DNA from: an uncultured Candidatus Saccharibacteria bacterium
Lineage (GTDB): Bacteria > Patescibacteriota > Minisyncoccia > Phycocordibacterales > PALSA-1337
Direction of reading: 5' to 3'
DNA: 44,836 nucleotides
Assembly: GCA_964591325.1 (NCBI GenBank)
Contig: CAZQAQ010000004.1
Span: forward strand, 1 to 44,836
Shown: positions 1 to 44,836 of the stretch, piece after piece
Numbering within the stretch: position 1 is the first letter of the stretch
Layout of the letters: each line of letters opens with the position of its first letter
Notes under the pieces: generated by a model
Seen by the model: the letters and a program-made list of their open reading frames with translations, nothing else
Databases searched by the model: none
Told to the model about the DNA's origin: nothing
Program-made: the position numbers and the translations under genes

Positions 1-494
1 AGGGCATAGTCTATTGCTTCACTTAACTTCATCCAAGGACCGGAAACTGGAAGGGCAAGTATTTCGACTGGTCTTTCTGGGTTTGTATATGCATCTCCGG
101 GATACCAAAGTCTATTATCAATTAGATATCCAATGTTTGAAGAAAGGGGAATGCTTTTATGCATTTGTGCATGTTTATCACCTATACCAATAACCATAAT
201 TTCTCCGAGCAATACTGTGTCATTATGATTGATCTGTATATGTTTTGTTGCTTGTACATTTAAAAGTTTACTAACTGAATTGTTTGAATAAATAATTGCT
301 TGAGGATTATTTTTTATAATTATTTTAAGTGATTCAATATGGTAGTGATCCTGATGTTCATGTGTAAAAAGTATATAGTCAATCTTCTCAAGTTTACTGT
401 GAGATGGAACTGTATAACTTCCTGGATCTGTAAGTATTCTTTTTCCTTTAATTTCAATTAGTAGACAACAATGACCTAGTTTTGTTATTTTCAT
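1..494 (-). CDS. MBL-fold metallo-hydrolase (3' end cut by window edge)
   Basis: Reverse-strand ORF with ATG at 494..492. It translates MKITKLGHCCLLIEIKGKRILTDPG...ILFTHEHQDHYH, which carries the HxHxDH zinc motif of the metallo-beta-lactamase fold. It runs off the window, so it is absent from the ORF track. Confidence 0.75.
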   Translation of the reverse strand, partial: MKITKLGHCCLLIEIKGKRILTDPGSYTVPSHSKLEKIDYILFTHEHQDHYHIESLKIIIKNNPQAIIYSNNSVSKLLNVQATKHIQINHNDTVLLGEIMVIGIGDKHAQMHKSIPLSSNIGYLIDNRLWYPGDAYTNPERPVEILALPVSGPWMKLSEAIDYA

Positions 495-541
495 ATCTGT
501 ATTTTATCATTTATTCATTTTTCTGCTAAAATACTCTTACT

Positions 542-814
542 ATGCGAATCGAGAAAAAGGTTTGGCCTGAATATTTTAAAAAAATTATGGATGGTAAAAA
601 GACTTTTGAATTAAGGCTTAATGATTTTGATGTTTCTGAGGGAGACACAATTATTCTTAATGAATGGGATCCTGAGACAAAAGAATATACTGGAAGAACA
701 TTAGAAAAGCAGGTTGGATATGTAGGTAAATGGAAAATTGATGATATGACAAAGTTTTGGTCTAGAAAAGATATTGATGATAAAGGTATTCAAGTTATCT
801 CTCTGAAAGACTAG
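542..814 (+). CDS. small ASCH/PUA-like protein (DUF3850-type)
   Basis: 90 aa. The N-terminal WPEYFKKIMDGKKTFELRLND resembles the DUF3850/ASCH signature. A weak hairpin follows the stop. Confidence 0.6.
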   Translation: MRIEKKVWPEYFKKIMDGKKTFELRLNDFDVSEGDTIILNEWDPETKEYTGRTLEKQVGYVGKWKIDDMTKFWSRKDIDDKGIQVISLKD

Positions 815-964
815 CGATACATCGCTATCACTTTTTCTGTCGGTCTCGTATTCAGCTATCTCTAATCTTTAATTGACGAATTTTGGATTAACTGATAACT
901 TCAAACAAGCAGTCAGAGAGAATCGTATTCTCTCCCACAAAACGCATCAAAATTGGAGATATTT

Positions 965-1207
965 ATGAAGGTCATATTAAGATTTATTTCACACATTTAT
1001 TGGTTACTTACTGATGGTGGTGAACGGATACTAATCAGTCATGCTCCTTGCCAAAATGATCACCACACAAGTTATGAATTACTGAGAAGTCCGAGAAGTA
1101 GATTTTTTGTCGCATTTCCTGAATTCAACTTTTCACTCACCACTCCCGAGTGGCAAGAAAAAACAAAGAGAAAAATGGCAGAACAAGGATTTTCTTTACA
1201 TCAATAG
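965..1207 (+). CDS. hypothetical small protein
   Basis: GGAG at 955-958 lies 6 nt before ATG 965; the track's TTG 953 start is less likely. A strong hairpin terminator follows at 1222-1262. G+C is higher than the flanks. No recognisable motif. Confidence 0.4.
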   Translation: MKVILRFISHIYWLLTDGGERILISHAPCQNDHHTSYELLRSPRSRFFVAFPEFNFSLTTPEWQEKTKRKMAEQGFSLHQ

Positions 1208-1221
1208 ATATCCAATATATC

Positions 1222-1262
1222 CCCGCATACGCAAGAAACCTCGCTCATGCGGGTTTTCTTTT
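1222..1262 (+). terminator. rho-independent terminator (shared GGGTTTTCTTTT module)
   Basis: CCCGCAT...ATGCGGG stem with an extended imperfect inner stem, followed by TTTTCTTTT. Confidence 0.7.
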
Positions 1263-1302
1263 ATACAGAATATTTGATTTCTTTGTAGTTTTATAATGTA
1301 AA

Positions 1303-1334
1303 GAAAAAGCACTCGTAGCCTATGCTACAAGTGC
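1303..1334 (-). terminator. rho-independent terminator of the PurM-family gene
   Basis: On the minus strand, GCACTTGTAGC-atag-GCTACGAGTGC (one G-U pair) followed by TTTTT. Confidence 0.7.
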
Positions 1335-1359
1335 ATTATTTTAAAAGATAATCATCGAA

Positions 1360-2463
1360 TTATCTCACTGCTAGTGTCTCACCAGCATACTCGAGATTTT
1401 TTGGCTTGATCACAACTTTCTTTTCACCATTTTCGACGTGTCCAGCTACAAATGCACGTAGGCCAAGTTTTTTTGCAATACCAATTACTTGAGTTGCTTG
1501 AGCTTCGGTCACGTAGAGTGCAAACCCTGCGCCCATGTTGAGGTTGCCGTAGGCTTCTTGATCATCGACTGGTCCATGTTGTTGTAGAAAGTCGAAGATT
1601 GGAAGTTGTGTGGGAAGTGTGTCGATCACGTAGGAGAAAGACTGCTTTGCCCGCATTAGTTTTCGCCATCCATGACCTGTAACATTCACTGCGTAATGAA
1701 TGTTCACACCAGCGCTGAGACAGTCATCAATCAAGCCTACATAGATGTTGGTTGGATCGAGAAGTGTTTCGCCATATGTCCGGCCATCTAAGAGTTTTGT
1801 TAGATATCCTTCCGGCAACTTGCTAGCAATCTTTCGCGCAAGTGTGAGTCCATTGGCATGAATACCAGAGCTCTCGATGATCACGATTGCATCGCCATGC
1901 TTAATGGGTCCATTAATTAAGCGTTTTTTTGGTTTGATGACGCCGATTGCTGAACCTGATAGTACGACTGCTTCCGGAAGAATGATATCTTTGAGAGTTG
2001 GTGTTTCACCCCCGCCCCAAGTGCATCGTGCTAGGTTGCAGGTATTCTTCCAGCCAGTAATGAGGTCGCTCGTTCGTTTCTTATCGTTAAACCAGTCGGA
2101 AGTGCCGACCGCGATATGCATCGCCACTGATAGAGGTGATGCGCCGAGTGTGACTAGATCATTGACGATCATAGCAACAGTGCATTGCGCGATCTGATCG
2201 TAGTAAGATTTGCCGGTAAGTGTATATACTGCATCAGCGACCAGGTTCTTTGTGCCTAGCCCTTCCTCGACATGGGCGAGAAAATATTTGTCTGATTCTA
2301 TTAAATACACACTTTCACCTCTCGATGCTTCGAATTCTCGGAACTCACCATAATTTATGTTAATGATATTTCCAGATGTTTCTCGTGCAGCAAGTTGCGC
2401 CATTCGTTTGAAGGGGTCCATAGCATCATAATTAACGCCAGTACCCGCATAGGTCATGTTCAT
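1360..2463 (-). CDS. AIR synthase (PurM)-family protein
   Basis: 367 aa. By-eye alignment to PurM: EEGLGTKNLVA (DGVGTK-like), VAMIVNDLVTLGASPL, WGGGETP, IESSGIHANGLTLARKI, VTGHGWRKL, NMGAGFALYV. G+C is visibly higher than the backbone. Confidence 0.75.
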   Translation of the reverse strand: MNMTYAGTGVNYDAMDPFKRMAQLAARETSGNIININYGEFREFEASRGESVYLIESDKYFLAHVEEGLGTKNLVADAVYTLTGKSYYDQIAQCTVAMIVNDLVTLGASPLSVAMHIAVGTSDWFNDKKRTSDLITGWKNTCNLARCTWGGGETPTLKDIILPEAVVLSGSAIGVIKPKKRLINGPIKHGDAIVIIESSGIHANGLTLARKIASKLPEGYLTKLLDGRTYGETLLDPTNIYVGLIDDCLSAGVNIHYAVNVTGHGWRKLMRAKQSFSYVIDTLPTQLPIFDFLQQHGPVDDQEAYGNLNMGAGFALYVTEAQATQVIGIAKKLGLRAFVAGHVENGEKKVVIKPKNLEYAGETLAVR

Positions 2464-2666
2464 ATAGAACCTTTGTTGATGTTTATAGCTCTTTAAAGCC
2501 GAACATATAAAATACAGAATAGATCAGCTCTGTTGCAACATTAACTTAATATTGATATATAATCAAACTTGCATAGAAATATACTGCTTTAGTATAAAAG
2601 TGATTAATTTCTATTATGGGCTATTTTTTTATTCATAACTACATTTCTATATGTTAAGATGACTTT

Positions 2667-3098
2667 ATGAATAAAATACAAGTAGAAGTTTTGGTTAAGG
2701 GGACTATAGAAAAAGTATGGAAATTCTGGAATGAACCTGAATATATAAAGTTATGGGCTTTTGCTAGTGATGATTGGGAATGTCTCAATGCTCAAAATGA
2801 CTTGAAAGTAGGAGGGAAGTTTGTAACGACAATGTCAGCAAAAGATAAAAGTTTTAGTTTTGATTTTGCTGGTACTTATACTGAAATAAAACAAAATAAG
2901 ATGATTAGTTATGTTTTATCAAATGATATAAACGATACCAAAGCGAGAAGATGCGAAATAATATTTAAAGATATGGGTGATGGTACTATTAAGATTGTTG
3001 AGACTTTTGATCCTGAAGACGAAAATAGTATAGAAATGCAAAAGAATGGTTGGCAAAGTATTTTAAATAATTTTAAAAAAGCGGTTGAAAAAGTATAG
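2667..3098 (+). CDS. SRPBCC/AHSA1 (START-like) domain protein
   Basis: 143 aa. Pattern VWKFWNEPEYIKLW...FDFAGTYTEI...GWQSILNNFKK is typical of Aha1/BPI-like SRPBCC proteins. Confidence 0.7.
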   Translation: MNKIQVEVLVKGTIEKVWKFWNEPEYIKLWAFASDDWECLNAQNDLKVGGKFVTTMSAKDKSFSFDFAGTYTEIKQNKMISYVLSNDINDTKARRCEIIFKDMGDGTIKIVETFDPEDENSIEMQKNGWQSILNNFKKAVEKV

Positions 3099-3131
3099 TA
3101 TAAATTTTATCTGTAGAAACAAATTGATAAA

Positions 3132-3159
3132 ATACCACATAGTGTGGTATTTTATTTTC
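3132..3159 (+). terminator. rho-independent terminator
   Basis: ATACCACA-tag-TGTGGTAT followed by TTTATTTT. Confidence 0.7.
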
Positions 3160-3235
3160 TAGAACATAAGGTTGATTTTGGGTATATCCCGAGCCTGCGT
3201 TCATAAAACCAAAGCCTATAAGGTGAAGGAGTTAT

Positions 3236-3850
3236 ATGAAGTGGAAAAAGTTCCTAGAAATTGAAGTCAAACACCCCACTCTCCGACGTGATCTCGGTCT
3301 AAACGGTCAAGGTCAGGGTGAGGTAAAGGAGTTTGTCAGGACAAAAGTTGATTATATCGCTTTCCGTCCGTTTGAAAGTTTAGATTTGTTACAAAAGTCT
3401 TCTTCAAGTTCTGATGAACTTCGGGGTTTGTGTGATTCCATTAGTGGATCTAGAACTTATAATTATGTGGAATTTGCACTCGGTTTTCATATTCGGCTGG
3501 AGGAGGATTGGGGTACACGTGTACGTCATGTTGATGCTAGTGTTGGTAGTGGTAGTATCCAAGCGCACATTGATGATGTTATCTCATGTTTCAAAAACGA
3601 TAAGAATTTTGAAGGAAAACAACCATTTTGGGAGTGCATCACTAAACGAACTTTAAAGGGCAGTCTGCGCCATGGTTTGACAAGCATGATTTTGGAAATC
3701 TACCAGTTTCCAAGACATTACGGACTCTTTCCGATAAAGAGATCTGTTGAAACTTTCTCTGGTCCAAAACCAGACTATACCCATTCTTATTACTCGGATG
3801 AAAAACCGCCAGGTCCTATCATTCCAGGTACTCTGAAGTCGGCATGGTAA
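3236..3850 (+). CDS. hypothetical protein (204 aa, higher G+C)
   Basis: GAAGGAG RBS lies 5 nt upstream of the ATG. A strong terminator follows at 3856-3903. No motif recognised. Confidence 0.55.
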   Translation: MKWKKFLEIEVKHPTLRRDLGLNGQGQGEVKEFVRTKVDYIAFRPFESLDLLQKSSSSSDELRGLCDSISGSRTYNYVEFALGFHIRLEEDWGTRVRHVDASVGSGSIQAHIDDVISCFKNDKNFEGKQPFWECITKRTLKGSLRHGLTSMILEIYQFPRHYGLFPIKRSVETFSGPKPDYTHSYYSDEKPPGPIIPGTLKSAW

Positions 3851-3855
3851 CATCA

Positions 3856-3903
3856 CCCACCATTTAAACAGGAAACTCTCTGTTAAATGGTGGGTTTTCT
3901 TTT
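3856..3903 (+). terminator. rho-independent terminator (CCCAC..CAGGAAAC..GGTGGGTTTTCTTTT family)
   Basis: CCCACCATTTAAACAG / CTGTTAAATGGTGGG stem followed by TTTTCTTTT. Confidence 0.8.
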
Positions 3904-3937
3904 ACTTAATTAATTTTATCCATGCTACAATCAAGAA

Positions 3938-4360
3938 ATGATAAAAATAAATCCCTGGATCAATTTTAATGGAAATGCAGAACAAGCTTTTACATTTTAT
4001 AAATCAGTATTAGGTGGTGAATTTACAAAAATAGTTCGTTTCAAGGACATTGCAAATGCTGACTTTAAACCTAGCGAACAAGAAGAAAATAAAATCATGA
4101 GTATAACTTTATCTTTCGGTAAAGATAGCTTTTTGATAGGAAATGATATTCCAGAATTTATGGGTAAGGTAAGTGAAAATGAAAATAGAAGTAAAATTTT
4201 GATAAATACAGAAAGTAAAGATGAAGCTAATAGAATATTCAAAGAACTTTCAGTAGGTGGAAGTGTAGAGGGGGATATGGGTGAAAGCCCTTGGGGTAGC
4301 TATTTTGGTATGTTTAGAGATAAGTTTGGTATCGAATGGATGGTTGAGTTTGTGGGGTAG
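3938..4360 (+). CDS. VOC-superfamily protein (PhnB/YjdN-like glyoxalase fold)
   Basis: 140 aa. INFNGNAEQAFTFYKSVLGG...PWGSYFGMFRDKFGIEWMV matches the PhnB-like / 3-demethylubiquinone-methyltransferase-domain pattern. Confidence 0.7.
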   Translation: MIKINPWINFNGNAEQAFTFYKSVLGGEFTKIVRFKDIANADFKPSEQEENKIMSITLSFGKDSFLIGNDIPEFMGKVSENENRSKILINTESKDEANRIFKELSVGGSVEGDMGESPWGSYFGMFRDKFGIEWMVEFVG

Positions 4361-4415
4361 TAGAGCCTGTATTTTTAAGTTAATAAATTGAGAGAAGTTG
4401 CCAATCTGTAATGTA

Positions 4416-4444
4416 TTGACACAATATATATTATGTAGTATAAT
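4416..4444 (+). promoter_or_regulatory. sigma70-type promoter
   Basis: TTGACA (4416-4421), 17-nt spacer, TATAAT (4439-4444), about 40 nt upstream of ATG 4486. Confidence 0.6.
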
Positions 4445-4485
4445 ATAAAAAAGTACCTTAAAACAAAATACAGAGAAGGCATAAA

Positions 4486-5412
4486 ATGAAAACATTCATG
4501 CTGGCGTTGGTTGCAATCTTCACATACTTGGCCAGTGGCCAAGAACTCATTTACCCCAAGTCGGGAGATGTGGTGTATGTGGGAGAAACCATTACTATAA
4601 AATGGAAGAGTCAGAATAAGGTAAATGAGTCAGTATACATTAGTCTGAGTACGACGGACGGTTCTTATATCATGGTGGTATCGTATTACCATGATATAGG
4701 ATCACTAAAATGGAAAGTGGATACTAAAGGACTTAAGGGGACAGATTTTATCCTGAGTATGTATTATGGAGTGCCTCCATTTTTCAGTATTCCGATAAAG
4801 ATTCTGCCGGGCAAGCGACCTGCTACTACAGGTAAAATACTTGAACAGCCTGAAGTCTCGATCAAGAAAGCCGTTGAGGTAAAGTGGAATAGCATCAGCA
4901 ATGCATACTACAGAGTATTATTTCGGGACAATCTTACAAACAAACCGGTTGCCGTCTCATCACTTATTGTCGGCACTGGTGAAATAATGAGTTATCTAGC
5001 AAGTACGGATGGAGAAATCGGGATGTACTCAGTGGAAAGGATTCAAAATCCTGATTTCACCAATCAGACGCATGTAAATTTTGTTTCGACGAACTCAGAA
5101 TTCATTGATACATCGTTTACAAATTCAGTCTTCCTTGTTGGGAATATGAATGGTTCGAACTTCATGGGATCAAATATGAATGGTGTCACAGCATATTGGA
5201 CATCATTTAGTGACACTGCATTTACTTACAGTGACATGAGGGATTCAGCATTCTATTTTTCAGACTTTAAGAGGTCCAACCTTGTTTGGACCCAGAAAGA
5301 GAATTCATTGTTTGTGTACTGTGATTTCACCGGAGCAAATCTAGGTGATCTTACTGGAGCCAGATTCATTATGTGTATTATGCCAGATGGATCTGTAAGA
5401 GATTATCCGTAA
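4486..5412 (+). CDS. secreted protein with C-terminal pentapeptide repeats
   Basis: Signal peptide MKTFMLALVAIFTYLASGQ. The last ~110 aa show a 5-residue periodicity (FVSTN SEFID TSFTN SVFLV GNMNG SNFMG SNMNG...CDFTG ANLGD LTGAR). G+C is higher than the backbone. Confidence 0.7.
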   Translation: MKTFMLALVAIFTYLASGQELIYPKSGDVVYVGETITIKWKSQNKVNESVYISLSTTDGSYIMVVSYYHDIGSLKWKVDTKGLKGTDFILSMYYGVPPFFSIPIKILPGKRPATTGKILEQPEVSIKKAVEVKWNSISNAYYRVLFRDNLTNKPVAVSSLIVGTGEIMSYLASTDGEIGMYSVERIQNPDFTNQTHVNFVSTNSEFIDTSFTNSVFLVGNMNGSNFMGSNMNGVTAYWTSFSDTAFTYSDMRDSAFYFSDFKRSNLVWTQKENSLFVYCDFTGANLGDLTGARFIMCIMPDGSVRDYP

Positions 5413-5425
5413 GTATTTCACTAAA

Positions 5426-5475
5426 CCCACTGTAACCACAGGAAACCCTGTTACGTTACGGTGGGTTTTCTTTTT
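5426..5475 (+). terminator. rho-independent terminator (same family as 3856-3903)
   Basis: CCCACTGTAACCACAGG-aaac-CCTGTTACGTTACGGTGGG followed by TTTTCTTTTT. Confidence 0.75.
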
Positions 5476-5575
5476 GTTATCAGTATGATATAAATTGTTT
5501 GGTTGTTTTTGATGTAAACATTAATCTGTTCTTGAAAGGCAACAGAGTGTATAAAATACACTGAATTAAAATCAT

Positions 5576-5773
5576 ATGGCCCAACAGAAGACACTTTCTT
5601 GTGAGTGTAATGGTCATAGTCACTGTCCAAAATGTTCAGGTTCAGGTAAGTCAGATATACACATTGTTATTCATCCAAGGTGTAATTATCAAGGTTGTAA
5701 AGGAACAATGTTTCCTATTGATTGTGAGCCAGGATCAAGGCTTAAGTGTAATAAATGCAAACGTATTTTTTAA
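5576..5773 (+). CDS. Cys-rich zinc-ribbon mini-protein
   Basis: 65 aa with five Cys pairs (CxC, CPKC, CNYQGC, C..C, CNKC). CPKCSGSG matches the DnaJ-type CxxCxGxG motif. A hairpin and T-run lie at ~5789-5824. Confidence 0.5.
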   Translation: MAQQKTLSCECNGHSHCPKCSGSGKSDIHIVIHPRCNYQGCKGTMFPIDCEPGSRLKCNKCKRIF

Positions 5774-5856
5774 ATAAATTTATCAACTCACCTATGGAAA
5801 ATCCCACAGGTGGGATTTTTTTTATAAAACTTTTACTTATATGATATGCTTTATCT

Positions 5857-6408
5857 ATGAAAAAAACTTATCTATTTATATTTATAATATTCTGTATAGC
5901 TATTTTACTTTTTATTTTTATTCAAAATAATAAAGATAATTCTCAGGTTAATATAGATATTAAACAAAACTCATTTGATCCAAGGAATTCTAGCTTTAAG
6001 ATTGATTCAGAAACAATTAACCTCAAGAATGGTAAATACGAAACATATTCAGTACCAAATTCGAATTCAAAAAATATAACTACATATTTTGGAAATGAAG
6101 CAGAAGGAGATTTGAATGGTGATGGGTTAAAAGATATTGCCTTTCTTATTACACAAAACACTGGTGGAACTGGACTTTTTTATTATGTAGTTGTTGCTTT
6201 AAATACGGGTAATGGATACAAAACTACAAATGCTTTCTTTGTAGGTGATAGAATCGCTCCACAGTCTACTGAGATAAAATCAGGTGAACTTCATGTAAAT
6301 TATGCAGAGAGAAGATCTGGACAACCAATGTCCTCACAACCAGACCAAGGAGCTGTGCTTTTACTTAAGGTAAATTCTCTAGGGGTATTAGAGGGTTTGA
6401 TGGAATAG
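5857..6408 (+). CDS. membrane-anchored/secreted hypothetical protein
   Basis: 183 aa. N-terminal hydrophobic helix LFIFIIFCIAILLFIFI. One FG-GAP/VCBS-like motif, GDLNGDGLKDIAFL. Confidence 0.6.
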   Translation: MKKTYLFIFIIFCIAILLFIFIQNNKDNSQVNIDIKQNSFDPRNSSFKIDSETINLKNGKYETYSVPNSNSKNITTYFGNEAEGDLNGDGLKDIAFLITQNTGGTGLFYYVVVALNTGNGYKTTNAFFVGDRIAPQSTEIKSGELHVNYAERRSGQPMSSQPDQGAVLLLKVNSLGVLEGLME

Positions 6409-6474
6409 GGAATATTTGAATATTTTAAACACTAACTTATTTTAGGTGATTTAAGTAAATCTTAACATTATATA

Positions 6475-6503
6475 TTGACTTATATACTTTATTATGCTAT
6501 TAT
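6475..6503 (+). promoter_or_regulatory. sigma70-type promoter giving a near-leaderless mRNA
   Basis: TTGACT, 17-nt spacer, TATTAT. The -10 ends 9 nt before ATG 6513 and there is no SD sequence. Confidence 0.45.
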
Positions 6504-6512
6504 TATAAACGG

Positions 6513-6707
6513 ATGAATAAATACATACGACCAAGAAATGGTTCCGAATTAAAATCGGAAATCGCACTGGAGCCAGTAGATCCAAGAAGTATTCGTTATA
6601 ACGTGTGGTTAAGAGGGTTAACACGTTTACAACGGATTTTCATTAGGGAGCATTGGGACATTAATTACGGTCCTGATGCCGATGATCTGCCAGTTCCAGA
6701 ATTGTGA
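6513..6707 (+). CDS. hypothetical small protein (64 aa)
   Basis: ORF with the promoter immediately upstream. Hairpin ACCACGAGC-caaa-GCTTGTGGT plus T-run at ~6763-6790. Confidence 0.45.
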   Translation: MNKYIRPRNGSELKSEIALEPVDPRSIRYNVWLRGLTRLQRIFIREHWDINYGPDADDLPVPEL

Positions 6708-6848
6708 GTTGTATTTAAAAACAAAGAGAAAGGATTAATCTTATGAATGTTTATTTTTAAACCACGAGCCAAAAGCTTGTGGTTTTTACTTATAATACTA
6801 CTCAATTACGAAACTGATTTTTTCGTAATCAGAAAAAATACTAAACTA

Positions 6849-6877
6849 TTGACCCATCTCTTTAGCTGTGATATTTT
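6849..6877 (+). promoter_or_regulatory. extended -10 sigma70-type promoter
   Basis: TTGACC, 17-nt spacer ending in TGa, then TATTTT. Confidence 0.5.
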
Positions 6878-6947
6878 TTTAAAGGAAATAAATTTTGAGT
6901 TTGGTTAATTTATCAATAGTGTAAAACCAAAATTCAAGAAAGGATAT

Positions 6948-7367
6948 ATGGGAAAATTGACAGAAAGATTGGTATCACTCGCTACCGAACAAAAAATTGA
7001 TGAACAAGCTATGGCCCGTCAACGTGAGGAGCAAGCAAGGAAGGAGGAAGAAGAATTGAAACGTGCAGAAACTATCTTGAATGGTCTTGGATCACAAATG
7101 GAAAGACATGCTAATAATGGTGGTTGGTATGTTAAGGTTATGGATTTGGATTATCATTTTAGTGATCCTAAAAAAGTTGACGATGAATATAAATACACTC
7201 TCAACGTAAGACCTTTTCTACAAGGATCTGCTGCAATTGTTTATGATGGGATTAAGGAAATGGATCCTGATCTTGTTATAAGTCTTCAGAAAGAGCCAGA
7301 TGCTGATCCTGATAATAGTTTTGGTTTCAGGCTTTCACTTGCAGTCGCTTGGCCGATCAAGAAATAG
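6948..7367 (+). CDS. hypothetical protein with N-terminal charged coiled-coil
   Basis: 139 aa. AAGAAAGGA RBS. QREEQARKEEEELKRAE segment. Terminator at 7384-7412. Confidence 0.55.
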   Translation: MGKLTERLVSLATEQKIDEQAMARQREEQARKEEEELKRAETILNGLGSQMERHANNGGWYVKVMDLDYHFSDPKKVDDEYKYTLNVRPFLQGSAAIVYDGIKEMDPDLVISLQKEPDADPDNSFGFRLSLAVAWPIKK

Positions 7368-7383
7368 CTTATATATTTTTACT

Positions 7384-7412
7384 GAACCCTCCATTTCGGA
7401 GGGTTCTTGTCT
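7384..7412 (+). terminator. rho-independent terminator
   Basis: GAACCCTCC-atttc-GGAGGGTTC followed by a T-rich run. Confidence 0.65.
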
Positions 7413-7433
7413 TATAAAAAACAAATCATAGTT

Positions 7434-7462
7434 TTGACACAAATTCTAGTTTATTGTAGTAT
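7434..7462 (+). promoter_or_regulatory. sigma70-type promoter
   Basis: TTGACA, 17-nt spacer, TAGTAT. Confidence 0.55.
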
Positions 7463-7497
7463 ACTTTTTGGGTAAGTATTCAAATAATGGAGGTAAA

Positions 7498-7833
7498 ATG
7501 AAAATATATTGTGTTGTGAGCGATGGTCAATCCATCGATGAAGAAATTGCAGAATTACTATTTAGGTCTGCACAAGGTATCCTTAAAAGAAAAGATAAAA
7601 AATCAAAATTGTCACATAAACCGATGGGTTTGACTGGAGAAGTCAAAACTGAAAATAAAATTGGTAACATGGGTCCAGTTTTCGGAATAATCTTTAATGC
7701 AGAATTTGATTGGCAAGGTGGTAGTACGAAAATCGAATTCCTTACGAAACCAGTTAGGGAGGATGAGAACAAAAAGGTTAAATGGTTTAAGGTACCATTA
7801 TTTCCTTGTAATCCTTCGCTGGATAGGAACTAA
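7498..7833 (+). CDS. hypothetical protein (111 aa)
   Basis: GGAGG lies 5 nt before ATG 7498, so the track's TTG 7468 start is unlikely. A hairpin plus T-run follows at ~7850-7878. Confidence 0.5.
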   Translation: MKIYCVVSDGQSIDEEIAELLFRSAQGILKRKDKKSKLSHKPMGLTGEVKTENKIGNMGPVFGIIFNAEFDWQGGSTKIEFLTKPVREDENKKVKWFKVPLFPCNPSLDRN

Positions 7834-7963
7834 CAATATTTTTTTTCAAAAGAGCAACTGTCAAAAGCTGCTCTTTTTCTTTATAAATTATTTACAACAG
7901 TATCGTTTTCTTATTTACAAATTAAAAAGTTTGTGTTATTCTCTTTTTTAGAGAAAGGATTAA

Positions 7964-8170
7964 ATGAAAGAAGAATTTAACATTACATTTGGTGACGGCT
8001 TGAGTCCTGATGAGTCAATTAAAATGTCAGGTGCTGAAGCAAGAAGACTCGTTCGCAATGCATTTTGGAGCGGGGTAGTAGCCACAAATGCAATTGAGGA
8101 TGTTGATATTTCAGAGTCAATGCCACCTGACCCAAACAAATTGCCTGTTACGATTGTTGTAACTGGTTGA
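7964..8170 (+). CDS. hypothetical small protein (68 aa)
   Basis: AAAGGA RBS. Followed directly by the strong hairpin at 8175-8206. Confidence 0.45.
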   Translation: MKEEFNITFGDGLSPDESIKMSGAEARRLVRNAFWSGVVATNAIEDVDISESMPPDPNKLPVTIVVTG

Positions 8171-8174
8171 AACA

Positions 8175-8206
8175 AAGACCTGCAGGTGTGCAGGTCTTTA
8201 TTTTAT
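8175..8206. terminator. bidirectional terminator between convergent genes
   Basis: AAGACCTGCA-ggtg-TGCAGGTCTT, flanked by an A-run upstream and a T-run downstream. Confidence 0.75.
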
Positions 8207-8229
8207 TTAAATAAACTTACTTTATATTT

Positions 8230-8724
8230 CTATTTTATCTCCCCAAGCAGACTATCTATATCAAGTGGCTCGGTCACCATATCTATTTCACCATTTTCTT
8301 TGATTTTCCAACTCTCTTTTGGTCTATCTACATATAGTTCTATACCATTTCCATCTGGGTCATTTAAATATATTGCTTCAGACACACCATGATCTGCTGT
8401 TCCTGTTATGGGATAATCTTTTTCTATTATATTTTTTAACGTTTTTGCAAGCTCTTTTCTATCGGGATATAGAAGTGCGAAGTGATACAAACCCGTATGA
8501 CCATGAGGTGCAGGTTTTGCCCCGACTCCAGCCCAAGTGTTTAGTCCTATATGGTGATGATATCCACCAGCACTTAGAAATATTGCACTACTACCGTACC
8601 TTGAAACGATTTCAAAGCCGAGTATGTCTCTGTAGAATGAAATTGCAGTATCTAAATTTGAAACGGTTAAATGTATGTGACCTATTGTAACTTTTGGATG
8701 AATTTTCATATTTTGATTATACAT
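8230..8724 (-). CDS. VOC-family protein (glyoxalase / extradiol-dioxygenase fold)
   Basis: 164 aa. IGHIHLTVSNLDTAISFYRDILGFE, GGYHHHIGLNTW, HFALLYP and AIYLNDPDGNGIELY are typical of CatE-type VOC proteins. Confidence 0.75.
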   Translation of the reverse strand: MYNQNMKIHPKVTIGHIHLTVSNLDTAISFYRDILGFEIVSRYGSSAIFLSAGGYHHHIGLNTWAGVGAKPAPHGHTGLYHFALLYPDRKELAKTLKNIIEKDYPITGTADHGVSEAIYLNDPDGNGIELYVDRPKESWKIKENGEIDMVTEPLDIDSLLGEIK

Positions 8725-8783
8725 TTTATTTTAACTTGCTCAAATTTTTTAAAAGGTTAATATTAAAATAGAAAAGGAGGAAT

Positions 8784-9191
8784 ATGAAAATTCGAGTAAT
8801 TCTCAGTAATGAACTGGAGGTGGTATGTCCCTCCGGTAATAGTTTGAGGATACCGGCGGGAAAAGAGGTTGAGATTTTTCTCGATAAGGAAAATCTAGAA
8901 AAATTCTTTAATTGGGTACTGAGTCAATCTCAACTGGAACTTATTCTTCAGGCAAAAACAGAGTATTGTGGGCAAATGTATGTGATCGATTTAAGGTTTA
9001 TACCTAGTACTGAACCAAATCAATCACATATAGTTAGGGAAGATTATAATCTACCTATGACACCTTTTGATGTTGATTTACCTAAAATGGGTATTCCACC
9101 AAAAGTGAATAGTCACCATCCTGTACAGAGTCTGCTTTACCTTGATGGCTTCAAGGGTGATATGCCAGATCTTGTTGGCTATGGTTCCTAA
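8784..9191 (+). CDS. hypothetical protein (135 aa)
   Basis: AAGGAGG RBS lies 5 nt upstream. No motif recognised. The 3' end lies inside a 12-nt tandem repeat. Confidence 0.55.
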   Translation: MKIRVILSNELEVVCPSGNSLRIPAGKEVEIFLDKENLEKFFNWVLSQSQLELILQAKTEYCGQMYVIDLRFIPSTEPNQSHIVREDYNLPMTPFDVDLPKMGIPPKVNSHHPVQSLLYLDGFKGDMPDLVGYGS

Positions 9192-9227
9192 TTGGGTTCT
9201 TGATGGGGTTCCTAATGGGGTTACTAA
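9180..9227 (+). repeat. 4 x 12-nt tandem repeat, each unit ending in an in-frame stop
   Basis: TATGGTTCCTAA / TTGGGTTCTTGA / TGGGGTTCCTAA / TGGGGTTACTAA. The first unit holds the stop codon of the 8784 gene. Confidence 0.85.
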
Positions 9228-9278
9228 ATTTGTTCTTAATTTTCTTAAATCTTTTTTTAAATGTTTTACTTTCAAAAT

Positions 9279-9305
9279 CCTCCGATGACCTCGGAGGTAT
9301 TTTTA
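9279..9305 (+). terminator. rho-independent terminator
   Basis: CCTCCGA-tgacc-TCGGAGG followed by TATTTTT. Confidence 0.7.
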
Positions 9306-9320
9306 TGTTAAATTTAATAT

Positions 9321-9539
9321 ATGTATATAAAAGTTCATGTAGTTCCAAAGTCTAAAAAAGAAAGTATAGATAAAGTGAGTGATGATAGTTATAAAATATG
9401 CGTAAAAGCAGAAGCAAAAAATAATGCAGTAAATAAGAGACTTATAGAAATAGTAAAAGAGATATATCCACAGTATAAAATTATTAAAATGGTTTCTGGG
9501 CACAGAAGTCCTTCAAAAATATTTAGCCTAGATGTATAA
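9321..9539 (+). CDS. DUF167 (YggU-like) protein
   Basis: 72 aa. IKVHVVPKSKKE...KAEAKNNAVNKRLIEIV...GHRSPSK fits the UPF0235/DUF167 pattern. Confidence 0.65.
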   Translation: MYIKVHVVPKSKKESIDKVSDDSYKICVKAEAKNNAVNKRLIEIVKEIYPQYKIIKMVSGHRSPSKIFSLDV

Positions 9540-9546
9540 TATACAT

Positions 9547-9921
9547 ATGAATATAAATATAAAAACATCATCGATTTCGCTTACACCAAGTATTTCAGAT
9601 TATGTAGAGAAAAGGCTTCAGTCTATACAAAGATTTTTTGATGGAGACACTACTGCTATGTGTGATGTTGAATTGGCACGAACAACCGCACACCATAAGG
9701 CAGGGGATATATTTAGAGCAGAAATTCATATAGTAGCAAAAGATAAGAATCTATATGCAAGTAGCGAACAAGACGATCTATACAAAGCTATAGATGTAGT
9801 AAGAGATGAAATGTTAAGAGAAGTAAGAAGTTCAAAATCAAAAGGATTATCACTATTGAGACGTGGTGGAGCAAGAGTAAAGAACATGATAAGAGGTATT
9901 TGGTCAAAGAGAAATATATAA
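9547..9921 (+). CDS. hpf: ribosome hibernation promoting factor (HPF/RaiA family)
   Basis: MNINIKTSSISLTPSISDYVEKRL...AEIHI...LYASSEQDDLYKAIDVVRDEM is the S30AE signature. An alternative upstream ATG lies at 9532. Confidence 0.8.
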   Translation: MNINIKTSSISLTPSISDYVEKRLQSIQRFFDGDTTAMCDVELARTTAHHKAGDIFRAEIHIVAKDKNLYASSEQDDLYKAIDVVRDEMLREVRSSKSKGLSLLRRGGARVKNMIRGIWSKRNI

Positions 9922-9922
9922 A

Positions 9923-10066
9923 ATGTTATTGAAACAAAAAGTAAATTCTAGTTTGTGTATAATACTTATTTGTTTGATGGCATTTTGGACTGTGCTCTAT
10001 TACTTCTCTCACAAAGCTTTTGCAATAGGGGATTCTTATGCAGATTCTTATTCTGAGTTTATATAG
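9923..10066 (+). CDS. possible 47-aa signal-peptide mini-ORF
   Basis: Not in the ORF track (too short). MLLKQKVNSSLCIILICLMAFWTVLYYFSHKAFA|IGDSYADSYSEFI has a hydrophobic core and an AxA-like site. There is no clear RBS. Confidence 0.25.
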   Translation: MLLKQKVNSSLCIILICLMAFWTVLYYFSHKAFAIGDSYADSYSEFI

Positions 10067-10087
10067 CTTATATAATATTTCTTTAGA

Positions 10088-10936
10088 CTATAGATCAGAG
10101 TAATTCATCTCTTTTTTACCTTCTGGAATTACTTTTTCTATATTCAATTTTTCATCTTTAAGATTAGCTTTTGTTATTTTTACTCTTATTTTCTTGCTAT
10201 CTTTTTCTATAAAGAAATATGCTGAAGGCCAGATATGATAAGCGTTTATTTTTAGTAAATTTTTATATGGATCGTCATTTAGATCTATAAGTCCGTCTTC
10301 TTTTTCTATCTTTTTTGTATACGTAGCTTTGCTATGATCCTGATCTATTTCTTTTATCTTTCCATCTACCCAGTCAGGTAGTATTTGACTTATAAGTTCC
10401 GCACCCTCTTTAACAAGTATTTTTCCGAGTTTATCTCTATCTATCGGCCAATTATCTATACTTATATTTTTTACTGCAACTATAGGTCCATGATCCATTT
10501 CACTATCCATTCTTATTATAGTTACACCAGTATCTTTTTTATCTTCAAGTATTGATGTTTCAATTGGGCATGAACCTCTAAATTCAGGTAATAATGAAGG
10601 GTGTATGTTCAGTGATTTATATTTTGGAATATTCAAAATACTATCTGGAATTATTTTTCCATAAGCCATAACTACAAATACATCACAATTGAATGTTTTA
10701 AGTTTCTCTACAAAACTCTCATCTCTAAGCTTTATAGGTTCAAATACTGTAATACCTTTACTTAGACCCCAAGCTTTTGCTGGAGTAGGTGATACTTCCA
10801 TATTTCTACCTCTAGGTTTGTCTGGTGCTGTTACAATAAAAGCTATTTCATAGCCGTTATTGTAAAGTTCATCCAGTATCATTACTGAATATTCAGGTGT
10901 ACCAAAAAATCCTATTTTAATTTTCTTATTTAACAT
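10088..10936 (-). CDS. fmt: methionyl-tRNA formyltransferase
   Basis: 282 aa. IGFFGTPEYS, LNIHPSLLPEFRGSCPI. Coupled to def by a TAATG overlap. Confidence 0.9.
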   Translation of the reverse strand: MLNKKIKIGFFGTPEYSVMILDELYNNGYEIAFIVTAPDKPRGRNMEVSPTPAKAWGLSKGITVFEPIKLRDESFVEKLKTFNCDVFVVMAYGKIIPDSILNIPKYKSLNIHPSLLPEFRGSCPIETSILEDKKDTGVTIIRMDSEMDHGPIVAVKNISIDNWPIDRDKLGKILVKEGAELISQILPDWVDGKIKEIDQDHSKATYTKKIEKEDGLIDLNDDPYKNLLKINAYHIWPSAYFFIEKDSKKIRVKITKANLKDEKLNIEKVIPEGKKEMNYSDL

Positions 10937-11496
10937 TATTTATTTTCGGATATTTTCTTTTTTGTCTGAGTGCTATCTCCTTCAGGTGGAATTTCTTTTA
11001 CATCATATGCACTATCGGTAAATAGTATTCCATGTAAGTGATCTGTTTCATGTTGAAATACTTGCGCTAATAGTCCACTTGCACCTCTATTTATTTTTTC
11101 ACCTTTTTCATTTATAGCTTCAAGTGTAACCTTGTCTGCTCTTTTTATCTTTCCATATTTCCATCTTACAGATAGACAACCTTCTTCTACTTCTTGTTTT
11201 TCTTTTGAGTATTTTGTTATTTTTGGATTTATAAAAATTAGATTTGATTCATCACCTTTATAAGTCTCATCTGCTAGTTTTAGAACTCTGCCAGATACTA
11301 CAAATATCTGTAGAGATACACCTATCTGTGGTGCAGCTATTGCTATACCATCATCTTGCTTTTCTAGAGCACTCACCATGTCATCGATGATAGTCTTTAT
11401 TTTGCCATTTTCTATATCATTAATATCCACCAATTCTGCTTTTTGGCGTAGTACTGCACCTTGTTTTTTATCTGCTATTTGGACGATGTTTACCAT
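10936..11496 (-). CDS. def: peptide deformylase
   Basis: 186 aa with the three PDF motifs: GIAIAAPQIG, EGCLS, QHETDHL. Confidence 0.9.
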   Translation of the reverse strand: MVNIVQIADKKQGAVLRQKAELVDINDIENGKIKTIIDDMVSALEKQDDGIAIAAPQIGVSLQIFVVSGRVLKLADETYKGDESNLIFINPKITKYSKEKQEVEEGCLSVRWKYGKIKRADKVTLEAINEKGEKINRGASGLLAQVFQHETDHLHGILFTDSAYDVKEIPPEGDSTQTKKKISENK

Positions 11497-11541
11497 ATAT
11501 TTATATAATACTATACGTATTTATGACTATATTGGCAATGT

Positions 11542-13413
11542 TTATAATAAAGACTCAGGATCGGTATTTATACTTATAGCAGGGGAAAGATTTCTAAGTT
11601 TAAATAGTAGTTCTTCATTTGGCCACATTGTATTTTCTAATTTTATAAGTCCATGCAGTACTTCTTCACCATTTTTATTCCTAGTAAAAGCAGGAAATAT
11701 ATCTATATTTATATCACCAAGCATATTTCTCAATTCCTCCATTTCTTTTGCTATCTCACTTCTTTTTCCTGCAATTGTAATCTTTATCAGTGTCTTACAT
11801 GGCGGATAACCTACCATTTCTCTTTCCTCAAGGATATTTTTATAGAATTCATCAATATTATTGTCTTTAAAATATTCAAAGGCTCGTTCTTCTATTTTTC
11901 TTGTTTCTATAACCATACATTTTTCTGTTATAGATTTTATATTTTGTAATATCGTAACTATTCTTTCTTCAATTCTAAAATCTGGCATAGAAAGTAAAGA
12001 ATCTATACCAATAACAGAAGAGTATTGCACTTTACTGTCTATATACTGTATTACCATCTCTGTACCAAGTAATACACCCATTTTACTTTCATTCCATTTA
12101 TTTATAATTTCTTTTATATCTTTATCATTTTTTGTTGTATCAGAATCAATTTTAAATAAAGGAATATCAGGGAAAATTTCTTTTATTTTCTCATACACTA
12201 GATCGATTCCTATCCCAAATGCTTTTAGTTTCCAACTACCACATTTTGCACAGTATTCTTCCGCACTTCTTCTCTCTCCACATCTATGACACATAAAAAA
12301 GTTTTTATGTAGTACTACTGGAGAATTACATTTATTACATATAACTATATTTTGACAGTCTTCACATAGGGTAATAGGGGATGTTCCACGTCTGGTGCTG
12401 TATATGAATACCTTTTCATTGTTTTCTATAGCTTTTTTAATAATTTCTTCAGTGTACTGCGATATAATTCTTGTTTCTTTTATCTCTGTTTCATTCTTAA
12501 ACTTCATATCAATAAGTTTTATTTCACATTCTATATTTGAATTGTCTTTATATATATTTATTTCTTTAATTTCTCTTTTGATTTTTTTATATAAAGTTTC
12601 AACTCTAACTTTTTCATCAGAAATATACAGATCAGCATTTAGATTTTTTGTATATTCACTCACAAAATATCGTATATCCACATAAGGCCTTTTTTGAAGT
12701 TTATAACTTCTATTTCTTTCTTTTTCCAAGACATAAGTTTCTATATCATCTCGACTAAATGATAAAAATGCATAAGTACATACCATAACAATAGGGTGAT
12801 CTGTATCTTGAGCATCATTAAAGTTTTTTATAATCTCTTTTTTTGTTTGACTGCTATTTAGTATAAAAACGTATTTTTCTATACCTTTTTTAATAGTATT
12901 AAATGTATTTATGGCTTCTTGATTGTTAGGTAGTACAAAAACCAATGATTTTTTTCGAGCAAATTCTTGCCTTATCAGTCCTTTCCAGAAAGTATATCTA
13001 TCATCTTTTTGCCCTTCTACGACAAATGTCTTACTCTGCTTCTCTTTTATTTCAATTTTTTTTGTTTTTAATTTATCAATATTTTCAAGGAAATAATCTG
13101 GGACAATTAAGTTAAATGTATTTCCAACATTACCTATAAAATAATTTGCAGTATTTTCAACTGATATTAAAAATTCTTTATTAAAGAAATTTGTGGCTTT
13201 AACATTCTCTATTTTTTTCAAAGTAAACTTTGCTTTTTTTATATCAGATTTTATTTCTCCAATATCTTTTTTTGATATTACAATACCTTTAACTATTTTA
13301 TTTCTGATTGAAACTTTAACAATAGAACCTATGGGTAAGTCTTGTGAAGTAAAATATGAAAGGGAAGATTTCATGACCCCTTTTTTTATAGGTATTACTT
13401 CTATTACATTCAT
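11542..13413 (-). CDS. priA: primosomal protein N' (PriA)-like, helicase motifs degenerate
   Basis: 623 aa. PriA layout with the Cys-rich zinc module CEDCQNIVICNKCNSPVVLHKNFFMCHRCG...CAKCGS. No GxGKT P-loop anywhere, and DEEH is replaced by EKER. Confidence 0.75.
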   Translation of the reverse strand: MNVIEVIPIKKGVMKSSLSYFTSQDLPIGSIVKVSIRNKIVKGIVISKKDIGEIKSDIKKAKFTLKKIENVKATNFFNKEFLISVENTANYFIGNVGNTFNLIVPDYFLENIDKLKTKKIEIKEKQSKTFVVEGQKDDRYTFWKGLIRQEFARKKSLVFVLPNNQEAINTFNTIKKGIEKYVFILNSSQTKKEIIKNFNDAQDTDHPIVMVCTYAFLSFSRDDIETYVLEKERNRSYKLQKRPYVDIRYFVSEYTKNLNADLYISDEKVRVETLYKKIKREIKEINIYKDNSNIECEIKLIDMKFKNETEIKETRIISQYTEEIIKKAIENNEKVFIYSTRRGTSPITLCEDCQNIVICNKCNSPVVLHKNFFMCHRCGERRSAEEYCAKCGSWKLKAFGIGIDLVYEKIKEIFPDIPLFKIDSDTTKNDKDIKEIINKWNESKMGVLLGTEMVIQYIDSKVQYSSVIGIDSLLSMPDFRIEERIVTILQNIKSITEKCMVIETRKIEERAFEYFKDNNIDEFYKNILEEREMVGYPPCKTLIKITIAGKRSEIAKEMEELRNMLGDINIDIFPAFTRNKNGEEVLHGLIKLENTMWPNEELLFKLRNLSPAISINTDPESLL

Positions 13414-13505
13414 ACTCTATTTATACCTTTTTAAAATGAAACATGGGAGGGGATTGACGTACTATGTCATGAGTGTTACTTTTTATGAGGATATGGAGGT
13501 AAAAC

Positions 13506-13862
13506 ATGAATATTAAAAGGTTGTACGTACTGTCTGTCATACTCTGCGTTCTTGTCATTTTACCGATGGCGATTTGGGTCTATTGGCCCATCGTGAAGGG
13601 TAAACATGATTTCAATGAAGCAAAGGCAAAGCAAGAGATTGCAAGTATTCAGTCCAGTTCATCACCAGTTCCTGTATCGACTGGTATTCAGTCTGATACG
13701 AACAATGTGAGATTGGTTTACCACGCGGACGTTCTTCAGGATCAATCAAGGTTGGTGAATGAGTACACAAACTCAAACCCAGGTTTTGAATTTTTCGGTT
13801 TACTTAAGACCGATCGTGAACAGTCACTTCCTGGAGTAATACATGTTTATGTGAGGAAGTGA
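13506..13862 (+). CDS. membrane-anchored hypothetical protein (higher G+C)
   Basis: 118 aa. TGGAGG RBS. N-terminal TM helix LYVLSVILCVLVILPMAIWVYW. Terminator downstream. Confidence 0.5.
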   Translation: MNIKRLYVLSVILCVLVILPMAIWVYWPIVKGKHDFNEAKAKQEIASIQSSSSPVPVSTGIQSDTNNVRLVYHADVLQDQSRLVNEYTNSNPGFEFFGLLKTDREQSLPGVIHVYVRK

Positions 13863-13909
13863 GCATTTTATTACAAAACAAATTTAAGAAAATAAAAAAT
13901 CTTAAATAA

Positions 13910-13948
13910 AACAAAAACTTTGAGAGGAAAACCCTCTCATTTTTTTTA
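13910..13948. terminator. bidirectional terminator
   Basis: TGAGAGG-aaaac-CCTCTCA with an A-rich run upstream and TTTTTTTT downstream. It sits between convergent genes. Confidence 0.7.
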
Positions 13949-13974
13949 TTTAATTTTACTACTATTTCCCATTT

Positions 13975-15345
13975 TTACTCTTCAAATATCTCTATATCTG
14001 CACCAATTTTATTTAATCTAAAAGCCAAATCTTCATAGCCTCTGTTTATATTGTAAACATTTCTCAATATACATTCTCCTGGTACTGCCAACATACATAT
14101 CATGATAACAACAGAAGGTCTAAGTGCGGGCGGACATGTAATATCTGCTTTTTTCCATAGTGTTGGACCTTTTATATAGAACCTATGTGGATCAGCAAGA
14201 ATAACTTCTGCTCCAAGCTTTTCTATTTCTTTATAATAAATTGCTCTTTCTTCATATACCCAGTCATGTATAAAACTCTGTCCATGAGCCACAGCACCTA
14301 CAGCCACAAAGAAGGGAAGATTATCCATATTTATTCCTGGATAAGGTTGAGCATGAATCTTATCCGGCAGAGCTGATAGTGTAGATTTTCTTGTTTCTAT
14401 ATCAACTAGATTTACTTTACCATTTAAACCTTTATATCTTTTTAATATTTTATATTTGAAACCCATTTTTTCTAATTTCAAAAGTTCTAGCTCCAAGAAA
14501 TCGACAGGACATCTTTCTATTGTTATATTTGAATTTGTAACAATAGCTGTGGTTATGAGAGACATAGCTTCTATAGGATCTTCACCCAAAGCATATTCTA
14601 TATCTTGATTTATTTCTTTTACTCCATTTATTTTTAGTGTTGATGTACCAATTCCTTGTATTTTTACACCAAGCATTTCTAGATAGAAACAAATATCTTG
14701 TACTTGATAGTTTGCAGAAGCAAACTTCAGAGTAGTTTCTCCCTCTATAAGTGAAGCGGCCATTATTGCAGTTTCTGTAACAGTGTCACCAGCTTCATAC
14801 ATGATTATTTCACTAGGTTTAAGTCCATCATGGCTAACATCATAATATGTAGATTTTGTATCGATCTTTACTCCTAGTTTATCTAGAGCATAAAGATAAG
14901 GTGTGACCGTTCTAGAACCTAGACGACATCCACCAGCTTGAGGAATTTTGAAATGTTTATAACTATGTATTAGTGAACCTATTAGCATTATGCAACTTCT
15001 TGTTCTTTCTGCACTAACTTTATTTATTTTATTTATATCTATTTTTTTTGATGGGATTATTATCAAATCATCTTTTTCCCAAATAGTTTTTACTCCGATA
15101 CTATTCAACACTTCTATTATACGGAAGACTTCTTCGATTTTCGGAGCATTTTTTATAGTAGTTTTTCCTTTATTTAAAAGAGATGCGCACATTATACCTA
15201 CTGCACCATTTTTTGATGTTCTAACCTTTATATTTCCTTTAAGAGTTTTTCCTCCATTTATTCTGAAGTTCAGACTTGGCTTTGCTTTATTTACTGCGTC
15301 TTTCTGTAAACTCTTTTGCTGATTTTGTTGTGGATTTTTTTTCAT
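13975..15345 (-). CDS. murA: UDP-N-acetylglucosamine 1-carboxyvinyltransferase
   Basis: 456 aa. EPSP-synthase fold pattern: LKGNIKVRTSKNGAVGIMCASLL, QAGGCRLGSRTV, and a C-terminal RGYEDLAFRLNKIGADI. Confidence 0.9.
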   Translation of the reverse strand: MKKNPQQNQQKSLQKDAVNKAKPSLNFRINGGKTLKGNIKVRTSKNGAVGIMCASLLNKGKTTIKNAPKIEEVFRIIEVLNSIGVKTIWEKDDLIIIPSKKIDINKINKVSAERTRSCIMLIGSLIHSYKHFKIPQAGGCRLGSRTVTPYLYALDKLGVKIDTKSTYYDVSHDGLKPSEIIMYEAGDTVTETAIMAASLIEGETTLKFASANYQVQDICFYLEMLGVKIQGIGTSTLKINGVKEINQDIEYALGEDPIEAMSLITTAIVTNSNITIERCPVDFLELELLKLEKMGFKYKILKRYKGLNGKVNLVDIETRKSTLSALPDKIHAQPYPGINMDNLPFFVAVGAVAHGQSFIHDWVYEERAIYYKEIEKLGAEVILADPHRFYIKGPTLWKKADITCPPALRPSVVIMICMLAVPGECILRNVYNINRGYEDLAFRLNKIGADIEIFEE

Positions 15346-15418
15346 ATTTTGTATTAATTATTATGAGGCTTTATATATTTTTTGCAAATAAGTTAAAATA
15401 AGAATATTATTGCTATAT

Positions 15419-16432
15419 ATGAATCTCTTTGGCCAAAAACTCGGAATAGATCTTGGAACAGCAAATACTCTTGTATTTGTTCCTGGAAAAGGAATAGTTC
15501 TAAATGAACCATCAGTAGTTGCTGTTTCCGAAAAAGGAAAAAATATCTTAGCTGTTGGTATAGAGGCAAAGGAAATGGTTGGTAGGACTCCAGATGGAAT
15601 AATAGCGTATAAACCTATGAGAGATGGAGTTATAGCTGATTATAAGATCACAGAGGTGATGCTTAGATATTTTATAGATAAGTCTCTAGGTAAATGGAAT
15701 CTCTTCAAACCTGAAGTAATGGTATCTGTTCCTGCTGGTATAACATCAACAGAAAGAAGAGCTGTAGTTGAAGCGGCTATAAGAGCTGGTTCAAGAAATG
15801 CTTATGTTGTTAAAGAGCCGATACTTGCTGCTATAGGTGCTGGTATACCTATTCAAGAAGCTCGTGGACATATGATAGTAGATATAGGTGGTGGAACTAC
15901 TGATGTTGCCGTTATATCTCTTGGAGGAATAGTTTCATCAAATTCAGTAAAATGTGCTGGAAATAAAATAGACTATGCAATTGCAGATCATTTAAAGAAA
16001 AATTTCAATCTATCTATTGGAGAAAAAATGGCAGAAGATATAAAGATAACAATAGGTTCTGCAATACCGCTTGAAGAAGAATTGTCTATGACCGTTAAAG
16101 GTAGAGATTTTGTAACAGGACTTCCACGTTCAGCTGAATTAAAGACAAATGAAGTAGTGAAGGCAATAGGAAAAGAATTGCGTGACATGATAAAAGCAAT
16201 AAAAGATGTTTTGCAAGAAACTCCACCAGAACTTGCTTCAGATATCATAGATCACGGTATTACTATGACAGGAGGTTCTTCTTTGCTTAGAAACTTACCA
16301 GAATTGGTTTATAGAAGAATAGGGGTTAAAGCAAAAGTTGCAGATGATGCGTTGTATTGTGTAGCAAAGGGAACAGGTATAGCGCTAGAGCATATAGATA
16401 CGTATAAGAAATCTATAATATCAAAACGATAA
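15419..16432 (+). CDS. mreB: rod-shape protein MreB (paralogue 1, stand-alone)
   Basis: LGIDLGTANTLV, EPSVVA, MIVDIGGGTTDVAVISLGGIV, ITMTGGSSLLRNL. The ATG at 15419 is preferred over the TTG at 15410. Confidence 0.9.
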   Translation: MNLFGQKLGIDLGTANTLVFVPGKGIVLNEPSVVAVSEKGKNILAVGIEAKEMVGRTPDGIIAYKPMRDGVIADYKITEVMLRYFIDKSLGKWNLFKPEVMVSVPAGITSTERRAVVEAAIRAGSRNAYVVKEPILAAIGAGIPIQEARGHMIVDIGGGTTDVAVISLGGIVSSNSVKCAGNKIDYAIADHLKKNFNLSIGEKMAEDIKITIGSAIPLEEELSMTVKGRDFVTGLPRSAELKTNEVVKAIGKELRDMIKAIKDVLQETPPELASDIIDHGITMTGGSSLLRNLPELVYRRIGVKAKVADDALYCVAKGTGIALEHIDTYKKSIISKR

Positions 16433-16535
16433 TAAAAGACAGTAAAGAAAAATATTTATGGTTAGACTTCGGTCGAAGCTGTATGCGCTCTTTCTTTTTA
16501 TATACATAAATAACGAAATTACTTATAATGCATAT

Positions 16536-17228
16536 ATGAATGAATTTGAGGAAATACTTACACTTTCACATCATGCTTATTTTATACATCATAAACATGG
16601 TGTAATAGATAGATTGAAGGATTTTTTATTTGATAAATTTAAAATTCAACAAAAACAAAATCCAGATTTTTTTCATGAGACATTTATTTCGCTTTCCATA
16701 GATGATAGTAGAAGGATAAAAGCTATACATTCAGGAAAATCATTTGGCCAAAATGGAAAAAGAATATTTATTGTAGAGTCAAACTCTATTACACATGAAG
16801 CTCAAAATGCTCTACTTAAAATCTTTGAAGAACCAAATCAAAATAGTTTTTTCTTTTTGATTATGCCTGATCCAATTATTTTATTACCAACTTTAAAATC
16901 TAGACTTTTTATTTTAAAAAATAATATTCAAAAAGAAGAGAATGTATATGATATTGAAGCTAAAAAGTTTTTGAAAATGAGTATAGGGGATAAAGTAAGT
17001 TTCGTAGATGAATTGGCAAAGGATATAAGTGATGAAAAAAAGACAAAGTTGGATGCTATAAACTTTCTTTCTGCACTAGAGAAAAATATCTATGAAAGTA
17101 TTGATTTAAAAGATATAAATGAAAGACAAAAATTAGGTTTGAAATCTATTTTGAAAGCTAGAGATTATATGAATGATAGATCTCCATCCATAAAGCAATT
17201 ACTTGAATTTGTGGCAGTTTCTGTCTAA
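16536..17228 (+). CDS. holB: DNA polymerase III delta'-like clamp-loader subunit
   Basis: KRIFIVESNSITHEAQNALLKIFEEPNQNSFFFLI...LPTLKSRLFIL is the delta'/RFC-box VII-VIII pattern. No P-loop. Start chosen at the internal ATG; the track ORF begins at 16458. Confidence 0.65.
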   Translation: MNEFEEILTLSHHAYFIHHKHGVIDRLKDFLFDKFKIQQKQNPDFFHETFISLSIDDSRRIKAIHSGKSFGQNGKRIFIVESNSITHEAQNALLKIFEEPNQNSFFFLIMPDPIILLPTLKSRLFILKNNIQKEENVYDIEAKKFLKMSIGDKVSFVDELAKDISDEKKTKLDAINFLSALEKNIYESIDLKDINERQKLGLKSILKARDYMNDRSPSIKQLLEFVAVSV

Positions 17229-17346
17229 CACTATTTACATATTAAATTTTTATTTCATAAATATTTATTTTATAAATATTTTATTATTTTTTTATTATAA
17301 CTTTATCTCAACTTTGTAAACTTACTAAGCAAAGAAATCTTTGCAT

Positions 17347-17415
17347 GGGCTCCGATAGGTATCAATATTGTATCTTACCAGTACAGTATTAGGGGTTCGA
17401 AACCCCTGGAGTCCA
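17347..17415 (+). tRNA. atypical tRNA-like gene, anticodon UAC (Val) if functional
   Basis: Acceptor GGGCTCC/GGAGTCC (one G-U pair). T-arm AGGGG-TTCGAAA-CCCCT. Anticodon stem TGTAT/GTACA with loop CTTACCA. The D region is only ~12 nt with at best a 3-bp AT stem. Position 8 is G and position 37 is C. No CCA is encoded. Confidence 0.45.
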
Positions 17416-17422
17416 GTAAAAG

Positions 17423-17451
17423 TTGACTCATTAATTTATTTTATCTATTAT
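17423..17451 (+). promoter_or_regulatory. sigma70-type promoter with no ORF downstream
   Basis: TTGACT (17423-17428), 17-nt spacer, TATTAT (17446-17451). Confidence 0.55.
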
Positions 17452-17457
17452 ACATAG

Positions 17458-17527
17458 TATCGATTTATTCGATTGGTGGACTCTTTTGTACACTGGTAAC
17501 AAAATATCGCAGAAATGCGATTTTTTG
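17458..17527 (+). ncRNA. candidate ~70-nt small RNA (orphan promoter-terminator unit)
   Basis: Lies between the promoter above and the terminator at 17506-17527. Has an internal hairpin ATCGA-tttat-TCGAT. No ORF is present. frr has its own promoter downstream. Confidence 0.35.
17506..17527 (+). terminator. rho-independent terminator
   Basis: ATCGCA-gaaa-TGCGAT followed by TTTTTT. Confidence 0.65.
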
Positions 17528-17533
17528 TTTTAA

Positions 17534-17562
17534 TTGTAAACACTGTCTAATTGGTCTATAAT
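17534..17562 (+). promoter_or_regulatory. sigma70-type promoter of frr operon
   Basis: TTGTAA, 17-nt spacer, TATAAT, 22 nt before ATG 17584. Confidence 0.55.
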
Positions 17563-17583
17563 TGGTAAATAATAAATAAAAAT

Positions 17584-18135
17584 ATGCCATACGATTTTTC
17601 TAAATTTAAAAAGTCACTTACAGGAGCTGAGGATTGGATAAAAAAGGAGTTTTCAGGTATTAGAACTGGACAAGCAAGTCCTAGTCTACTTGATTCTGTT
17701 AAAGTTGATTCATATGGGGTATTGAGCCCAATATCACAGATAGGATCAGTTACAGTAGAAGGCCCTCGTACTATTCGTATTGTTCCTTGGGATAGTGCTC
17801 AGGTTAAAGATATAGAAAAGGCAATTACTGTTGCAAACCTAGGTGTTTCTGTAGTTGTTGATGATAAAGGTTTAAGAGTAAATTTTCCAGAATTAACTGA
17901 AGATAGAAGAAAAGATATAGTAAAACTAGCAAAGGAAAAGCTAGAAGATGGTAAAAAACAAGTTAGAATGCATAGAGATGATGTAATGAAAGATCTTCAG
18001 ACAAAAGAAAAAGATGGATCAATGGGTAAAGATGATGTTTTTAGATATAAAAATGAAGCACAAAAAATAGTAGATGAAGCAAATAAAAAGCTTGATGAGG
18101 CTTTTGCTAAGAAAGAAAAAGAGATAATTTCATGA
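17584..18135 (+). CDS. frr: ribosome recycling factor
   Basis: 183 aa. FSGIRTGQASPSLLD, NLGVS, FPELTEDRRKDIVK, RDDVMK. Confidence 0.9.
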   Translation: MPYDFSKFKKSLTGAEDWIKKEFSGIRTGQASPSLLDSVKVDSYGVLSPISQIGSVTVEGPRTIRIVPWDSAQVKDIEKAITVANLGVSVVVDDKGLRVNFPELTEDRRKDIVKLAKEKLEDGKKQVRMHRDDVMKDLQTKEKDGSMGKDDVFRYKNEAQKIVDEANKKLDEAFAKKEKEIIS

Positions 18136-19205
18136 CAGTAATAATATTTCTAATAGTTCTCGCAATTTTGATTTTTGTCCATGAACTAGGTCATTTTCTT
18201 TTTGCCATTCGTGCTGGCATAAGAGTAGATGAATTTGCTTTAGGTTTTGGTCCAAAGCTATTTTCTTTCAAAAGAGGGGAGACTGTATATAAACTTAACC
18301 TAATTCCATTTGGTGGATATGTGAAGATCTTTGGTGAAAATCCAGATGAAGAGTCTATTTCTGGAAATGATAGTTCTAGAAGTTTTGTTAACGCTAGTAA
18401 GATAAATCAAGCTCTAGTTCTATTTGCTGGAGTATTTTTTAACTTTATATTTGCTTGGATACTTGTAAGTATTGCTTTTACAATAGGTACACTTACCACA
18501 ACTGATAGTTATCCAAAATATATGGATAGAATGTCTAATCCTAGTATAACTATTACTTATGTAGAACCAGATTCCCCTGCATATAAAGCAGGATTAAAGG
18601 CTGGAGATACAATACTCGGTTTTTCTGAAGTAAAAGATGTTCAAGATTATATTTATAAAAGTGAAGGTAAGTCTATAAATATAAAATACAATAGAGGCGG
18701 AATAGTTGAAATAAAAGACGTTGTACCTGCAAAGGGTATAGTTGGAGATAAATATGCTATAGGTATAGCTATGGATAAGACATCTATACTGAAACTCCCA
18801 TTTTATTTAGCTATATATGAAGGTGGAAAGTTTACACTTCATATTATGAAAGAAACAGTTACAGGTTTTGCAGATCTAATACTAGGTTTCTTTCACGGTA
18901 AATCAAATCTCTCTTCAGTTACTGGTCCAGTAGGTATTGCTGGTATGGTAGGGGATGCAGCAAAACTTGGATTTAATTACCTTATTATGTTCACAGCGAT
19001 AATATCGGTTAATCTTGGAATAATAAATCTTGTTCCATTCCCAGCACTTGATGGAGGAAGAATACTTTTTGTAATGATTGAATCAATAATAGGTAAGCCA
19101 ATAAAAGCAAATGTGGCAAATACTATAAATACGATTGGCTTCGGTTTGCTTATGTTACTTATAATTACTGTAACTTATAGAGATATTGCAAAGTTGTTTC
19201 ATTAG
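18132..19205 (+). CDS. rseP: site-2 (M50) RIP metalloprotease RseP
   Basis: 357 aa. HELGHF zinc motif in the first TM helix, a central PDZ-like segment, and NLVPFPALDGGRI. ATGA overlap with frr. Confidence 0.85.
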   Translation: MTVIIFLIVLAILIFVHELGHFLFAIRAGIRVDEFALGFGPKLFSFKRGETVYKLNLIPFGGYVKIFGENPDEESISGNDSSRSFVNASKINQALVLFAGVFFNFIFAWILVSIAFTIGTLTTTDSYPKYMDRMSNPSITITYVEPDSPAYKAGLKAGDTILGFSEVKDVQDYIYKSEGKSINIKYNRGGIVEIKDVVPAKGIVGDKYAIGIAMDKTSILKLPFYLAIYEGGKFTLHIMKETVTGFADLILGFFHGKSNLSSVTGPVGIAGMVGDAAKLGFNYLIMFTAIISVNLGIINLVPFPALDGGRILFVMIESIIGKPIKANVANTINTIGFGLLMLLIITVTYRDIAKLFH

Positions 19206-19259
19206 TTGTATTGATTTTTTATTCTACACATAACTTTATTTTAATGATAGGATGTGTCT

Positions 19260-20531
19260 ATGAAGCAATCAAAACTATTTTCAAAAACAAGAAGAGAAGC
19301 GCCAAAAGATGAGGTTTCAAAGAATGCAGAATTACTTATTCGTGCAGGTTTTATATACAAAGACATGGCAGGAGTGTATACATTTCTTCCACTAGGCTTA
19401 AGAGTTTTAAATAAGATATCAAATATCATAAGAGAAGAGATGAATAAACTAGGCGCTGAAGAAATGTTGCTTACATCACTTCAAGATAAAAAAGTGTGGG
19501 AAAAAACTGGAAGATGGAGTGATGATGTGGTTGATAATTGGTTTAAAACAAAATTAAAAAATGATACTGAGCTTGGTCTAGGGTTTACTCATGAGGAACC
19601 TCTTACAAGACTTATGAAGGATTATATAAGATCATTTAGAGATCTTCCTTTATATGTATTTCAAATTCAAACAAAGTTTAGAAATGAAGCTAGGGCAAAA
19701 AGTGGAATCATGAGAATGAGAGAATTTTATATGAAAGATATGTATTCTTTCTCAAAGGACAATGCTCAACATGAAGAGTTCTATGATAAAGCTGGTCAAG
19801 CATATAAAAATGTTTTTAATAGGCTAGGTTTGGGTGATATAACATACATGACTTTTGCTTCAGGAGGATCGTTTTCAAAATATTCTCATGAATTTCAGAC
19901 AATAACAGAAGCGGGTGAAGATATAATATATGTTGATGAAAAAAAGCATATAGCTATAAACAAAGAAGTTTTTAACGATGATGTATGTAAGGATCTAGGT
20001 ATAAAGAAAGAAGATTTGAAGGAAAAGAAAGCTGTAGAGGTTGGTAACATATTTTCTCTAGGAACACGTTTTTCTGATGCTTTTGAACTATTTTATTCAG
20101 ATGAAAAAGGGGAAAAGAAACCTATAGTAATGGGTAGTTATGGTATAGGTCCAGGAAGAGTAATGGGGGTAATTGCTGAAACCTTATCAGATGATAAAGG
20201 TTTAGTATGGCCAATAAATGTTTCTCCTTTTGATATTCATCTTATATCACTCGATGAATCACTAAATTCAGTCGCAAATGATATATACAATAAACTCTCA
20301 GATAAAAATATAACTGTTTTATTTGATGATAGGGATGTAAGACCTGGGGAAAAATTTGCTGATAGTGATCTCATAGGTATACCTCTTAGAGTTGTAATAG
20401 GAGAAAAGAATATGAAAGAAAATATGGTTGAAATAAAAGATCGAAAGTCTGGTGAAGTAAAAAATATTAAAATAGAGTCACTAATACAATATATACAGGA
20501 CGAAATATCAAGACTCCATGATAAAAAATAA
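19260..20531 (+). CDS. proS: proline--tRNA ligase (short form without INS editing domain)
   Basis: Class II motifs: FRNEARAKSGIMRMREFYMKD, GSYGIGPGRVMG. C-terminal anticodon-binding domain. ATG 19260 is preferred over GTG 19254. Confidence 0.9.
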   Translation: MKQSKLFSKTRREAPKDEVSKNAELLIRAGFIYKDMAGVYTFLPLGLRVLNKISNIIREEMNKLGAEEMLLTSLQDKKVWEKTGRWSDDVVDNWFKTKLKNDTELGLGFTHEEPLTRLMKDYIRSFRDLPLYVFQIQTKFRNEARAKSGIMRMREFYMKDMYSFSKDNAQHEEFYDKAGQAYKNVFNRLGLGDITYMTFASGGSFSKYSHEFQTITEAGEDIIYVDEKKHIAINKEVFNDDVCKDLGIKKEDLKEKKAVEVGNIFSLGTRFSDAFELFYSDEKGEKKPIVMGSYGIGPGRVMGVIAETLSDDKGLVWPINVSPFDIHLISLDESLNSVANDIYNKLSDKNITVLFDDRDVRPGEKFADSDLIGIPLRVVIGEKNMKENMVEIKDRKSGEVKNIKIESLIQYIQDEISRLHDKK

Positions 20532-21582
20532 TTTTCTAGAAAGAATATATGAAAAGTTTTCAAATGATATAGGTATTGATCTGGGAACAGCCAATACTAT
20601 AGTTTATGTTCGTGGAAGAGGAATAGTTGTAAATGAACCTTCAGTTGTAGCTCTAAATCAAAAAACTGGTAGAGTTGTAGCTTTTGGTCTTGAAGCAAAA
20701 AATATGTTGGGAAGAACACCACCACATATAGTAGCTGTAAGACCATTAACAGACGGAGTCATATCTGATTTTGAAGTAGCGGAAGAGATGGTCGCCTATC
20801 TCATAAGAAAAGCAGAAAGTTTTTCAAAAAAATTTTTAGCACCAAGGGTTGTTGTGGGTGTACCTTCAGGAGTTACAAATGTTGAAGCTAGAGCAGTTTA
20901 TGATGCAGTAAAAAGTGGTGGGGGTAGAGATGTTTATATAGTAGAGGAACCGATGGCAGGTGCTATAGGTATAGGTCTTCCTATATTTGAACCAGTTGGA
21001 AATATGATAATCGATATTGGTGGTGGAACTACTGATATAGCACTTATATCACTAGGTGGTATCGTAAGATCTAAAAATTTAAAAATAGCTGGAGATAAAC
21101 TCAATAACGATATTATTTCGTATATAAGAAATGAGTTTAAAATACTAATTGGCGAAAAGACTGCTGAGGAGATAAAAATATCTATTGGCGCCGCGATTCA
21201 AAAGAAACCTAGTGAGACAGTAGTTAGAGGTAGAGATTTGATAACAGGCTTGCCAAGAGAGGTTGTTATAACCACTGCTGATGTTATGGAAGCTATGGGT
21301 AATTCTATAGAAACTATTATTCAGTCAGCTAGAGAAATCCTAGAGACAACACCACCAGAAATACTTTCTGATGTTATGAGAAGAGGGGTTCATATAGTTG
21401 GTGGTGGAGCCCTTATAAAAGGTTTTGATGAACTATTATCTGAAGCACTAAAGATTCCGGTATATGTGGATGACGATCCGCTAACAGCTATAGCAAGAGG
21501 TACAGGTATAATACTAGAAAATCTAGATAAATATAAAGAAGTTTTAATAAATAATGAAGATGAATTACGAGCTCAAAAATGA
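20518..21582 (+). CDS. mreB: rod-shape protein MreB (paralogue 2, in mreBCD-mrdA operon)
   Basis: IGIDLGTANTIVYV, EPSVVA, MIIDIGGGTTDIALISLGGIV, VHIVGGGALIKG. Confidence 0.9.
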   Translation: MIKNNFLERIYEKFSNDIGIDLGTANTIVYVRGRGIVVNEPSVVALNQKTGRVVAFGLEAKNMLGRTPPHIVAVRPLTDGVISDFEVAEEMVAYLIRKAESFSKKFLAPRVVVGVPSGVTNVEARAVYDAVKSGGGRDVYIVEEPMAGAIGIGLPIFEPVGNMIIDIGGGTTDIALISLGGIVRSKNLKIAGDKLNNDIISYIRNEFKILIGEKTAEEIKISIGAAIQKKPSETVVRGRDLITGLPREVVITTADVMEAMGNSIETIIQSAREILETTPPEILSDVMRRGVHIVGGGALIKGFDELLSEALKIPVYVDDDPLTAIARGTGIILENLDKYKEVLINNEDELRAQK

Positions 21583-22348
21583 GTATGCAAATAGAAAAAG
21601 TAAAAACAAGCCAATAATATTTGTTATAACTTTCTTATTAGCTGTACTTATCGTACATATTATAAAACCAAGTCTTATTCCTGGGGTATTTTCATATTTA
21701 TTTAGTCCATTTTGGAAAGTAGAATCAGATATTAGATATGGTAATGAATATATAAATCACGCTGATTTGATAAAAAAGATTGATCAAATGGAAAGGGATA
21801 TGGATAATCAAGATGCACTTATAAAGTCTTATCAAGTATTAAAAAAAGAAAATGAAGATCTAAAGGCTATATTGAATAGAAAAGAAAATAAAAATCTTAT
21901 TTTGGCACAGATCTTGAAAAAACCGCCATATTCTTTTTACGATACCCTGATAGTTGATGTTGGAGAAAAAGATAAAATAGAAAAAGGAAATTTGGTATAT
22001 ATCGGAGCTACTATACCAATCGGTACTGTGGATGAAGTCTATGCAAATACCAGTAAAATAAAACTATACTCAACACCAAAAGAGAAATTTGATGCTCTAG
22101 TAGGTCCAAAAAATATTGAAATAACTGCTTTTGGTAAAGGAGCAGGGGTTTTTGAAGCTCAATTACCTAGAGATGCATTTATATCTGAAGGAGATACAGT
22201 ATCTATTCCAAGTATTTCAAATTCTTTTGTAGGTGTAGTAAAAAAGATAGTTTTTGAACCTAGTAGCCCGTTCTCCACAATACTATTTTCACAACCAATA
22301 AATATAAATGAATTGAAATGGGTAGAGATATCTATAAACAATAAATAA
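21554..22348 (+). CDS. mreC: rod-shape protein MreC
   Basis: 264 aa. Position after mreB, N-terminal TM helix, coiled-coil (QVLKKENEDLKAIL) and a C-terminal beta-rich domain. Confidence 0.7.
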   Translation: MKMNYELKNEYANRKSKNKPIIFVITFLLAVLIVHIIKPSLIPGVFSYLFSPFWKVESDIRYGNEYINHADLIKKIDQMERDMDNQDALIKSYQVLKKENEDLKAILNRKENKNLILAQILKKPPYSFYDTLIVDVGEKDKIEKGNLVYIGATIPIGTVDEVYANTSKIKLYSTPKEKFDALVGPKNIEITAFGKGAGVFEAQLPRDAFISEGDTVSIPSISNSFVGVVKKIVFEPSSPFSTILFSQPININELKWVEISINNK

Positions 22349-22626
22349 TGCAGATAAATTTTTACTTCAGATTAATTTCATTTATTATCATTTCATCTCT
22401 TATTGTTTTTGGGCATGTTTGGATTTCAATTTTAGTATCACTTTGTTTATTATTTTATATAAATAATTATTATGAATTTGTGTTTTTTGGTTTATTGATA
22501 GATTCAATATATGGTTCAAATATATTGTTTGATGGTTTTAAATACAACACATTATTATTCTCAGTAATTATATTTATTTTAGTTTTCTATTTAAAAAAAG
22601 TGATAATCAAGTATGGCAATAATTAA
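22348..22626 (+). CDS. mreD: MreD-like small polytopic membrane protein
   Basis: 92 aa, almost entirely hydrophobic. ATAATG overlap with mreC. Call is by position between mreC and mrdA. Confidence 0.55.
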   Translation: MQINFYFRLISFIIISSLIVFGHVWISILVSLCLLFYINNYYEFVFFGLLIDSIYGSNILFDGFKYNTLLFSVIIFILVFYLKKVIIKYGNN

Positions 22627-24307
22627 TTTTTTTAAGAAAAAAAATAAAAGATCATACAAGGAGATTGCTCCAGATGAGATTTTTATGGATTCAAAAAATC
22701 TGCCTGACTTTGATACAAATCAATTTGAAGGACGTATAGAAAAACCGATAAATAGAATAAGTCTATTCTCTGTTTTGTTTGCTTTTATGATTATAGGAAG
22801 TATTTATCTATATAGGGCATATATACTTCAGATAAGAGATGGTGATACATATACAAGGAAAAGTGAAAATAATAGATTGATACATACACCCATATTTGCT
22901 TCAAGAGGAGTTATATATGATAGAAACAATTCTGAATTGGCTTGGAATACACCTGGAGATGATCCAAATATTTCGGTAAGAGAATACTCAAAAATCCCTG
23001 GCATAGCTCATGTTGTGGGGTACATTCAATATCCATCAAAGGATAGTGCTGGATTTTACTATAGAGAAGATTTTGAAGGGGTGGATGGGGTTGAAAAATA
23101 TTTCAATTCTATTTTGACAGGTAAAAATGGTTTGAGACTCATAGAGGTTGATTCTAGAGGTAGAGTTCAATCTGGAAATATAGTTGAAGCTCCAAAAACT
23201 GGAGGTAGTGTTACTTTGTCGATTGATTCAAGAGTGCAATCAGAAATGTTTAATGCAATAAAAAATATTGCAGAAAATGTAGGTTTTGCCGGTGGTGCTG
23301 GTGTAATGATTGATGTCACAAATGGTGAAATAATATCTATGACAAGTTATCCTGAGTTTGATCCCCATGTCATGTCATTGAAGCAAGACCCTGTAGCAGT
23401 TAGGTCTTATTTAACAAATAAAAATAAACCATTTCTAAATAGAGCTACAGATGGTCTATATGCTCCTGGGTCTATCGTAAAGCCATACGTTGCACTCGGT
23501 GCTCTAACTGAAAAAGTTATAGATCCAATGAAGAAAATTTTGAGTACAGGATCTATTTCTATTAAAAATGAATACAATAAGGATTTACAAACCGTATTTA
23601 AGGACTGGAAAGCTCTAGGATATGTAGATATGAGACATGCTATAGCAATGTCTTCAGACGTTTACTTTTATGAAGTAGGAGGAGGATATAAAGATCAAAA
23701 AGGTTTGGGTATAGAGAGGCTTCACAAATACATGACAATGTTTGGTTTTGGTGAAGCAATAGATAAAGAGTCATTTTTTACTGGACCTGCAGGTGTAGTT
23801 CCTTCGCCTGAATGGAAAGCAAAAAACTTTGATGGAGAAACATGGAGACTTGGAAATACTTACCACACCGCTATAGGTCAGTACGGTTTCCAAACGTCAC
23901 CAATACAGGTGGTAAGAGCTGTTTCTGCTATTGCTACAAAAGGCACATTGAGAAACCCAAGTATATTAAAGGGAGTTCCAGGAGAGATAATTAGAGATAT
24001 TCCTATTTCAAAATCAAATTTCGACATAATACACGAAGGTATGAGACTGGGGGTTACAGAAGGTACAGGTAAGGCATTAAACGTAAGTACAGTACATGTT
24101 GCTTCAAAGAGTGGTACAGCAGAATTAGGACTTGAAAAATCAAATGTGAATTCATGGATTACAGGATTTTTCCCATATGAGAACCCGCACTATGCTTTTG
24201 CTATAGTTATGGAAAAAGGTTCTGTACATAACCTCATAGGTGCAGCTGCTGCTATGAGACAGGTTTTGGACTGGATGGGTAAAAATACACCAGAATATTT
24301 TAAATAA
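22613..24307 (+). CDS. mrdA: penicillin-binding protein 2 (elongasome transpeptidase)
   Basis: 564 aa. TM anchor, SxxK (GSIVKP), SxD/N (SSDV), KSG (KSGTAE). Call supported by operon context. Confidence 0.85.
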   Translation: MAIINFFKKKNKRSYKEIAPDEIFMDSKNLPDFDTNQFEGRIEKPINRISLFSVLFAFMIIGSIYLYRAYILQIRDGDTYTRKSENNRLIHTPIFASRGVIYDRNNSELAWNTPGDDPNISVREYSKIPGIAHVVGYIQYPSKDSAGFYYREDFEGVDGVEKYFNSILTGKNGLRLIEVDSRGRVQSGNIVEAPKTGGSVTLSIDSRVQSEMFNAIKNIAENVGFAGGAGVMIDVTNGEIISMTSYPEFDPHVMSLKQDPVAVRSYLTNKNKPFLNRATDGLYAPGSIVKPYVALGALTEKVIDPMKKILSTGSISIKNEYNKDLQTVFKDWKALGYVDMRHAIAMSSDVYFYEVGGGYKDQKGLGIERLHKYMTMFGFGEAIDKESFFTGPAGVVPSPEWKAKNFDGETWRLGNTYHTAIGQYGFQTSPIQVVRAVSAIATKGTLRNPSILKGVPGEIIRDIPISKSNFDIIHEGMRLGVTEGTGKALNVSTVHVASKSGTAELGLEKSNVNSWITGFFPYENPHYAFAIVMEKGSVHNLIGAAAAMRQVLDWMGKNTPEYFK

Positions 24308-24376
24308 AATTTTACCTTTACTTTAAGGGCTTTTTTTGATACTATACTGTTACTTATATATTTAATAACAACTATA

Positions 24377-24844
24377 ATGAGCGAAAAAGAGCAGTATCTT
24401 ACAAAAGAAAAAATAGAAGAATTTACAAAAGAGCTTGAGTATTTGAAGACAGATAAGAGAAAGAAAGTTGCTGAAAGTCTAGAATATGCAAAAAAGCTTG
24501 GAGATCTATCAGAAAATGCTGAATATCATGAAGCAAGACAAGAACAGGCAGAAATAGAAGATAGAATAATGTATCTTGAAAGTATACTTAAAAATGCAGT
24601 TATAATGGATGCTCACAGTGGAGATGGGGTAGGTATGGGTTCAACAGTAAAGATAAAAAAAGAAGGTGAAAATGATGCTAGAATTTATAAAATTGTAGGA
24701 TCAGAAGAAGCAGATATGACTTCAGGTAAGTTATCAAATCTTTCACCAATAGGAAGCGCTCTAATAGGTAAAAAAGAAGGAGATAAATTTTCTGTAAACA
24801 CACCAAAAGGTAAAGCAAATTATTCAATCATAAGTATAGAGTAA
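24377..24844 (+). CDS. greA: transcription elongation factor GreA
   Basis: 155 aa. GDLSENAEYHEARQEQ acidic finger tip. C-terminal FKBP-like domain IGSALIGKKEGD. Confidence 0.9.
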   Translation: MSEKEQYLTKEKIEEFTKELEYLKTDKRKKVAESLEYAKKLGDLSENAEYHEARQEQAEIEDRIMYLESILKNAVIMDAHSGDGVGMGSTVKIKKEGENDARIYKIVGSEEADMTSGKLSNLSPIGSALIGKKEGDKFSVNTPKGKANYSIISIE

Positions 24845-24861
24845 TACTCTATATAAAATCT

Positions 24862-26382
24862 ATGGCTTCAATAGAAGAACTTAGAAATACAAGAATACAA
24901 AAACTAGAATTATTAAAAAAGTTTGGAATGGATCCATATCCAGCAAAAGTTCCAAGAACTTTTTGTTTATTTGATGCTAGAGAAAGCTTTGAACAATACA
25001 AGAAAGAAAACAAAACTGTTTCTTTAGTAGGGAGAATAATGGCAATAAGAGGTCAAGGGGCAATTTTATTTGTAGTTTTGAACGATGGTAAGGGGAAGTT
25101 TCAAGCTGTATTTAAAAAAGATGAAATAGAAGAAAAATTATGGAAATTGTTTGTTGATGCAATAGATATAGGAGACTTCATATCTGTTACAGGAACATTT
25201 TTTACAACTGAAAGGGGGGAACCAAGTATTTTGGTAAAAGAATGGGTTATAGCTACAAAAGCTATTTTACCTCTACCAGAAAAGTGGCATGGAATACAGG
25301 ATACAGATGAAAGATATAGAAAGAGATATCTCGACATTCTAATGAATCAAGAGATAAAAGATCTTCTAATAAAGAAATCTAAGTTTTGGGATGTAACTAG
25401 AAAGTTTCTAAAAGACGAAGGATTTTTGGAAGTTGAAACACCGACTCTTGAACTAACAACAGGTGGAGCAGAAGCTACACCTTTCGAAACACATCACAAT
25501 GATTATGACCTTGATGTTTATCTAAGAATATCTGTTGGAGAATTGTGGCAGAAGAGACTTATGGCTGCAGGATTTCAAAAGACATTTGAAATAGGTCGTG
25601 TGTATAGAAATGAAGGTTCAAGTCCAGATCACTTACAAGAATTTACAAATATGGAATTCTATTGGTCTTATGCTGATTACAATATGGGAATGGATCTAGT
25701 TAGAAGAATGTATATAACTATAGCAAAAGAGGTTTTTGGTACTACAAAGTTTACTACAAGAGGACATAGTTTTGATCTAGATACTGAATGGGGCAAAATA
25801 GATTACTGTGAAGAAATAAAAAAACAAACTGGTATAGATGTAAGAAATGCTTCAGAAAAAGAAATAAAAGCAAAATTGGACAGTCTAAAAGTAAAGTATG
25901 AAGGTGACAATATGGAGAGACTTATAGATACTCTATGGAAGTATTGTAGAAAGAATATTGCAGGTCCTGCATTTTTGATAAACCATCCAACACTTATAGG
26001 TCCGCTTGCAAAGTCAGTACAAGGAAAAGATGTAGTTCAGATGTTTCAGCCTATAATTGCTGGAAGTGAATTAGGAAGAGGATATAGCGAGTTAAATGAT
26101 CCTATAGATCAAGCAAATAGATTCAAAGTTCAACAAGAGCTTATAAAACAGGGTGATACAGAAGCCATGATGTCTGATCATGAATTTGTTGAAATGCTAG
26201 AACATGGTATGCCACCAACATGTGGTTTCGGTTTTGGTGAAAGATTCTTTGCTTTCCTTGCAGATAAGCCAATAAGAGAACTACAGTTATTCCCACTAAT
26301 GCGACCAAGAGTAGAAGAAAACAATATAAAACAAGATAGTGAAGAAAAAGATAAAAAAATTAATAAAGCACATAAAAAATAA
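24862..26382 (+). CDS. lysS: lysine--tRNA ligase (class II)
   Basis: 506 aa. OB-fold N-domain, FLEVETP, FEIGRVYRNEG, GFGFGERF. Confidence 0.9.
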   Translation: MASIEELRNTRIQKLELLKKFGMDPYPAKVPRTFCLFDARESFEQYKKENKTVSLVGRIMAIRGQGAILFVVLNDGKGKFQAVFKKDEIEEKLWKLFVDAIDIGDFISVTGTFFTTERGEPSILVKEWVIATKAILPLPEKWHGIQDTDERYRKRYLDILMNQEIKDLLIKKSKFWDVTRKFLKDEGFLEVETPTLELTTGGAEATPFETHHNDYDLDVYLRISVGELWQKRLMAAGFQKTFEIGRVYRNEGSSPDHLQEFTNMEFYWSYADYNMGMDLVRRMYITIAKEVFGTTKFTTRGHSFDLDTEWGKIDYCEEIKKQTGIDVRNASEKEIKAKLDSLKVKYEGDNMERLIDTLWKYCRKNIAGPAFLINHPTLIGPLAKSVQGKDVVQMFQPIIAGSELGRGYSELNDPIDQANRFKVQQELIKQGDTEAMMSDHEFVEMLEHGMPPTCGFGFGERFFAFLADKPIRELQLFPLMRPRVEENNIKQDSEEKDKKINKAHKK

Positions 26383-26390
26383 TACATAAA

Positions 26391-27518
26391 ATGAAAACAA
26401 CAGGATTGTCTGGTAATGAAGTTTATTGTTTAGATAAAATTGGTTATAAAGCAGGTGATATAGTTGTTGGAAATAGTGTCCACTCACTAGGTTTTGGAAG
26501 AAGTATTGGTTCTGCTTTTAGGGCAATTGCAGGTGGAGAAATTACGCAAGTTACAAACCTTATTGAAGAAGGAAGAGCTTCCGCACTAGAACGAATGGAA
26601 AAAGAAGCTAAAGATAAAGGAAGTATAGGTATAACTGGAGTTAGTAGTGAAATAGTATTTCATGGTCAAAATCTAGAGTTTCTTTCTATTGGATCAGGAT
26701 TGCATACAAAAAATAATAATGGAGAAAAGGAGAATTTTGCATTTAGCACTTCTGCTGACGGACAAGACTTGTATGCACAAGTGGATGCGGGATATGAACC
26801 AAAAAAGTTCGTGTTCGGTAATGTTGCTTACTCTATAGGAATTGCAGGCGGTTTGATCGGAGCTTTTAAAACACTAGCAAGAGGGGAAATAAGAGAGTTT
26901 TCAGATATATTCAATAAAACAAGACATCTAGCACTAGAGAGAATAACAAATGAAGCAAAAAAGGTTGGAGCAAATTCTGTTGTTGGTATAGAGACAACTA
27001 TACTTCCATTTATGGGTTTTCAGGAAATGCTTATGATAGGTACAGCCTCTTATAACCCAGCTTTACCAAAAGATACTGTTACAACAAGCGATCTTACACC
27101 ACAAGAAATGTGGAATCTAAATAAAATGGGTTATGCTCCAGAAAAATTGCTTATAGGTACTTCAGTTTATTCACTAGGTTTGGTTGGAGGTATAACTTCG
27201 GCTTTGAAGTCTTTTGTAAAAGGGGAGATTACTGAATTATCATCACTTATTTATGAAGCTCGTGAAAATGCTTTGGCAATAATAAATAAACAAGCTGAAG
27301 AGATAGGTGCAGATGAAGTAGTTGGAGTAAAGACATATGTTTATCAACTTGGTAGTGGTCTTATAGAGTTTATGGCTATTGGTACAGCAGTAAAGAAAGT
27401 AAATGGACTTACAAGTAAGAGCAATGAACTTATACCTCAAGTTTTCTCTCAAGATTGGGATACATTTGTAAATACAGCAGAGTTTAGTTTTGGGGTAGAT
27501 TTGAATAACGGGATTTAA
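26391..27518 (+). CDS. protein made of three tandem YbjQ/UPF0145 (DUF74) domains
   Basis: 375 aa. Three repeats of the pattern G.S..S.G....I.SA......GEI.....L....R..AL.R...EA...GA..VVG. Confidence 0.7.
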   Translation: MKTTGLSGNEVYCLDKIGYKAGDIVVGNSVHSLGFGRSIGSAFRAIAGGEITQVTNLIEEGRASALERMEKEAKDKGSIGITGVSSEIVFHGQNLEFLSIGSGLHTKNNNGEKENFAFSTSADGQDLYAQVDAGYEPKKFVFGNVAYSIGIAGGLIGAFKTLARGEIREFSDIFNKTRHLALERITNEAKKVGANSVVGIETTILPFMGFQEMLMIGTASYNPALPKDTVTTSDLTPQEMWNLNKMGYAPEKLLIGTSVYSLGLVGGITSALKSFVKGEITELSSLIYEARENALAIINKQAEEIGADEVVGVKTYVYQLGSGLIEFMAIGTAVKKVNGLTSKSNELIPQVFSQDWDTFVNTAEFSFGVDLNNGI

Positions 27519-27555
27519 AAAATAAAATAAAAATAAACAAAAGATATCCACATAA

Positions 27556-27613
27556 AGTGGGTATTTTTGTTTGCATTGAACATAGAAGTGGGATAAAATA
27601 GTAGCTAAGTGGG
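27556..27613 (+). promoter_or_regulatory. three direct AGTGGG repeats: candidate MraZ operator
   Basis: aAAGTGGGt at 27556, gAAGTGGGa at 27587, tAAGTGGGa at 27608. Spacings of 31 and 21 nt put them on roughly the same helical face. They straddle the mra promoter. Confidence 0.55.
27571..27599 (+). promoter_or_regulatory. sigma70-type promoter of the dcw (mra) cluster
   Basis: TTGCAT, 17-nt spacer, TAAAAT. The spacer contains the middle AGTGGG box. Confidence 0.5.
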
Positions 27614-27670
27614 AAGAAGTAGCAAATATGTTTTTTGCCCAAAATATATTTCACTTCAACCACTGGGCAT

Positions 27671-28114
27671 ATGCTTATCGGAGAATACCAACATTCATTT
27701 GATGATAAAAGTCGCATTTCACTTCCTGCGAAGTTCAGAAAGGAAATGGGAAAAAAAGTCATCATAGCACCAGGAATAGACAATTGTTTATTTGTCTTTA
27801 CGGTGAAAGGATGGAAAGAATTCACCGATCGTCTTTCAAACAGTACTTCTACATCTGTACTTCAGACTGACAACAGAAACTTCAACCGACTTATCATAGG
27901 TCGCGCAGCAGAAGTTGATGTTGATGGAGTAGGGAGGATGCTCGTTCCAGAGCATTTGCGATTGCATGCGGGGCTTACAGTAAAAAGCACCATTATCGGC
28001 ATCGTCAATCGCGTAGAAATATGGGATTCAGCTACATGGGAAACATATAGAAATGAATTTGGTAAAAAGACGGACAATATTGCCGAGAAATTGATTTCTG
28101 CGGGAATAATATAG
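27671..28114 (+). CDS. mraZ: transcriptional regulator MraZ
   Basis: MLIGEYQHSFDDKSRISLPAKFR and a second SpoVT/AbrB-like half (GRMLVPEHLR). The track start at 27635 is a non-ATG extension. Confidence 0.85.
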   Translation: MLIGEYQHSFDDKSRISLPAKFRKEMGKKVIIAPGIDNCLFVFTVKGWKEFTDRLSNSTSTSVLQTDNRNFNRLIIGRAAEVDVDGVGRMLVPEHLRLHAGLTVKSTIIGIVNRVEIWDSATWETYRNEFGKKTDNIAEKLISAGII

Positions 28115-28122
28115 GCATAAAT

Positions 28123-29052
28123 ATGAACAATACAGAAATTCTACACATTCCAGTACTCAAGAAAGAAACAATACAAGGACTACTTGTTTCTCCACATGAT
28201 ATATATCTTGATGGAACACTAGGTAGTGGTGGTCATGCAGAATTTGCAATAGAGAGCGCAGGGGGCGATATAACAGTTATTGGTTTGGATAAAGATAACA
28301 ATGCTTTAGCTAGATCAAAAAACAGATTGGAGAACTTTGTAAAGGAAAAAGGATATAAAAATACCAAACTATATTTTATCCAAAGCAGTTTTGGTGATAT
28401 AGATAAAGTTTTAAATAATTTAGGTATAGAAAAAGTAGATAAAATAATTTTGGATATAGGTGTTTCTTCAGAGGAAATAGATATTTCAGGAAGAGGTTTC
28501 TCTTTTAAAAGAGATGAACCATTACTTATGACTCTAAAGGATACAGTTGAAGAAGGAGACATTACTGCAGAAGTGATAGTCAATACTTGGGGAGAGGAAA
28601 CAATAGCAGATCTTATATACGCTTACGGAGAAGAAAGATATTCTAGAAAGATAGCAAAAGCAATAGTTATAAATAGAGATATAAAGCCAATTAAAACAAC
28701 TTTCGATCTTGTAGACATTATAAATAGTGCTGTGCCTGGAAGTTATAAGAGAGGAAAGATTCATCCAGCGACAAGAACTTTTCAAGCCCTGAGAATTACA
28801 GTAAATGATGAATTAACAACTCTTAAACATGGTCTAGACAAAGGACTAAATAGTCTAAAGTCTGGTGGGAGAATGGCGGTAATATCATTTCACAGTTTAG
28901 AAGATAGAATAGTTAAAAACTTTTTTAGGGAAAAATCAAAAGAAAATCAAATAATTTTAATAAATAAAAAGCCGATTGTTCCCACAGATGAAGAGATAGA
29001 AATTAATAAAAGATCAAGAAGTGCAAAATTAAGAATTATAGAAAAGAAATAG
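28123..29052 (+). CDS. rsmH: 16S rRNA (cytosine1402-N4)-methyltransferase RsmH
   Basis: 309 aa. HIPVLKKE, DGTLGSGGH, LDIGVSS, SFHSLEDRIVK. Confidence 0.9.
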   Translation: MNNTEILHIPVLKKETIQGLLVSPHDIYLDGTLGSGGHAEFAIESAGGDITVIGLDKDNNALARSKNRLENFVKEKGYKNTKLYFIQSSFGDIDKVLNNLGIEKVDKIILDIGVSSEEIDISGRGFSFKRDEPLLMTLKDTVEEGDITAEVIVNTWGEETIADLIYAYGEERYSRKIAKAIVINRDIKPIKTTFDLVDIINSAVPGSYKRGKIHPATRTFQALRITVNDELTTLKHGLDKGLNSLKSGGRMAVISFHSLEDRIVKNFFREKSKENQIILINKKPIVPTDEEIEINKRSRSAKLRIIEKK

Positions 29053-29058
29053 AATAAC

Positions 29059-29388
29059 ATGAAGAATATAATAGGAAATACATATAAGACAATAATCAGA
29101 AATAAAGAGAATATTTTTTCAGTTTTGATTGTTGCAATACTAGTATCCGGAATTGCATACGGTATTATACTAAAAAAGACTGTAGAAAACGTAGTTGAAA
29201 GAGAAAAGATTTCAAAAGAATCAAAGACACTTCTAACAGATATTAGTGATCTTGAGACAAAGTATTTCTCTATGAAAAATAGTGTTACAACAGAAATTGC
29301 TTATGCAAAAGGATTTAAAAATCCAAAGACAACCTCATACATATCTACAAAGGATCTTACTGCTATGGCAATAAAAAATGAATTCTGA
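29059..29388 (+). CDS. ftsL: FtsL-like division protein
   Basis: 109 aa with a single TM helix followed by a coiled-coil. Call is by position between rsmH and ftsI. Confidence 0.55.
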   Translation: MKNIIGNTYKTIIRNKENIFSVLIVAILVSGIAYGIILKKTVENVVEREKISKESKTLLTDISDLETKYFSMKNSVTTEIAYAKGFKNPKTTSYISTKDLTAMAIKNEF

Positions 29389-31093
29389 AATCAACCTTAG
29401 AATAAGGATTTTATTAGTATTTCCGTGTATTTTTGCTGTTGTAATAATAGCTAGACTTTATTATTTACAGATAATTAGCGGTGAGCAATACACGGTAAAA
29501 GCTGATAATCAGTACATCAGAAATTCAGACAACTTACTTGATAGAGGAACAATATTCTTTCAGGGTAAAGAAGGTGTAAGAGCAGCGGGGGCAATAATGA
29601 AAGATGGATATACTTTGGTCATAAATCCAAAGAAGATAGAGGATATTCAATATACTTTTGAAGCATTAAGTCAGTTTATAGATATACCAAAAGAAGAATT
29701 TATAGCAAAGGCAAATAAAGATGACCAATATGAGGAAATTAAGAAGAGGTTATCAAAAGAAGTTGGTATTTCAATACAAGGTTTAAAATTGAAAGGGGTT
29801 TCAGTAATAAAAGAAAACTGGAGAGTATATCCAGGTGGCTCTATATCAGCACAAACTATAGGGATAACTGGTTATGGTAATTCAGATACAATTGCTGGAA
29901 GGTATGGACTTGAAAGTTATTATGAAAATGTACTTGGTAGATCTAGATCAGCTCAAAGTGTAAATTTCTTTGCTGAACTTTTTTCTGATATAAAAAATGG
30001 AATAACATTAAATGAAGAAAGTAAGGGTGATATTGTAGCTTCTATAGATCCTGCAGTGCAGAGCTATACCGAAACAATATTAAAAAAAGTAAAAGACACT
30101 TGGAAATCAGACTCTATAGGAGCAATAATAATGAATCCAAAAAATGGTGAAATATATACCATGGCTTCATTGCCAAGCTTTGATCCAAATAATTTAAAAG
30201 AAGTAAAAGACGTAAAACTATTTTCAAATCCTCTTGTTGAGAATGTATATGAAATGGGATCAATCATAAAACCACTTACAATGGCTGTAGGTATAGATAC
30301 AGGTGCAATAAATGCAGATTCAACATATAACGATACAGGTTTTATGATGTTAAATGGTAAAAGAATTGCAAACTATGACGGTAAAGCCAGAGGCGTAATA
30401 TCTGTAAGAGAAGTTCTTGGTCAATCACTAAACGTCGGTGCTGCGACTGTAGCTTTAAAGGTTGGGAATGAAAGATTTTCTGAATATTTCAAAAGTTTTG
30501 GTCTAGGTGAAAAAACAGGTATAGACCAGCCAAATGAAACAAAAGGGATTATTGATAACTTAAATAGTACAAGAGATATAGAGCATGCCACAGCTTCATA
30601 TGGCCAAGGAATTGCTATGTCACCAATAGAAACTATAAGAGCGCTATCAGTTATAGCAAACGGTGGTATGCTCATAAAGCCTCATATAGTAAATAGTATT
30701 GAATATATTGATGGCAGAACTGAGAATCTATTAGATGGCGAATCTTTAAGGGTTATAGAGAGTGATACAGCAACAGATGTGACCAAGATGTTAGTTTCTG
30801 TAGTTGATAATTCTATTTCAAAAGCACATCCTGATATAAAGATGGAGCATTATACAATAGCTGCAAAGACTGGTACGGCTCAGATTGCAGATCATGTAAA
30901 CGGAGGGTATTATAGTGACAGGTATTTACATTCATTTTTTGGATATTTCCCAGCTTATGATCCAAAGGTTATTGTATTTATTTATCAAGTTTATCCAAAG
31001 GGCGCACAATACGCCTCTGAAACACTTGTAGATCCATTTACTGAAATTACAAAATTCCTTATTAGCTATTACGATATTCCACCAGATAGATAA
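29378..31093 (+). CDS. ftsI: division-type class B penicillin-binding protein (FtsI-like)
   Basis: 571 aa. TM anchor, SxxK (GSIIKP), SxN (SLN), KTG (KTGTAQ). Confidence 0.8.
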   Translation: MNSEINLRIRILLVFPCIFAVVIIARLYYLQIISGEQYTVKADNQYIRNSDNLLDRGTIFFQGKEGVRAAGAIMKDGYTLVINPKKIEDIQYTFEALSQFIDIPKEEFIAKANKDDQYEEIKKRLSKEVGISIQGLKLKGVSVIKENWRVYPGGSISAQTIGITGYGNSDTIAGRYGLESYYENVLGRSRSAQSVNFFAELFSDIKNGITLNEESKGDIVASIDPAVQSYTETILKKVKDTWKSDSIGAIIMNPKNGEIYTMASLPSFDPNNLKEVKDVKLFSNPLVENVYEMGSIIKPLTMAVGIDTGAINADSTYNDTGFMMLNGKRIANYDGKARGVISVREVLGQSLNVGAATVALKVGNERFSEYFKSFGLGEKTGIDQPNETKGIIDNLNSTRDIEHATASYGQGIAMSPIETIRALSVIANGGMLIKPHIVNSIEYIDGRTENLLDGESLRVIESDTATDVTKMLVSVVDNSISKAHPDIKMEHYTIAAKTGTAQIADHVNGGYYSDRYLHSFFGYFPAYDPKVIVFIYQVYPKGAQYASETLVDPFTEITKFLISYYDIPPDR

Positions 31094-31127
31094 AATATAG
31101 AAAAAGATAGATAAATAAACAGAAAAT

Positions 31128-32411
31128 ATGAAATCAATATTTAAAAAAATTATTACAAATATTTTGTTTTTAGAGTCAAAATTGATTCTAAAAAAGTATA
31201 AACCATACATAATCGCCGTTACAGGAAGTGTAGGTAAGACATCAACAAAAGATGCTATATATAGCCTAATATCATCAAATCTAAAGGTTAGAAAAAGTGA
31301 AAAGAGTTTCAATAGTGAAATAGGTGTACCACTTACTATTTTAGGTGTTGCAAATGCTTGGAGTGATCCTGTAGCTTGGCTAAAGAATATTTTCTATGGT
31401 TTAGAGCTTATATTTTTTAAATTTCCTTATCCAGAATGTTTGGTGGTAGAAGTAGGAGCTGATCACCCAAACGATATTAAGAACGTAGCTAAATGGTTAA
31501 AACCAGATATAGCTGTTTTAACAAAGGTTGGTAGTGTACCAGTGCATGTAGAATTTTTCCCCTCAATAGAGTCACTTTTACTTGAGAAATTTCAATTACC
31601 AAAAGCATTAAAAAAAGATGGAATATTTATATTTTCAAACGACGATATAGCTATAAAGAGTCTAGCTCCAGCTATTGAGAGAAAACAATTTACTTTTGCA
31701 ATAGACAATAATGCAGACCTTACAGCAAAAGACGAAAGTATATTATATGAAGAGAGAGATGGTCTGAAATTTCCTATAGGAATATCATTTAATTTAAATT
31801 TAAATAATACAAATCATATAGTAAAACTCGAAGGGGTTATAGGTAAACAACATATTTATCCTATACTTGGCGCAGTTTCAGTTGCTATTCAAAAAAATAT
31901 TCCAATAGAAAATATAATAAATAATATTTCAAAACATATTCCTCCAAGAGGTAGAATGAATATAATAAAAGGTATAAATGATTCTACAATTATCGATGAT
32001 ACCTACAATTCATCTCCAGACGCATTACATGAAGCTATAAATGCATTAAAAAAGATTGAAACTTCTGGTAGAAAGATATTGGTAATAGGGGATATGATGG
32101 AATTGGGACAGTATTCAAAGAGTGAACATGAAAAGATAAGAGGGGCAATGAATGGGGGAGTTTTCGATGTTATAACAGTTGGTCAAAGAGCAAAGGTGAT
32201 AGCTAGAACTACAAAAAATGATAAATCATTTAACAATTCTATAGAAGCAGGTGAATATATGAAGTCTATAATAACAAAAGGGGATATTGTCCTAGTAAAA
32301 GGATCTCAATCTATGCGTATGGAAAGAGTTACAAAATCTATTATGTTAAATCCAGAAAAAGCACCACAACTACTAGTTAGACAAGATCCAGAGTGGCTTG
32401 CTAAGGAGTAG
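31128..32411 (+). CDS. murF: UDP-MurNAc-tripeptide--D-Ala-D-Ala ligase MurF
   Basis: 427 aa. VTGSVGKTSTKD P-loop. DDTYNSSPDAL is the MurF-type motif, not the MurE-type DYAHTPDAL. Confidence 0.85.
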   Translation: MKSIFKKIITNILFLESKLILKKYKPYIIAVTGSVGKTSTKDAIYSLISSNLKVRKSEKSFNSEIGVPLTILGVANAWSDPVAWLKNIFYGLELIFFKFPYPECLVVEVGADHPNDIKNVAKWLKPDIAVLTKVGSVPVHVEFFPSIESLLLEKFQLPKALKKDGIFIFSNDDIAIKSLAPAIERKQFTFAIDNNADLTAKDESILYEERDGLKFPIGISFNLNLNNTNHIVKLEGVIGKQHIYPILGAVSVAIQKNIPIENIINNISKHIPPRGRMNIIKGINDSTIIDDTYNSSPDALHEAINALKKIETSGRKILVIGDMMELGQYSKSEHEKIRGAMNGGVFDVITVGQRAKVIARTTKNDKSFNNSIEAGEYMKSIITKGDIVLVKGSQSMRMERVTKSIMLNPEKAPQLLVRQDPEWLAKE

Positions 32412-32447
32412 GAAATGTTTTAAAGTGTTGTAGGTGAATATGTAATT

Positions 32448-32543
32448 TATGGAGTGAAAATATGTTTTTATCGTCCTGCGGAACTCGCTACGCAAGCTCC
32501 GCTCAGACAGTCCTCGGACTCAAAAACACATTTCCACTCCATA
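32448..32543 (-). ncRNA. 96-nt nested imperfect hairpin (candidate structured RNA or palindromic element)
   Basis: A 22-bp AT-rich outer stem (32448-32469 / 32522-32543) encloses a GC-rich 11-bp inner stem (32478-32488 / 32492-32502). All four mismatches are A-C on the plus strand, which become G-U pairs on the minus strand. Confidence 0.4.
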
Positions 32544-32597
32544 GTAAATAAGTATCATTTTTCATTCATAAATACTTATATATTTTTATCAGTTATT

Positions 32598-32669
32598 GGC
32601 CCTATCGTCTATCGGCTAGGACGGAGCCTTCTCAAGGCTCAAAGCAGGGTTCGATTCCCTGTAGGGTCA
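32598..32669 (+). tRNA. tRNA-Glu (anticodon CUC)
   Basis: Full cloverleaf. Acceptor GGCCCTA/TAGGGTC. D-arm GTCT-ATCGGCTA-GGAC. Anticodon arm GAGCC-TTCTCAA-GGCTC. T-arm CAGGG-TTCGATT-CCCTG. Discriminator A. CCA is not encoded. Confidence 0.9.
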
Positions 32670-32670
32670 T

Positions 32671-32714
32671 GCAATAAAAACAAAGGGCATATAGATGCCT
32701 TTTGTTTTTGTTGC
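32671..32714 (+). terminator. 20-bp hairpin immediately 3' of tRNA-Glu
   Basis: GCAATAAAAACAAAGGGCAT-atag-ATGCCTTTTGTTTTTGTTGC. The two non-Watson-Crick positions are G-U on the plus strand. The U-rich tract lies inside the 3' arm. Confidence 0.55.
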
Positions 32715-32738
32715 ATATGATACTACTGGAGATGAGAA

Positions 32739-32804
32739 AGCCGGAGGTTGCGAAGGCAACCGAGGCGGGGTCGCTGGCGAGGCTAGCAAGCCGAGACCTG
32801 TGAC
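32739..32804 (+). other. GC-rich non-coding segment with two hairpins
   Basis: GCC[gga]GGTTGC-gaag-GCAACC[ga]GGC at 32739-32766 and GGTC[gct]GGC-11 nt-GCC[ga]GACC at 32769-32798. Composition contrasts sharply with the AT-rich flanks. Confidence 0.5.
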
Positions 32805-32825
32805 CGATTCCCTGTAGGGTCACCA
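32805..32825 (+). repeat. 18-nt direct copy of the tRNA-Glu 3' end, plus CCA
   Basis: CGATTCCCTGTAGGGTCA at 32805-32822 is identical to 32652-32669. It is followed by CCA, whereas the intact gene is followed by TGC. The 5' strand of the T-stem is absent, so this is a fragment. Confidence 0.85.
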
Positions 32826-32826
32826 T

Positions 32827-32856
32827 TTGACACAGTATATATAGTATGATTATATT
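32827..32856 (+). promoter_or_regulatory. sigma70-type promoter abutting the tRNA-end repeat
   Basis: TTGACA (32827-32832), 18-nt spacer, TATATT (32851-32856). Confidence 0.4.
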
Positions 32857-32917
32857 AAATGGGAATACTTTGAAATATTATAATAAATAGAACGAAACAA
32901 AGAAAGGAAAAGTAGTT

Positions 32918-33361
32918 ATGTCTGCACGAAACAGAGTCAACCAGCAGCGTTTTTGGGATCAGTGGCTTCAGTCCGGAGCGGTTGGTGGGATAGTAATCTA
33001 TGGAATGTCCACAGATGGTCCAACTCCGCCACCTTGCAATCGGAAGATTCTTAAAAAAGGCAGAGGTGTCTGTGTTCTTGATGGAAGCTCTAATGCTATC
33101 GAAACCTGGGTCCGGGCAGTGGCAATGAAGGCAGACGCTCAAGTTGACTGGCATTACAGCGGAGGGCGTGCGAATGTTCTCCATCTCGGCGATGACGAGA
33201 GTCGTCAACGGGTACTGAACGTCATCGAGGAGCTCAAGGACGAACTCAACGGATGCATCCTGAGTGTCGGTGGACCTGCACTCTACCGTGCAGGCGACGA
33301 GGTTCCCGCAGGAACAGTCGCTGTTGACCCAGACCTCGGACCTATTGTCGCCAATATGTGA
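32918..33361 (+). CDS. hypothetical protein (147 aa, markedly G+C-rich)
   Basis: AAAGGAAAAG RBS region. Clean ORF in the most GC-rich stretch of the window. Terminator at 33377-33415. No motif recognised. Confidence 0.6.
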   Translation: MSARNRVNQQRFWDQWLQSGAVGGIVIYGMSTDGPTPPPCNRKILKKGRGVCVLDGSSNAIETWVRAVAMKADAQVDWHYSGGRANVLHLGDDESRQRVLNVIEELKDELNGCILSVGGPALYRAGDEVPAGTVAVDPDLGPIVANM

Positions 33362-33376
33362 AAGTAAACCTCGTAC

Positions 33377-33415
33377 GAACCCCGCGAGAAAAACAAAGGG
33401 GTTCTTTTTATTTTC
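33377..33415 (+). terminator. rho-independent terminator
   Basis: GAACCCC-14 nt loop-GGGGTTC followed by TTTTTATTTT. Confidence 0.55.
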
Positions 33416-33584
33416 ATTACGATGTCTTGTCTATCTCTAGTTTTGTTACTATTGAGGTAAAAGTAACAAGGACTTCTTTTTATAAAACTAGGCTTTTACG
33501 TACTTATCCAAGTGACTTCCAAACATCACGATCACTTCATTCCAGCGAAGAACCTCACTTTCAAAAGTATGAGTTCTGAATTTT

Positions 33585-33627
33585 GAAAAAGAAAACCCAC
33601 CGAAGCAGGTTTTCCTGTTCAGTGGGC
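33585..33627 (-). terminator. rho-independent terminator (same family as 3856 and 5426)
   Basis: The minus strand reads GCCCACTGAACAGGAAAACCTGCTTCGGTGGGTTTTCTTTTTC. Confidence 0.75.
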
Positions 33628-33640
33628 AATGTTTTTGCAG

Positions 33641-34297
33641 TTAGGCCGCTACGGTGGATTTGACCTCAAACAATCGTGCATCACGATAGCTAAGTGGGCT
33701 TTCAAAATAGATATTGCCGATTTGGAGACCGACAAAGAGGTTGTCTGCTTCATGTCCAAATTTTAAGACGCCATGTCGCGCAACGAATTCCTCGGTGATT
33801 TTCTGTTCCAAGTCATCTCCAAAGTACCCAACACTTTCAGTTGAGACAAGACTACCTTTAGGTGACAGCAAGTCAACCAACTCTTCGAACTCAACAGACC
33901 ATACTGGCTTGCCGGACAACAAACATTCGTCATATCGAACCGATTCAATCAGGTTCGCTTCAATTTTTAATGCAAATTGGTTGCCTACCTCCTTTGCGAC
34001 GACATTGAACACAAACCGGCTAAGGTCAATGTTGATGTCCGCGTGCTTGTCGCCAAACTCATCCACGACTTTGTCGAGGAAAAATTGGGCATCATGGTTC
34101 TGCAGGCAGATTTGTGGACCACTTCCGTCAATCAATTGCCGGAACGCTTCCTGCAACTGCAATGGATTTCTTCGCAGTCTATCAACCTGCTCTTGAGACA
34201 AACCACGGATAACCGGTGACAGGGCTTTCGTGACTTCAGCTGCCAACGACAGGGCACTACCAACACTAACAGTTGTTTTCGAGGATGTTTTACTCAT
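33641..34297 (-). CDS. hypothetical protein (218 aa, higher G+C)
   Basis: AAAGGAGAGGAAA RBS region upstream on the minus strand. Own terminator. No motif recognised. Confidence 0.6.
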   Translation of the reverse strand: MSKTSSKTTVSVGSALSLAAEVTKALSPVIRGLSQEQVDRLRRNPLQLQEAFRQLIDGSGPQICLQNHDAQFFLDKVVDEFGDKHADINIDLSRFVFNVVAKEVGNQFALKIEANLIESVRYDECLLSGKPVWSVEFEELVDLLSPKGSLVSTESVGYFGDDLEQKITEEFVARHGVLKFGHEADNLFVGLQIGNIYFESPLSYRDARLFEVKSTVAA

Positions 34298-34564
34298 AAG
34301 AGTTGTTTCCTCTCCTTTCTTTTATTGTTGTTTAGGTACTAAATGGCGATTTTCTAATACATCATTAGATGTGTCAATTAACCATAAATATCATGTCATA
34401 GCTTAGCAAGTAAGTCAATATTATGTATTTTTTTAAATTATTTCTTTAAGTACTGCAAATAGCATTCAATCCGCTAGAGAAAGACAAATCCAGGCTCAAA
34501 AGGAAGAACAAATAAAAAATAATAATACTTATACAAACGTCTCAAAATCAAATAAATAACAGTC

Positions 34565-34595
34565 TTGCCAAGATAATTTTATTATGTGATATAAT
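34565..34595 (+). promoter_or_regulatory. extended -10 sigma70-type promoter
   Basis: TTGCCA, 19-nt spacer ending in TGa, then TATAAT. Confidence 0.45.
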
Positions 34596-34619
34596 TCTAA
34601 CAGAAAGGAGGTGGTTAAA

Positions 34620-34913
34620 ATGACCATCCTAGAGATTAGAAGACTAGCTAGAGTTTTTGGTGCTGATGTAGATTGTTCACCTGAATCTATATTAAGTCGT
34701 AAGTATGGATCAGCCATAGCAATAATTAGGCCAGATGATCTAAGTCGATATTGTTTGTTTGATAATAGATTATCACAAATAAAATTGGTACCTGATTGGA
34801 CAGATTGGGTAAAGGGAGATTGTGCAGATGCAATCGCAACTATAATATCTGATTCACCAAAAGATGTGGATGAATTAGCAAAAAAAGTAAGGGAGGCTCA
34901 GTATGCAGTATAA
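34620..34913 (+). CDS. hypothetical ~97-aa protein, paralogue of 35379..35690
   Basis: AAAGGAGG lies 8 nt before ATG 34620; the track's GTG 34611 start is unlikely. Motifs shared with 35379: E[IL]RR[LV]A..[FY]G, W.[DE]W[VM].GD.A..[IV]AT, [DE]L[AV]K.VR. Confidence 0.6.
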   Translation: MTILEIRRLARVFGADVDCSPESILSRKYGSAIAIIRPDDLSRYCLFDNRLSQIKLVPDWTDWVKGDCADAIATIISDSPKDVDELAKKVREAQYAV

Positions 34914-34918
34914 AGCGC

Positions 34919-34956
34919 ACTCGCCTTATGACCAAAAGTCTAGGCGAGTTTTTTTG
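34919..34956 (+). terminator. rho-independent terminator
   Basis: ACTCGCCT-15 nt-AGGCGAGT followed by TTTTTTT. Confidence 0.65.
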
Positions 34957-34968
34957 GTGTATACTATT

Positions 34969-35271
34969 TTATACCTTAGGCTTATCTAACTTCTCTAAAT
35001 TTAATTTTTTTACTCCAAAATATACAACTGATGAAACTATAATAAAGTTAATAAGTATACTTAAGAATTTACCATAAGTGATATTTGCAGATGCTATATG
35101 TAATGAAAGGGTAGATAGATCACCAAATTTACCCAGTGCCAAGCCGATTATTGGGTTAATAAGATCATTTACTATTGAAGACACAACATCAGATACGGCT
35201 TTACCCAATATAAAACCAACTGCTAGACCTATAGCCCCTTGAGTCCTAATAAAATCAATAAAATTTTTCAT
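34969..35271 (-). CDS. mscL: large-conductance mechanosensitive channel MscL
   Basis: 100 aa. FIDFIRTQGAIGLAVGFILGKAVSDVVSSIVNDLINPIIG is the MscL TM1 signature. AT-rich, backbone-like composition. Confidence 0.9.
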   Translation of the reverse strand: MKNFIDFIRTQGAIGLAVGFILGKAVSDVVSSIVNDLINPIIGLALGKFGDLSTLSLHIASANITYGKFLSILINFIIVSSVVYFGVKKLNLEKLDKPKV

Positions 35272-35378
35272 AACTATATTATATACGTAAAAATAATGTC
35301 ATCAAATCTTGATTGACATATATACTTAAATATGATAAAAAATAAGTGTAGTGAACATTGTAATACGGAGGTCTATCA

Positions 35379-35690
35379 ATGAGAATTAGACGGAATTTAT
35401 CAAATGTAGAACTAAGGAGGGTGGCTGACCACTATGGCATCACGTTTTTGAATGGCTCAAATATCGTGGGGTCAGGCGGTTCACAAAAGGTTAAGGTATT
35501 CCATGGAGAAAATCCAAGGGATACAGTATCCTTTGATCAGGAAAATATGTTCTTCAAGTCCACCCATTGGAAGGAGTGGATGGATGGGGATATCGCTTAT
35601 GTTGTTGCAACCGCAATGACGGGTAAGGGATATCCACATCCTGATCTGGTAAAAGCAGTTCGACGCCAAGCAAAGAAACTTCTGAAGTAA
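35379..35690 (+). CDS. hypothetical 103-aa protein, paralogue of 34620..34913
   Basis: CGGAGG RBS. See the shared motifs listed for 34620. Terminator at 35703-35740. Confidence 0.6.
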   Translation: MRIRRNLSNVELRRVADHYGITFLNGSNIVGSGGSQKVKVFHGENPRDTVSFDQENMFFKSTHWKEWMDGDIAYVVATAMTGKGYPHPDLVKAVRRQAKKLLK

Positions 35691-35702
35691 AGCTTGGTTC
35701 AA

Positions 35703-35740
35703 ACCGCATGTGGAGGAAGCTCCCATGCGGTTTTACTTTT
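35703..35740 (+). terminator. rho-independent terminator
   Basis: ACCGCATG(t)GGAG-gaag-CTCCCATGCGGT followed by TTTTACTTTT. Confidence 0.75.
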
Positions 35741-35798
35741 ATCTTATAAATTGATTTATATTTTTTTAAACCTTACAAACATCCAGAATTTTATCCCT

Positions 35799-35826
35799 TT
35801 GACAAAAGTTGTATTAGTTGTAATAT
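35799..35826 (+). promoter_or_regulatory. sigma70-type promoter of the sigma-factor gene
   Basis: TTGACA, 16-nt spacer, TAATAT. AAAGGAGG RBS before ATG 35858. Confidence 0.5.
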
Positions 35827-35857
35827 ATTACAAGAAAGTTTTTCCAAAGGAGGATAA

Positions 35858-36718
35858 ATGAAAAATAACGATAAGGCCCACGAAAGAGATACGTTTCTCT
35901 GGTACCTCAGCAAGATAGGTCAGTATCCATTAATATCAAGGGAGCAAGAAATCGTTCTTGCAAAGCGTATAGCTAAAGGTGATAAAAGTGCGAAAGAAGA
36001 ATTGGCACTATCGAACCTTAGGCTTGTCGTAAAGATCGCTCTCGATTACTCTGGCCTTGGTATGGATGATATTGAATTGGTCAATGAAGGCAATATCGGC
36101 CTGATGAAAGCAGTTGAAAAATTTGATCCCAAGAAGGGCGCTAAATTCTCAACTTATGCCGCTTGGTGGATAAAGCAATCTATTAAGCGGGCATTGTCAG
36201 ACACAGTAAACACCATCAGAATTCCTATCCATGAAGGTGAGAAATTCCGTAGGGCCAGAAGAGCACTAGATAAATACCTTGCAGCTTCTGGTGGCTGTAA
36301 ACCAAATCAGAGAGAAATGGTTAGACTGTCTGGAATGAGTTATAAAAAGTTCAATGAACTTGAAGCTCTTCTCCAACCAGTTTCATTACATTCACCAAAA
36401 TCACCAGATGGTGAAGTTTCACTTGGTGATATGATTGAGGATCAAAACATTGTGGAACCTGATGAAGATCGTCAACATCAGGGTGATATCGAGGTTGTAA
36501 CTGAGCTATTGACCGAGCTCACACCTAGAGAAAGGGATGTAATTAAAAGAAGGTTTGGGTTTGGCTGTGAGGAGGAGACACTTGAGGATGTCGGTACTAC
36601 TCACGGTATTACAAGAGAGCGTGCTAGACAAATCCAACGTGACGCAATCTTTAAATTGAGGAGATTATTTCTTAAACGAAACAGGCAACATGATGTATTT
36701 GGTTTGCCAGTTTCATAA
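35858..36718 (+). CDS. compact sigma-70-family RNA polymerase sigma factor (regions 1.2-4.2, no region 1.1)
   Basis: 286 aa. YLSKIGQYPLISREQE (1.2), NLRLVVKIA...NEGNIGLMKAVEKFDPKKGAKFSTYAAWWIKQSI (2.1-2.4), RIPIH (3.0), LTPRERDVIKRRFG...TLEDVGTTHGITRERARQIQRDA (4.2). Confidence 0.85.
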   Translation: MKNNDKAHERDTFLWYLSKIGQYPLISREQEIVLAKRIAKGDKSAKEELALSNLRLVVKIALDYSGLGMDDIELVNEGNIGLMKAVEKFDPKKGAKFSTYAAWWIKQSIKRALSDTVNTIRIPIHEGEKFRRARRALDKYLAASGGCKPNQREMVRLSGMSYKKFNELEALLQPVSLHSPKSPDGEVSLGDMIEDQNIVEPDEDRQHQGDIEVVTELLTELTPRERDVIKRRFGFGCEEETLEDVGTTHGITRERARQIQRDAIFKLRRLFLKRNRQHDVFGLPVS

Positions 36719-36726
36719 AAAAACAC

Positions 36727-36756
36727 CACAGGATCACTCGATCCTGTGTTTTTTAT
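36727..36756 (+). terminator. rho-independent terminator
   Basis: CACAGGATC-actc-GATCCTGTG followed by TTTTTT. Confidence 0.75.
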
Positions 36757-36902
36757 TTTAGAAATATGTTTTTAAACAAAATTTATACTATTTAAAACTT
36801 ATATTTTTCGTATATTTTTTTTGGACTAAATAGAAGTTTTTTAAGTCAATATTATAAGCCATATTTTAGAGGTCTTATCCACAAAAAAGTTGAATAAACC
36901 AC

Positions 36903-36931
36903 TTGCTTTTATTTGTCAAGTGTGGTATATT
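36903..36931 (+). promoter_or_regulatory. extended -10 sigma70-type promoter
   Basis: TTGCTT, 17-nt spacer ending in TGg, then TATATT. Confidence 0.5.
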
Positions 36932-37027
36932 AGTACCAGAAGTTTCTAGCTCATTGAAGTATGAGAAATGGAAACCAAACCAAAAATTTGTCGCAATTTT
37001 TGCGATAACAACGCAAAGGAAAAATAT

Positions 37028-38017
37028 ATGAAGACTAACAAGTCTCTCATTGCAATCCTGACTTCGGTCATGTTTGCAATTTTCACCCTTGCGTTTGTCG
37101 CAAGGGCTCAGTCTCCAGCACCCGCTGGAAACTCCAACACTGCTTCGGTGGTTGTCCCGTCTGTTTTGCCTGATTCGCTTCCTATCGGAAGTGAGCAGGT
37201 AATGCTCGATTGGGCGGTGACTAACAGGCAGTGGAGTGTGTATCCCCTCATGACATCATGGGATGTCTCGATTCGATACACAGGCAAGGATAATAATATA
37301 CATGAAGTCGGTGTTTCTGTGATTAATTATCCAATCAGTACGTACCAAGGCTTTGAGGATAAGGTTGTAGAAGTAGGCAATCTTCTTCTAAATACCATAA
37401 GAAAAAATAGAGACATAGATCCCACCAAGGGTCTTAGCTTTAAACTTTTTTATGGTTATGACAACGACCTTGATAATACTGGTGTTACTAGTTTTTACAT
37501 CCAGAAGGATCTTGGCCTTATTGGTACTATAACGGACAACACCTTCAGGAATATGGAGGTTACATGGTACCAGTCTATTGTCAGGTTTAAATCACTTGAG
37601 AGAGTCGAAATTAATATCGATTCTGACCCTGCGTATAACTACGTATGGCCAAGTGGTGGTGTAAAAACCCAGTCGGTATACCCGATTGAGTTTACTACAT
37701 CTGAGTACCACGTGTTTCGTACCTGGTATTCAACCAATGCTTTCAAAGCACGTTTTAAAATTACTGCCTCTGGGGAAACGGCAACGTATACTCAAATAGG
37801 AAGTAAGCTCAAAGCACCTTCGGTAAAGGTCTTGAGTGACAGAGCGGTTGAGGTTTCCATGACGCCAGGTTCGCATACGGTTGTAGAAACCAGTGTGGAC
37901 ATGGTTAATTGGAGTGTTATGAAAGACATTCCATGGAATTTGAGTACGGAAAGCCAGATAGTTTTGGTCTATCCGCCAAATTCACCTCATCGCTTCTTTC
38001 GAGCCTGGTCGGAGTAG
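37028..38017 (+). CDS. secreted hypothetical protein (~329 aa)
   Basis: AAAGGA RBS and ATG 37028 give the signal peptide MKTNKSLIAILTSVMFAIFTLAFVARA|QSP. The track ORF starts 20 codons upstream at 36968. The C-terminal VETSVDMVNWSV...HRFFRAW resembles the ..S.DL..W....FYR beta-sandwich tail common in secreted proteins of other phyla. Confidence 0.65.
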   Translation: MKTNKSLIAILTSVMFAIFTLAFVARAQSPAPAGNSNTASVVVPSVLPDSLPIGSEQVMLDWAVTNRQWSVYPLMTSWDVSIRYTGKDNNIHEVGVSVINYPISTYQGFEDKVVEVGNLLLNTIRKNRDIDPTKGLSFKLFYGYDNDLDNTGVTSFYIQKDLGLIGTITDNTFRNMEVTWYQSIVRFKSLERVEINIDSDPAYNYVWPSGGVKTQSVYPIEFTTSEYHVFRTWYSTNAFKARFKITASGETATYTQIGSKLKAPSVKVLSDRAVEVSMTPGSHTVVETSVDMVNWSVMKDIPWNLSTESQIVLVYPPNSPHRFFRAWSE

Positions 38018-38033
38018 TATCCTCCGATTAGCA

Positions 38034-38068
38034 TTCAAAAAAGGCCTTACGCAAGTAGGGCCTTTTCT
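38034..38068. terminator. bidirectional terminator between convergent genes
   Basis: AAAAAA-AGGCCTTAC-gcaa-GTAGGGCCT-TTTT. Confidence 0.7.
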
Positions 38069-38092
38069 GTATCTATTTTTCTTTTGTTTTCT

Positions 38093-41000
38093 TTATATTT
38101 CTTCTATTAACGAGTCTGTAACTAGTAGTTTAACAGCGTTACTATAGATTTTTGACTTAGTATTGTCAGATGAAGTACATGTAATTTTGAATGTATACAA
38201 GATCGGTTCTGCACTAGCTGTACTTATATTTTGAACTACATTATTATTTGTCGAATCAGTACTAAATGGGAACAGCTCATTAATAGTTGAGTTGTCAGGC
38301 TTATAAACTCTATTTGCACAACTATAATCACTTGATAATGAACTTATATACTTTATTCTCGCAGGATTTCCTTTTTTAACTTTATAAGGCACTACTTTGG
38401 AGTCATCTTTTTCTACTGTTGATGATAGGGTCTTATTTGCTATCGAAGAATTACCTAGGAAAAGTACTACTGAAAGAGGGTTTGTTGTTGGGGGAGGAGG
38501 AGGGCAACTTGATGAACAGTTTGGTGGTACGTTTGGATTGACATTATTTACTCCAGGATTAGGATCAACACAGTTTCCATTTCCATCTGACACTAGTCCT
38601 GATGGTATACCAGATTGTGTACCTGCTATGTTTTGACATACATCTACGATTGTAAGTGATCTTAGACCTAGTTGAACTGAGTTACTGTCTAATGAAGGTA
38701 GACCAGTAGTGCTGTTACAATGTATTACGAAGCTATATGAACCTAGTATTACTGAACTCTGTGAAGTTGTTAGAGTGTTTGAAATACCATTTAGACTATT
38801 TCCCCAAGTCCATATACTGTTACCATTTGATCCATCTGGTTTTATTACGGCATTTGTACATGTGTATCCACCTACTATACCTGTAGATGACCAGTTCAAC
38901 ATAAATGTATCTCCTTTAGATATATCGACCGCAGTGCTATAGCTAGAGTCTGTAGATCTTTTGATTCCAAGTGTTAGTTGGGGAGCAGGGCAGTTTGTAG
39001 TTGTAAGTTTTGGTGATGTTACTGTAACAGCGGGTGAAGCAGACTGAAGTTTTCCACCAACAGTTGCTGCTACTGTATATGTATATTTTGTATCTGCACT
39101 AAATGTAGGATATTTTTCTGTATTTTCACTACCTTTAACAGTATATTTTATTGTTTCTGAAGGATTTGATCTTGTTCTAGTTACGGTATATGAATCCGCA
39201 CCTATATTATTCCAACTTTGAGTCATGGTTAATTCAGAAGCAAAGCATTTATCACCGGAACTTGTAACTTGTAGACCGTAGTTTATAGCATCAACTGGTG
39301 GTGGAGGTGCTACTTCAAAACATCCAGATTGACCATTTGCACAAGGAACTAGATTTGCTGTGGCTGTTAGTGGATCTTGAATCGTTACCGATACAATATT
39401 ACTCAATACTGTATTTGTTCCATTTGTACATGACACTTTTAGCTGATACATACCTGTATCGATATCGTATGTCCATAAACCAGTAGCAATAGATCCTATA
39501 GTATTACCGTAAGACCATATTGTATTGTCGGTTGCTGCACTAGGAGTAACAGTCACCTGTCTACATGTATAGTCTGGTGTTAGGTTGCTTACCCACTTTA
39601 GATCAAACTGAGCACCGAGAGGTATAGATATTGTAGAATTTGTAGCGTTTGGAACGGTTGCAACATCATACAGAGCTAAATTTGTGATTTTATCAGCTGT
39701 CTTTTTTGTAAATAATTTTACAATTGGTGTAACAGTTGGTTGAGGACATTGTGAACCTGTTAAGTACTTTGGAGAATAAACATTAACATCATTTGAACCT
39801 ACTTGCTCAGCACCAGATATAATAGCGGCTACTTTGTAGGTGTATAGAGTGTTATAAACCATTGTAACATCTGTATATGAAGTACCAGACACTGATCTAA
39901 CTACAACTGGTTCTGATGTACCAGATCTTGTTCTGTATAGTTTGTATGAACTTGCCCCAGATATTGCATTCCAAGTAAGTTTTATATTTAGGTCACTTGA
40001 TTTACAGCTATCAGCAGATGGAGTCGCAACTAAGTTGTATACAAGAGGAGACTGCACTGTAACATTAAATGTTGTTGTTCTTGTTATAACAGAAGTGTTA
40101 TTTGTAGAAACAGTAGGGGCAGAATTACATGTAAAATAAGTTGAAGCACTCTGCTCATTTCCAGACATGGTGTAGTTATTTACACCACATTCTCTTAATG
40201 CAAGAGATCTTCTAAAATCTACAACTTTCTGAGCACCAGATGAGTTTGCAAGGTATAAATTTTGACCTACAACCTTACATGAACCATCATCAAAGTTTAT
40301 ACACTTTGTAGAATTTAAACCTCCGTTTACATCATAATCTGTTTGGGGGTTGAATCCTGATTCTGTACTACAACCAAAATAGAATCCATCGTACTGATTG
40401 TTTCCATTTGACTGAGGATCAGTTACAAAGACAATACTACATGGGTACTTTAGTTGTGTTCCATTTGCTACCGATGACTTTTTATATGTTCCTGAAACCG
40501 TGACTGTATAAAGACCTTTTGGAGTTGTTGAGTATGAGTATAGTGTTAGGTTTGTATTTGAGGATGGATTTGGTGTAACAATTTTTCCACCAGAGAATGA
40601 ACCACCACCAACTGCAATTCCATTTGCTGCATCTTTTACACTTGCACCAGATGAATTTGTAATAGAATCAACATTAAGCGTTACATCTCCACTTGTAAGG
40701 GGGGATAGAGATGTGGTTGTAATTACACTAGATATATTGTTACCAGCAGTTATGATCTTATTACCATCATTTGAAAGTTTAAAATCAAAACTTAATAGTG
40801 TGATTGGTTCAATGTATACTTTTCCATCTCCACCTTTAGTTACACTTGCAGAATCAGCAACACCAGCTCCACCTCCTGGAGCTTTTCCATTTATACCGTC
40901 ATTACCGCCAACTCCACCCATAGCACCAGCTCCACCCGGTACATTTTTTGTAATTTGAGAAGGGAAAGGATTTGGAGTAGATGGTGAAGAACCTTGTATT

Positions 41001-41734
41001 GATGTAATTCCAGAGTAAGTTCCAAAACCACTTCCTCCACCAGGTATTCTTATACAAGTTGAACCAAAGTTTCCATTTCCATCACCACACCAACTTGTTA
41101 CTTTTCCTGCTAAACCAGCACCATTACCACCAACAGTATCTGAAGCACCTTTTCCATGAAGGCTACCAACATTAAATTCACTTGAGACTGGATAGGCTAC
41201 AGCAAATTTGCCAGGAGTTGTAAAACCAGAAGCACCTCCTCCAGCACCTACGTATTTATTATTTGATCTACTTTTTAGTATTGAGGCACCAGCAGATTTA
41301 TCAGTAAAAGTAGGATTTGAGTTGTATGTAGAGTAAAGGACATAAGGGGACATACTTGCTACCGGAGTTGTTTGCCCACCAGCACCTACAGTAACATCAA
41401 AAATTTCTCCTTGGGTAACAGGAATTATTGCTTCAGAATAACCTCCTCCGGCACCACCAACAGCTGCCCAATTATTACAATTTGAAAATATAAAACCTGT
41501 ACATGTTATATCTGAATTTCCTCCACCTCCACCCGCACCCCATATTTTAACCTTCAACATTGAGACTCCAGATGGAACAGTATAAGTATATGATCCAGGT
41601 GTACTAAATGTTGTAGGAGTAGCCTGTGCAAAAGACGTCTTCGGGTTTATTGAAACTATAGATGCTAAAATAAACAATAGTAAGGCAATAAATTTCCCAG
41701 AATTTAGTGTGTTTTTTAAAATATTTCTTTTCAT
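38093..41734 (-). CDS. 1213-aa secreted surface protein: N-terminal glycine-rich domain plus repeated Fn3/Ig-like modules
   Basis: Signal peptide ...SINPKTSFA|QATP. Residues ~40-310 carry motifs resembling the Gly_rich (PF12810-type) pattern: KIWGAGGGGG, VGGAGGGYSE, VTVGAGGQ, GAGGGASG, PGGGSGFG, GGAGAMGGVGGNDG, PGGGAG. Two copies follow of a bipartite module (W N.[IG].A.SY.[LV].RTRS then a Cys-framed Ig-like domain), then a PPPPP linker and a final Ig-like domain. Confidence 0.8.
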   Translation of the reverse strand: MKRNILKNTLNSGKFIALLLFILASIVSINPKTSFAQATPTTFSTPGSYTYTVPSGVSMLKVKIWGAGGGGGNSDITCTGFIFSNCNNWAAVGGAGGGYSEAIIPVTQGEIFDVTVGAGGQTTPVASMSPYVLYSTYNSNPTFTDKSAGASILKSRSNNKYVGAGGGASGFTTPGKFAVAYPVSSEFNVGSLHGKGASDTVGGNGAGLAGKVTSWCGDGNGNFGSTCIRIPGGGSGFGTYSGITSIQGSSPSTPNPFPSQITKNVPGGAGAMGGVGGNDGINGKAPGGGAGVADSASVTKGGDGKVYIEPITLLSFDFKLSNDGNKIITAGNNISSVITTTSLSPLTSGDVTLNVDSITNSSGASVKDAANGIAVGGGSFSGGKIVTPNPSSNTNLTLYSYSTTPKGLYTVTVSGTYKKSSVANGTQLKYPCSIVFVTDPQSNGNNQYDGFYFGCSTESGFNPQTDYDVNGGLNSTKCINFDDGSCKVVGQNLYLANSSGAQKVVDFRRSLALRECGVNNYTMSGNEQSASTYFTCNSAPTVSTNNTSVITRTTTFNVTVQSPLVYNLVATPSADSCKSSDLNIKLTWNAISGASSYKLYRTRSGTSEPVVVRSVSGTSYTDVTMVYNTLYTYKVAAIISGAEQVGSNDVNVYSPKYLTGSQCPQPTVTPIVKLFTKKTADKITNLALYDVATVPNATNSTISIPLGAQFDLKWVSNLTPDYTCRQVTVTPSAATDNTIWSYGNTIGSIATGLWTYDIDTGMYQLKVSCTNGTNTVLSNIVSVTIQDPLTATANLVPCANGQSGCFEVAPPPPVDAINYGLQVTSSGDKCFASELTMTQSWNNIGADSYTVTRTRSNPSETIKYTVKGSENTEKYPTFSADTKYTYTVAATVGGKLQSASPAVTVTSPKLTTTNCPAPQLTLGIKRSTDSSYSTAVDISKGDTFMLNWSSTGIVGGYTCTNAVIKPDGSNGNSIWTWGNSLNGISNTLTTSQSSVILGSYSFVIHCNSTTGLPSLDSNSVQLGLRSLTIVDVCQNIAGTQSGIPSGLVSDGNGNCVDPNPGVNNVNPNVPPNCSSSCPPPPPTTNPLSVVLFLGNSSIANKTLSSTVEKDDSKVVPYKVKKGNPARIKYISSLSSDYSCANRVYKPDNSTINELFPFSTDSTNNNVVQNISTASAEPILYTFKITCTSSDNTKSKIYSNAVKLLVTDSLIEEI

Positions 41735-41738
41735 GTCT

Positions 41739-42098
41739 TTATTGTTGTCTATTAAGAGCTTCTAATATCGTTGCTTTCTCTTCTGTTGTTAAATTCATGG
41801 AATTTGCATCACCAAACTGGCTTAGTATGAGGTTTTTTTCATATGGTGTTAGAGGTTCACTCTCGATCTTTGCTATTCTAGCGAATAGCGCTACCTTTTT
41901 TGATGAAACATCGTATGTGTCTGGTAGAGTAAGGCTTCCTTTTGGATCAATCTCAATTCTTTTTTCCGGTATTAGATTGCCAGCTTTTTCACCTATAAAT
42001 TGCCATAGAAATGATAGTCCAATGACAATCAGTAATACAAATATTAACCACAACATTTTTTTGTGGCTATTATCTTTGGGTCTTTTAAAAAATTCCAT
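41739..42098 (-). CDS. small N-terminally anchored membrane protein, co-oriented 4 nt upstream of the giant gene
   Basis: 119 aa. TM helix MLWLIFVLLIVIGLSFLW. Probably co-transcribed. An extended -10 (TGaTATAAT) lies upstream on the minus strand at ~42140-42150. Confidence 0.6.
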   Translation of the reverse strand: MEFFKRPKDNSHKKMLWLIFVLLIVIGLSFLWQFIGEKAGNLIPEKRIEIDPKGSLTLPDTYDVSSKKVALFARIAKIESEPLTPYEKNLILSQFGDANSMNLTTEEKATILEALNRQQ

Positions 42099-42200
42099 GT
42101 TTATTTTATTTTAGAACTATTAATACATGTGTAATTATATCACGTAATACACTATAAAATTTTGCTTGCTGTGGAAATCTAAATATGATATTTTATATCC

Positions 42201-42566
42201 ATGGAAAATATACACACAATCATAAATATTATCGGCCAGATACTTTTCGGTGGATACTTTGTATGGAATGGAATAAAGCATTTTAAAGATCATTCTTCAT
42301 ATACAATGTACGCAACAGCTATGGGTGTTCCAATGCCAGGTGTTGCTGTGTATTTTACTGGTTTACTACTATTTTTGGGTGGACTTGGAGTTTTGTTTAA
42401 TGTATTTAAGCTAGCATCACTTATACTTCTAGCTGTATTTCTTATTCCTGTTACATTCAAAATGCATGCTTTCTGGAAAATTTCAGATGCACAACAAAAG
42501 TCTAGTGAAATGATCTCTTTCTTAAAAAATCTTGCTCTATTAGGCGCAGTGTTACTTATGATGTAA
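42201..42566 (+). CDS. DoxX-family membrane protein
   Basis: 121 aa with four hydrophobic helices. KMHAFW...SFLKNLALLGAVL is a typical DoxX C-terminal pattern. Confidence 0.7.
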   Translation: MENIHTIINIIGQILFGGYFVWNGIKHFKDHSSYTMYATAMGVPMPGVAVYFTGLLLFLGGLGVLFNVFKLASLILLAVFLIPVTFKMHAFWKISDAQQKSSEMISFLKNLALLGAVLLMM

Positions 42567-42610
42567 TACAGTTTTGCAGTTTCGTTTCTGCTTCCATAAC
42601 TAGGTAAAAC

Positions 42611-44794
42611 ATGAATGAAAATTCAATAAATGATTCACTAAATAAATTTCTATCTCCTTACAATCCTTCATTAACTGAAAAGAGGATTTATGAAATGTGG
42701 GAAAATAGTGGGTATTTTAATCCTGATAATCTTGTAAAAGACGGGATAATAGATAAAGATTCTAAATCTTTTACTATTGTTATGCCACCAGCAAATGCAA
42801 ACGGTTCATTACATGCTGGTCATGGTCTTGTTATGACTATAGAAGACGTTATGACTAGATATAAGAGAATGAAGGGGTATAGAGCTTTATGGCTTCCAGG
42901 TCTTGATCATGCAGGATTTGAAACGCAAGTGGTTTATGAGAGAAAACTCGAAAAAGAGGGTAGAACTAGATTTGATCTAAAACCTGAGGATTTATATAAA
43001 GAAATATTGGATTTTACTTTATTAAATTCAAAAAATATACAGTCTCAAATACGTTCAGTTGGTGCTAGTTGTGATTGGTCAAGACAAAAATTTACTCTGG
43101 ATCCTGACATTGTAAAGATCGTCTACGGTACTTTCGAAAATCTTTATAAAGATGATCTTTTGTATAGAGGTAAAAGAATAGTAAGTTGGTGTCCAAAACA
43201 TCAAACTTCTTTTTCTGATTTGGAAATAAAAGATGAAGAGAAAATAGAAAGTTTTTATTATTTTAAATACGGACCTTTTGTTATTGGAACATCAAGACCA
43301 GAGACAAAGTTCGGTGATAAATATATTGTTGTACATCCTGATGACAAAAGATATTCAGAATACAAACATGGTCAAAAAATAGATCTTGAGTGGATAAATG
43401 GACCAATTACATCTACTGTTATAAAAGACGACAGTATCGATATGACATTTGGTACAGGAGCTATGACCATTACACCATGGCATGATGCGACTGACTTTGC
43501 TATAGCTTCAAAATATAATTTAGAGAAAGAACAAGTTATAGATGAAAGAGGTAAATTACTACCAATAGCGGGTGAATTTGCAGGTATGCATATCTCAAAG
43601 GCCAGAGCCTTGATAGTAGAAAAATTGAAAGCAAAGGGTCTTGTAGAAAAAATTGAAGAAAATTATAAACACACAGTTAGAACTTGTTATAAATGTGGAA
43701 CTACAATAGAACCACAAATAAAAAGTCAGTGGTTTATAAGAATGAAACCTTTGGCTGAAAAAGCTCTAGAAAAAATAAAAGCAAAAGAAATAAGATATAT
43801 TCCAGATCATTATGAAAAGATAACAACACATTGGCTTTCAAATATCGTAGATTGGAATATTTCTAGACAAATAGTTTGGGGTATACCTATACCTGCTAAA
43901 ATTTGTAATAAATGCGAAGAAGGATTTGTTGATCTTCACGATAAAATCACAAAATGTTCAAAGTGTGGTGGTGAAGTAAGAAAAGACAATGATACTTTTG
44001 ATACCTGGTTTTCTTCAGGACAATGGCCTTATGCAACACTAGGTTTTCCAGATTCAAAAGATTTCAAAAATTATTATCCAACAGATGTGATGGAAACAGC
44101 CGGAGAAATTATATTCTTCTGGGTGAGTCGTATGATTATGCTAGGTCTTTATATGACTGGAAAATTACCTTTTTCTACAGTTTATTTACATGGACTTGTT
44201 CTAGATGGAAAAGGGCAAAAGATGAGTAAGAGTAAGGGTAATGTTATAAACCCTCTTGAATATATGGAGAAATATGGTACAGATGCCTTTAGAATGGGTA
44301 TTGTTATAGGTAATACACCAGGAACTTCGCTAGCACTTTCAGAAGAAAAGATAAAAGCATATAAACTATTTGCAAATAAATTGTGGAACGTAACAAGATT
44401 TATTTTAACTTCAGTAGGAGAAATGAAAGTAGATAAAAGCTTTACTCATTGGAGTGAAAAAGACAAAGAATACAATGAAAGATTCTCAAGTCTAAAGTCT
44501 GAAGTAACAAAAGAAATGGACGAATTCAAATTCTATATGGTTGCAGAAAAACTGTATTCATATGTTTGGCATGAATTGGCAAGCGTAATACTAGAAGATA
44601 GTAAAAAAGTATTTAAAGAGGGAAGTGAAAGTGATAAAAAGTCTAGAAATCAATTTCTACTTAACACTCTAAATGATGTTCTTATATTACTACATCCATT
44701 TATGCCTTTTATTACAGAAGAGATATGGACAGATTTTCCAAAGGACGATTCAAGTAAGGGTAAAATATTAATGATACAAAAATGGCCCGAATAA
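42611..44794 (+). CDS. valS: valine--tRNA ligase (short form lacking the C-terminal coiled-coil)
   Basis: 727 aa. HIGH-type PPANANGSLHAGH, KMSKSKGN, CP1 editing motif TGAMTITPWHDATDF, Zn-type CYKCG/CSKCG. Confidence 0.9.
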   Translation: MNENSINDSLNKFLSPYNPSLTEKRIYEMWENSGYFNPDNLVKDGIIDKDSKSFTIVMPPANANGSLHAGHGLVMTIEDVMTRYKRMKGYRALWLPGLDHAGFETQVVYERKLEKEGRTRFDLKPEDLYKEILDFTLLNSKNIQSQIRSVGASCDWSRQKFTLDPDIVKIVYGTFENLYKDDLLYRGKRIVSWCPKHQTSFSDLEIKDEEKIESFYYFKYGPFVIGTSRPETKFGDKYIVVHPDDKRYSEYKHGQKIDLEWINGPITSTVIKDDSIDMTFGTGAMTITPWHDATDFAIASKYNLEKEQVIDERGKLLPIAGEFAGMHISKARALIVEKLKAKGLVEKIEENYKHTVRTCYKCGTTIEPQIKSQWFIRMKPLAEKALEKIKAKEIRYIPDHYEKITTHWLSNIVDWNISRQIVWGIPIPAKICNKCEEGFVDLHDKITKCSKCGGEVRKDNDTFDTWFSSGQWPYATLGFPDSKDFKNYYPTDVMETAGEIIFFWVSRMIMLGLYMTGKLPFSTVYLHGLVLDGKGQKMSKSKGNVINPLEYMEKYGTDAFRMGIVIGNTPGTSLALSEEKIKAYKLFANKLWNVTRFILTSVGEMKVDKSFTHWSEKDKEYNERFSSLKSEVTKEMDEFKFYMVAEKLYSYVWHELASVILEDSKKVFKEGSESDKKSRNQFLLNTLNDVLILLHPFMPFITEEIWTDFPKDDSSKGKILMIQKWPE

Positions 44795-44836
44795 AGCCTT
44801 ATGCAATAGTACCTTTCTTGTTGCAGAAGGGGGTTT

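What the first reader, a model, noticed from the sequence alone, without database searches (positions are those of the whole stretch)
32412..42098. tRNA-Glu-anchored accessory island that ends the dcw cluster after murF
The division/cell-wall cluster stops at murF (32411). Where mraY, murD and ftsW would normally follow, there is a structured spacer, tRNA-Glu(CUC), a duplicated tRNA 3' end, and ~9.5 kb of genes of mixed composition. Two of these (32918-33361 and 33641-34297) are the most G+C-rich DNA in the window. Only mscL has a recognisable core function. AT-rich backbone genes (DoxX-like, valS) resume at ~42.2 kb. tRNA 3' ends are classic integration targets. However, no integrase, recombinase, transposase or conjugation gene is present, so the island is either decayed or arrived by another route.
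Basis: partly seen in the sequence, partly recalled or inferred. Interest (0 to 1): 0.65.

Follow-up and report, generated by a model that had tools for sequence, protein, structure and literature searches.

The report
tRNA-Glu insertion hotspot with tRNA-mimic module
In an uncultured Parcubacteria-type bacterium, a tRNA gene is followed by a small folded element that copies the tRNA's tail, and related genomes carry different foreign genes right after it; the "island" idea holds for about 1.7 kb, and the element belongs to a widespread family I could not find described.

Summary
The sequence features are real. murF ends at 32411, followed by a hairpin spacer, tRNA-Glu(CUC), and a second exact copy of the tRNA's last 18 nt 153 nt downstream.

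- **The dcw cluster is not cut short by an island.** murF followed directly by tRNA-Glu(CUC) is the ancestral order, seen in 23 of 39 related Paceibacteria genomes. valS lies 0.5-9.6 kb further on in 13 of them.
- **The 9.7 kb is layered, not one island.**
  - Only 32826-~34580 is species-specific. It holds two G+C-rich genes, p118 and p218, with the worst codon fit in the window.
  - A sister species has a truncated large serine recombinase, nadE and four small ORFs there instead. Another contig has a KAP NTPase.
  - All of these diverge exactly after "GGGTCACC".
- 34580-42100 is syntenic in the sister species.
- **The duplicated tRNA end is not a simple scar.** It is the 3' arm of a ~110-nt three-way-junction element supported by covariation. 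At least 120 metagenome contigs carry it behind tRNAs of nearly every identity and behind tmRNA. It has no Rfam match.

One caveat: the tRNA+module unit (232 nt) occurs twice in this population, so short-read phasing of the left junction is not proven.

The parts
27635..32411 (+). Truncated dcw cluster: mraZ, rsmH, ftsL-like, ftsI, murF. This is the left conserved anchor.
   Evidence: Pfam. The same order, followed by tRNA-Glu, occurs in 23 of 39 informative relatives.
32447..32544 (+). Palindromic hairpin element filling the murF-tRNA spacer
   Evidence: RNA fold -36 kcal/mol, z -5.8. Near-identical relatives join 32411 to 32597 with only 23-33 other letters. L030 has a different hairpin here.
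32597..32670 (+). tRNA-Glu(CUC). The gene lacks an encoded CCA. Its last 18 nt are repeat copy 1 (32652-32669).
32670..32715 (+). 21-bp intrinsic-terminator-like hairpin directly behind the tRNA
   Evidence: Fold. Equivalent hairpins occur in L051, L053, L071 and many metagenome copies.
32718..32804 (+). tRNA-end-mimic module. It has a degenerate antisense of the tRNA 3' end (32718-32736), the conserved junction GAAAGCCGGAG, hairpin 1, GAGGCGGGGTC, hairpin 2, then GTGAC.
   Evidence: MFE -73.8 kcal/mol, z -7.6 for the stretch 32670-32826, which also includes the terminator hairpin. Covariance model hit at 32712-32828, 82.9 bits. Covariation in 44 homologous copies.
32805..32825 (+). Repeat copy 2: tRNA-Glu positions C56 to A73, followed by CCA. 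It is the 3' arm of the module and the point after which related genomes diverge.
32826..34580 (.). Species-specific cassette. In L197 it is replaced by a recombinase remnant, nadE and four small ORFs.
   Evidence: blastn of L197 against the window: 1-131 = 32699-32829, with similarity resuming at 34570. Boundaries.
33005..33361 (+). p118: a 118-aa protein with a ferredoxin-like alpha/beta fold and unknown function. It is G+C-rich in every host genome examined.
   Evidence: 276 homologues, 64-85% identical among the 120 listed. Gene G+C is 0.60-0.69 against flanks of 0.30-0.38 in L022 and L024. AF2 pLDDT 85. No significant PDB match.
33641..34297 (-). p218: a 218-aa protein of unknown function, G+C-rich
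   Evidence: Nine proteins found including the window's own, the others 52-98% identical. In L026 a 63%-identical copy sits 0.7 kb from valS, while ValS is only 44% identical.
34620..34913 (+). p100 (97 aa from the ATG). It has native codon usage and is a distant paralogue of p103.
34969..35271 (-). mscL
   Evidence: Pfam MscL 1.6e-21. 95% identical in L197.
35379..35690 (+). p103, GC3 0.42
35858..36718 (+). Sigma-70 family factor of RpoD/RpoS type, regions 1.2 to 4
   Evidence: The only close homologues are three at 79-88%; all others are 50% or less.
36968..38017 (+). p349, a secreted or membrane-anchored protein, GC3 0.44
   Evidence: 60% identical in L197.
38093..41734 (-). p1213, a giant glycine-rich surface protein with native codon usage
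   Evidence: Gly_rich_2 (weak) and PHROG tail-fibre-like stretches. Codon-fit z +0.1.
41739..42098 (-). p119, a small membrane protein
   Evidence: 95% identical in L197
42201..44794 (+). doxX and valS, the right conserved anchor
   Evidence: Pfam. valS lies downstream of tRNA-Glu in 13 relatives, and doxX is in that interval in 6 of them. Ten independent contigs run continuously across 42.1 kb.

Best explanation
The stretch between tRNA-Glu(CUC) and doxX-valS is a long-standing insertion hotspot of this Paceibacteria lineage. It was filled in layers and is not one island.

**Layer 0.** The order mraZ-rsmH-ftsL-ftsI-murF-tRNA-Glu ... valS is ancestral.

**Layer 1.** A ~155-nt element sits behind the tRNA. 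It consists of a terminator hairpin, an antisense copy of the tRNA's 3' end, a conserved three-way-junction core, and a direct copy of the tRNA's last 18 nt plus CCA. I read it as a small non-autonomous element that entered at the T-loop. On this reading it brought its own copy of the tRNA tail, which now completes the gene without CCA. The original CCA-bearing tail was pushed 153 nt downstream.

**Layer 2.** The displaced tail acts as a surrogate attachment site. Directly behind GGGTCACC, related genomes carry different cargo:
- in the window, a 1.75-kb cassette with two foreign-looking genes, p118 and p218;
- in the sister species, a decayed large-serine-recombinase element.

The window's cassette most likely arrived in one of two ways. 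One is integration of a serine-recombinase element that later lost its recombinase. The other is homologous replacement between the conserved module and the p100 promoter.

**Layer 3.** 34580-42100 (p100, mscL, p103, sigma-70, p349, p1213, p119) is older and shared at genus level. It is a mosaic of native and still G+C-rich genes. It is absent from this position in more distant relatives.

**What is shown:** the anchors, the breakpoints, the composition, the recombinase remnants in relatives, and the fold and spread of the module.

**What is inferred:** the direction and enzymology of each insertion.
For: **Ancestral anchors**
- tRNA-Glu(CUC) lies on the same strand within 310 nt of murF in 23 of 39 informative relatives (MurF 37-95% identical). 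valS follows 0.47-9.6 kb behind it in 13.

**Exact common breakpoint**
- L001 is 99.9% identical to the window over 21128-32824, then unrelated.
- L197 positions 1-131 match 32699-32829 at 97.7%, then diverge. Similarity resumes at 34570 and runs to 44836 at 82-83%.
- L097 has the same module followed by 4.7 kb with a KAP NTPase, bounded by a repeated TAGGGTCACC.
- Four-way alignment.

**Recombinase link**
- In L197 and L097, a 352-aa Recombinase plus Zn-ribbon ORF without the catalytic domain ends antisense on the tRNA-like copy.
- Its C-terminal 50 aa recur at 62% identity directly behind the genuine tRNA-Glu of L063.

**Composition**
- p118 and p218 have the worst codon fit in the window (z -5.8, -5.3), and tetranucleotide r drops to 0.77-0.81.
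- p118 is G+C-rich relative to its flanks in all four hosts examined, and its neighbours differ between them.

**Module**
- The tRNA's own 3' end recurs 136-160 nt downstream in the window and 6 of 23 relatives, each copy matching its own tRNA. A seventh relative, L051, has a partial copy.
- At least 120 metagenome contigs carry the core. In about 65 of 82 copies a tRNA lies 20-90 nt upstream, covering nearly all identities. Three more copies lie downstream of smpB, where a tmRNA gene is expected.
- In the fold, 85% of cells are paired against 34-45% in slid controls. The covariation score is 0.444 against 0.08-0.14. One G-U pair is invariant.
- Among the metagenome copies, CCA follows copy 2 only in 5 cases and copy 1 only in 1; the window is a sixth copy-2-only case.

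**Continuity**
- Logan unitigs cover 32795-35372 at depth 49, against 54.5 and 51.8 on either side.
- Ten contigs cross 42.1 kb.
Against: - The window has no recombinase, no third repeat and no recognisable right-hand att site, so integration of the p118-p218 cassette is inferred only from relatives.
- The right boundary lies in the p100 promoter with no repeat. That fits homologous replacement as well as site-specific insertion.
- The 232-nt tRNA+module unit (32593-32824) is present at two loci of equal depth in the same population. One assembly, L001, joins murF to the other exit. The murF-p118 link rests on four short-read assemblies and on deep synteny, not on spanning reads.
- Elevated G+C persists in the sister species' p103, sigma and p349. 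Composition therefore does not date arrival, and it may be gene-intrinsic.
- No enzyme for module mobility was found next to any copy.
- No empty-site allele (a 32669-to-32823 joint) was seen in the four runs laid at 90% likeness.
- No expression data exist. The 'metatranscriptome' runs look like DNA.
Confidence: 0.6

Rival explanations
1. A single, decayed, integrase-mediated genomic island spans 32412-42098. One element integrated at tRNA-Glu, split the dcw cluster, and later lost its integrase and its far att site.
For: - A tRNA 3' end repeat is present.
- Five of the nine genes have atypical codon usage.
- No sigma or p349 orthologue lies near murF in relatives outside the genus.
Against: - The repeats are 153 bp apart and there is no third copy.
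- murF-tRNA-Glu with no mraY behind it is ancestral.
- 34580-42100 is syntenic in the sister species while 32826-34580 is not.
- Four genes in the stretch are compositionally native.
Confidence: 0.07
2. There is no horizontal transfer here. The region is ordinary, vertically inherited, fast-evolving lineage-specific DNA. The G+C-rich genes are G+C-rich for gene-intrinsic reasons such as expression or encoded structure. The module is a host non-coding RNA, a tRNA acceptor/T-arm mimic made with or after the tRNA, and not a mobile element. Differences between genomes arise from deletion and homologous exchange.
For: - p118 is G+C-rich in all four hosts examined, and in two loci it has a consensus-like TTGACA-N17 promoter.
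- G+C-rich p103, sigma and p349 keep their composition in L197.
- G+C-rich outliers, including mraZ, are scattered through the window.
- The module's invariant G-U pair and its covariation indicate function as RNA.
- No mobility gene lies next to the modules.
Against: - p118 (64-85% identity among the best 120 homologues, some from other candidate phyla such as Magasanikbacteria) and p218 (63% where ValS is 44%) are more conserved than core genes and sit in unrelated contexts.
- Recombinase remnants lie at the same junction.
- The module is patchy among orthologous tRNA-Glu loci, forms tandem arrays, and occurs with at least three unrelated cores sharing the same arms.
Confidence: 0.18
3. The left junction is an assembly artefact. 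The exact 232-nt tRNA+module unit occurs twice in the genome. The window therefore joins the murF side of one locus to the p118-valS side of the other.
For: - The unitig 32642-32805 has twice the flank depth: 103.6 against about 50.
- A second upstream context enters the same tRNA at equal depth.
- Many contigs end at 32625-32696 or start at 32770-32795.
- L001 joins murF to the other exit.
- The L001 tail carries the doxX type that neighbours valS in five relatives.
Against: - Four assemblies from different samples and assemblers join murF to p118: the window, L010, L003 and L006.
- 13 relatives keep valS downstream of murF-tRNA-Glu, and the nearest informative one (L036) has the window's doxX type next to valS.
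Confidence: 0.13

Closest known systems
tRNA-gene-anchored genomic islands and prophages with att identity blocks in the T-loop-to-3'-end sublocation (Williams 2002 scheme, from my own knowledge), and their integrase-less derivatives (cis-mobilisable elements)
   Same: - The direct repeat runs from the T-loop (C56) to the tRNA's end.
- The intact gene carries one copy and the displaced copy lies downstream.
- Variable cargo starts exactly at the repeat.
- Recombinase genes abut the site in relatives.
   Different: - The repeats bracket only ~135 nt of a conserved folded core rather than an island.
- The same core follows tRNAs of nearly every identity, each time with matching arms.
- An antisense copy of the tRNA end is always present.
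- No integrase lies next to any of about 80 copies.
- The recombinase seen in relatives is a serine recombinase, not a tyrosine one.
Flexible genomic islands or hypervariable islets between conserved anchors, often next to tRNA genes
   Same: - The anchors (tRNA-Glu, doxX-valS) are conserved.
- The filling varies from 0.5 to 9.6 kb.
- It includes defence-like genes (ABC-3C, SMEK, DUF4238, KAP NTPase) and giant surface proteins.
   Different: The left edge is defined to the nucleotide by a tRNA-like sequence, which points to site-specific events and not only to homologous replacement.
tRNA-like structures and minihelix mimics (the tmRNA tRNA-like domain, viral TLS, mascRNA)
   Same: - The module pairs a copy of the acceptor 3' strand and T-stem 3' strand with a complementary 5' arm.
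- It often ends in NCCA, so it resembles an acceptor/T minihelix.
   Different: - The arms copy the neighbouring tRNA exactly.
- The T-loop is replaced by a two-hairpin junction.
- No Rfam family matches.
- Processing and charging are untested.
RNA-guided or hairpin-site recombination elements (IS110 bridge RNA, TnpB right-end RNA, integron attC)
   Same: - A ~100-nt conserved fold lies at an element end, next to about 20 nt that match the target.
- The size and the palindromic arms recall attC.
   Different: - No DEDD, TnpB or IntI gene is nearby.
- The target-matching segments pair with each other instead of lying in open loops.
- This is an analogy only.

Membership tests
Integrase-mediated tRNA-anchored genomic island | Inserted at the 3' end of a tRNA gene | tested here: met
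   Variable DNA starts right after the tRNA-like copy at 32825.
Integrase-mediated tRNA-anchored genomic island | Island bounded by direct repeats (attL/attR) derived from the tRNA end | tested here: not met
   The two copies are 153 bp apart. No further copy within 3 mismatches and no piece of 9 nt or more occurs elsewhere in the window.
Integrase-mediated tRNA-anchored genomic island | Integrase or recombinase gene inside the island | tested here: not met
   None in the nine ORFs, and no remnant by tblastn. A truncated serine recombinase is present at the same junction in L197, L097 and L063.
Integrase-mediated tRNA-anchored genomic island | Atypical composition relative to the backbone | tested here: inconclusive
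   Five of the nine genes are atypical and four are native. Five outliers also lie outside the region.
Integrase-mediated tRNA-anchored genomic island | Present or absent among close relatives | tested here: met
   Met for 32826-34580 (window against L197, L097, L001). Not met for 34580-42100 at genus level.
Canonical dcw cluster (mraZ ... murF-mraY-murD-ftsW ...) | mraY directly follows murF | tested here: not met
   tRNA-Glu follows murF in 23 of 39 relatives. No MraY-family hit with E-value below about 3e-9 among 50 ORFs between tRNA-Glu and valS in 13 relatives.
Any Rfam 15 RNA family (for the module and the spacer hairpin) | Covariance-model match | tested here: not met
   Only the tRNA passes the gathering threshold. 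Nothing credible up to E = 10 over 32380-34650.
Structured RNA (generic) | Helices kept by compensatory changes, with strand-specific G-U pairs | tested here: met
   21 of 31 pairs change on both sides. 85% of cells are paired against 34-45% in slid controls. One G-U pair is invariant in 44 of 44 sequences. Caveat: the sequences were collected by their conserved junction motif.
MITE or other non-autonomous transposon | Terminal inverted repeats and a short fixed-length target-site duplication | tested here: inconclusive
   The arms are inverted copies of the local tRNA end. The direct repeat is 18-23 nt and stops at the tRNA's end. This is unlike known transposase footprints.
IS110 bridge-RNA, TnpB right-end-RNA or integron attC systems | Cognate recombinase or nuclease gene adjacent or in the same genome | not testable with these tools
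   None adjacent. Whole genomes were not available.

The most novel reading that the evidence does not exclude
The element behind tRNA-Glu is one member of a large, undescribed family of ~110-160-nt structured RNA elements in Patescibacteria. Each carries both an antisense and a sense copy of the last ~20 nt of the tRNA or tmRNA it follows. On the most novel reading, these are self-targeting mini-elements. The antisense arm acts as the guide to the T-loop and 3' end of a tRNA gene. The element supplies a spare tRNA tail, so insertion is harmless. The displaced tail then becomes a landing pad for further cargo. This would be a new, recombinase-in-trans or RNA-mediated way of building tRNA-linked islands in bacteria with tiny genomes.
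Probability: 0.3. Interest if true: 0.8.

Novelty: new variant of a known kind. Interest (0 to 1): 0.6.

Why it matters
**For annotation.** In Paceibacteria the dcw cluster ending at murF-tRNA-Glu is normal. G+C-rich orphan genes next to it should not be read as one island.

**For biology.**
- The nucleotide-exact hotspot behind a duplicated tRNA tail, together with serine-recombinase remnants in relatives, shows how gene flow enters genomes that mostly lack classical mobile elements.
- The tRNA-end-mimic module is abundant and supported by covariation. It follows tRNAs of nearly all identities and probably tmRNA genes, and it is absent from Rfam.
- If the module is mobile or processed like a tRNA, it offers a testable handle on tRNA-gene targeting, on decoy attachment sites, and on tRNA-processing enzymes in uncultured episymbionts.
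- p118 is a highly conserved small protein that stays G+C-rich in A+T-rich hosts. It is a good marker for recent transfer among these bacteria.

Tried and rejected
- **Structural breakpoint at 35402-35424.** Several contigs start there. It is only a SNP bubble of two 110/111-nt unitigs, and coverage is continuous.
- **p118 region as a non-coding RNA gene.** Rejected. 276 homologues keep a 118-aa frame, and the AF2 model is confident at pLDDT 85.
- **Function for p118 from its fold.** It has a generic ferredoxin-like fold. The best PDB matches are E >= 0.006 and TM 0.4-0.5, to BMC shell proteins and designed proteins. Pfam, PHROGs and NCBIfam give nothing for p118, p218, p100, p103, p349 or p119.
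- **Module in viral contigs.** No match.
- **L001 junction in the metagenome collection.** No match, because that sample is not in the collection.
- **Autonomous versions of the module.**
  - ORFs upstream of copies without a nearby tRNA are housekeeping genes (SmpB, FtsH, ribosomal protein S2, EF-Ts), not recombinases.
  - Only L097 and L136 have distant repeat partners.
- **Expression evidence.** Four runs labelled metatranscriptomic give flat, genome-like depth.
- **Sigma factor as clearly foreign or clearly housekeeping.** Undecided. Homologues fall from 79% to 50% or less, but this protein evolves fast: it is 79% identical where ValS is 92%.
- **Literature.** Four full-text searches found no description of the module; a fifth query was rejected for syntax.

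Full report
**What the window is.** The window is 33.9% G+C and carries a typical Patescibacteria (Paceibacteria/Parcubacteria) gene set. The genes include def, fmt, priA, murA-like, two mreB, frr, rseP, proS-like, mreC, PBP2, greA, a class II aaRS, mraZ, rsmH, an ftsL-like gene, ftsI and murF. The closest species representatives by MurF are uncultured MAGs at 95, 74, 60, 58 ('Candidatus Taylorbacteria') and 57% identity.

**Checking the observation.**
- murF ends at 32411.
- tRNA-Glu(CUC) is at 32597-32670.
- The 18-mer CGATTCCCTGTAGGGTCA occurs at 32652 and 32805 only, with 0 matches expected by chance.
- The first copy is followed by TGC and the second by CCA.
- The murF-tRNA spacer is a long hairpin (z -5.8).
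- Backbone GC3 is 0.15-0.22.
- Against backbone codon usage, p118 and p218 are the two worst-fitting genes of the window (z -5.8 and -5.3). p349 (-4.1), p103 (-3.5) and sigma (-2.2) are also atypical. p100, mscL, p1213 and p119 are native.
- Five genes elsewhere are outliers too: 1360-2463, 3236-3850, 4486-5412, 13506-13862 and mraZ.

**The dcw cluster is not interrupted by an island.**
- Of 39 related loci with enough downstream sequence, 23 have tRNA-Glu(CUC) on the same strand within 310 nt of murF. Nine more have it within 0.5-8.5 kb.
- valS follows 0.47 kb (L039) to 9.6 kb (L049) behind the tRNA in 13 genomes.
- In L036 the order is murF, tRNA-Glu, cmk, a 115-aa gene, doxX, valS.
- The 50 ORFs in these intervals include DoxX (6), Cyt-b5 (5), CYTH, defence-like ABC-3C/SMEK/DUF4238 proteins, an ABC exporter and giant surface proteins.
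- No MraY and no integrase family reached E < 3e-9 among them.
- murF-tRNA-Glu and doxX-valS are therefore old anchors around a variable interval.

**Where the variable DNA really begins and ends.**
- The identical MurF protein lies on 12 contigs.
- L001 is 99.9% identical to the window over 21128-32824 and unrelated thereafter.
- L197, a sister species, has ValS 92%, p1213 86% and sigma 79% identical.
  - Its contig starts inside the module (positions 1-131 = 32699-32829, 97.7%).
  - It then carries a 352-aa Recombinase plus Zn-ribbon ORF lacking the catalytic domain, nadE and four small ORFs.
  - It rejoins the window at 34570 and stays syntenic through p100, mscL, p103, sigma, p349, p1213, p119, doxX and valS.
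- L097 has the same module and copy. These are followed by 4.7 kb with a KAP NTPase, a repeated TAGGGTCACC, the L001-type terminator, a second degenerate module with a third copy, and the same recombinase end.
- All four sequences share ...GGGTCACC and then diverge.
- The recombinase's C-terminal 50 aa recur (62% identity) antisense directly behind the genuine tRNA-Glu of L063.
- The species-specific cassette of the window is therefore 32826 to about 34580 (p118 and p218). The tRNA-Glu tail, real or copied, is an attachment point for serine-recombinase elements in this clade.
- The window itself has no recombinase remnant and no third repeat.

**The cargo.**
- p118 most likely starts at 33005. 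It has 276 homologues; the best 120 listed are 64-85% identical, some labelled Magasanikbacteria, and nearly all are 118 aa.
- Its neighbours differ in every genome examined. In L020 it follows a tRNA-Asn; in L022 it lies 8 kb from a resolvase, methylase and helicase island.
- Its G+C exceeds the flanks everywhere: 0.65 against ~0.35 in L022, 0.60 against ~0.32 in L024.
- The AF2 model is confident but shows a generic ferredoxin-like fold with no significant PDB match.
- For p218 the search found nine proteins including the window's own. The L026 copy is 63% identical although ValS is only 44% identical, and it too is G+C-rich.
- Both genes behave like recently exchanged genes of unknown function.
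- The sigma factor has only three close homologues (79-88%), and the rest are 50% or less. Whether it is the housekeeping sigma cannot be decided from the window.

**The duplicated tRNA end belongs to a structured module.**
- In six of the 23 relatives with murF-tRNA-Glu, as in the window, the tRNA's own 3' end (from T-loop C56) recurs 136-160 nt downstream. Each copy matches its own tRNA. A seventh, L051, has a partial copy.
- Between the copies lie:
  - usually a terminator hairpin;
  - the reverse complement of the T-loop and T-stem, often also of the acceptor strand;
  - a conserved core GAAAGCNGGAG, hairpin 1, GAGGCGGGGTC, hairpin 2, GTGAC.
- In about 65 of 82 copies a tRNA lies 20-90 nt upstream on the same strand, with nearly every amino-acid identity represented. 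Three more copies lie downstream of smpB, where a tmRNA gene is expected.
- In about 40 copies the tRNA's last 12-23 nt are repeated exactly behind GTGAC. In the 27 copies with repeats of at least 17 nt, the identity stops at or within a few nucleotides of the tRNA's end (discriminator or CCA), apart from tandem arrays.
- On 44 aligned copies a three-way junction is supported:
  - 85% of cells are paired against 34-45% in slid controls;
  - the covariation score is 0.444 against 0.08-0.14;
  - 21 of 31 pairs change on both sides;
  - one G-U pair is invariant.
- This points to function as RNA in the tRNA's sense, or as that single DNA strand.
- The window's copy folds the same way. The stretch 32670-32826, which also includes the terminator hairpin, folds at -73.8 kcal/mol (z -7.6), though its antisense arm is partly degenerate.
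- A covariance model finds it at tRNA-Glu in the window, L010, L001, L030, L038, L051 and L071. Weaker hits occur in L047 and L060, and arm-less variants in L049 and L059.
- Other cores with the same arms exist: L042, L043, L053 and a second unit in L051; and L047 and L060.
- Nothing matches in Rfam 15 or in viral contigs. Four literature searches found no description.
- Among the metagenome copies, CCA follows only the downstream copy in five cases and only the gene copy in one; the window is a sixth downstream-only case. This fits the downstream copy being the displaced original tail.

**Assembly caveat.**
- Logan unitigs show 32642-32805 at twice the flank depth (103.6 against ~50 in X1).
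- A second upstream context enters an identical tRNA at equal depth (26.9 against 28.9 in X24). There are several right-hand exits, including the L001 type.
- The population therefore holds two loci with an identical 232-nt tRNA+module unit (32593-32824), and k-mers cannot phase them.
- Four assemblies (the window, L010, L003, L006) and the deep murF...valS synteny favour the window's arrangement. L001 is probably a mis-join or a recombinant.
- Everything to the right is continuous. 32795-35372 is one unitig at flank depth, 35343-35453 is a SNP bubble, and ten contigs cross 42.1 kb.

**Verdict.**
- The most interesting object is the module, not the island. The module turns a tRNA tail into a second, nucleotide-exact landing site.
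- Its mechanism is not established. I favour a small T-loop-directed, non-autonomous element, at roughly 0.45. A purely host-encoded tRNA-mimic RNA is the main alternative.

Noticed in passing
window 32447-32544: The murF-tRNA spacer is itself an inserted hairpin element. Near-identical relatives have only 23-33 nt here. L030 (95% MurF) has a different hairpin of similar size. The core 32471-32522 recurs elsewhere in the community between other, mutually complementary stems.
   Followed up: partly
window 32593-32824: An identical 232-nt unit (tRNA-Glu(CUC), terminator, module, copy 2) is present at a second locus of equal depth. Identity starts at the tRNA's 5' end and stops at the CC of copy 2. 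This could reflect gene conversion or movement of the whole unit.
   Followed up: partly
window 27635-27680 (start of mraZ); L004 1-1245: A contig with an identical MurF diverges upstream of 27680 and carries shikimate dehydrogenase and dehydroquinase instead of the YbjQ-repeat gene. mraZ is also a codon-usage outlier (GC3 0.36, z -2.9).
   Followed up: no
window 1360-2463, 3236-3850, 4486-5412, 13506-13862: These are further G+C-rich codon-usage outliers (z -2.9 to -4.4). They comprise an AIR-synthase-related protein, a 204-aa unknown, a pentapeptide-repeat protein and a 118-aa unknown. Compositional patchiness is not confined to the flagged region.
   Followed up: partly
window 33005-33361 and L020, L022, L024: The p118 family is 64-85% identical among the best 120 homologues, some from other candidate phyla, and stays at G+C 0.54-0.69 whatever the host G+C. 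Some members are fused to a ~125-aa C-terminal domain (244-253 aa forms).
   Followed up: partly
window 34620-34913 and 35379-35690: Two distant paralogues (22% identity, E 3e-6) flank mscL. One has native codon usage and the other is G+C-rich.
   Followed up: partly
window 15410-16432 and 20518-21582: There are two full-length mreB paralogues 4 kb apart. Relatives keep both.
   Followed up: no
L010 12582-15105 versus L011 12016-15065 (just beyond window 44836): Strains differ again downstream of valS and the acyltransferase gene. One has two unknown ORFs (298 and 307 aa). The other has a HisKA_7TM protein, a FeeM/autoinducer-synthase-like gene and a methyltransferase. In L011 valS is called as two ORFs (361 and 350 aa).
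   Followed up: no
L049 9842-9948 (-) and L059 6215-6319 (-): These are module-like elements with the same second hairpin (GGAATTTTTCAGCAGAAAAATATCC). Their outer arms are unrelated to any tRNA. L049's copy sits between ftsI and murF.
   Followed up: no
runs X24-X27 laid on window 31000-38200: Libraries labelled metatranscriptomic give flat, genome-like depth over genes, intergenic DNA and both strands. They carry no expression information for this organism.
   Followed up: yes

Follow-up and report, generated by a model that had tools for sequence, protein, structure and literature searches.

A principal-like, candidate alternative sigma factor in one Paceibacteria genus lies beside a variable pair of surface-protein genes

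Gene content and conservation of the locus

The window, the 44.8-kb stretch of DNA analysed here, comes from a Paceibacteria (CPR) bacterium, as judged by comparing its ValRS to those of relatives, where homologues fall off smoothly (92, 73, 65 and 60% identity). The original prediction had proposed an episymbiont-type lineage with a reduced genome, and membership of the CPR (Patescibacteria) supports this. The features discussed below are these:

32597..32670, plus strand: tRNA-Glu(CTC), found by ARAGORN, 53.6 bits in Rfam; left edge of the variable region
32806..32822, plus strand: exact repeat of the tRNA-Glu 3' end (second copy), GATTCCCTGTAGGGTCA
32830..34569, no strand: variable island of foreign composition, outside the sigma module, holding o147 (32918-33361, plus) and o218 (33641-34297, minus)
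34620..34913, plus strand: p97, 97 aa, acidic (pI 5.0), native codon composition; extended -10 promoter at 34585-34595
34969..35271, minus strand: mscL, a native housekeeping gene between p97 and p103; Pfam MscL, E=1.6e-21
35313..35742, plus strand: p103 transcription unit; promoter TTGACA-N17-TGaTAAAAA at 35313-35341, CDS 35379-35690, intrinsic terminator 35704-35742
35799..36759, plus strand: sigma transcription unit; promoter TTGACA-N16/18-TAATAT/TATATT at 35799-35829, intrinsic terminator 36727-36759
35858-36718, plus strand: sigma CDS, 286 aa; Pfam Sigma70_r1_2, r2, r3 and r4
36857..37027, plus strand: s329 upstream control region; boxes AGCCATATT, TTATCCACA and CTTGCTTT, extended -10 TGgTATATT (36902-36931)
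37028..38017, plus strand: s329, a secreted protein of 329 aa, conserved at the N-terminus (residues about 1-60) and the C-terminus (about 241-329)
38093..41734, minus strand: 1213-aa exported protein of native composition; signal peptide, N-terminal glycine-rich domain, then Fn3/Ig-like repeats
41739-42098 (CDS; unit to 42143), minus strand: a119, 119 aa, one N-terminal transmembrane segment; extended -10 TGaTATAAT at 42134-42143

All five genes described in the original prediction are real, lie at the coordinates it gave and are under purifying selection, with dN/dS of 0.01-0.32 across the genes of the locus. The locus is well documented, with a sigma factor of an ordinary type and orphan neighbours, and presents no new mechanism. 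Three congeneric species keep the block p97–MscL–p103–sigma–s329–(1213 aa, 119 aa)–DoxX–ValRS in the same order, and the neighbourhood thus recurs in relatives, a point that had been left to be checked. The locus had also been taken to be lineage-specific, and this holds: sigma homologues above 50% identity occur only within the genus, and the block from p97 to DoxX is absent near ValRS in the family-level relatives examined. The order MurF-tRNA-Glu(CTC)-...-ValRS, found also in the relative L027, is ancestral. An MscL gene lies near ValRS in another relative, L018; within the genus, mscL is 94-99% conserved, with dN/dS of 0.03-0.06.

By eye, the sigma gene had seemed compositionally unlike the AT-rich core. 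Its GC3 is indeed 0.34 against 0.14-0.22 (about 0.18) in core genes, and p103 (0.42) and s329 (0.44) are atypical too, while the 1213-aa gene (0.17), a119 (0.25) and p97 (0.17) look native. Across all three species sigma GC3 is 0.30-0.36. As s329 homologues and one p103 homologue in other lineages likewise show elevated GC3, we regard it as a gene-specific trait and not as clean evidence of recent transfer.

A variable island to the left of the module

The original prediction called the region accessory DNA. This label fits the variable island that lies left of the module, at 32.7-34.57 kb, and not the module itself, which is stable within the genus. The island has the marks of a tRNA-targeted genomic island: the tRNA 3' end is directly repeated, the composition is foreign (GC 0.46-0.54, GC3 0.48-0.49 against about 0.18 in core genes), and relatives show variable cargo with a recombinase. 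Exact copies of GATTCCCTGTAGGGTCA occur twice, at 32653 and 32806, where 0.06 are expected by chance, and the second looks like an attachment-site remnant. The sister species L011 matches the 131 bp around it at 97.7% identity and has a serine recombinase gene after it. The cargo differs in sister species; from 34570-34572 onwards the window is again homologous to L011 and L014. Since just 153 bp separate the two repeats and the cargo is not bounded by a third copy, the element can be delimited only approximately. Neither o147 nor o218 has a match in Pfam, NCBIfam, PHROG or PADLOC, and the conserved element next to the tRNA and the leaders of the locus match no known RNA families in Rfam.

Could p103, sigma and s329 themselves be the remnant of a phage or other mobile element? 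The trio shares atypical GC3 and lies near a tRNA-Glu integration hotspot that bears a recombinase in a sister species. Sigma also matches a PHROG sigma family, and the 1213-aa protein has a tail-fibre-like N-terminus. We nevertheless consider this origin highly improbable, since the trio lies past the end of the variable island at 34570 and is stable and vertically inherited in the genus, with dS like that of its neighbours, and since no integrase, capsid or terminase genes accompany it. A phage origin of sigma or p103 was rejected: viral relatives of sigma are only 32-40% identical, below the cellular ones, and no viral relatives of p103 were found.

A conserved pair of surface-protein genes

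The prediction of a secreted protein of about 329 aa holds up in both its start at 37028 and its Sec-type signal peptide, read from the sequence. The true start is not the upstream ATG at 36968, because indels between 36968 and 37028 among three species are not multiples of three and a conserved ribosome-binding site, AAAGGAAAAA, precedes 37028. The central part of s329 (about codons 61-240) is hypervariable. A diversity-generating retroelement was considered as the cause and rejected; the variable stretch spans some 500 bp, and inspection by eye showed neither a reverse transcriptase gene nor a template repeat nearby. The AlphaFold2 model (AF2) of s329 has a pLDDT of 58, is confident only at residues 76-175 and 262-329, and returns only generic multi-Ig/Fn3 matches in Foldseek, with TM below 0.2. 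A metagenome scan with the s329 alignment returned a single hit, the sister-species contig already known.

The two-gene unit convergent with s329, predicted as a 119-aa anchor and a 1213-aa exported protein, is confirmed by the transmembrane segment of the former and, in the latter, by the signal peptide and by residues 578-656, which match an Fn3-like PDB chain. A Gly_rich_2 match in the 1213-aa protein is weak (E=8e-4) and falls short of the Pfam cut-off. The two genes are separated by 4 bp and are apparently co-transcribed. Within the genus, a119 is 95-99% identical (dN/dS 0.01-0.04) and the intergenic region is 96% conserved. Neither s329 nor a119 matches Pfam, NCBIfam, PHROG or PADLOC.

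Genes like s329 and the 1213-aa gene are convergent neighbours again in two other CPR lineages, L129 and L128 (a fragment of the latter gene in L128), which bears out the exported proteins as a real, conserved pair. Judged from sequence, the secreted protein and the giant protein are the conserved core unit of the locus. Upstream of the pair in L128 and L129, at the position taken by sigma here, lies a histidine kinase, and a regulator gene thus stands upstream of the pair in each lineage seen.

The control region of s329 is conserved as well. Its intergenic identity in the genus is 91%, above that of synonymous sites. The leader of about 100 nt contains the box CTAGCTCATTGA and a hairpin at 36991-37005, whose pairing is kept, as read from the alignment, through a CGCA/TGCG to CACA/TGTG change in L011. 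L128 and L129, with the histidine kinase gene upstream, also keep the core s329 promoter motifs. The spacing from the CTTGCTTT box to the -10 is 17 bp in the sigma-bearing genus versus 21-22 bp, that is, 5 bp shorter.

Promoters and the small paralogues

The genes p103, sigma and s329 form separate transcription units with ordinary promoters, and those of p103 and sigma each end in a terminator. Every gene of the module has the same ordinary TGnTATAAT-type promoter, as do the neighbouring housekeeping genes mscL and doxX; no dedicated promoter class is therefore visible, which argues against the dedicated sigma-controlled envelope regulon that had been proposed. A private promoter motif common to s329 and a119 was likewise not seen.

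p103 has 103 aa and a pI of 10, with dN/dS of 0.24-0.26, and its promoter and terminator are conserved in three species. It had been described as having a single recognisable relative, the second copy nearby. The paralogy with p97 is confirmed (22% pairwise identity, E=3e-6; 17 invariant columns across the p97 and p103 orthologues), and an HMM scan of the window found no third copy. The description was too narrow: a profile search of 1.84 billion representatives yielded two further members, and only two, P0126 and P0127, from a neighbouring Paceibacteria lineage. Another profile match, P0128 (3320 aa), is a eukaryotic receptor phosphatase with Fn3 repeats and was discarded as spurious. Neither p97 nor p103 matches Pfam, NCBIfam, PHROG or PADLOC, and the family (p97, p103, P0126, P0127 and o120 of L027) has no Pfam match even at E up to 10. 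The AF2 model of p103 has a pLDDT of 59, with no Foldseek match against the PDB at E below 1. Its N-terminal ELRRxAxxYGIxF may resemble SAP/HeH/Rho_N-type motifs, a likeness that no profile supports.

The original prediction saw in this arrangement the layout of a sigma/anti-sigma system. Such pairs are usually co-transcribed. Here, p103 and sigma each have a promoter and a terminator of their own, a strong one for p103, and share no transcript, and p97 lies beyond the oppositely oriented mscL. The genes for P0126 and P0127 lie next to an SGNH hydrolase gene on recovered contigs that contain no sigma gene, and an orthologous sigma was not found outside the genus. The resemblance to ECF sigma/anti-sigma modules is that a sigma gene sits beside small proteins and exported proteins. 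Unlike ECF (group-4) sigmas, which have regions 2 and 4 only, the window's sigma has regions 1.2 and 3. The locus also differs from these modules in that a terminator and a promoter stand between p103 and sigma, where an ECF pair has an adjacent, co-transcribed anti-sigma gene, and in that p97 and p103 lack an anti-sigma domain, a zinc motif and a transmembrane segment. As read from its sequence, p103 has zero cysteines and no hydrophobic segment.

It is nonetheless conceivable that p103, and perhaps p97, would bind sigma as a partner of a new type, similar to an anti-sigma or to Crl, and form with it a dedicated switch for the surface pair in host attachment. In each of the three species p103 directly precedes sigma, both genes having the same orientation, and p103, sigma and s329 have atypical GC3 in common. 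The tail of region 4.2, a classic partner-contact surface of sigmas, is the fastest-evolving part of the protein, and the surface pair is always preceded by a regulator gene. The terminator and promoter that separate p103 from sigma speak against it, as do the p103-like genes without an adjacent sigma, the lack of anti-sigma features and of a confident fold in the small proteins, the lack of a private motif shared by s329 and a119, and s329 promoter motifs that are unchanged where a histidine kinase takes the place of sigma. We think a partner role quite unlikely. p97 and p103 are a tiny orphan family resident in this genomic interval, and any link of theirs to sigma would be hypothetical.

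A group-2-like sigma factor confined to one genus

Sigma had been described as a compact factor that keeps regions 1.2-4.2, and all four Pfam regions were detected above cut-off (r1_2 4e-12, r2 5e-17, r3 2e-6, r4 2e-14), placing it in the sigma-70 family, groups 1-3. Three species share its start codon and ribosome-binding site. Among NCBIfam models it matches RpoD and RpoS best, with every score below cut-off: 214 against 354 for the equivalog TIGR02393 (RpoD_Cterm), 243 against 555 and 240 against 572 for full-length RpoD models, and, for proteobacterial RpoS, 238.8 against 378.7 (TIGR02394) and 228 against 394 (NF004207). Region 1.1 is absent, as region 1.2 starts at residue 11-15 of 286. 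Aligned to B. subtilis SigA, the protein retains YxxWW (melting), the Q of region 2.4, the H..E of region 3.0 and the RERxRQ of region 4.2, and hence the residues that recognise the -35, -10 and extended -10 elements. In region 2.4 it has K at a position where T is the consensus of group-1 sigmas.

Collectively, these features resemble group-2 (RpoS/principal-like) sigma-70 factors, which share regions 1.2, 2, 3 and 4, a length of about 290 aa, the lack of region 1.1, consensus-type reading residues and RpoD/RpoS as best profiles. The window's sigma differs from them in falling below the curated RpoD and RpoS cut-offs, in carrying the WWIKQSIKRAL variant of region 2.4, and in its occurrence in a CPR genome and one genus only. 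Its domain also matches the C-terminal part of MzaA models of the MZA anti-phage system, but scores 221 against a cut-off of 800, and those models span about 680-730 positions versus 286 aa. The seven other proteins of the locus that were tested have no PADLOC match, Mza included, and membership of this defence system was rejected.

A search of 5.8 billion proteins returned sigma homologues of 88, 86 and 79% identity and then none above 50%, even though ValRS has relatives 60-73% identical. Sigma dN/dS is 0.13-0.16 against 0.05 for ValRS, about three times faster, with similar dS, which fits vertical co-divergence. A group-1 factor would be expected to show core-like conservation and to be shared with related lineages; sigma shows neither. 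The top matches checked carry the region-2.4 signature WWIKQ(S/G/M)(I/V)(K/R/L)R, and the named ones are labelled Verrucomicrobia. All six neighbourhoods examined of the nearest outside relatives are non-CPR (GGDEF/PAS, HisG, TrpE, TctABC, Mrp or FGE-sulfatase genes). A close grouping is a WWIKQSIKRAL subfamily of roughly 280-350 aa, from Verrucomicrobia-type (PVC) and other non-CPR bacteria (e.g. P0015, P0023, P0042), with an identical region 2.3/2.4 sequence, the same length class and 46-50% overall identity. The window's sigma is a divergent offshoot of it (RpoD_Cterm 214 versus 272-286), with a variable region 4.2 tail and an unrelated genomic context. Sigma was thus probably acquired horizontally from a non-CPR donor, as far as can be inferred from a comparison that includes no Paceibacteria principal sigma and in which CPR sigmas could sit unnoticed in the 44-50% band of matches. 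Literature searches for CPR sigma inventories gave nothing usable.

Sigma might instead be the genome's single housekeeping factor, compact and fast-evolving, as many CPR proteins are, with unrelated neighbours there by chance. All four of its regions resemble RpoD, and the residues for reading -35, -10 and extended -10 elements are kept; the gene also has its own canonical promoter and evolves under purifying selection. Every promoter of the locus, those of mscL and doxX included, is of a type that such a sigma could read, and no other sigma occurs in the window or in about 10 kb of sister-species flanks. However, relatives at the family level (ValRS 70-73%) have no sigma above 50% identity in the 5.8-billion-protein search, dN/dS is three times that of ValRS, and codon composition is atypical in all three species. 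The missing region 1.1, the K in place of the group-1 T and the nearest relatives in non-CPR genomes also weigh against it. We regard a housekeeping role as unlikely, though it deserves real weight.

Discussion

We lean, on balance, towards an alternative, principal-like sigma factor, horizontally acquired and present in one Paceibacteria genus, beside a variable surface pair to which it may be linked as a regulator. This reading builds on observed gene identities, transcription-unit structure, synteny, evolutionary rates and composition. In it, sigma would be a group-2/RpoS-type factor confined to the genus, whose ancestor most likely gained it from a non-CPR donor; vertical inheritance under relaxed but real purifying selection would have followed. 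Because it retains the -35, -10 and extended -10 reading residues, its holoenzyme should share TGnTATAAT-type promoters with that of the general sigma, and would redistribute transcription instead of serving a private regulon. Sigma would occupy the place of the membrane histidine kinase of other CPR lineages, directly upstream of the convergent pair, and, as a working model, may modulate expression of s329 and of the giant Gly-rich/Fn3 protein with its membrane partner. p97 and p103, the small orphan family of the interval, would stand apart from this model.

Several points temper this reading. The survey covered 44.8 kb of the genome plus flanks, so sigma may yet be its only housekeeping factor, of unusual divergence; both the residues kept for reading consensus elements and the uniform promoter type at mscL and doxX fit a principal role equally well. 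Elevated GC3 occurs in s329 and p103 homologues elsewhere, and the adjacency of sigma to the surface genes may be coincidence. A bolder version, which we hold to be very unlikely, would have the acquired sigma replace a histidine-kinase regulator of an antigenically variable secreted protein and a giant adhesin, with p103 as a new sigma-binding modulator and the shorter CTTGCTTT spacing marking the rewiring of host attachment from activator to sigma dependence.

CPR bacteria have minimal regulatory repertoires, and to our knowledge almost nothing is known about control of the surface proteins thought to mediate their attachment to hosts. If the reading of an acquired alternative sigma is true, a reduced genome would here have gained a regulator by gene transfer, in the concrete form of an extra, genus-specific sigma that apparently descends from outside the CPR. 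Its neighbours are a giant surface protein and a secreted protein whose core is hypervariable.

Gene content and host

The original prediction placed this DNA in a CPR (Patescibacteria) bacterium and described an orphan sigma factor among small paralogous and exported proteins. The host assignment is borne out, as the closest genomic relatives of its ValRS (right end of the window) are Paceibacteria/Parcubacteria MAGs, labeled Nomura-, Taylor-, Staskawiczbacteria or 'Paceibacterota', with identity dropping smoothly from 92% to ~72% and ~63%. The window is ~32% GC, and its core genes include mraZ-rsmH-ftsL-PBP-murF, mreB, RRF, rseP, proS and aspS. All the described genes were found where they had been placed.

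Features of the locus
32597-32670, tRNA-Glu(CTC), left of the variable DNA
32918-33361, +, o147, orphan ORF in a 1.7-kb insert
33641-34297, -, o218, orphan ORF in the same insert
34620-34913, +, p97, paralogue of p103
34969-35271, -, mscL, native gene
35379-35690, +, p103, small basic protein
35858-36718, +, sigma factor, 286 aa
37028-38017, +, s329, secreted protein
38093-41734, -, 1213-aa exported protein
41739-42098, -, a119, membrane protein
Right of a119, doxX and valS, native genes

Species comparison places a conserved ribosome-binding site directly before the s329 start at 37028. A 349-aa version starting at 36968 is wrong, as frame-breaking indels separate the species between 36968 and 37028.

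A genus-specific block beside a variable tRNA-Glu site

Nineteen contigs from several metagenomes carry the identical sigma factor, and all share one gene order. Sigma homologues that are 88, 86 and 79% identical mark sister species, and the two such species that have long contigs (L011/L015 and L014) keep the entire block from p97 to valS. The neighborhood recurs within the genus, but not near valS in ~40 family-level relatives (ValRS 58-73%), where we found no module gene except mscL at two loci. A more distant relative, L027, carries MurF-tRNA-Glu(CTC)-2.7 kb-ValRS; this interval represents the ancestral frame, in which the ~10 kb of the window's genus was later built.

Variable DNA lies left of the module. 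The last 17 nt of tRNA-Glu(CTC) have an exact second copy at 32806, 153 bp downstream and followed by CCA. The 131 bp surrounding this repeat (window 32597-32829; L011 1-131) are 97.7% identical to the sister species, far higher than coding DNA, and resemble what an attachment site leaves behind, or else a small conserved element, at a hotspot of integration. Several metagenome contigs end in this region. The 1.7-kb insert that follows (32830-34569) is 46-54% GC, against 32% for the genome, and its two orphan ORFs, o147 and o218, have no family match. At the same site, L011 carries a serine recombinase and NadE, and L014 carries 46% GC ORFs and a nucleotidyltransferase. Homology with the sister species restarts at 34570, just 5' of the p97 promoter.

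In one metagenome, contig L007 (1-2409, compared with the window from 32596 onward) has 99.3% identical downstream DNA and a different left flank (LysE, tRNA-Val, tRNA-Ser). The junction falls exactly at the tRNA, here Glu(TTC) rather than Glu(CTC), which means that either two tRNA-Glu genes recombined or the assembly is chimeric. Strains also differ to the right of the window, 3' of valS and an acyltransferase (L002/L004 12687-13952 versus L001/L005 19588-20861): some contigs carry a HisKA_7TM protein and a FeeM/autoinducer-synthase-like gene, others an unrelated 298-aa gene.

A divergent, principal-like sigma factor

The sigma factor contains Pfam regions 1.2, 2, 3 and 4 and is best matched by RpoD and RpoS models, with every score below the curated cut-off. 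Aligned with B. subtilis SigA, it lacks region 1.1, keeps the melting residues (YAAWW, of the YxxWW type that melts promoters in sigma-70 factors) and the Q of region 2.4, where it has K in place of the T of SigA, and contains the H..E of region 3.0 and RERxRQ of region 4.2. In sigma-70 factors, H..E reads the extended -10 element. It is a new, divergent representative of an already known kind of sigma.

A database search returned no homologue above 50% identity outside the genus, and no orthologue there was found in the databases searched. The best outside matches checked carry the region-2.4 signature WWIKQ(S/G/M)(I/V)(K/R/L)R, most commonly as WWIKQSIKRAL; the few named ones are Verrucomicrobia. 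All six neighborhoods inspected are clearly non-CPR, marked by GGDEF/PAS, HisG, TrpE, TctABC, Mrp antiporter or FGE-sulfatase genes. Identity to viral relatives is lower, at 32-40%.

Within-genus dN/dS
a119: 0.01-0.04
mscL: 0.03-0.06
ValRS: 0.05
doxX: 0.07-0.09
1213-aa gene: 0.08-0.11
sigma: 0.13-0.16
p97, p103: 0.22-0.32
s329: 0.22-0.32

Synonymous divergence is alike for all these genes; therefore, the sigma gene co-diverged with the genome, under weaker constraint. Within it, the tail of region 4.2 varies most.

The sigma gene is also atypical in composition, with a GC3 of 0.30-0.36 in all three species. High GC3 persists across these species in p103, sigma and s329; it reaches 0.44-0.51 in distant s329 homologues (neighbors 0.17-0.25) and 0.40 in P0127, a p103-like protein (neighbors 0.16-0.18). 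Overall, the three families (window 35379-38017; L011, L014, L128, L129, L099) span 0.30-0.51 and flanking genes 0.16-0.25. High GC3 is therefore a persistent family property that does not simply point to recent transfer. As its cause, simple selection for codons ending in C was rejected because G-ending codons are raised too. Elsewhere in the window, GC3 is raised (0.34-0.42) in an AIR-synthase-like gene, o204, a pentapeptide-repeat protein, o118 and mraZ (1360-2463, 3236-3850, 4486-5412, 13506-13862, 27635-28114).

With its RpoD-like regions, this factor may be the genome's only sigma. Jointly, the missing family-level orthologue, relaxed constraint, atypical GC3 and non-CPR affinity lead us to favor a lineage-specific, principal-like alternative sigma, probably foreign in origin.

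Small proteins and promoters

The original prediction cast the small proteins as partners in a sigma/anti-sigma system. p97 and p103 are true paralogues, though distant (22% identity, E=3e-6); 17 columns stay invariant over the orthologues of both. When 1.84 billion representative proteins were searched by profile, only both orthologue groups matched, plus P0126 and P0127 from a neighboring Paceibacteria lineage whose MurF is 74% identical. In that lineage, too, the gene sits just 3' of murF/tRNA-Glu, but adjoins an SGNH-type hydrolase, with no sigma gene in the contigs recovered. The pI is ~10 for p103, P0126 and P0127, all strongly basic, and 5.0 for p97, which is acidic. In L027, a 120-aa ORF directly 5' of valS (9579-9941) carries LSLEQLRRLSDKVGITFSNG, a marginal resemblance to the p103 N-terminus LSNVELRRVADHYGITFLNG (profile E-value 0.05).

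p103 and sigma form no operon: in three species, p103 keeps the promoter TTGACA-N17-TGaTAAAAA and a strong terminator, and sigma its own TTGACA promoter and terminator. p97, with its own extended -10 promoter, lies beyond the oppositely transcribed mscL. Because the family has no domain, defense-system or fold match, p103 and sigma are separate units and P0126/P0127 have no sigma gene beside them in the recovered contigs, nothing positively supports an anti-sigma role, and several of these points oppose an obligate partnership. p97 and p103 are orphan small proteins.

Every unit of the locus, mscL and doxX included, has the same type of promoter, TGnTATAAT, in some cases preceded by a TTGACA-like -35. 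No private promoter class ties sigma to the target candidates s329 or a119, which, by the criterion set in the original prediction, argues against a dedicated regulon; a principal-like sigma would not need such a class. Only ~7 nt separate the doxX -10 element from the ATG, and the doxX mRNA may therefore be leaderless.

Conservation centers on the exported proteins

Relatives of s329 occur in other CPR contigs at 34-40% identity. In L129, the s329 homologue and a 1213-aa protein homologue are transcribed convergently; in L128, its convergent partner is a C-terminal fragment of a 1213-like protein. In both, the upstream gene is a membrane histidine kinase instead of sigma. The control region (window 36857-37027; L128 2828-2985; L129 470-640) shares AGCCATATT, TTAnCC, CTTGCTTT, TGTGGTAT and GCnCATTGA across these lineages, so it accompanies the gene. 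In the sigma-bearing genus, 17 bp separate the CTTGCTTT box from the -10 element, versus 21-22 bp in the kinase-bearing lineages, a difference that may be meaningful. A leader hairpin just 5' of the ribosome-binding site keeps its pairing via compensatory changes.

s329 is a mosaic of near-invariant termini (codons 1-60 and 241-329: pN 0.08 or less, pS mostly 0.0-0.5, up to 0.65) and ~180 hypervariable central codons with saturated synonymous sites (61-240: pN 0.3-0.58, pS ~0.9 against L011, the more distant sister species). This pattern suggests an exposed surface protein, diversifying or allele-exchanging. In the first 30 codons, conservation extends even to synonymous sites. Besides a signal peptide, the 1213-aa protein has Fn3-like repeats and an N-terminus with a weak Gly_rich_2 match and tail-fiber-like character. 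The single-pass a119 is under very strong constraint, tighter than ValRS (0.01-0.04 vs 0.05). It lacks the Shine-Dalgarno sequence present in its neighbors (41739-42200), and between a119 and doxX the species share 96% identity in the intergenic DNA.

The conserved unit of the locus is thus the exported proteins. With its sigma/anti-sigma part unsupported, the proposed regulated surface module holds in weak form only, as a regulator gene upstream of a conserved surface-protein pair.
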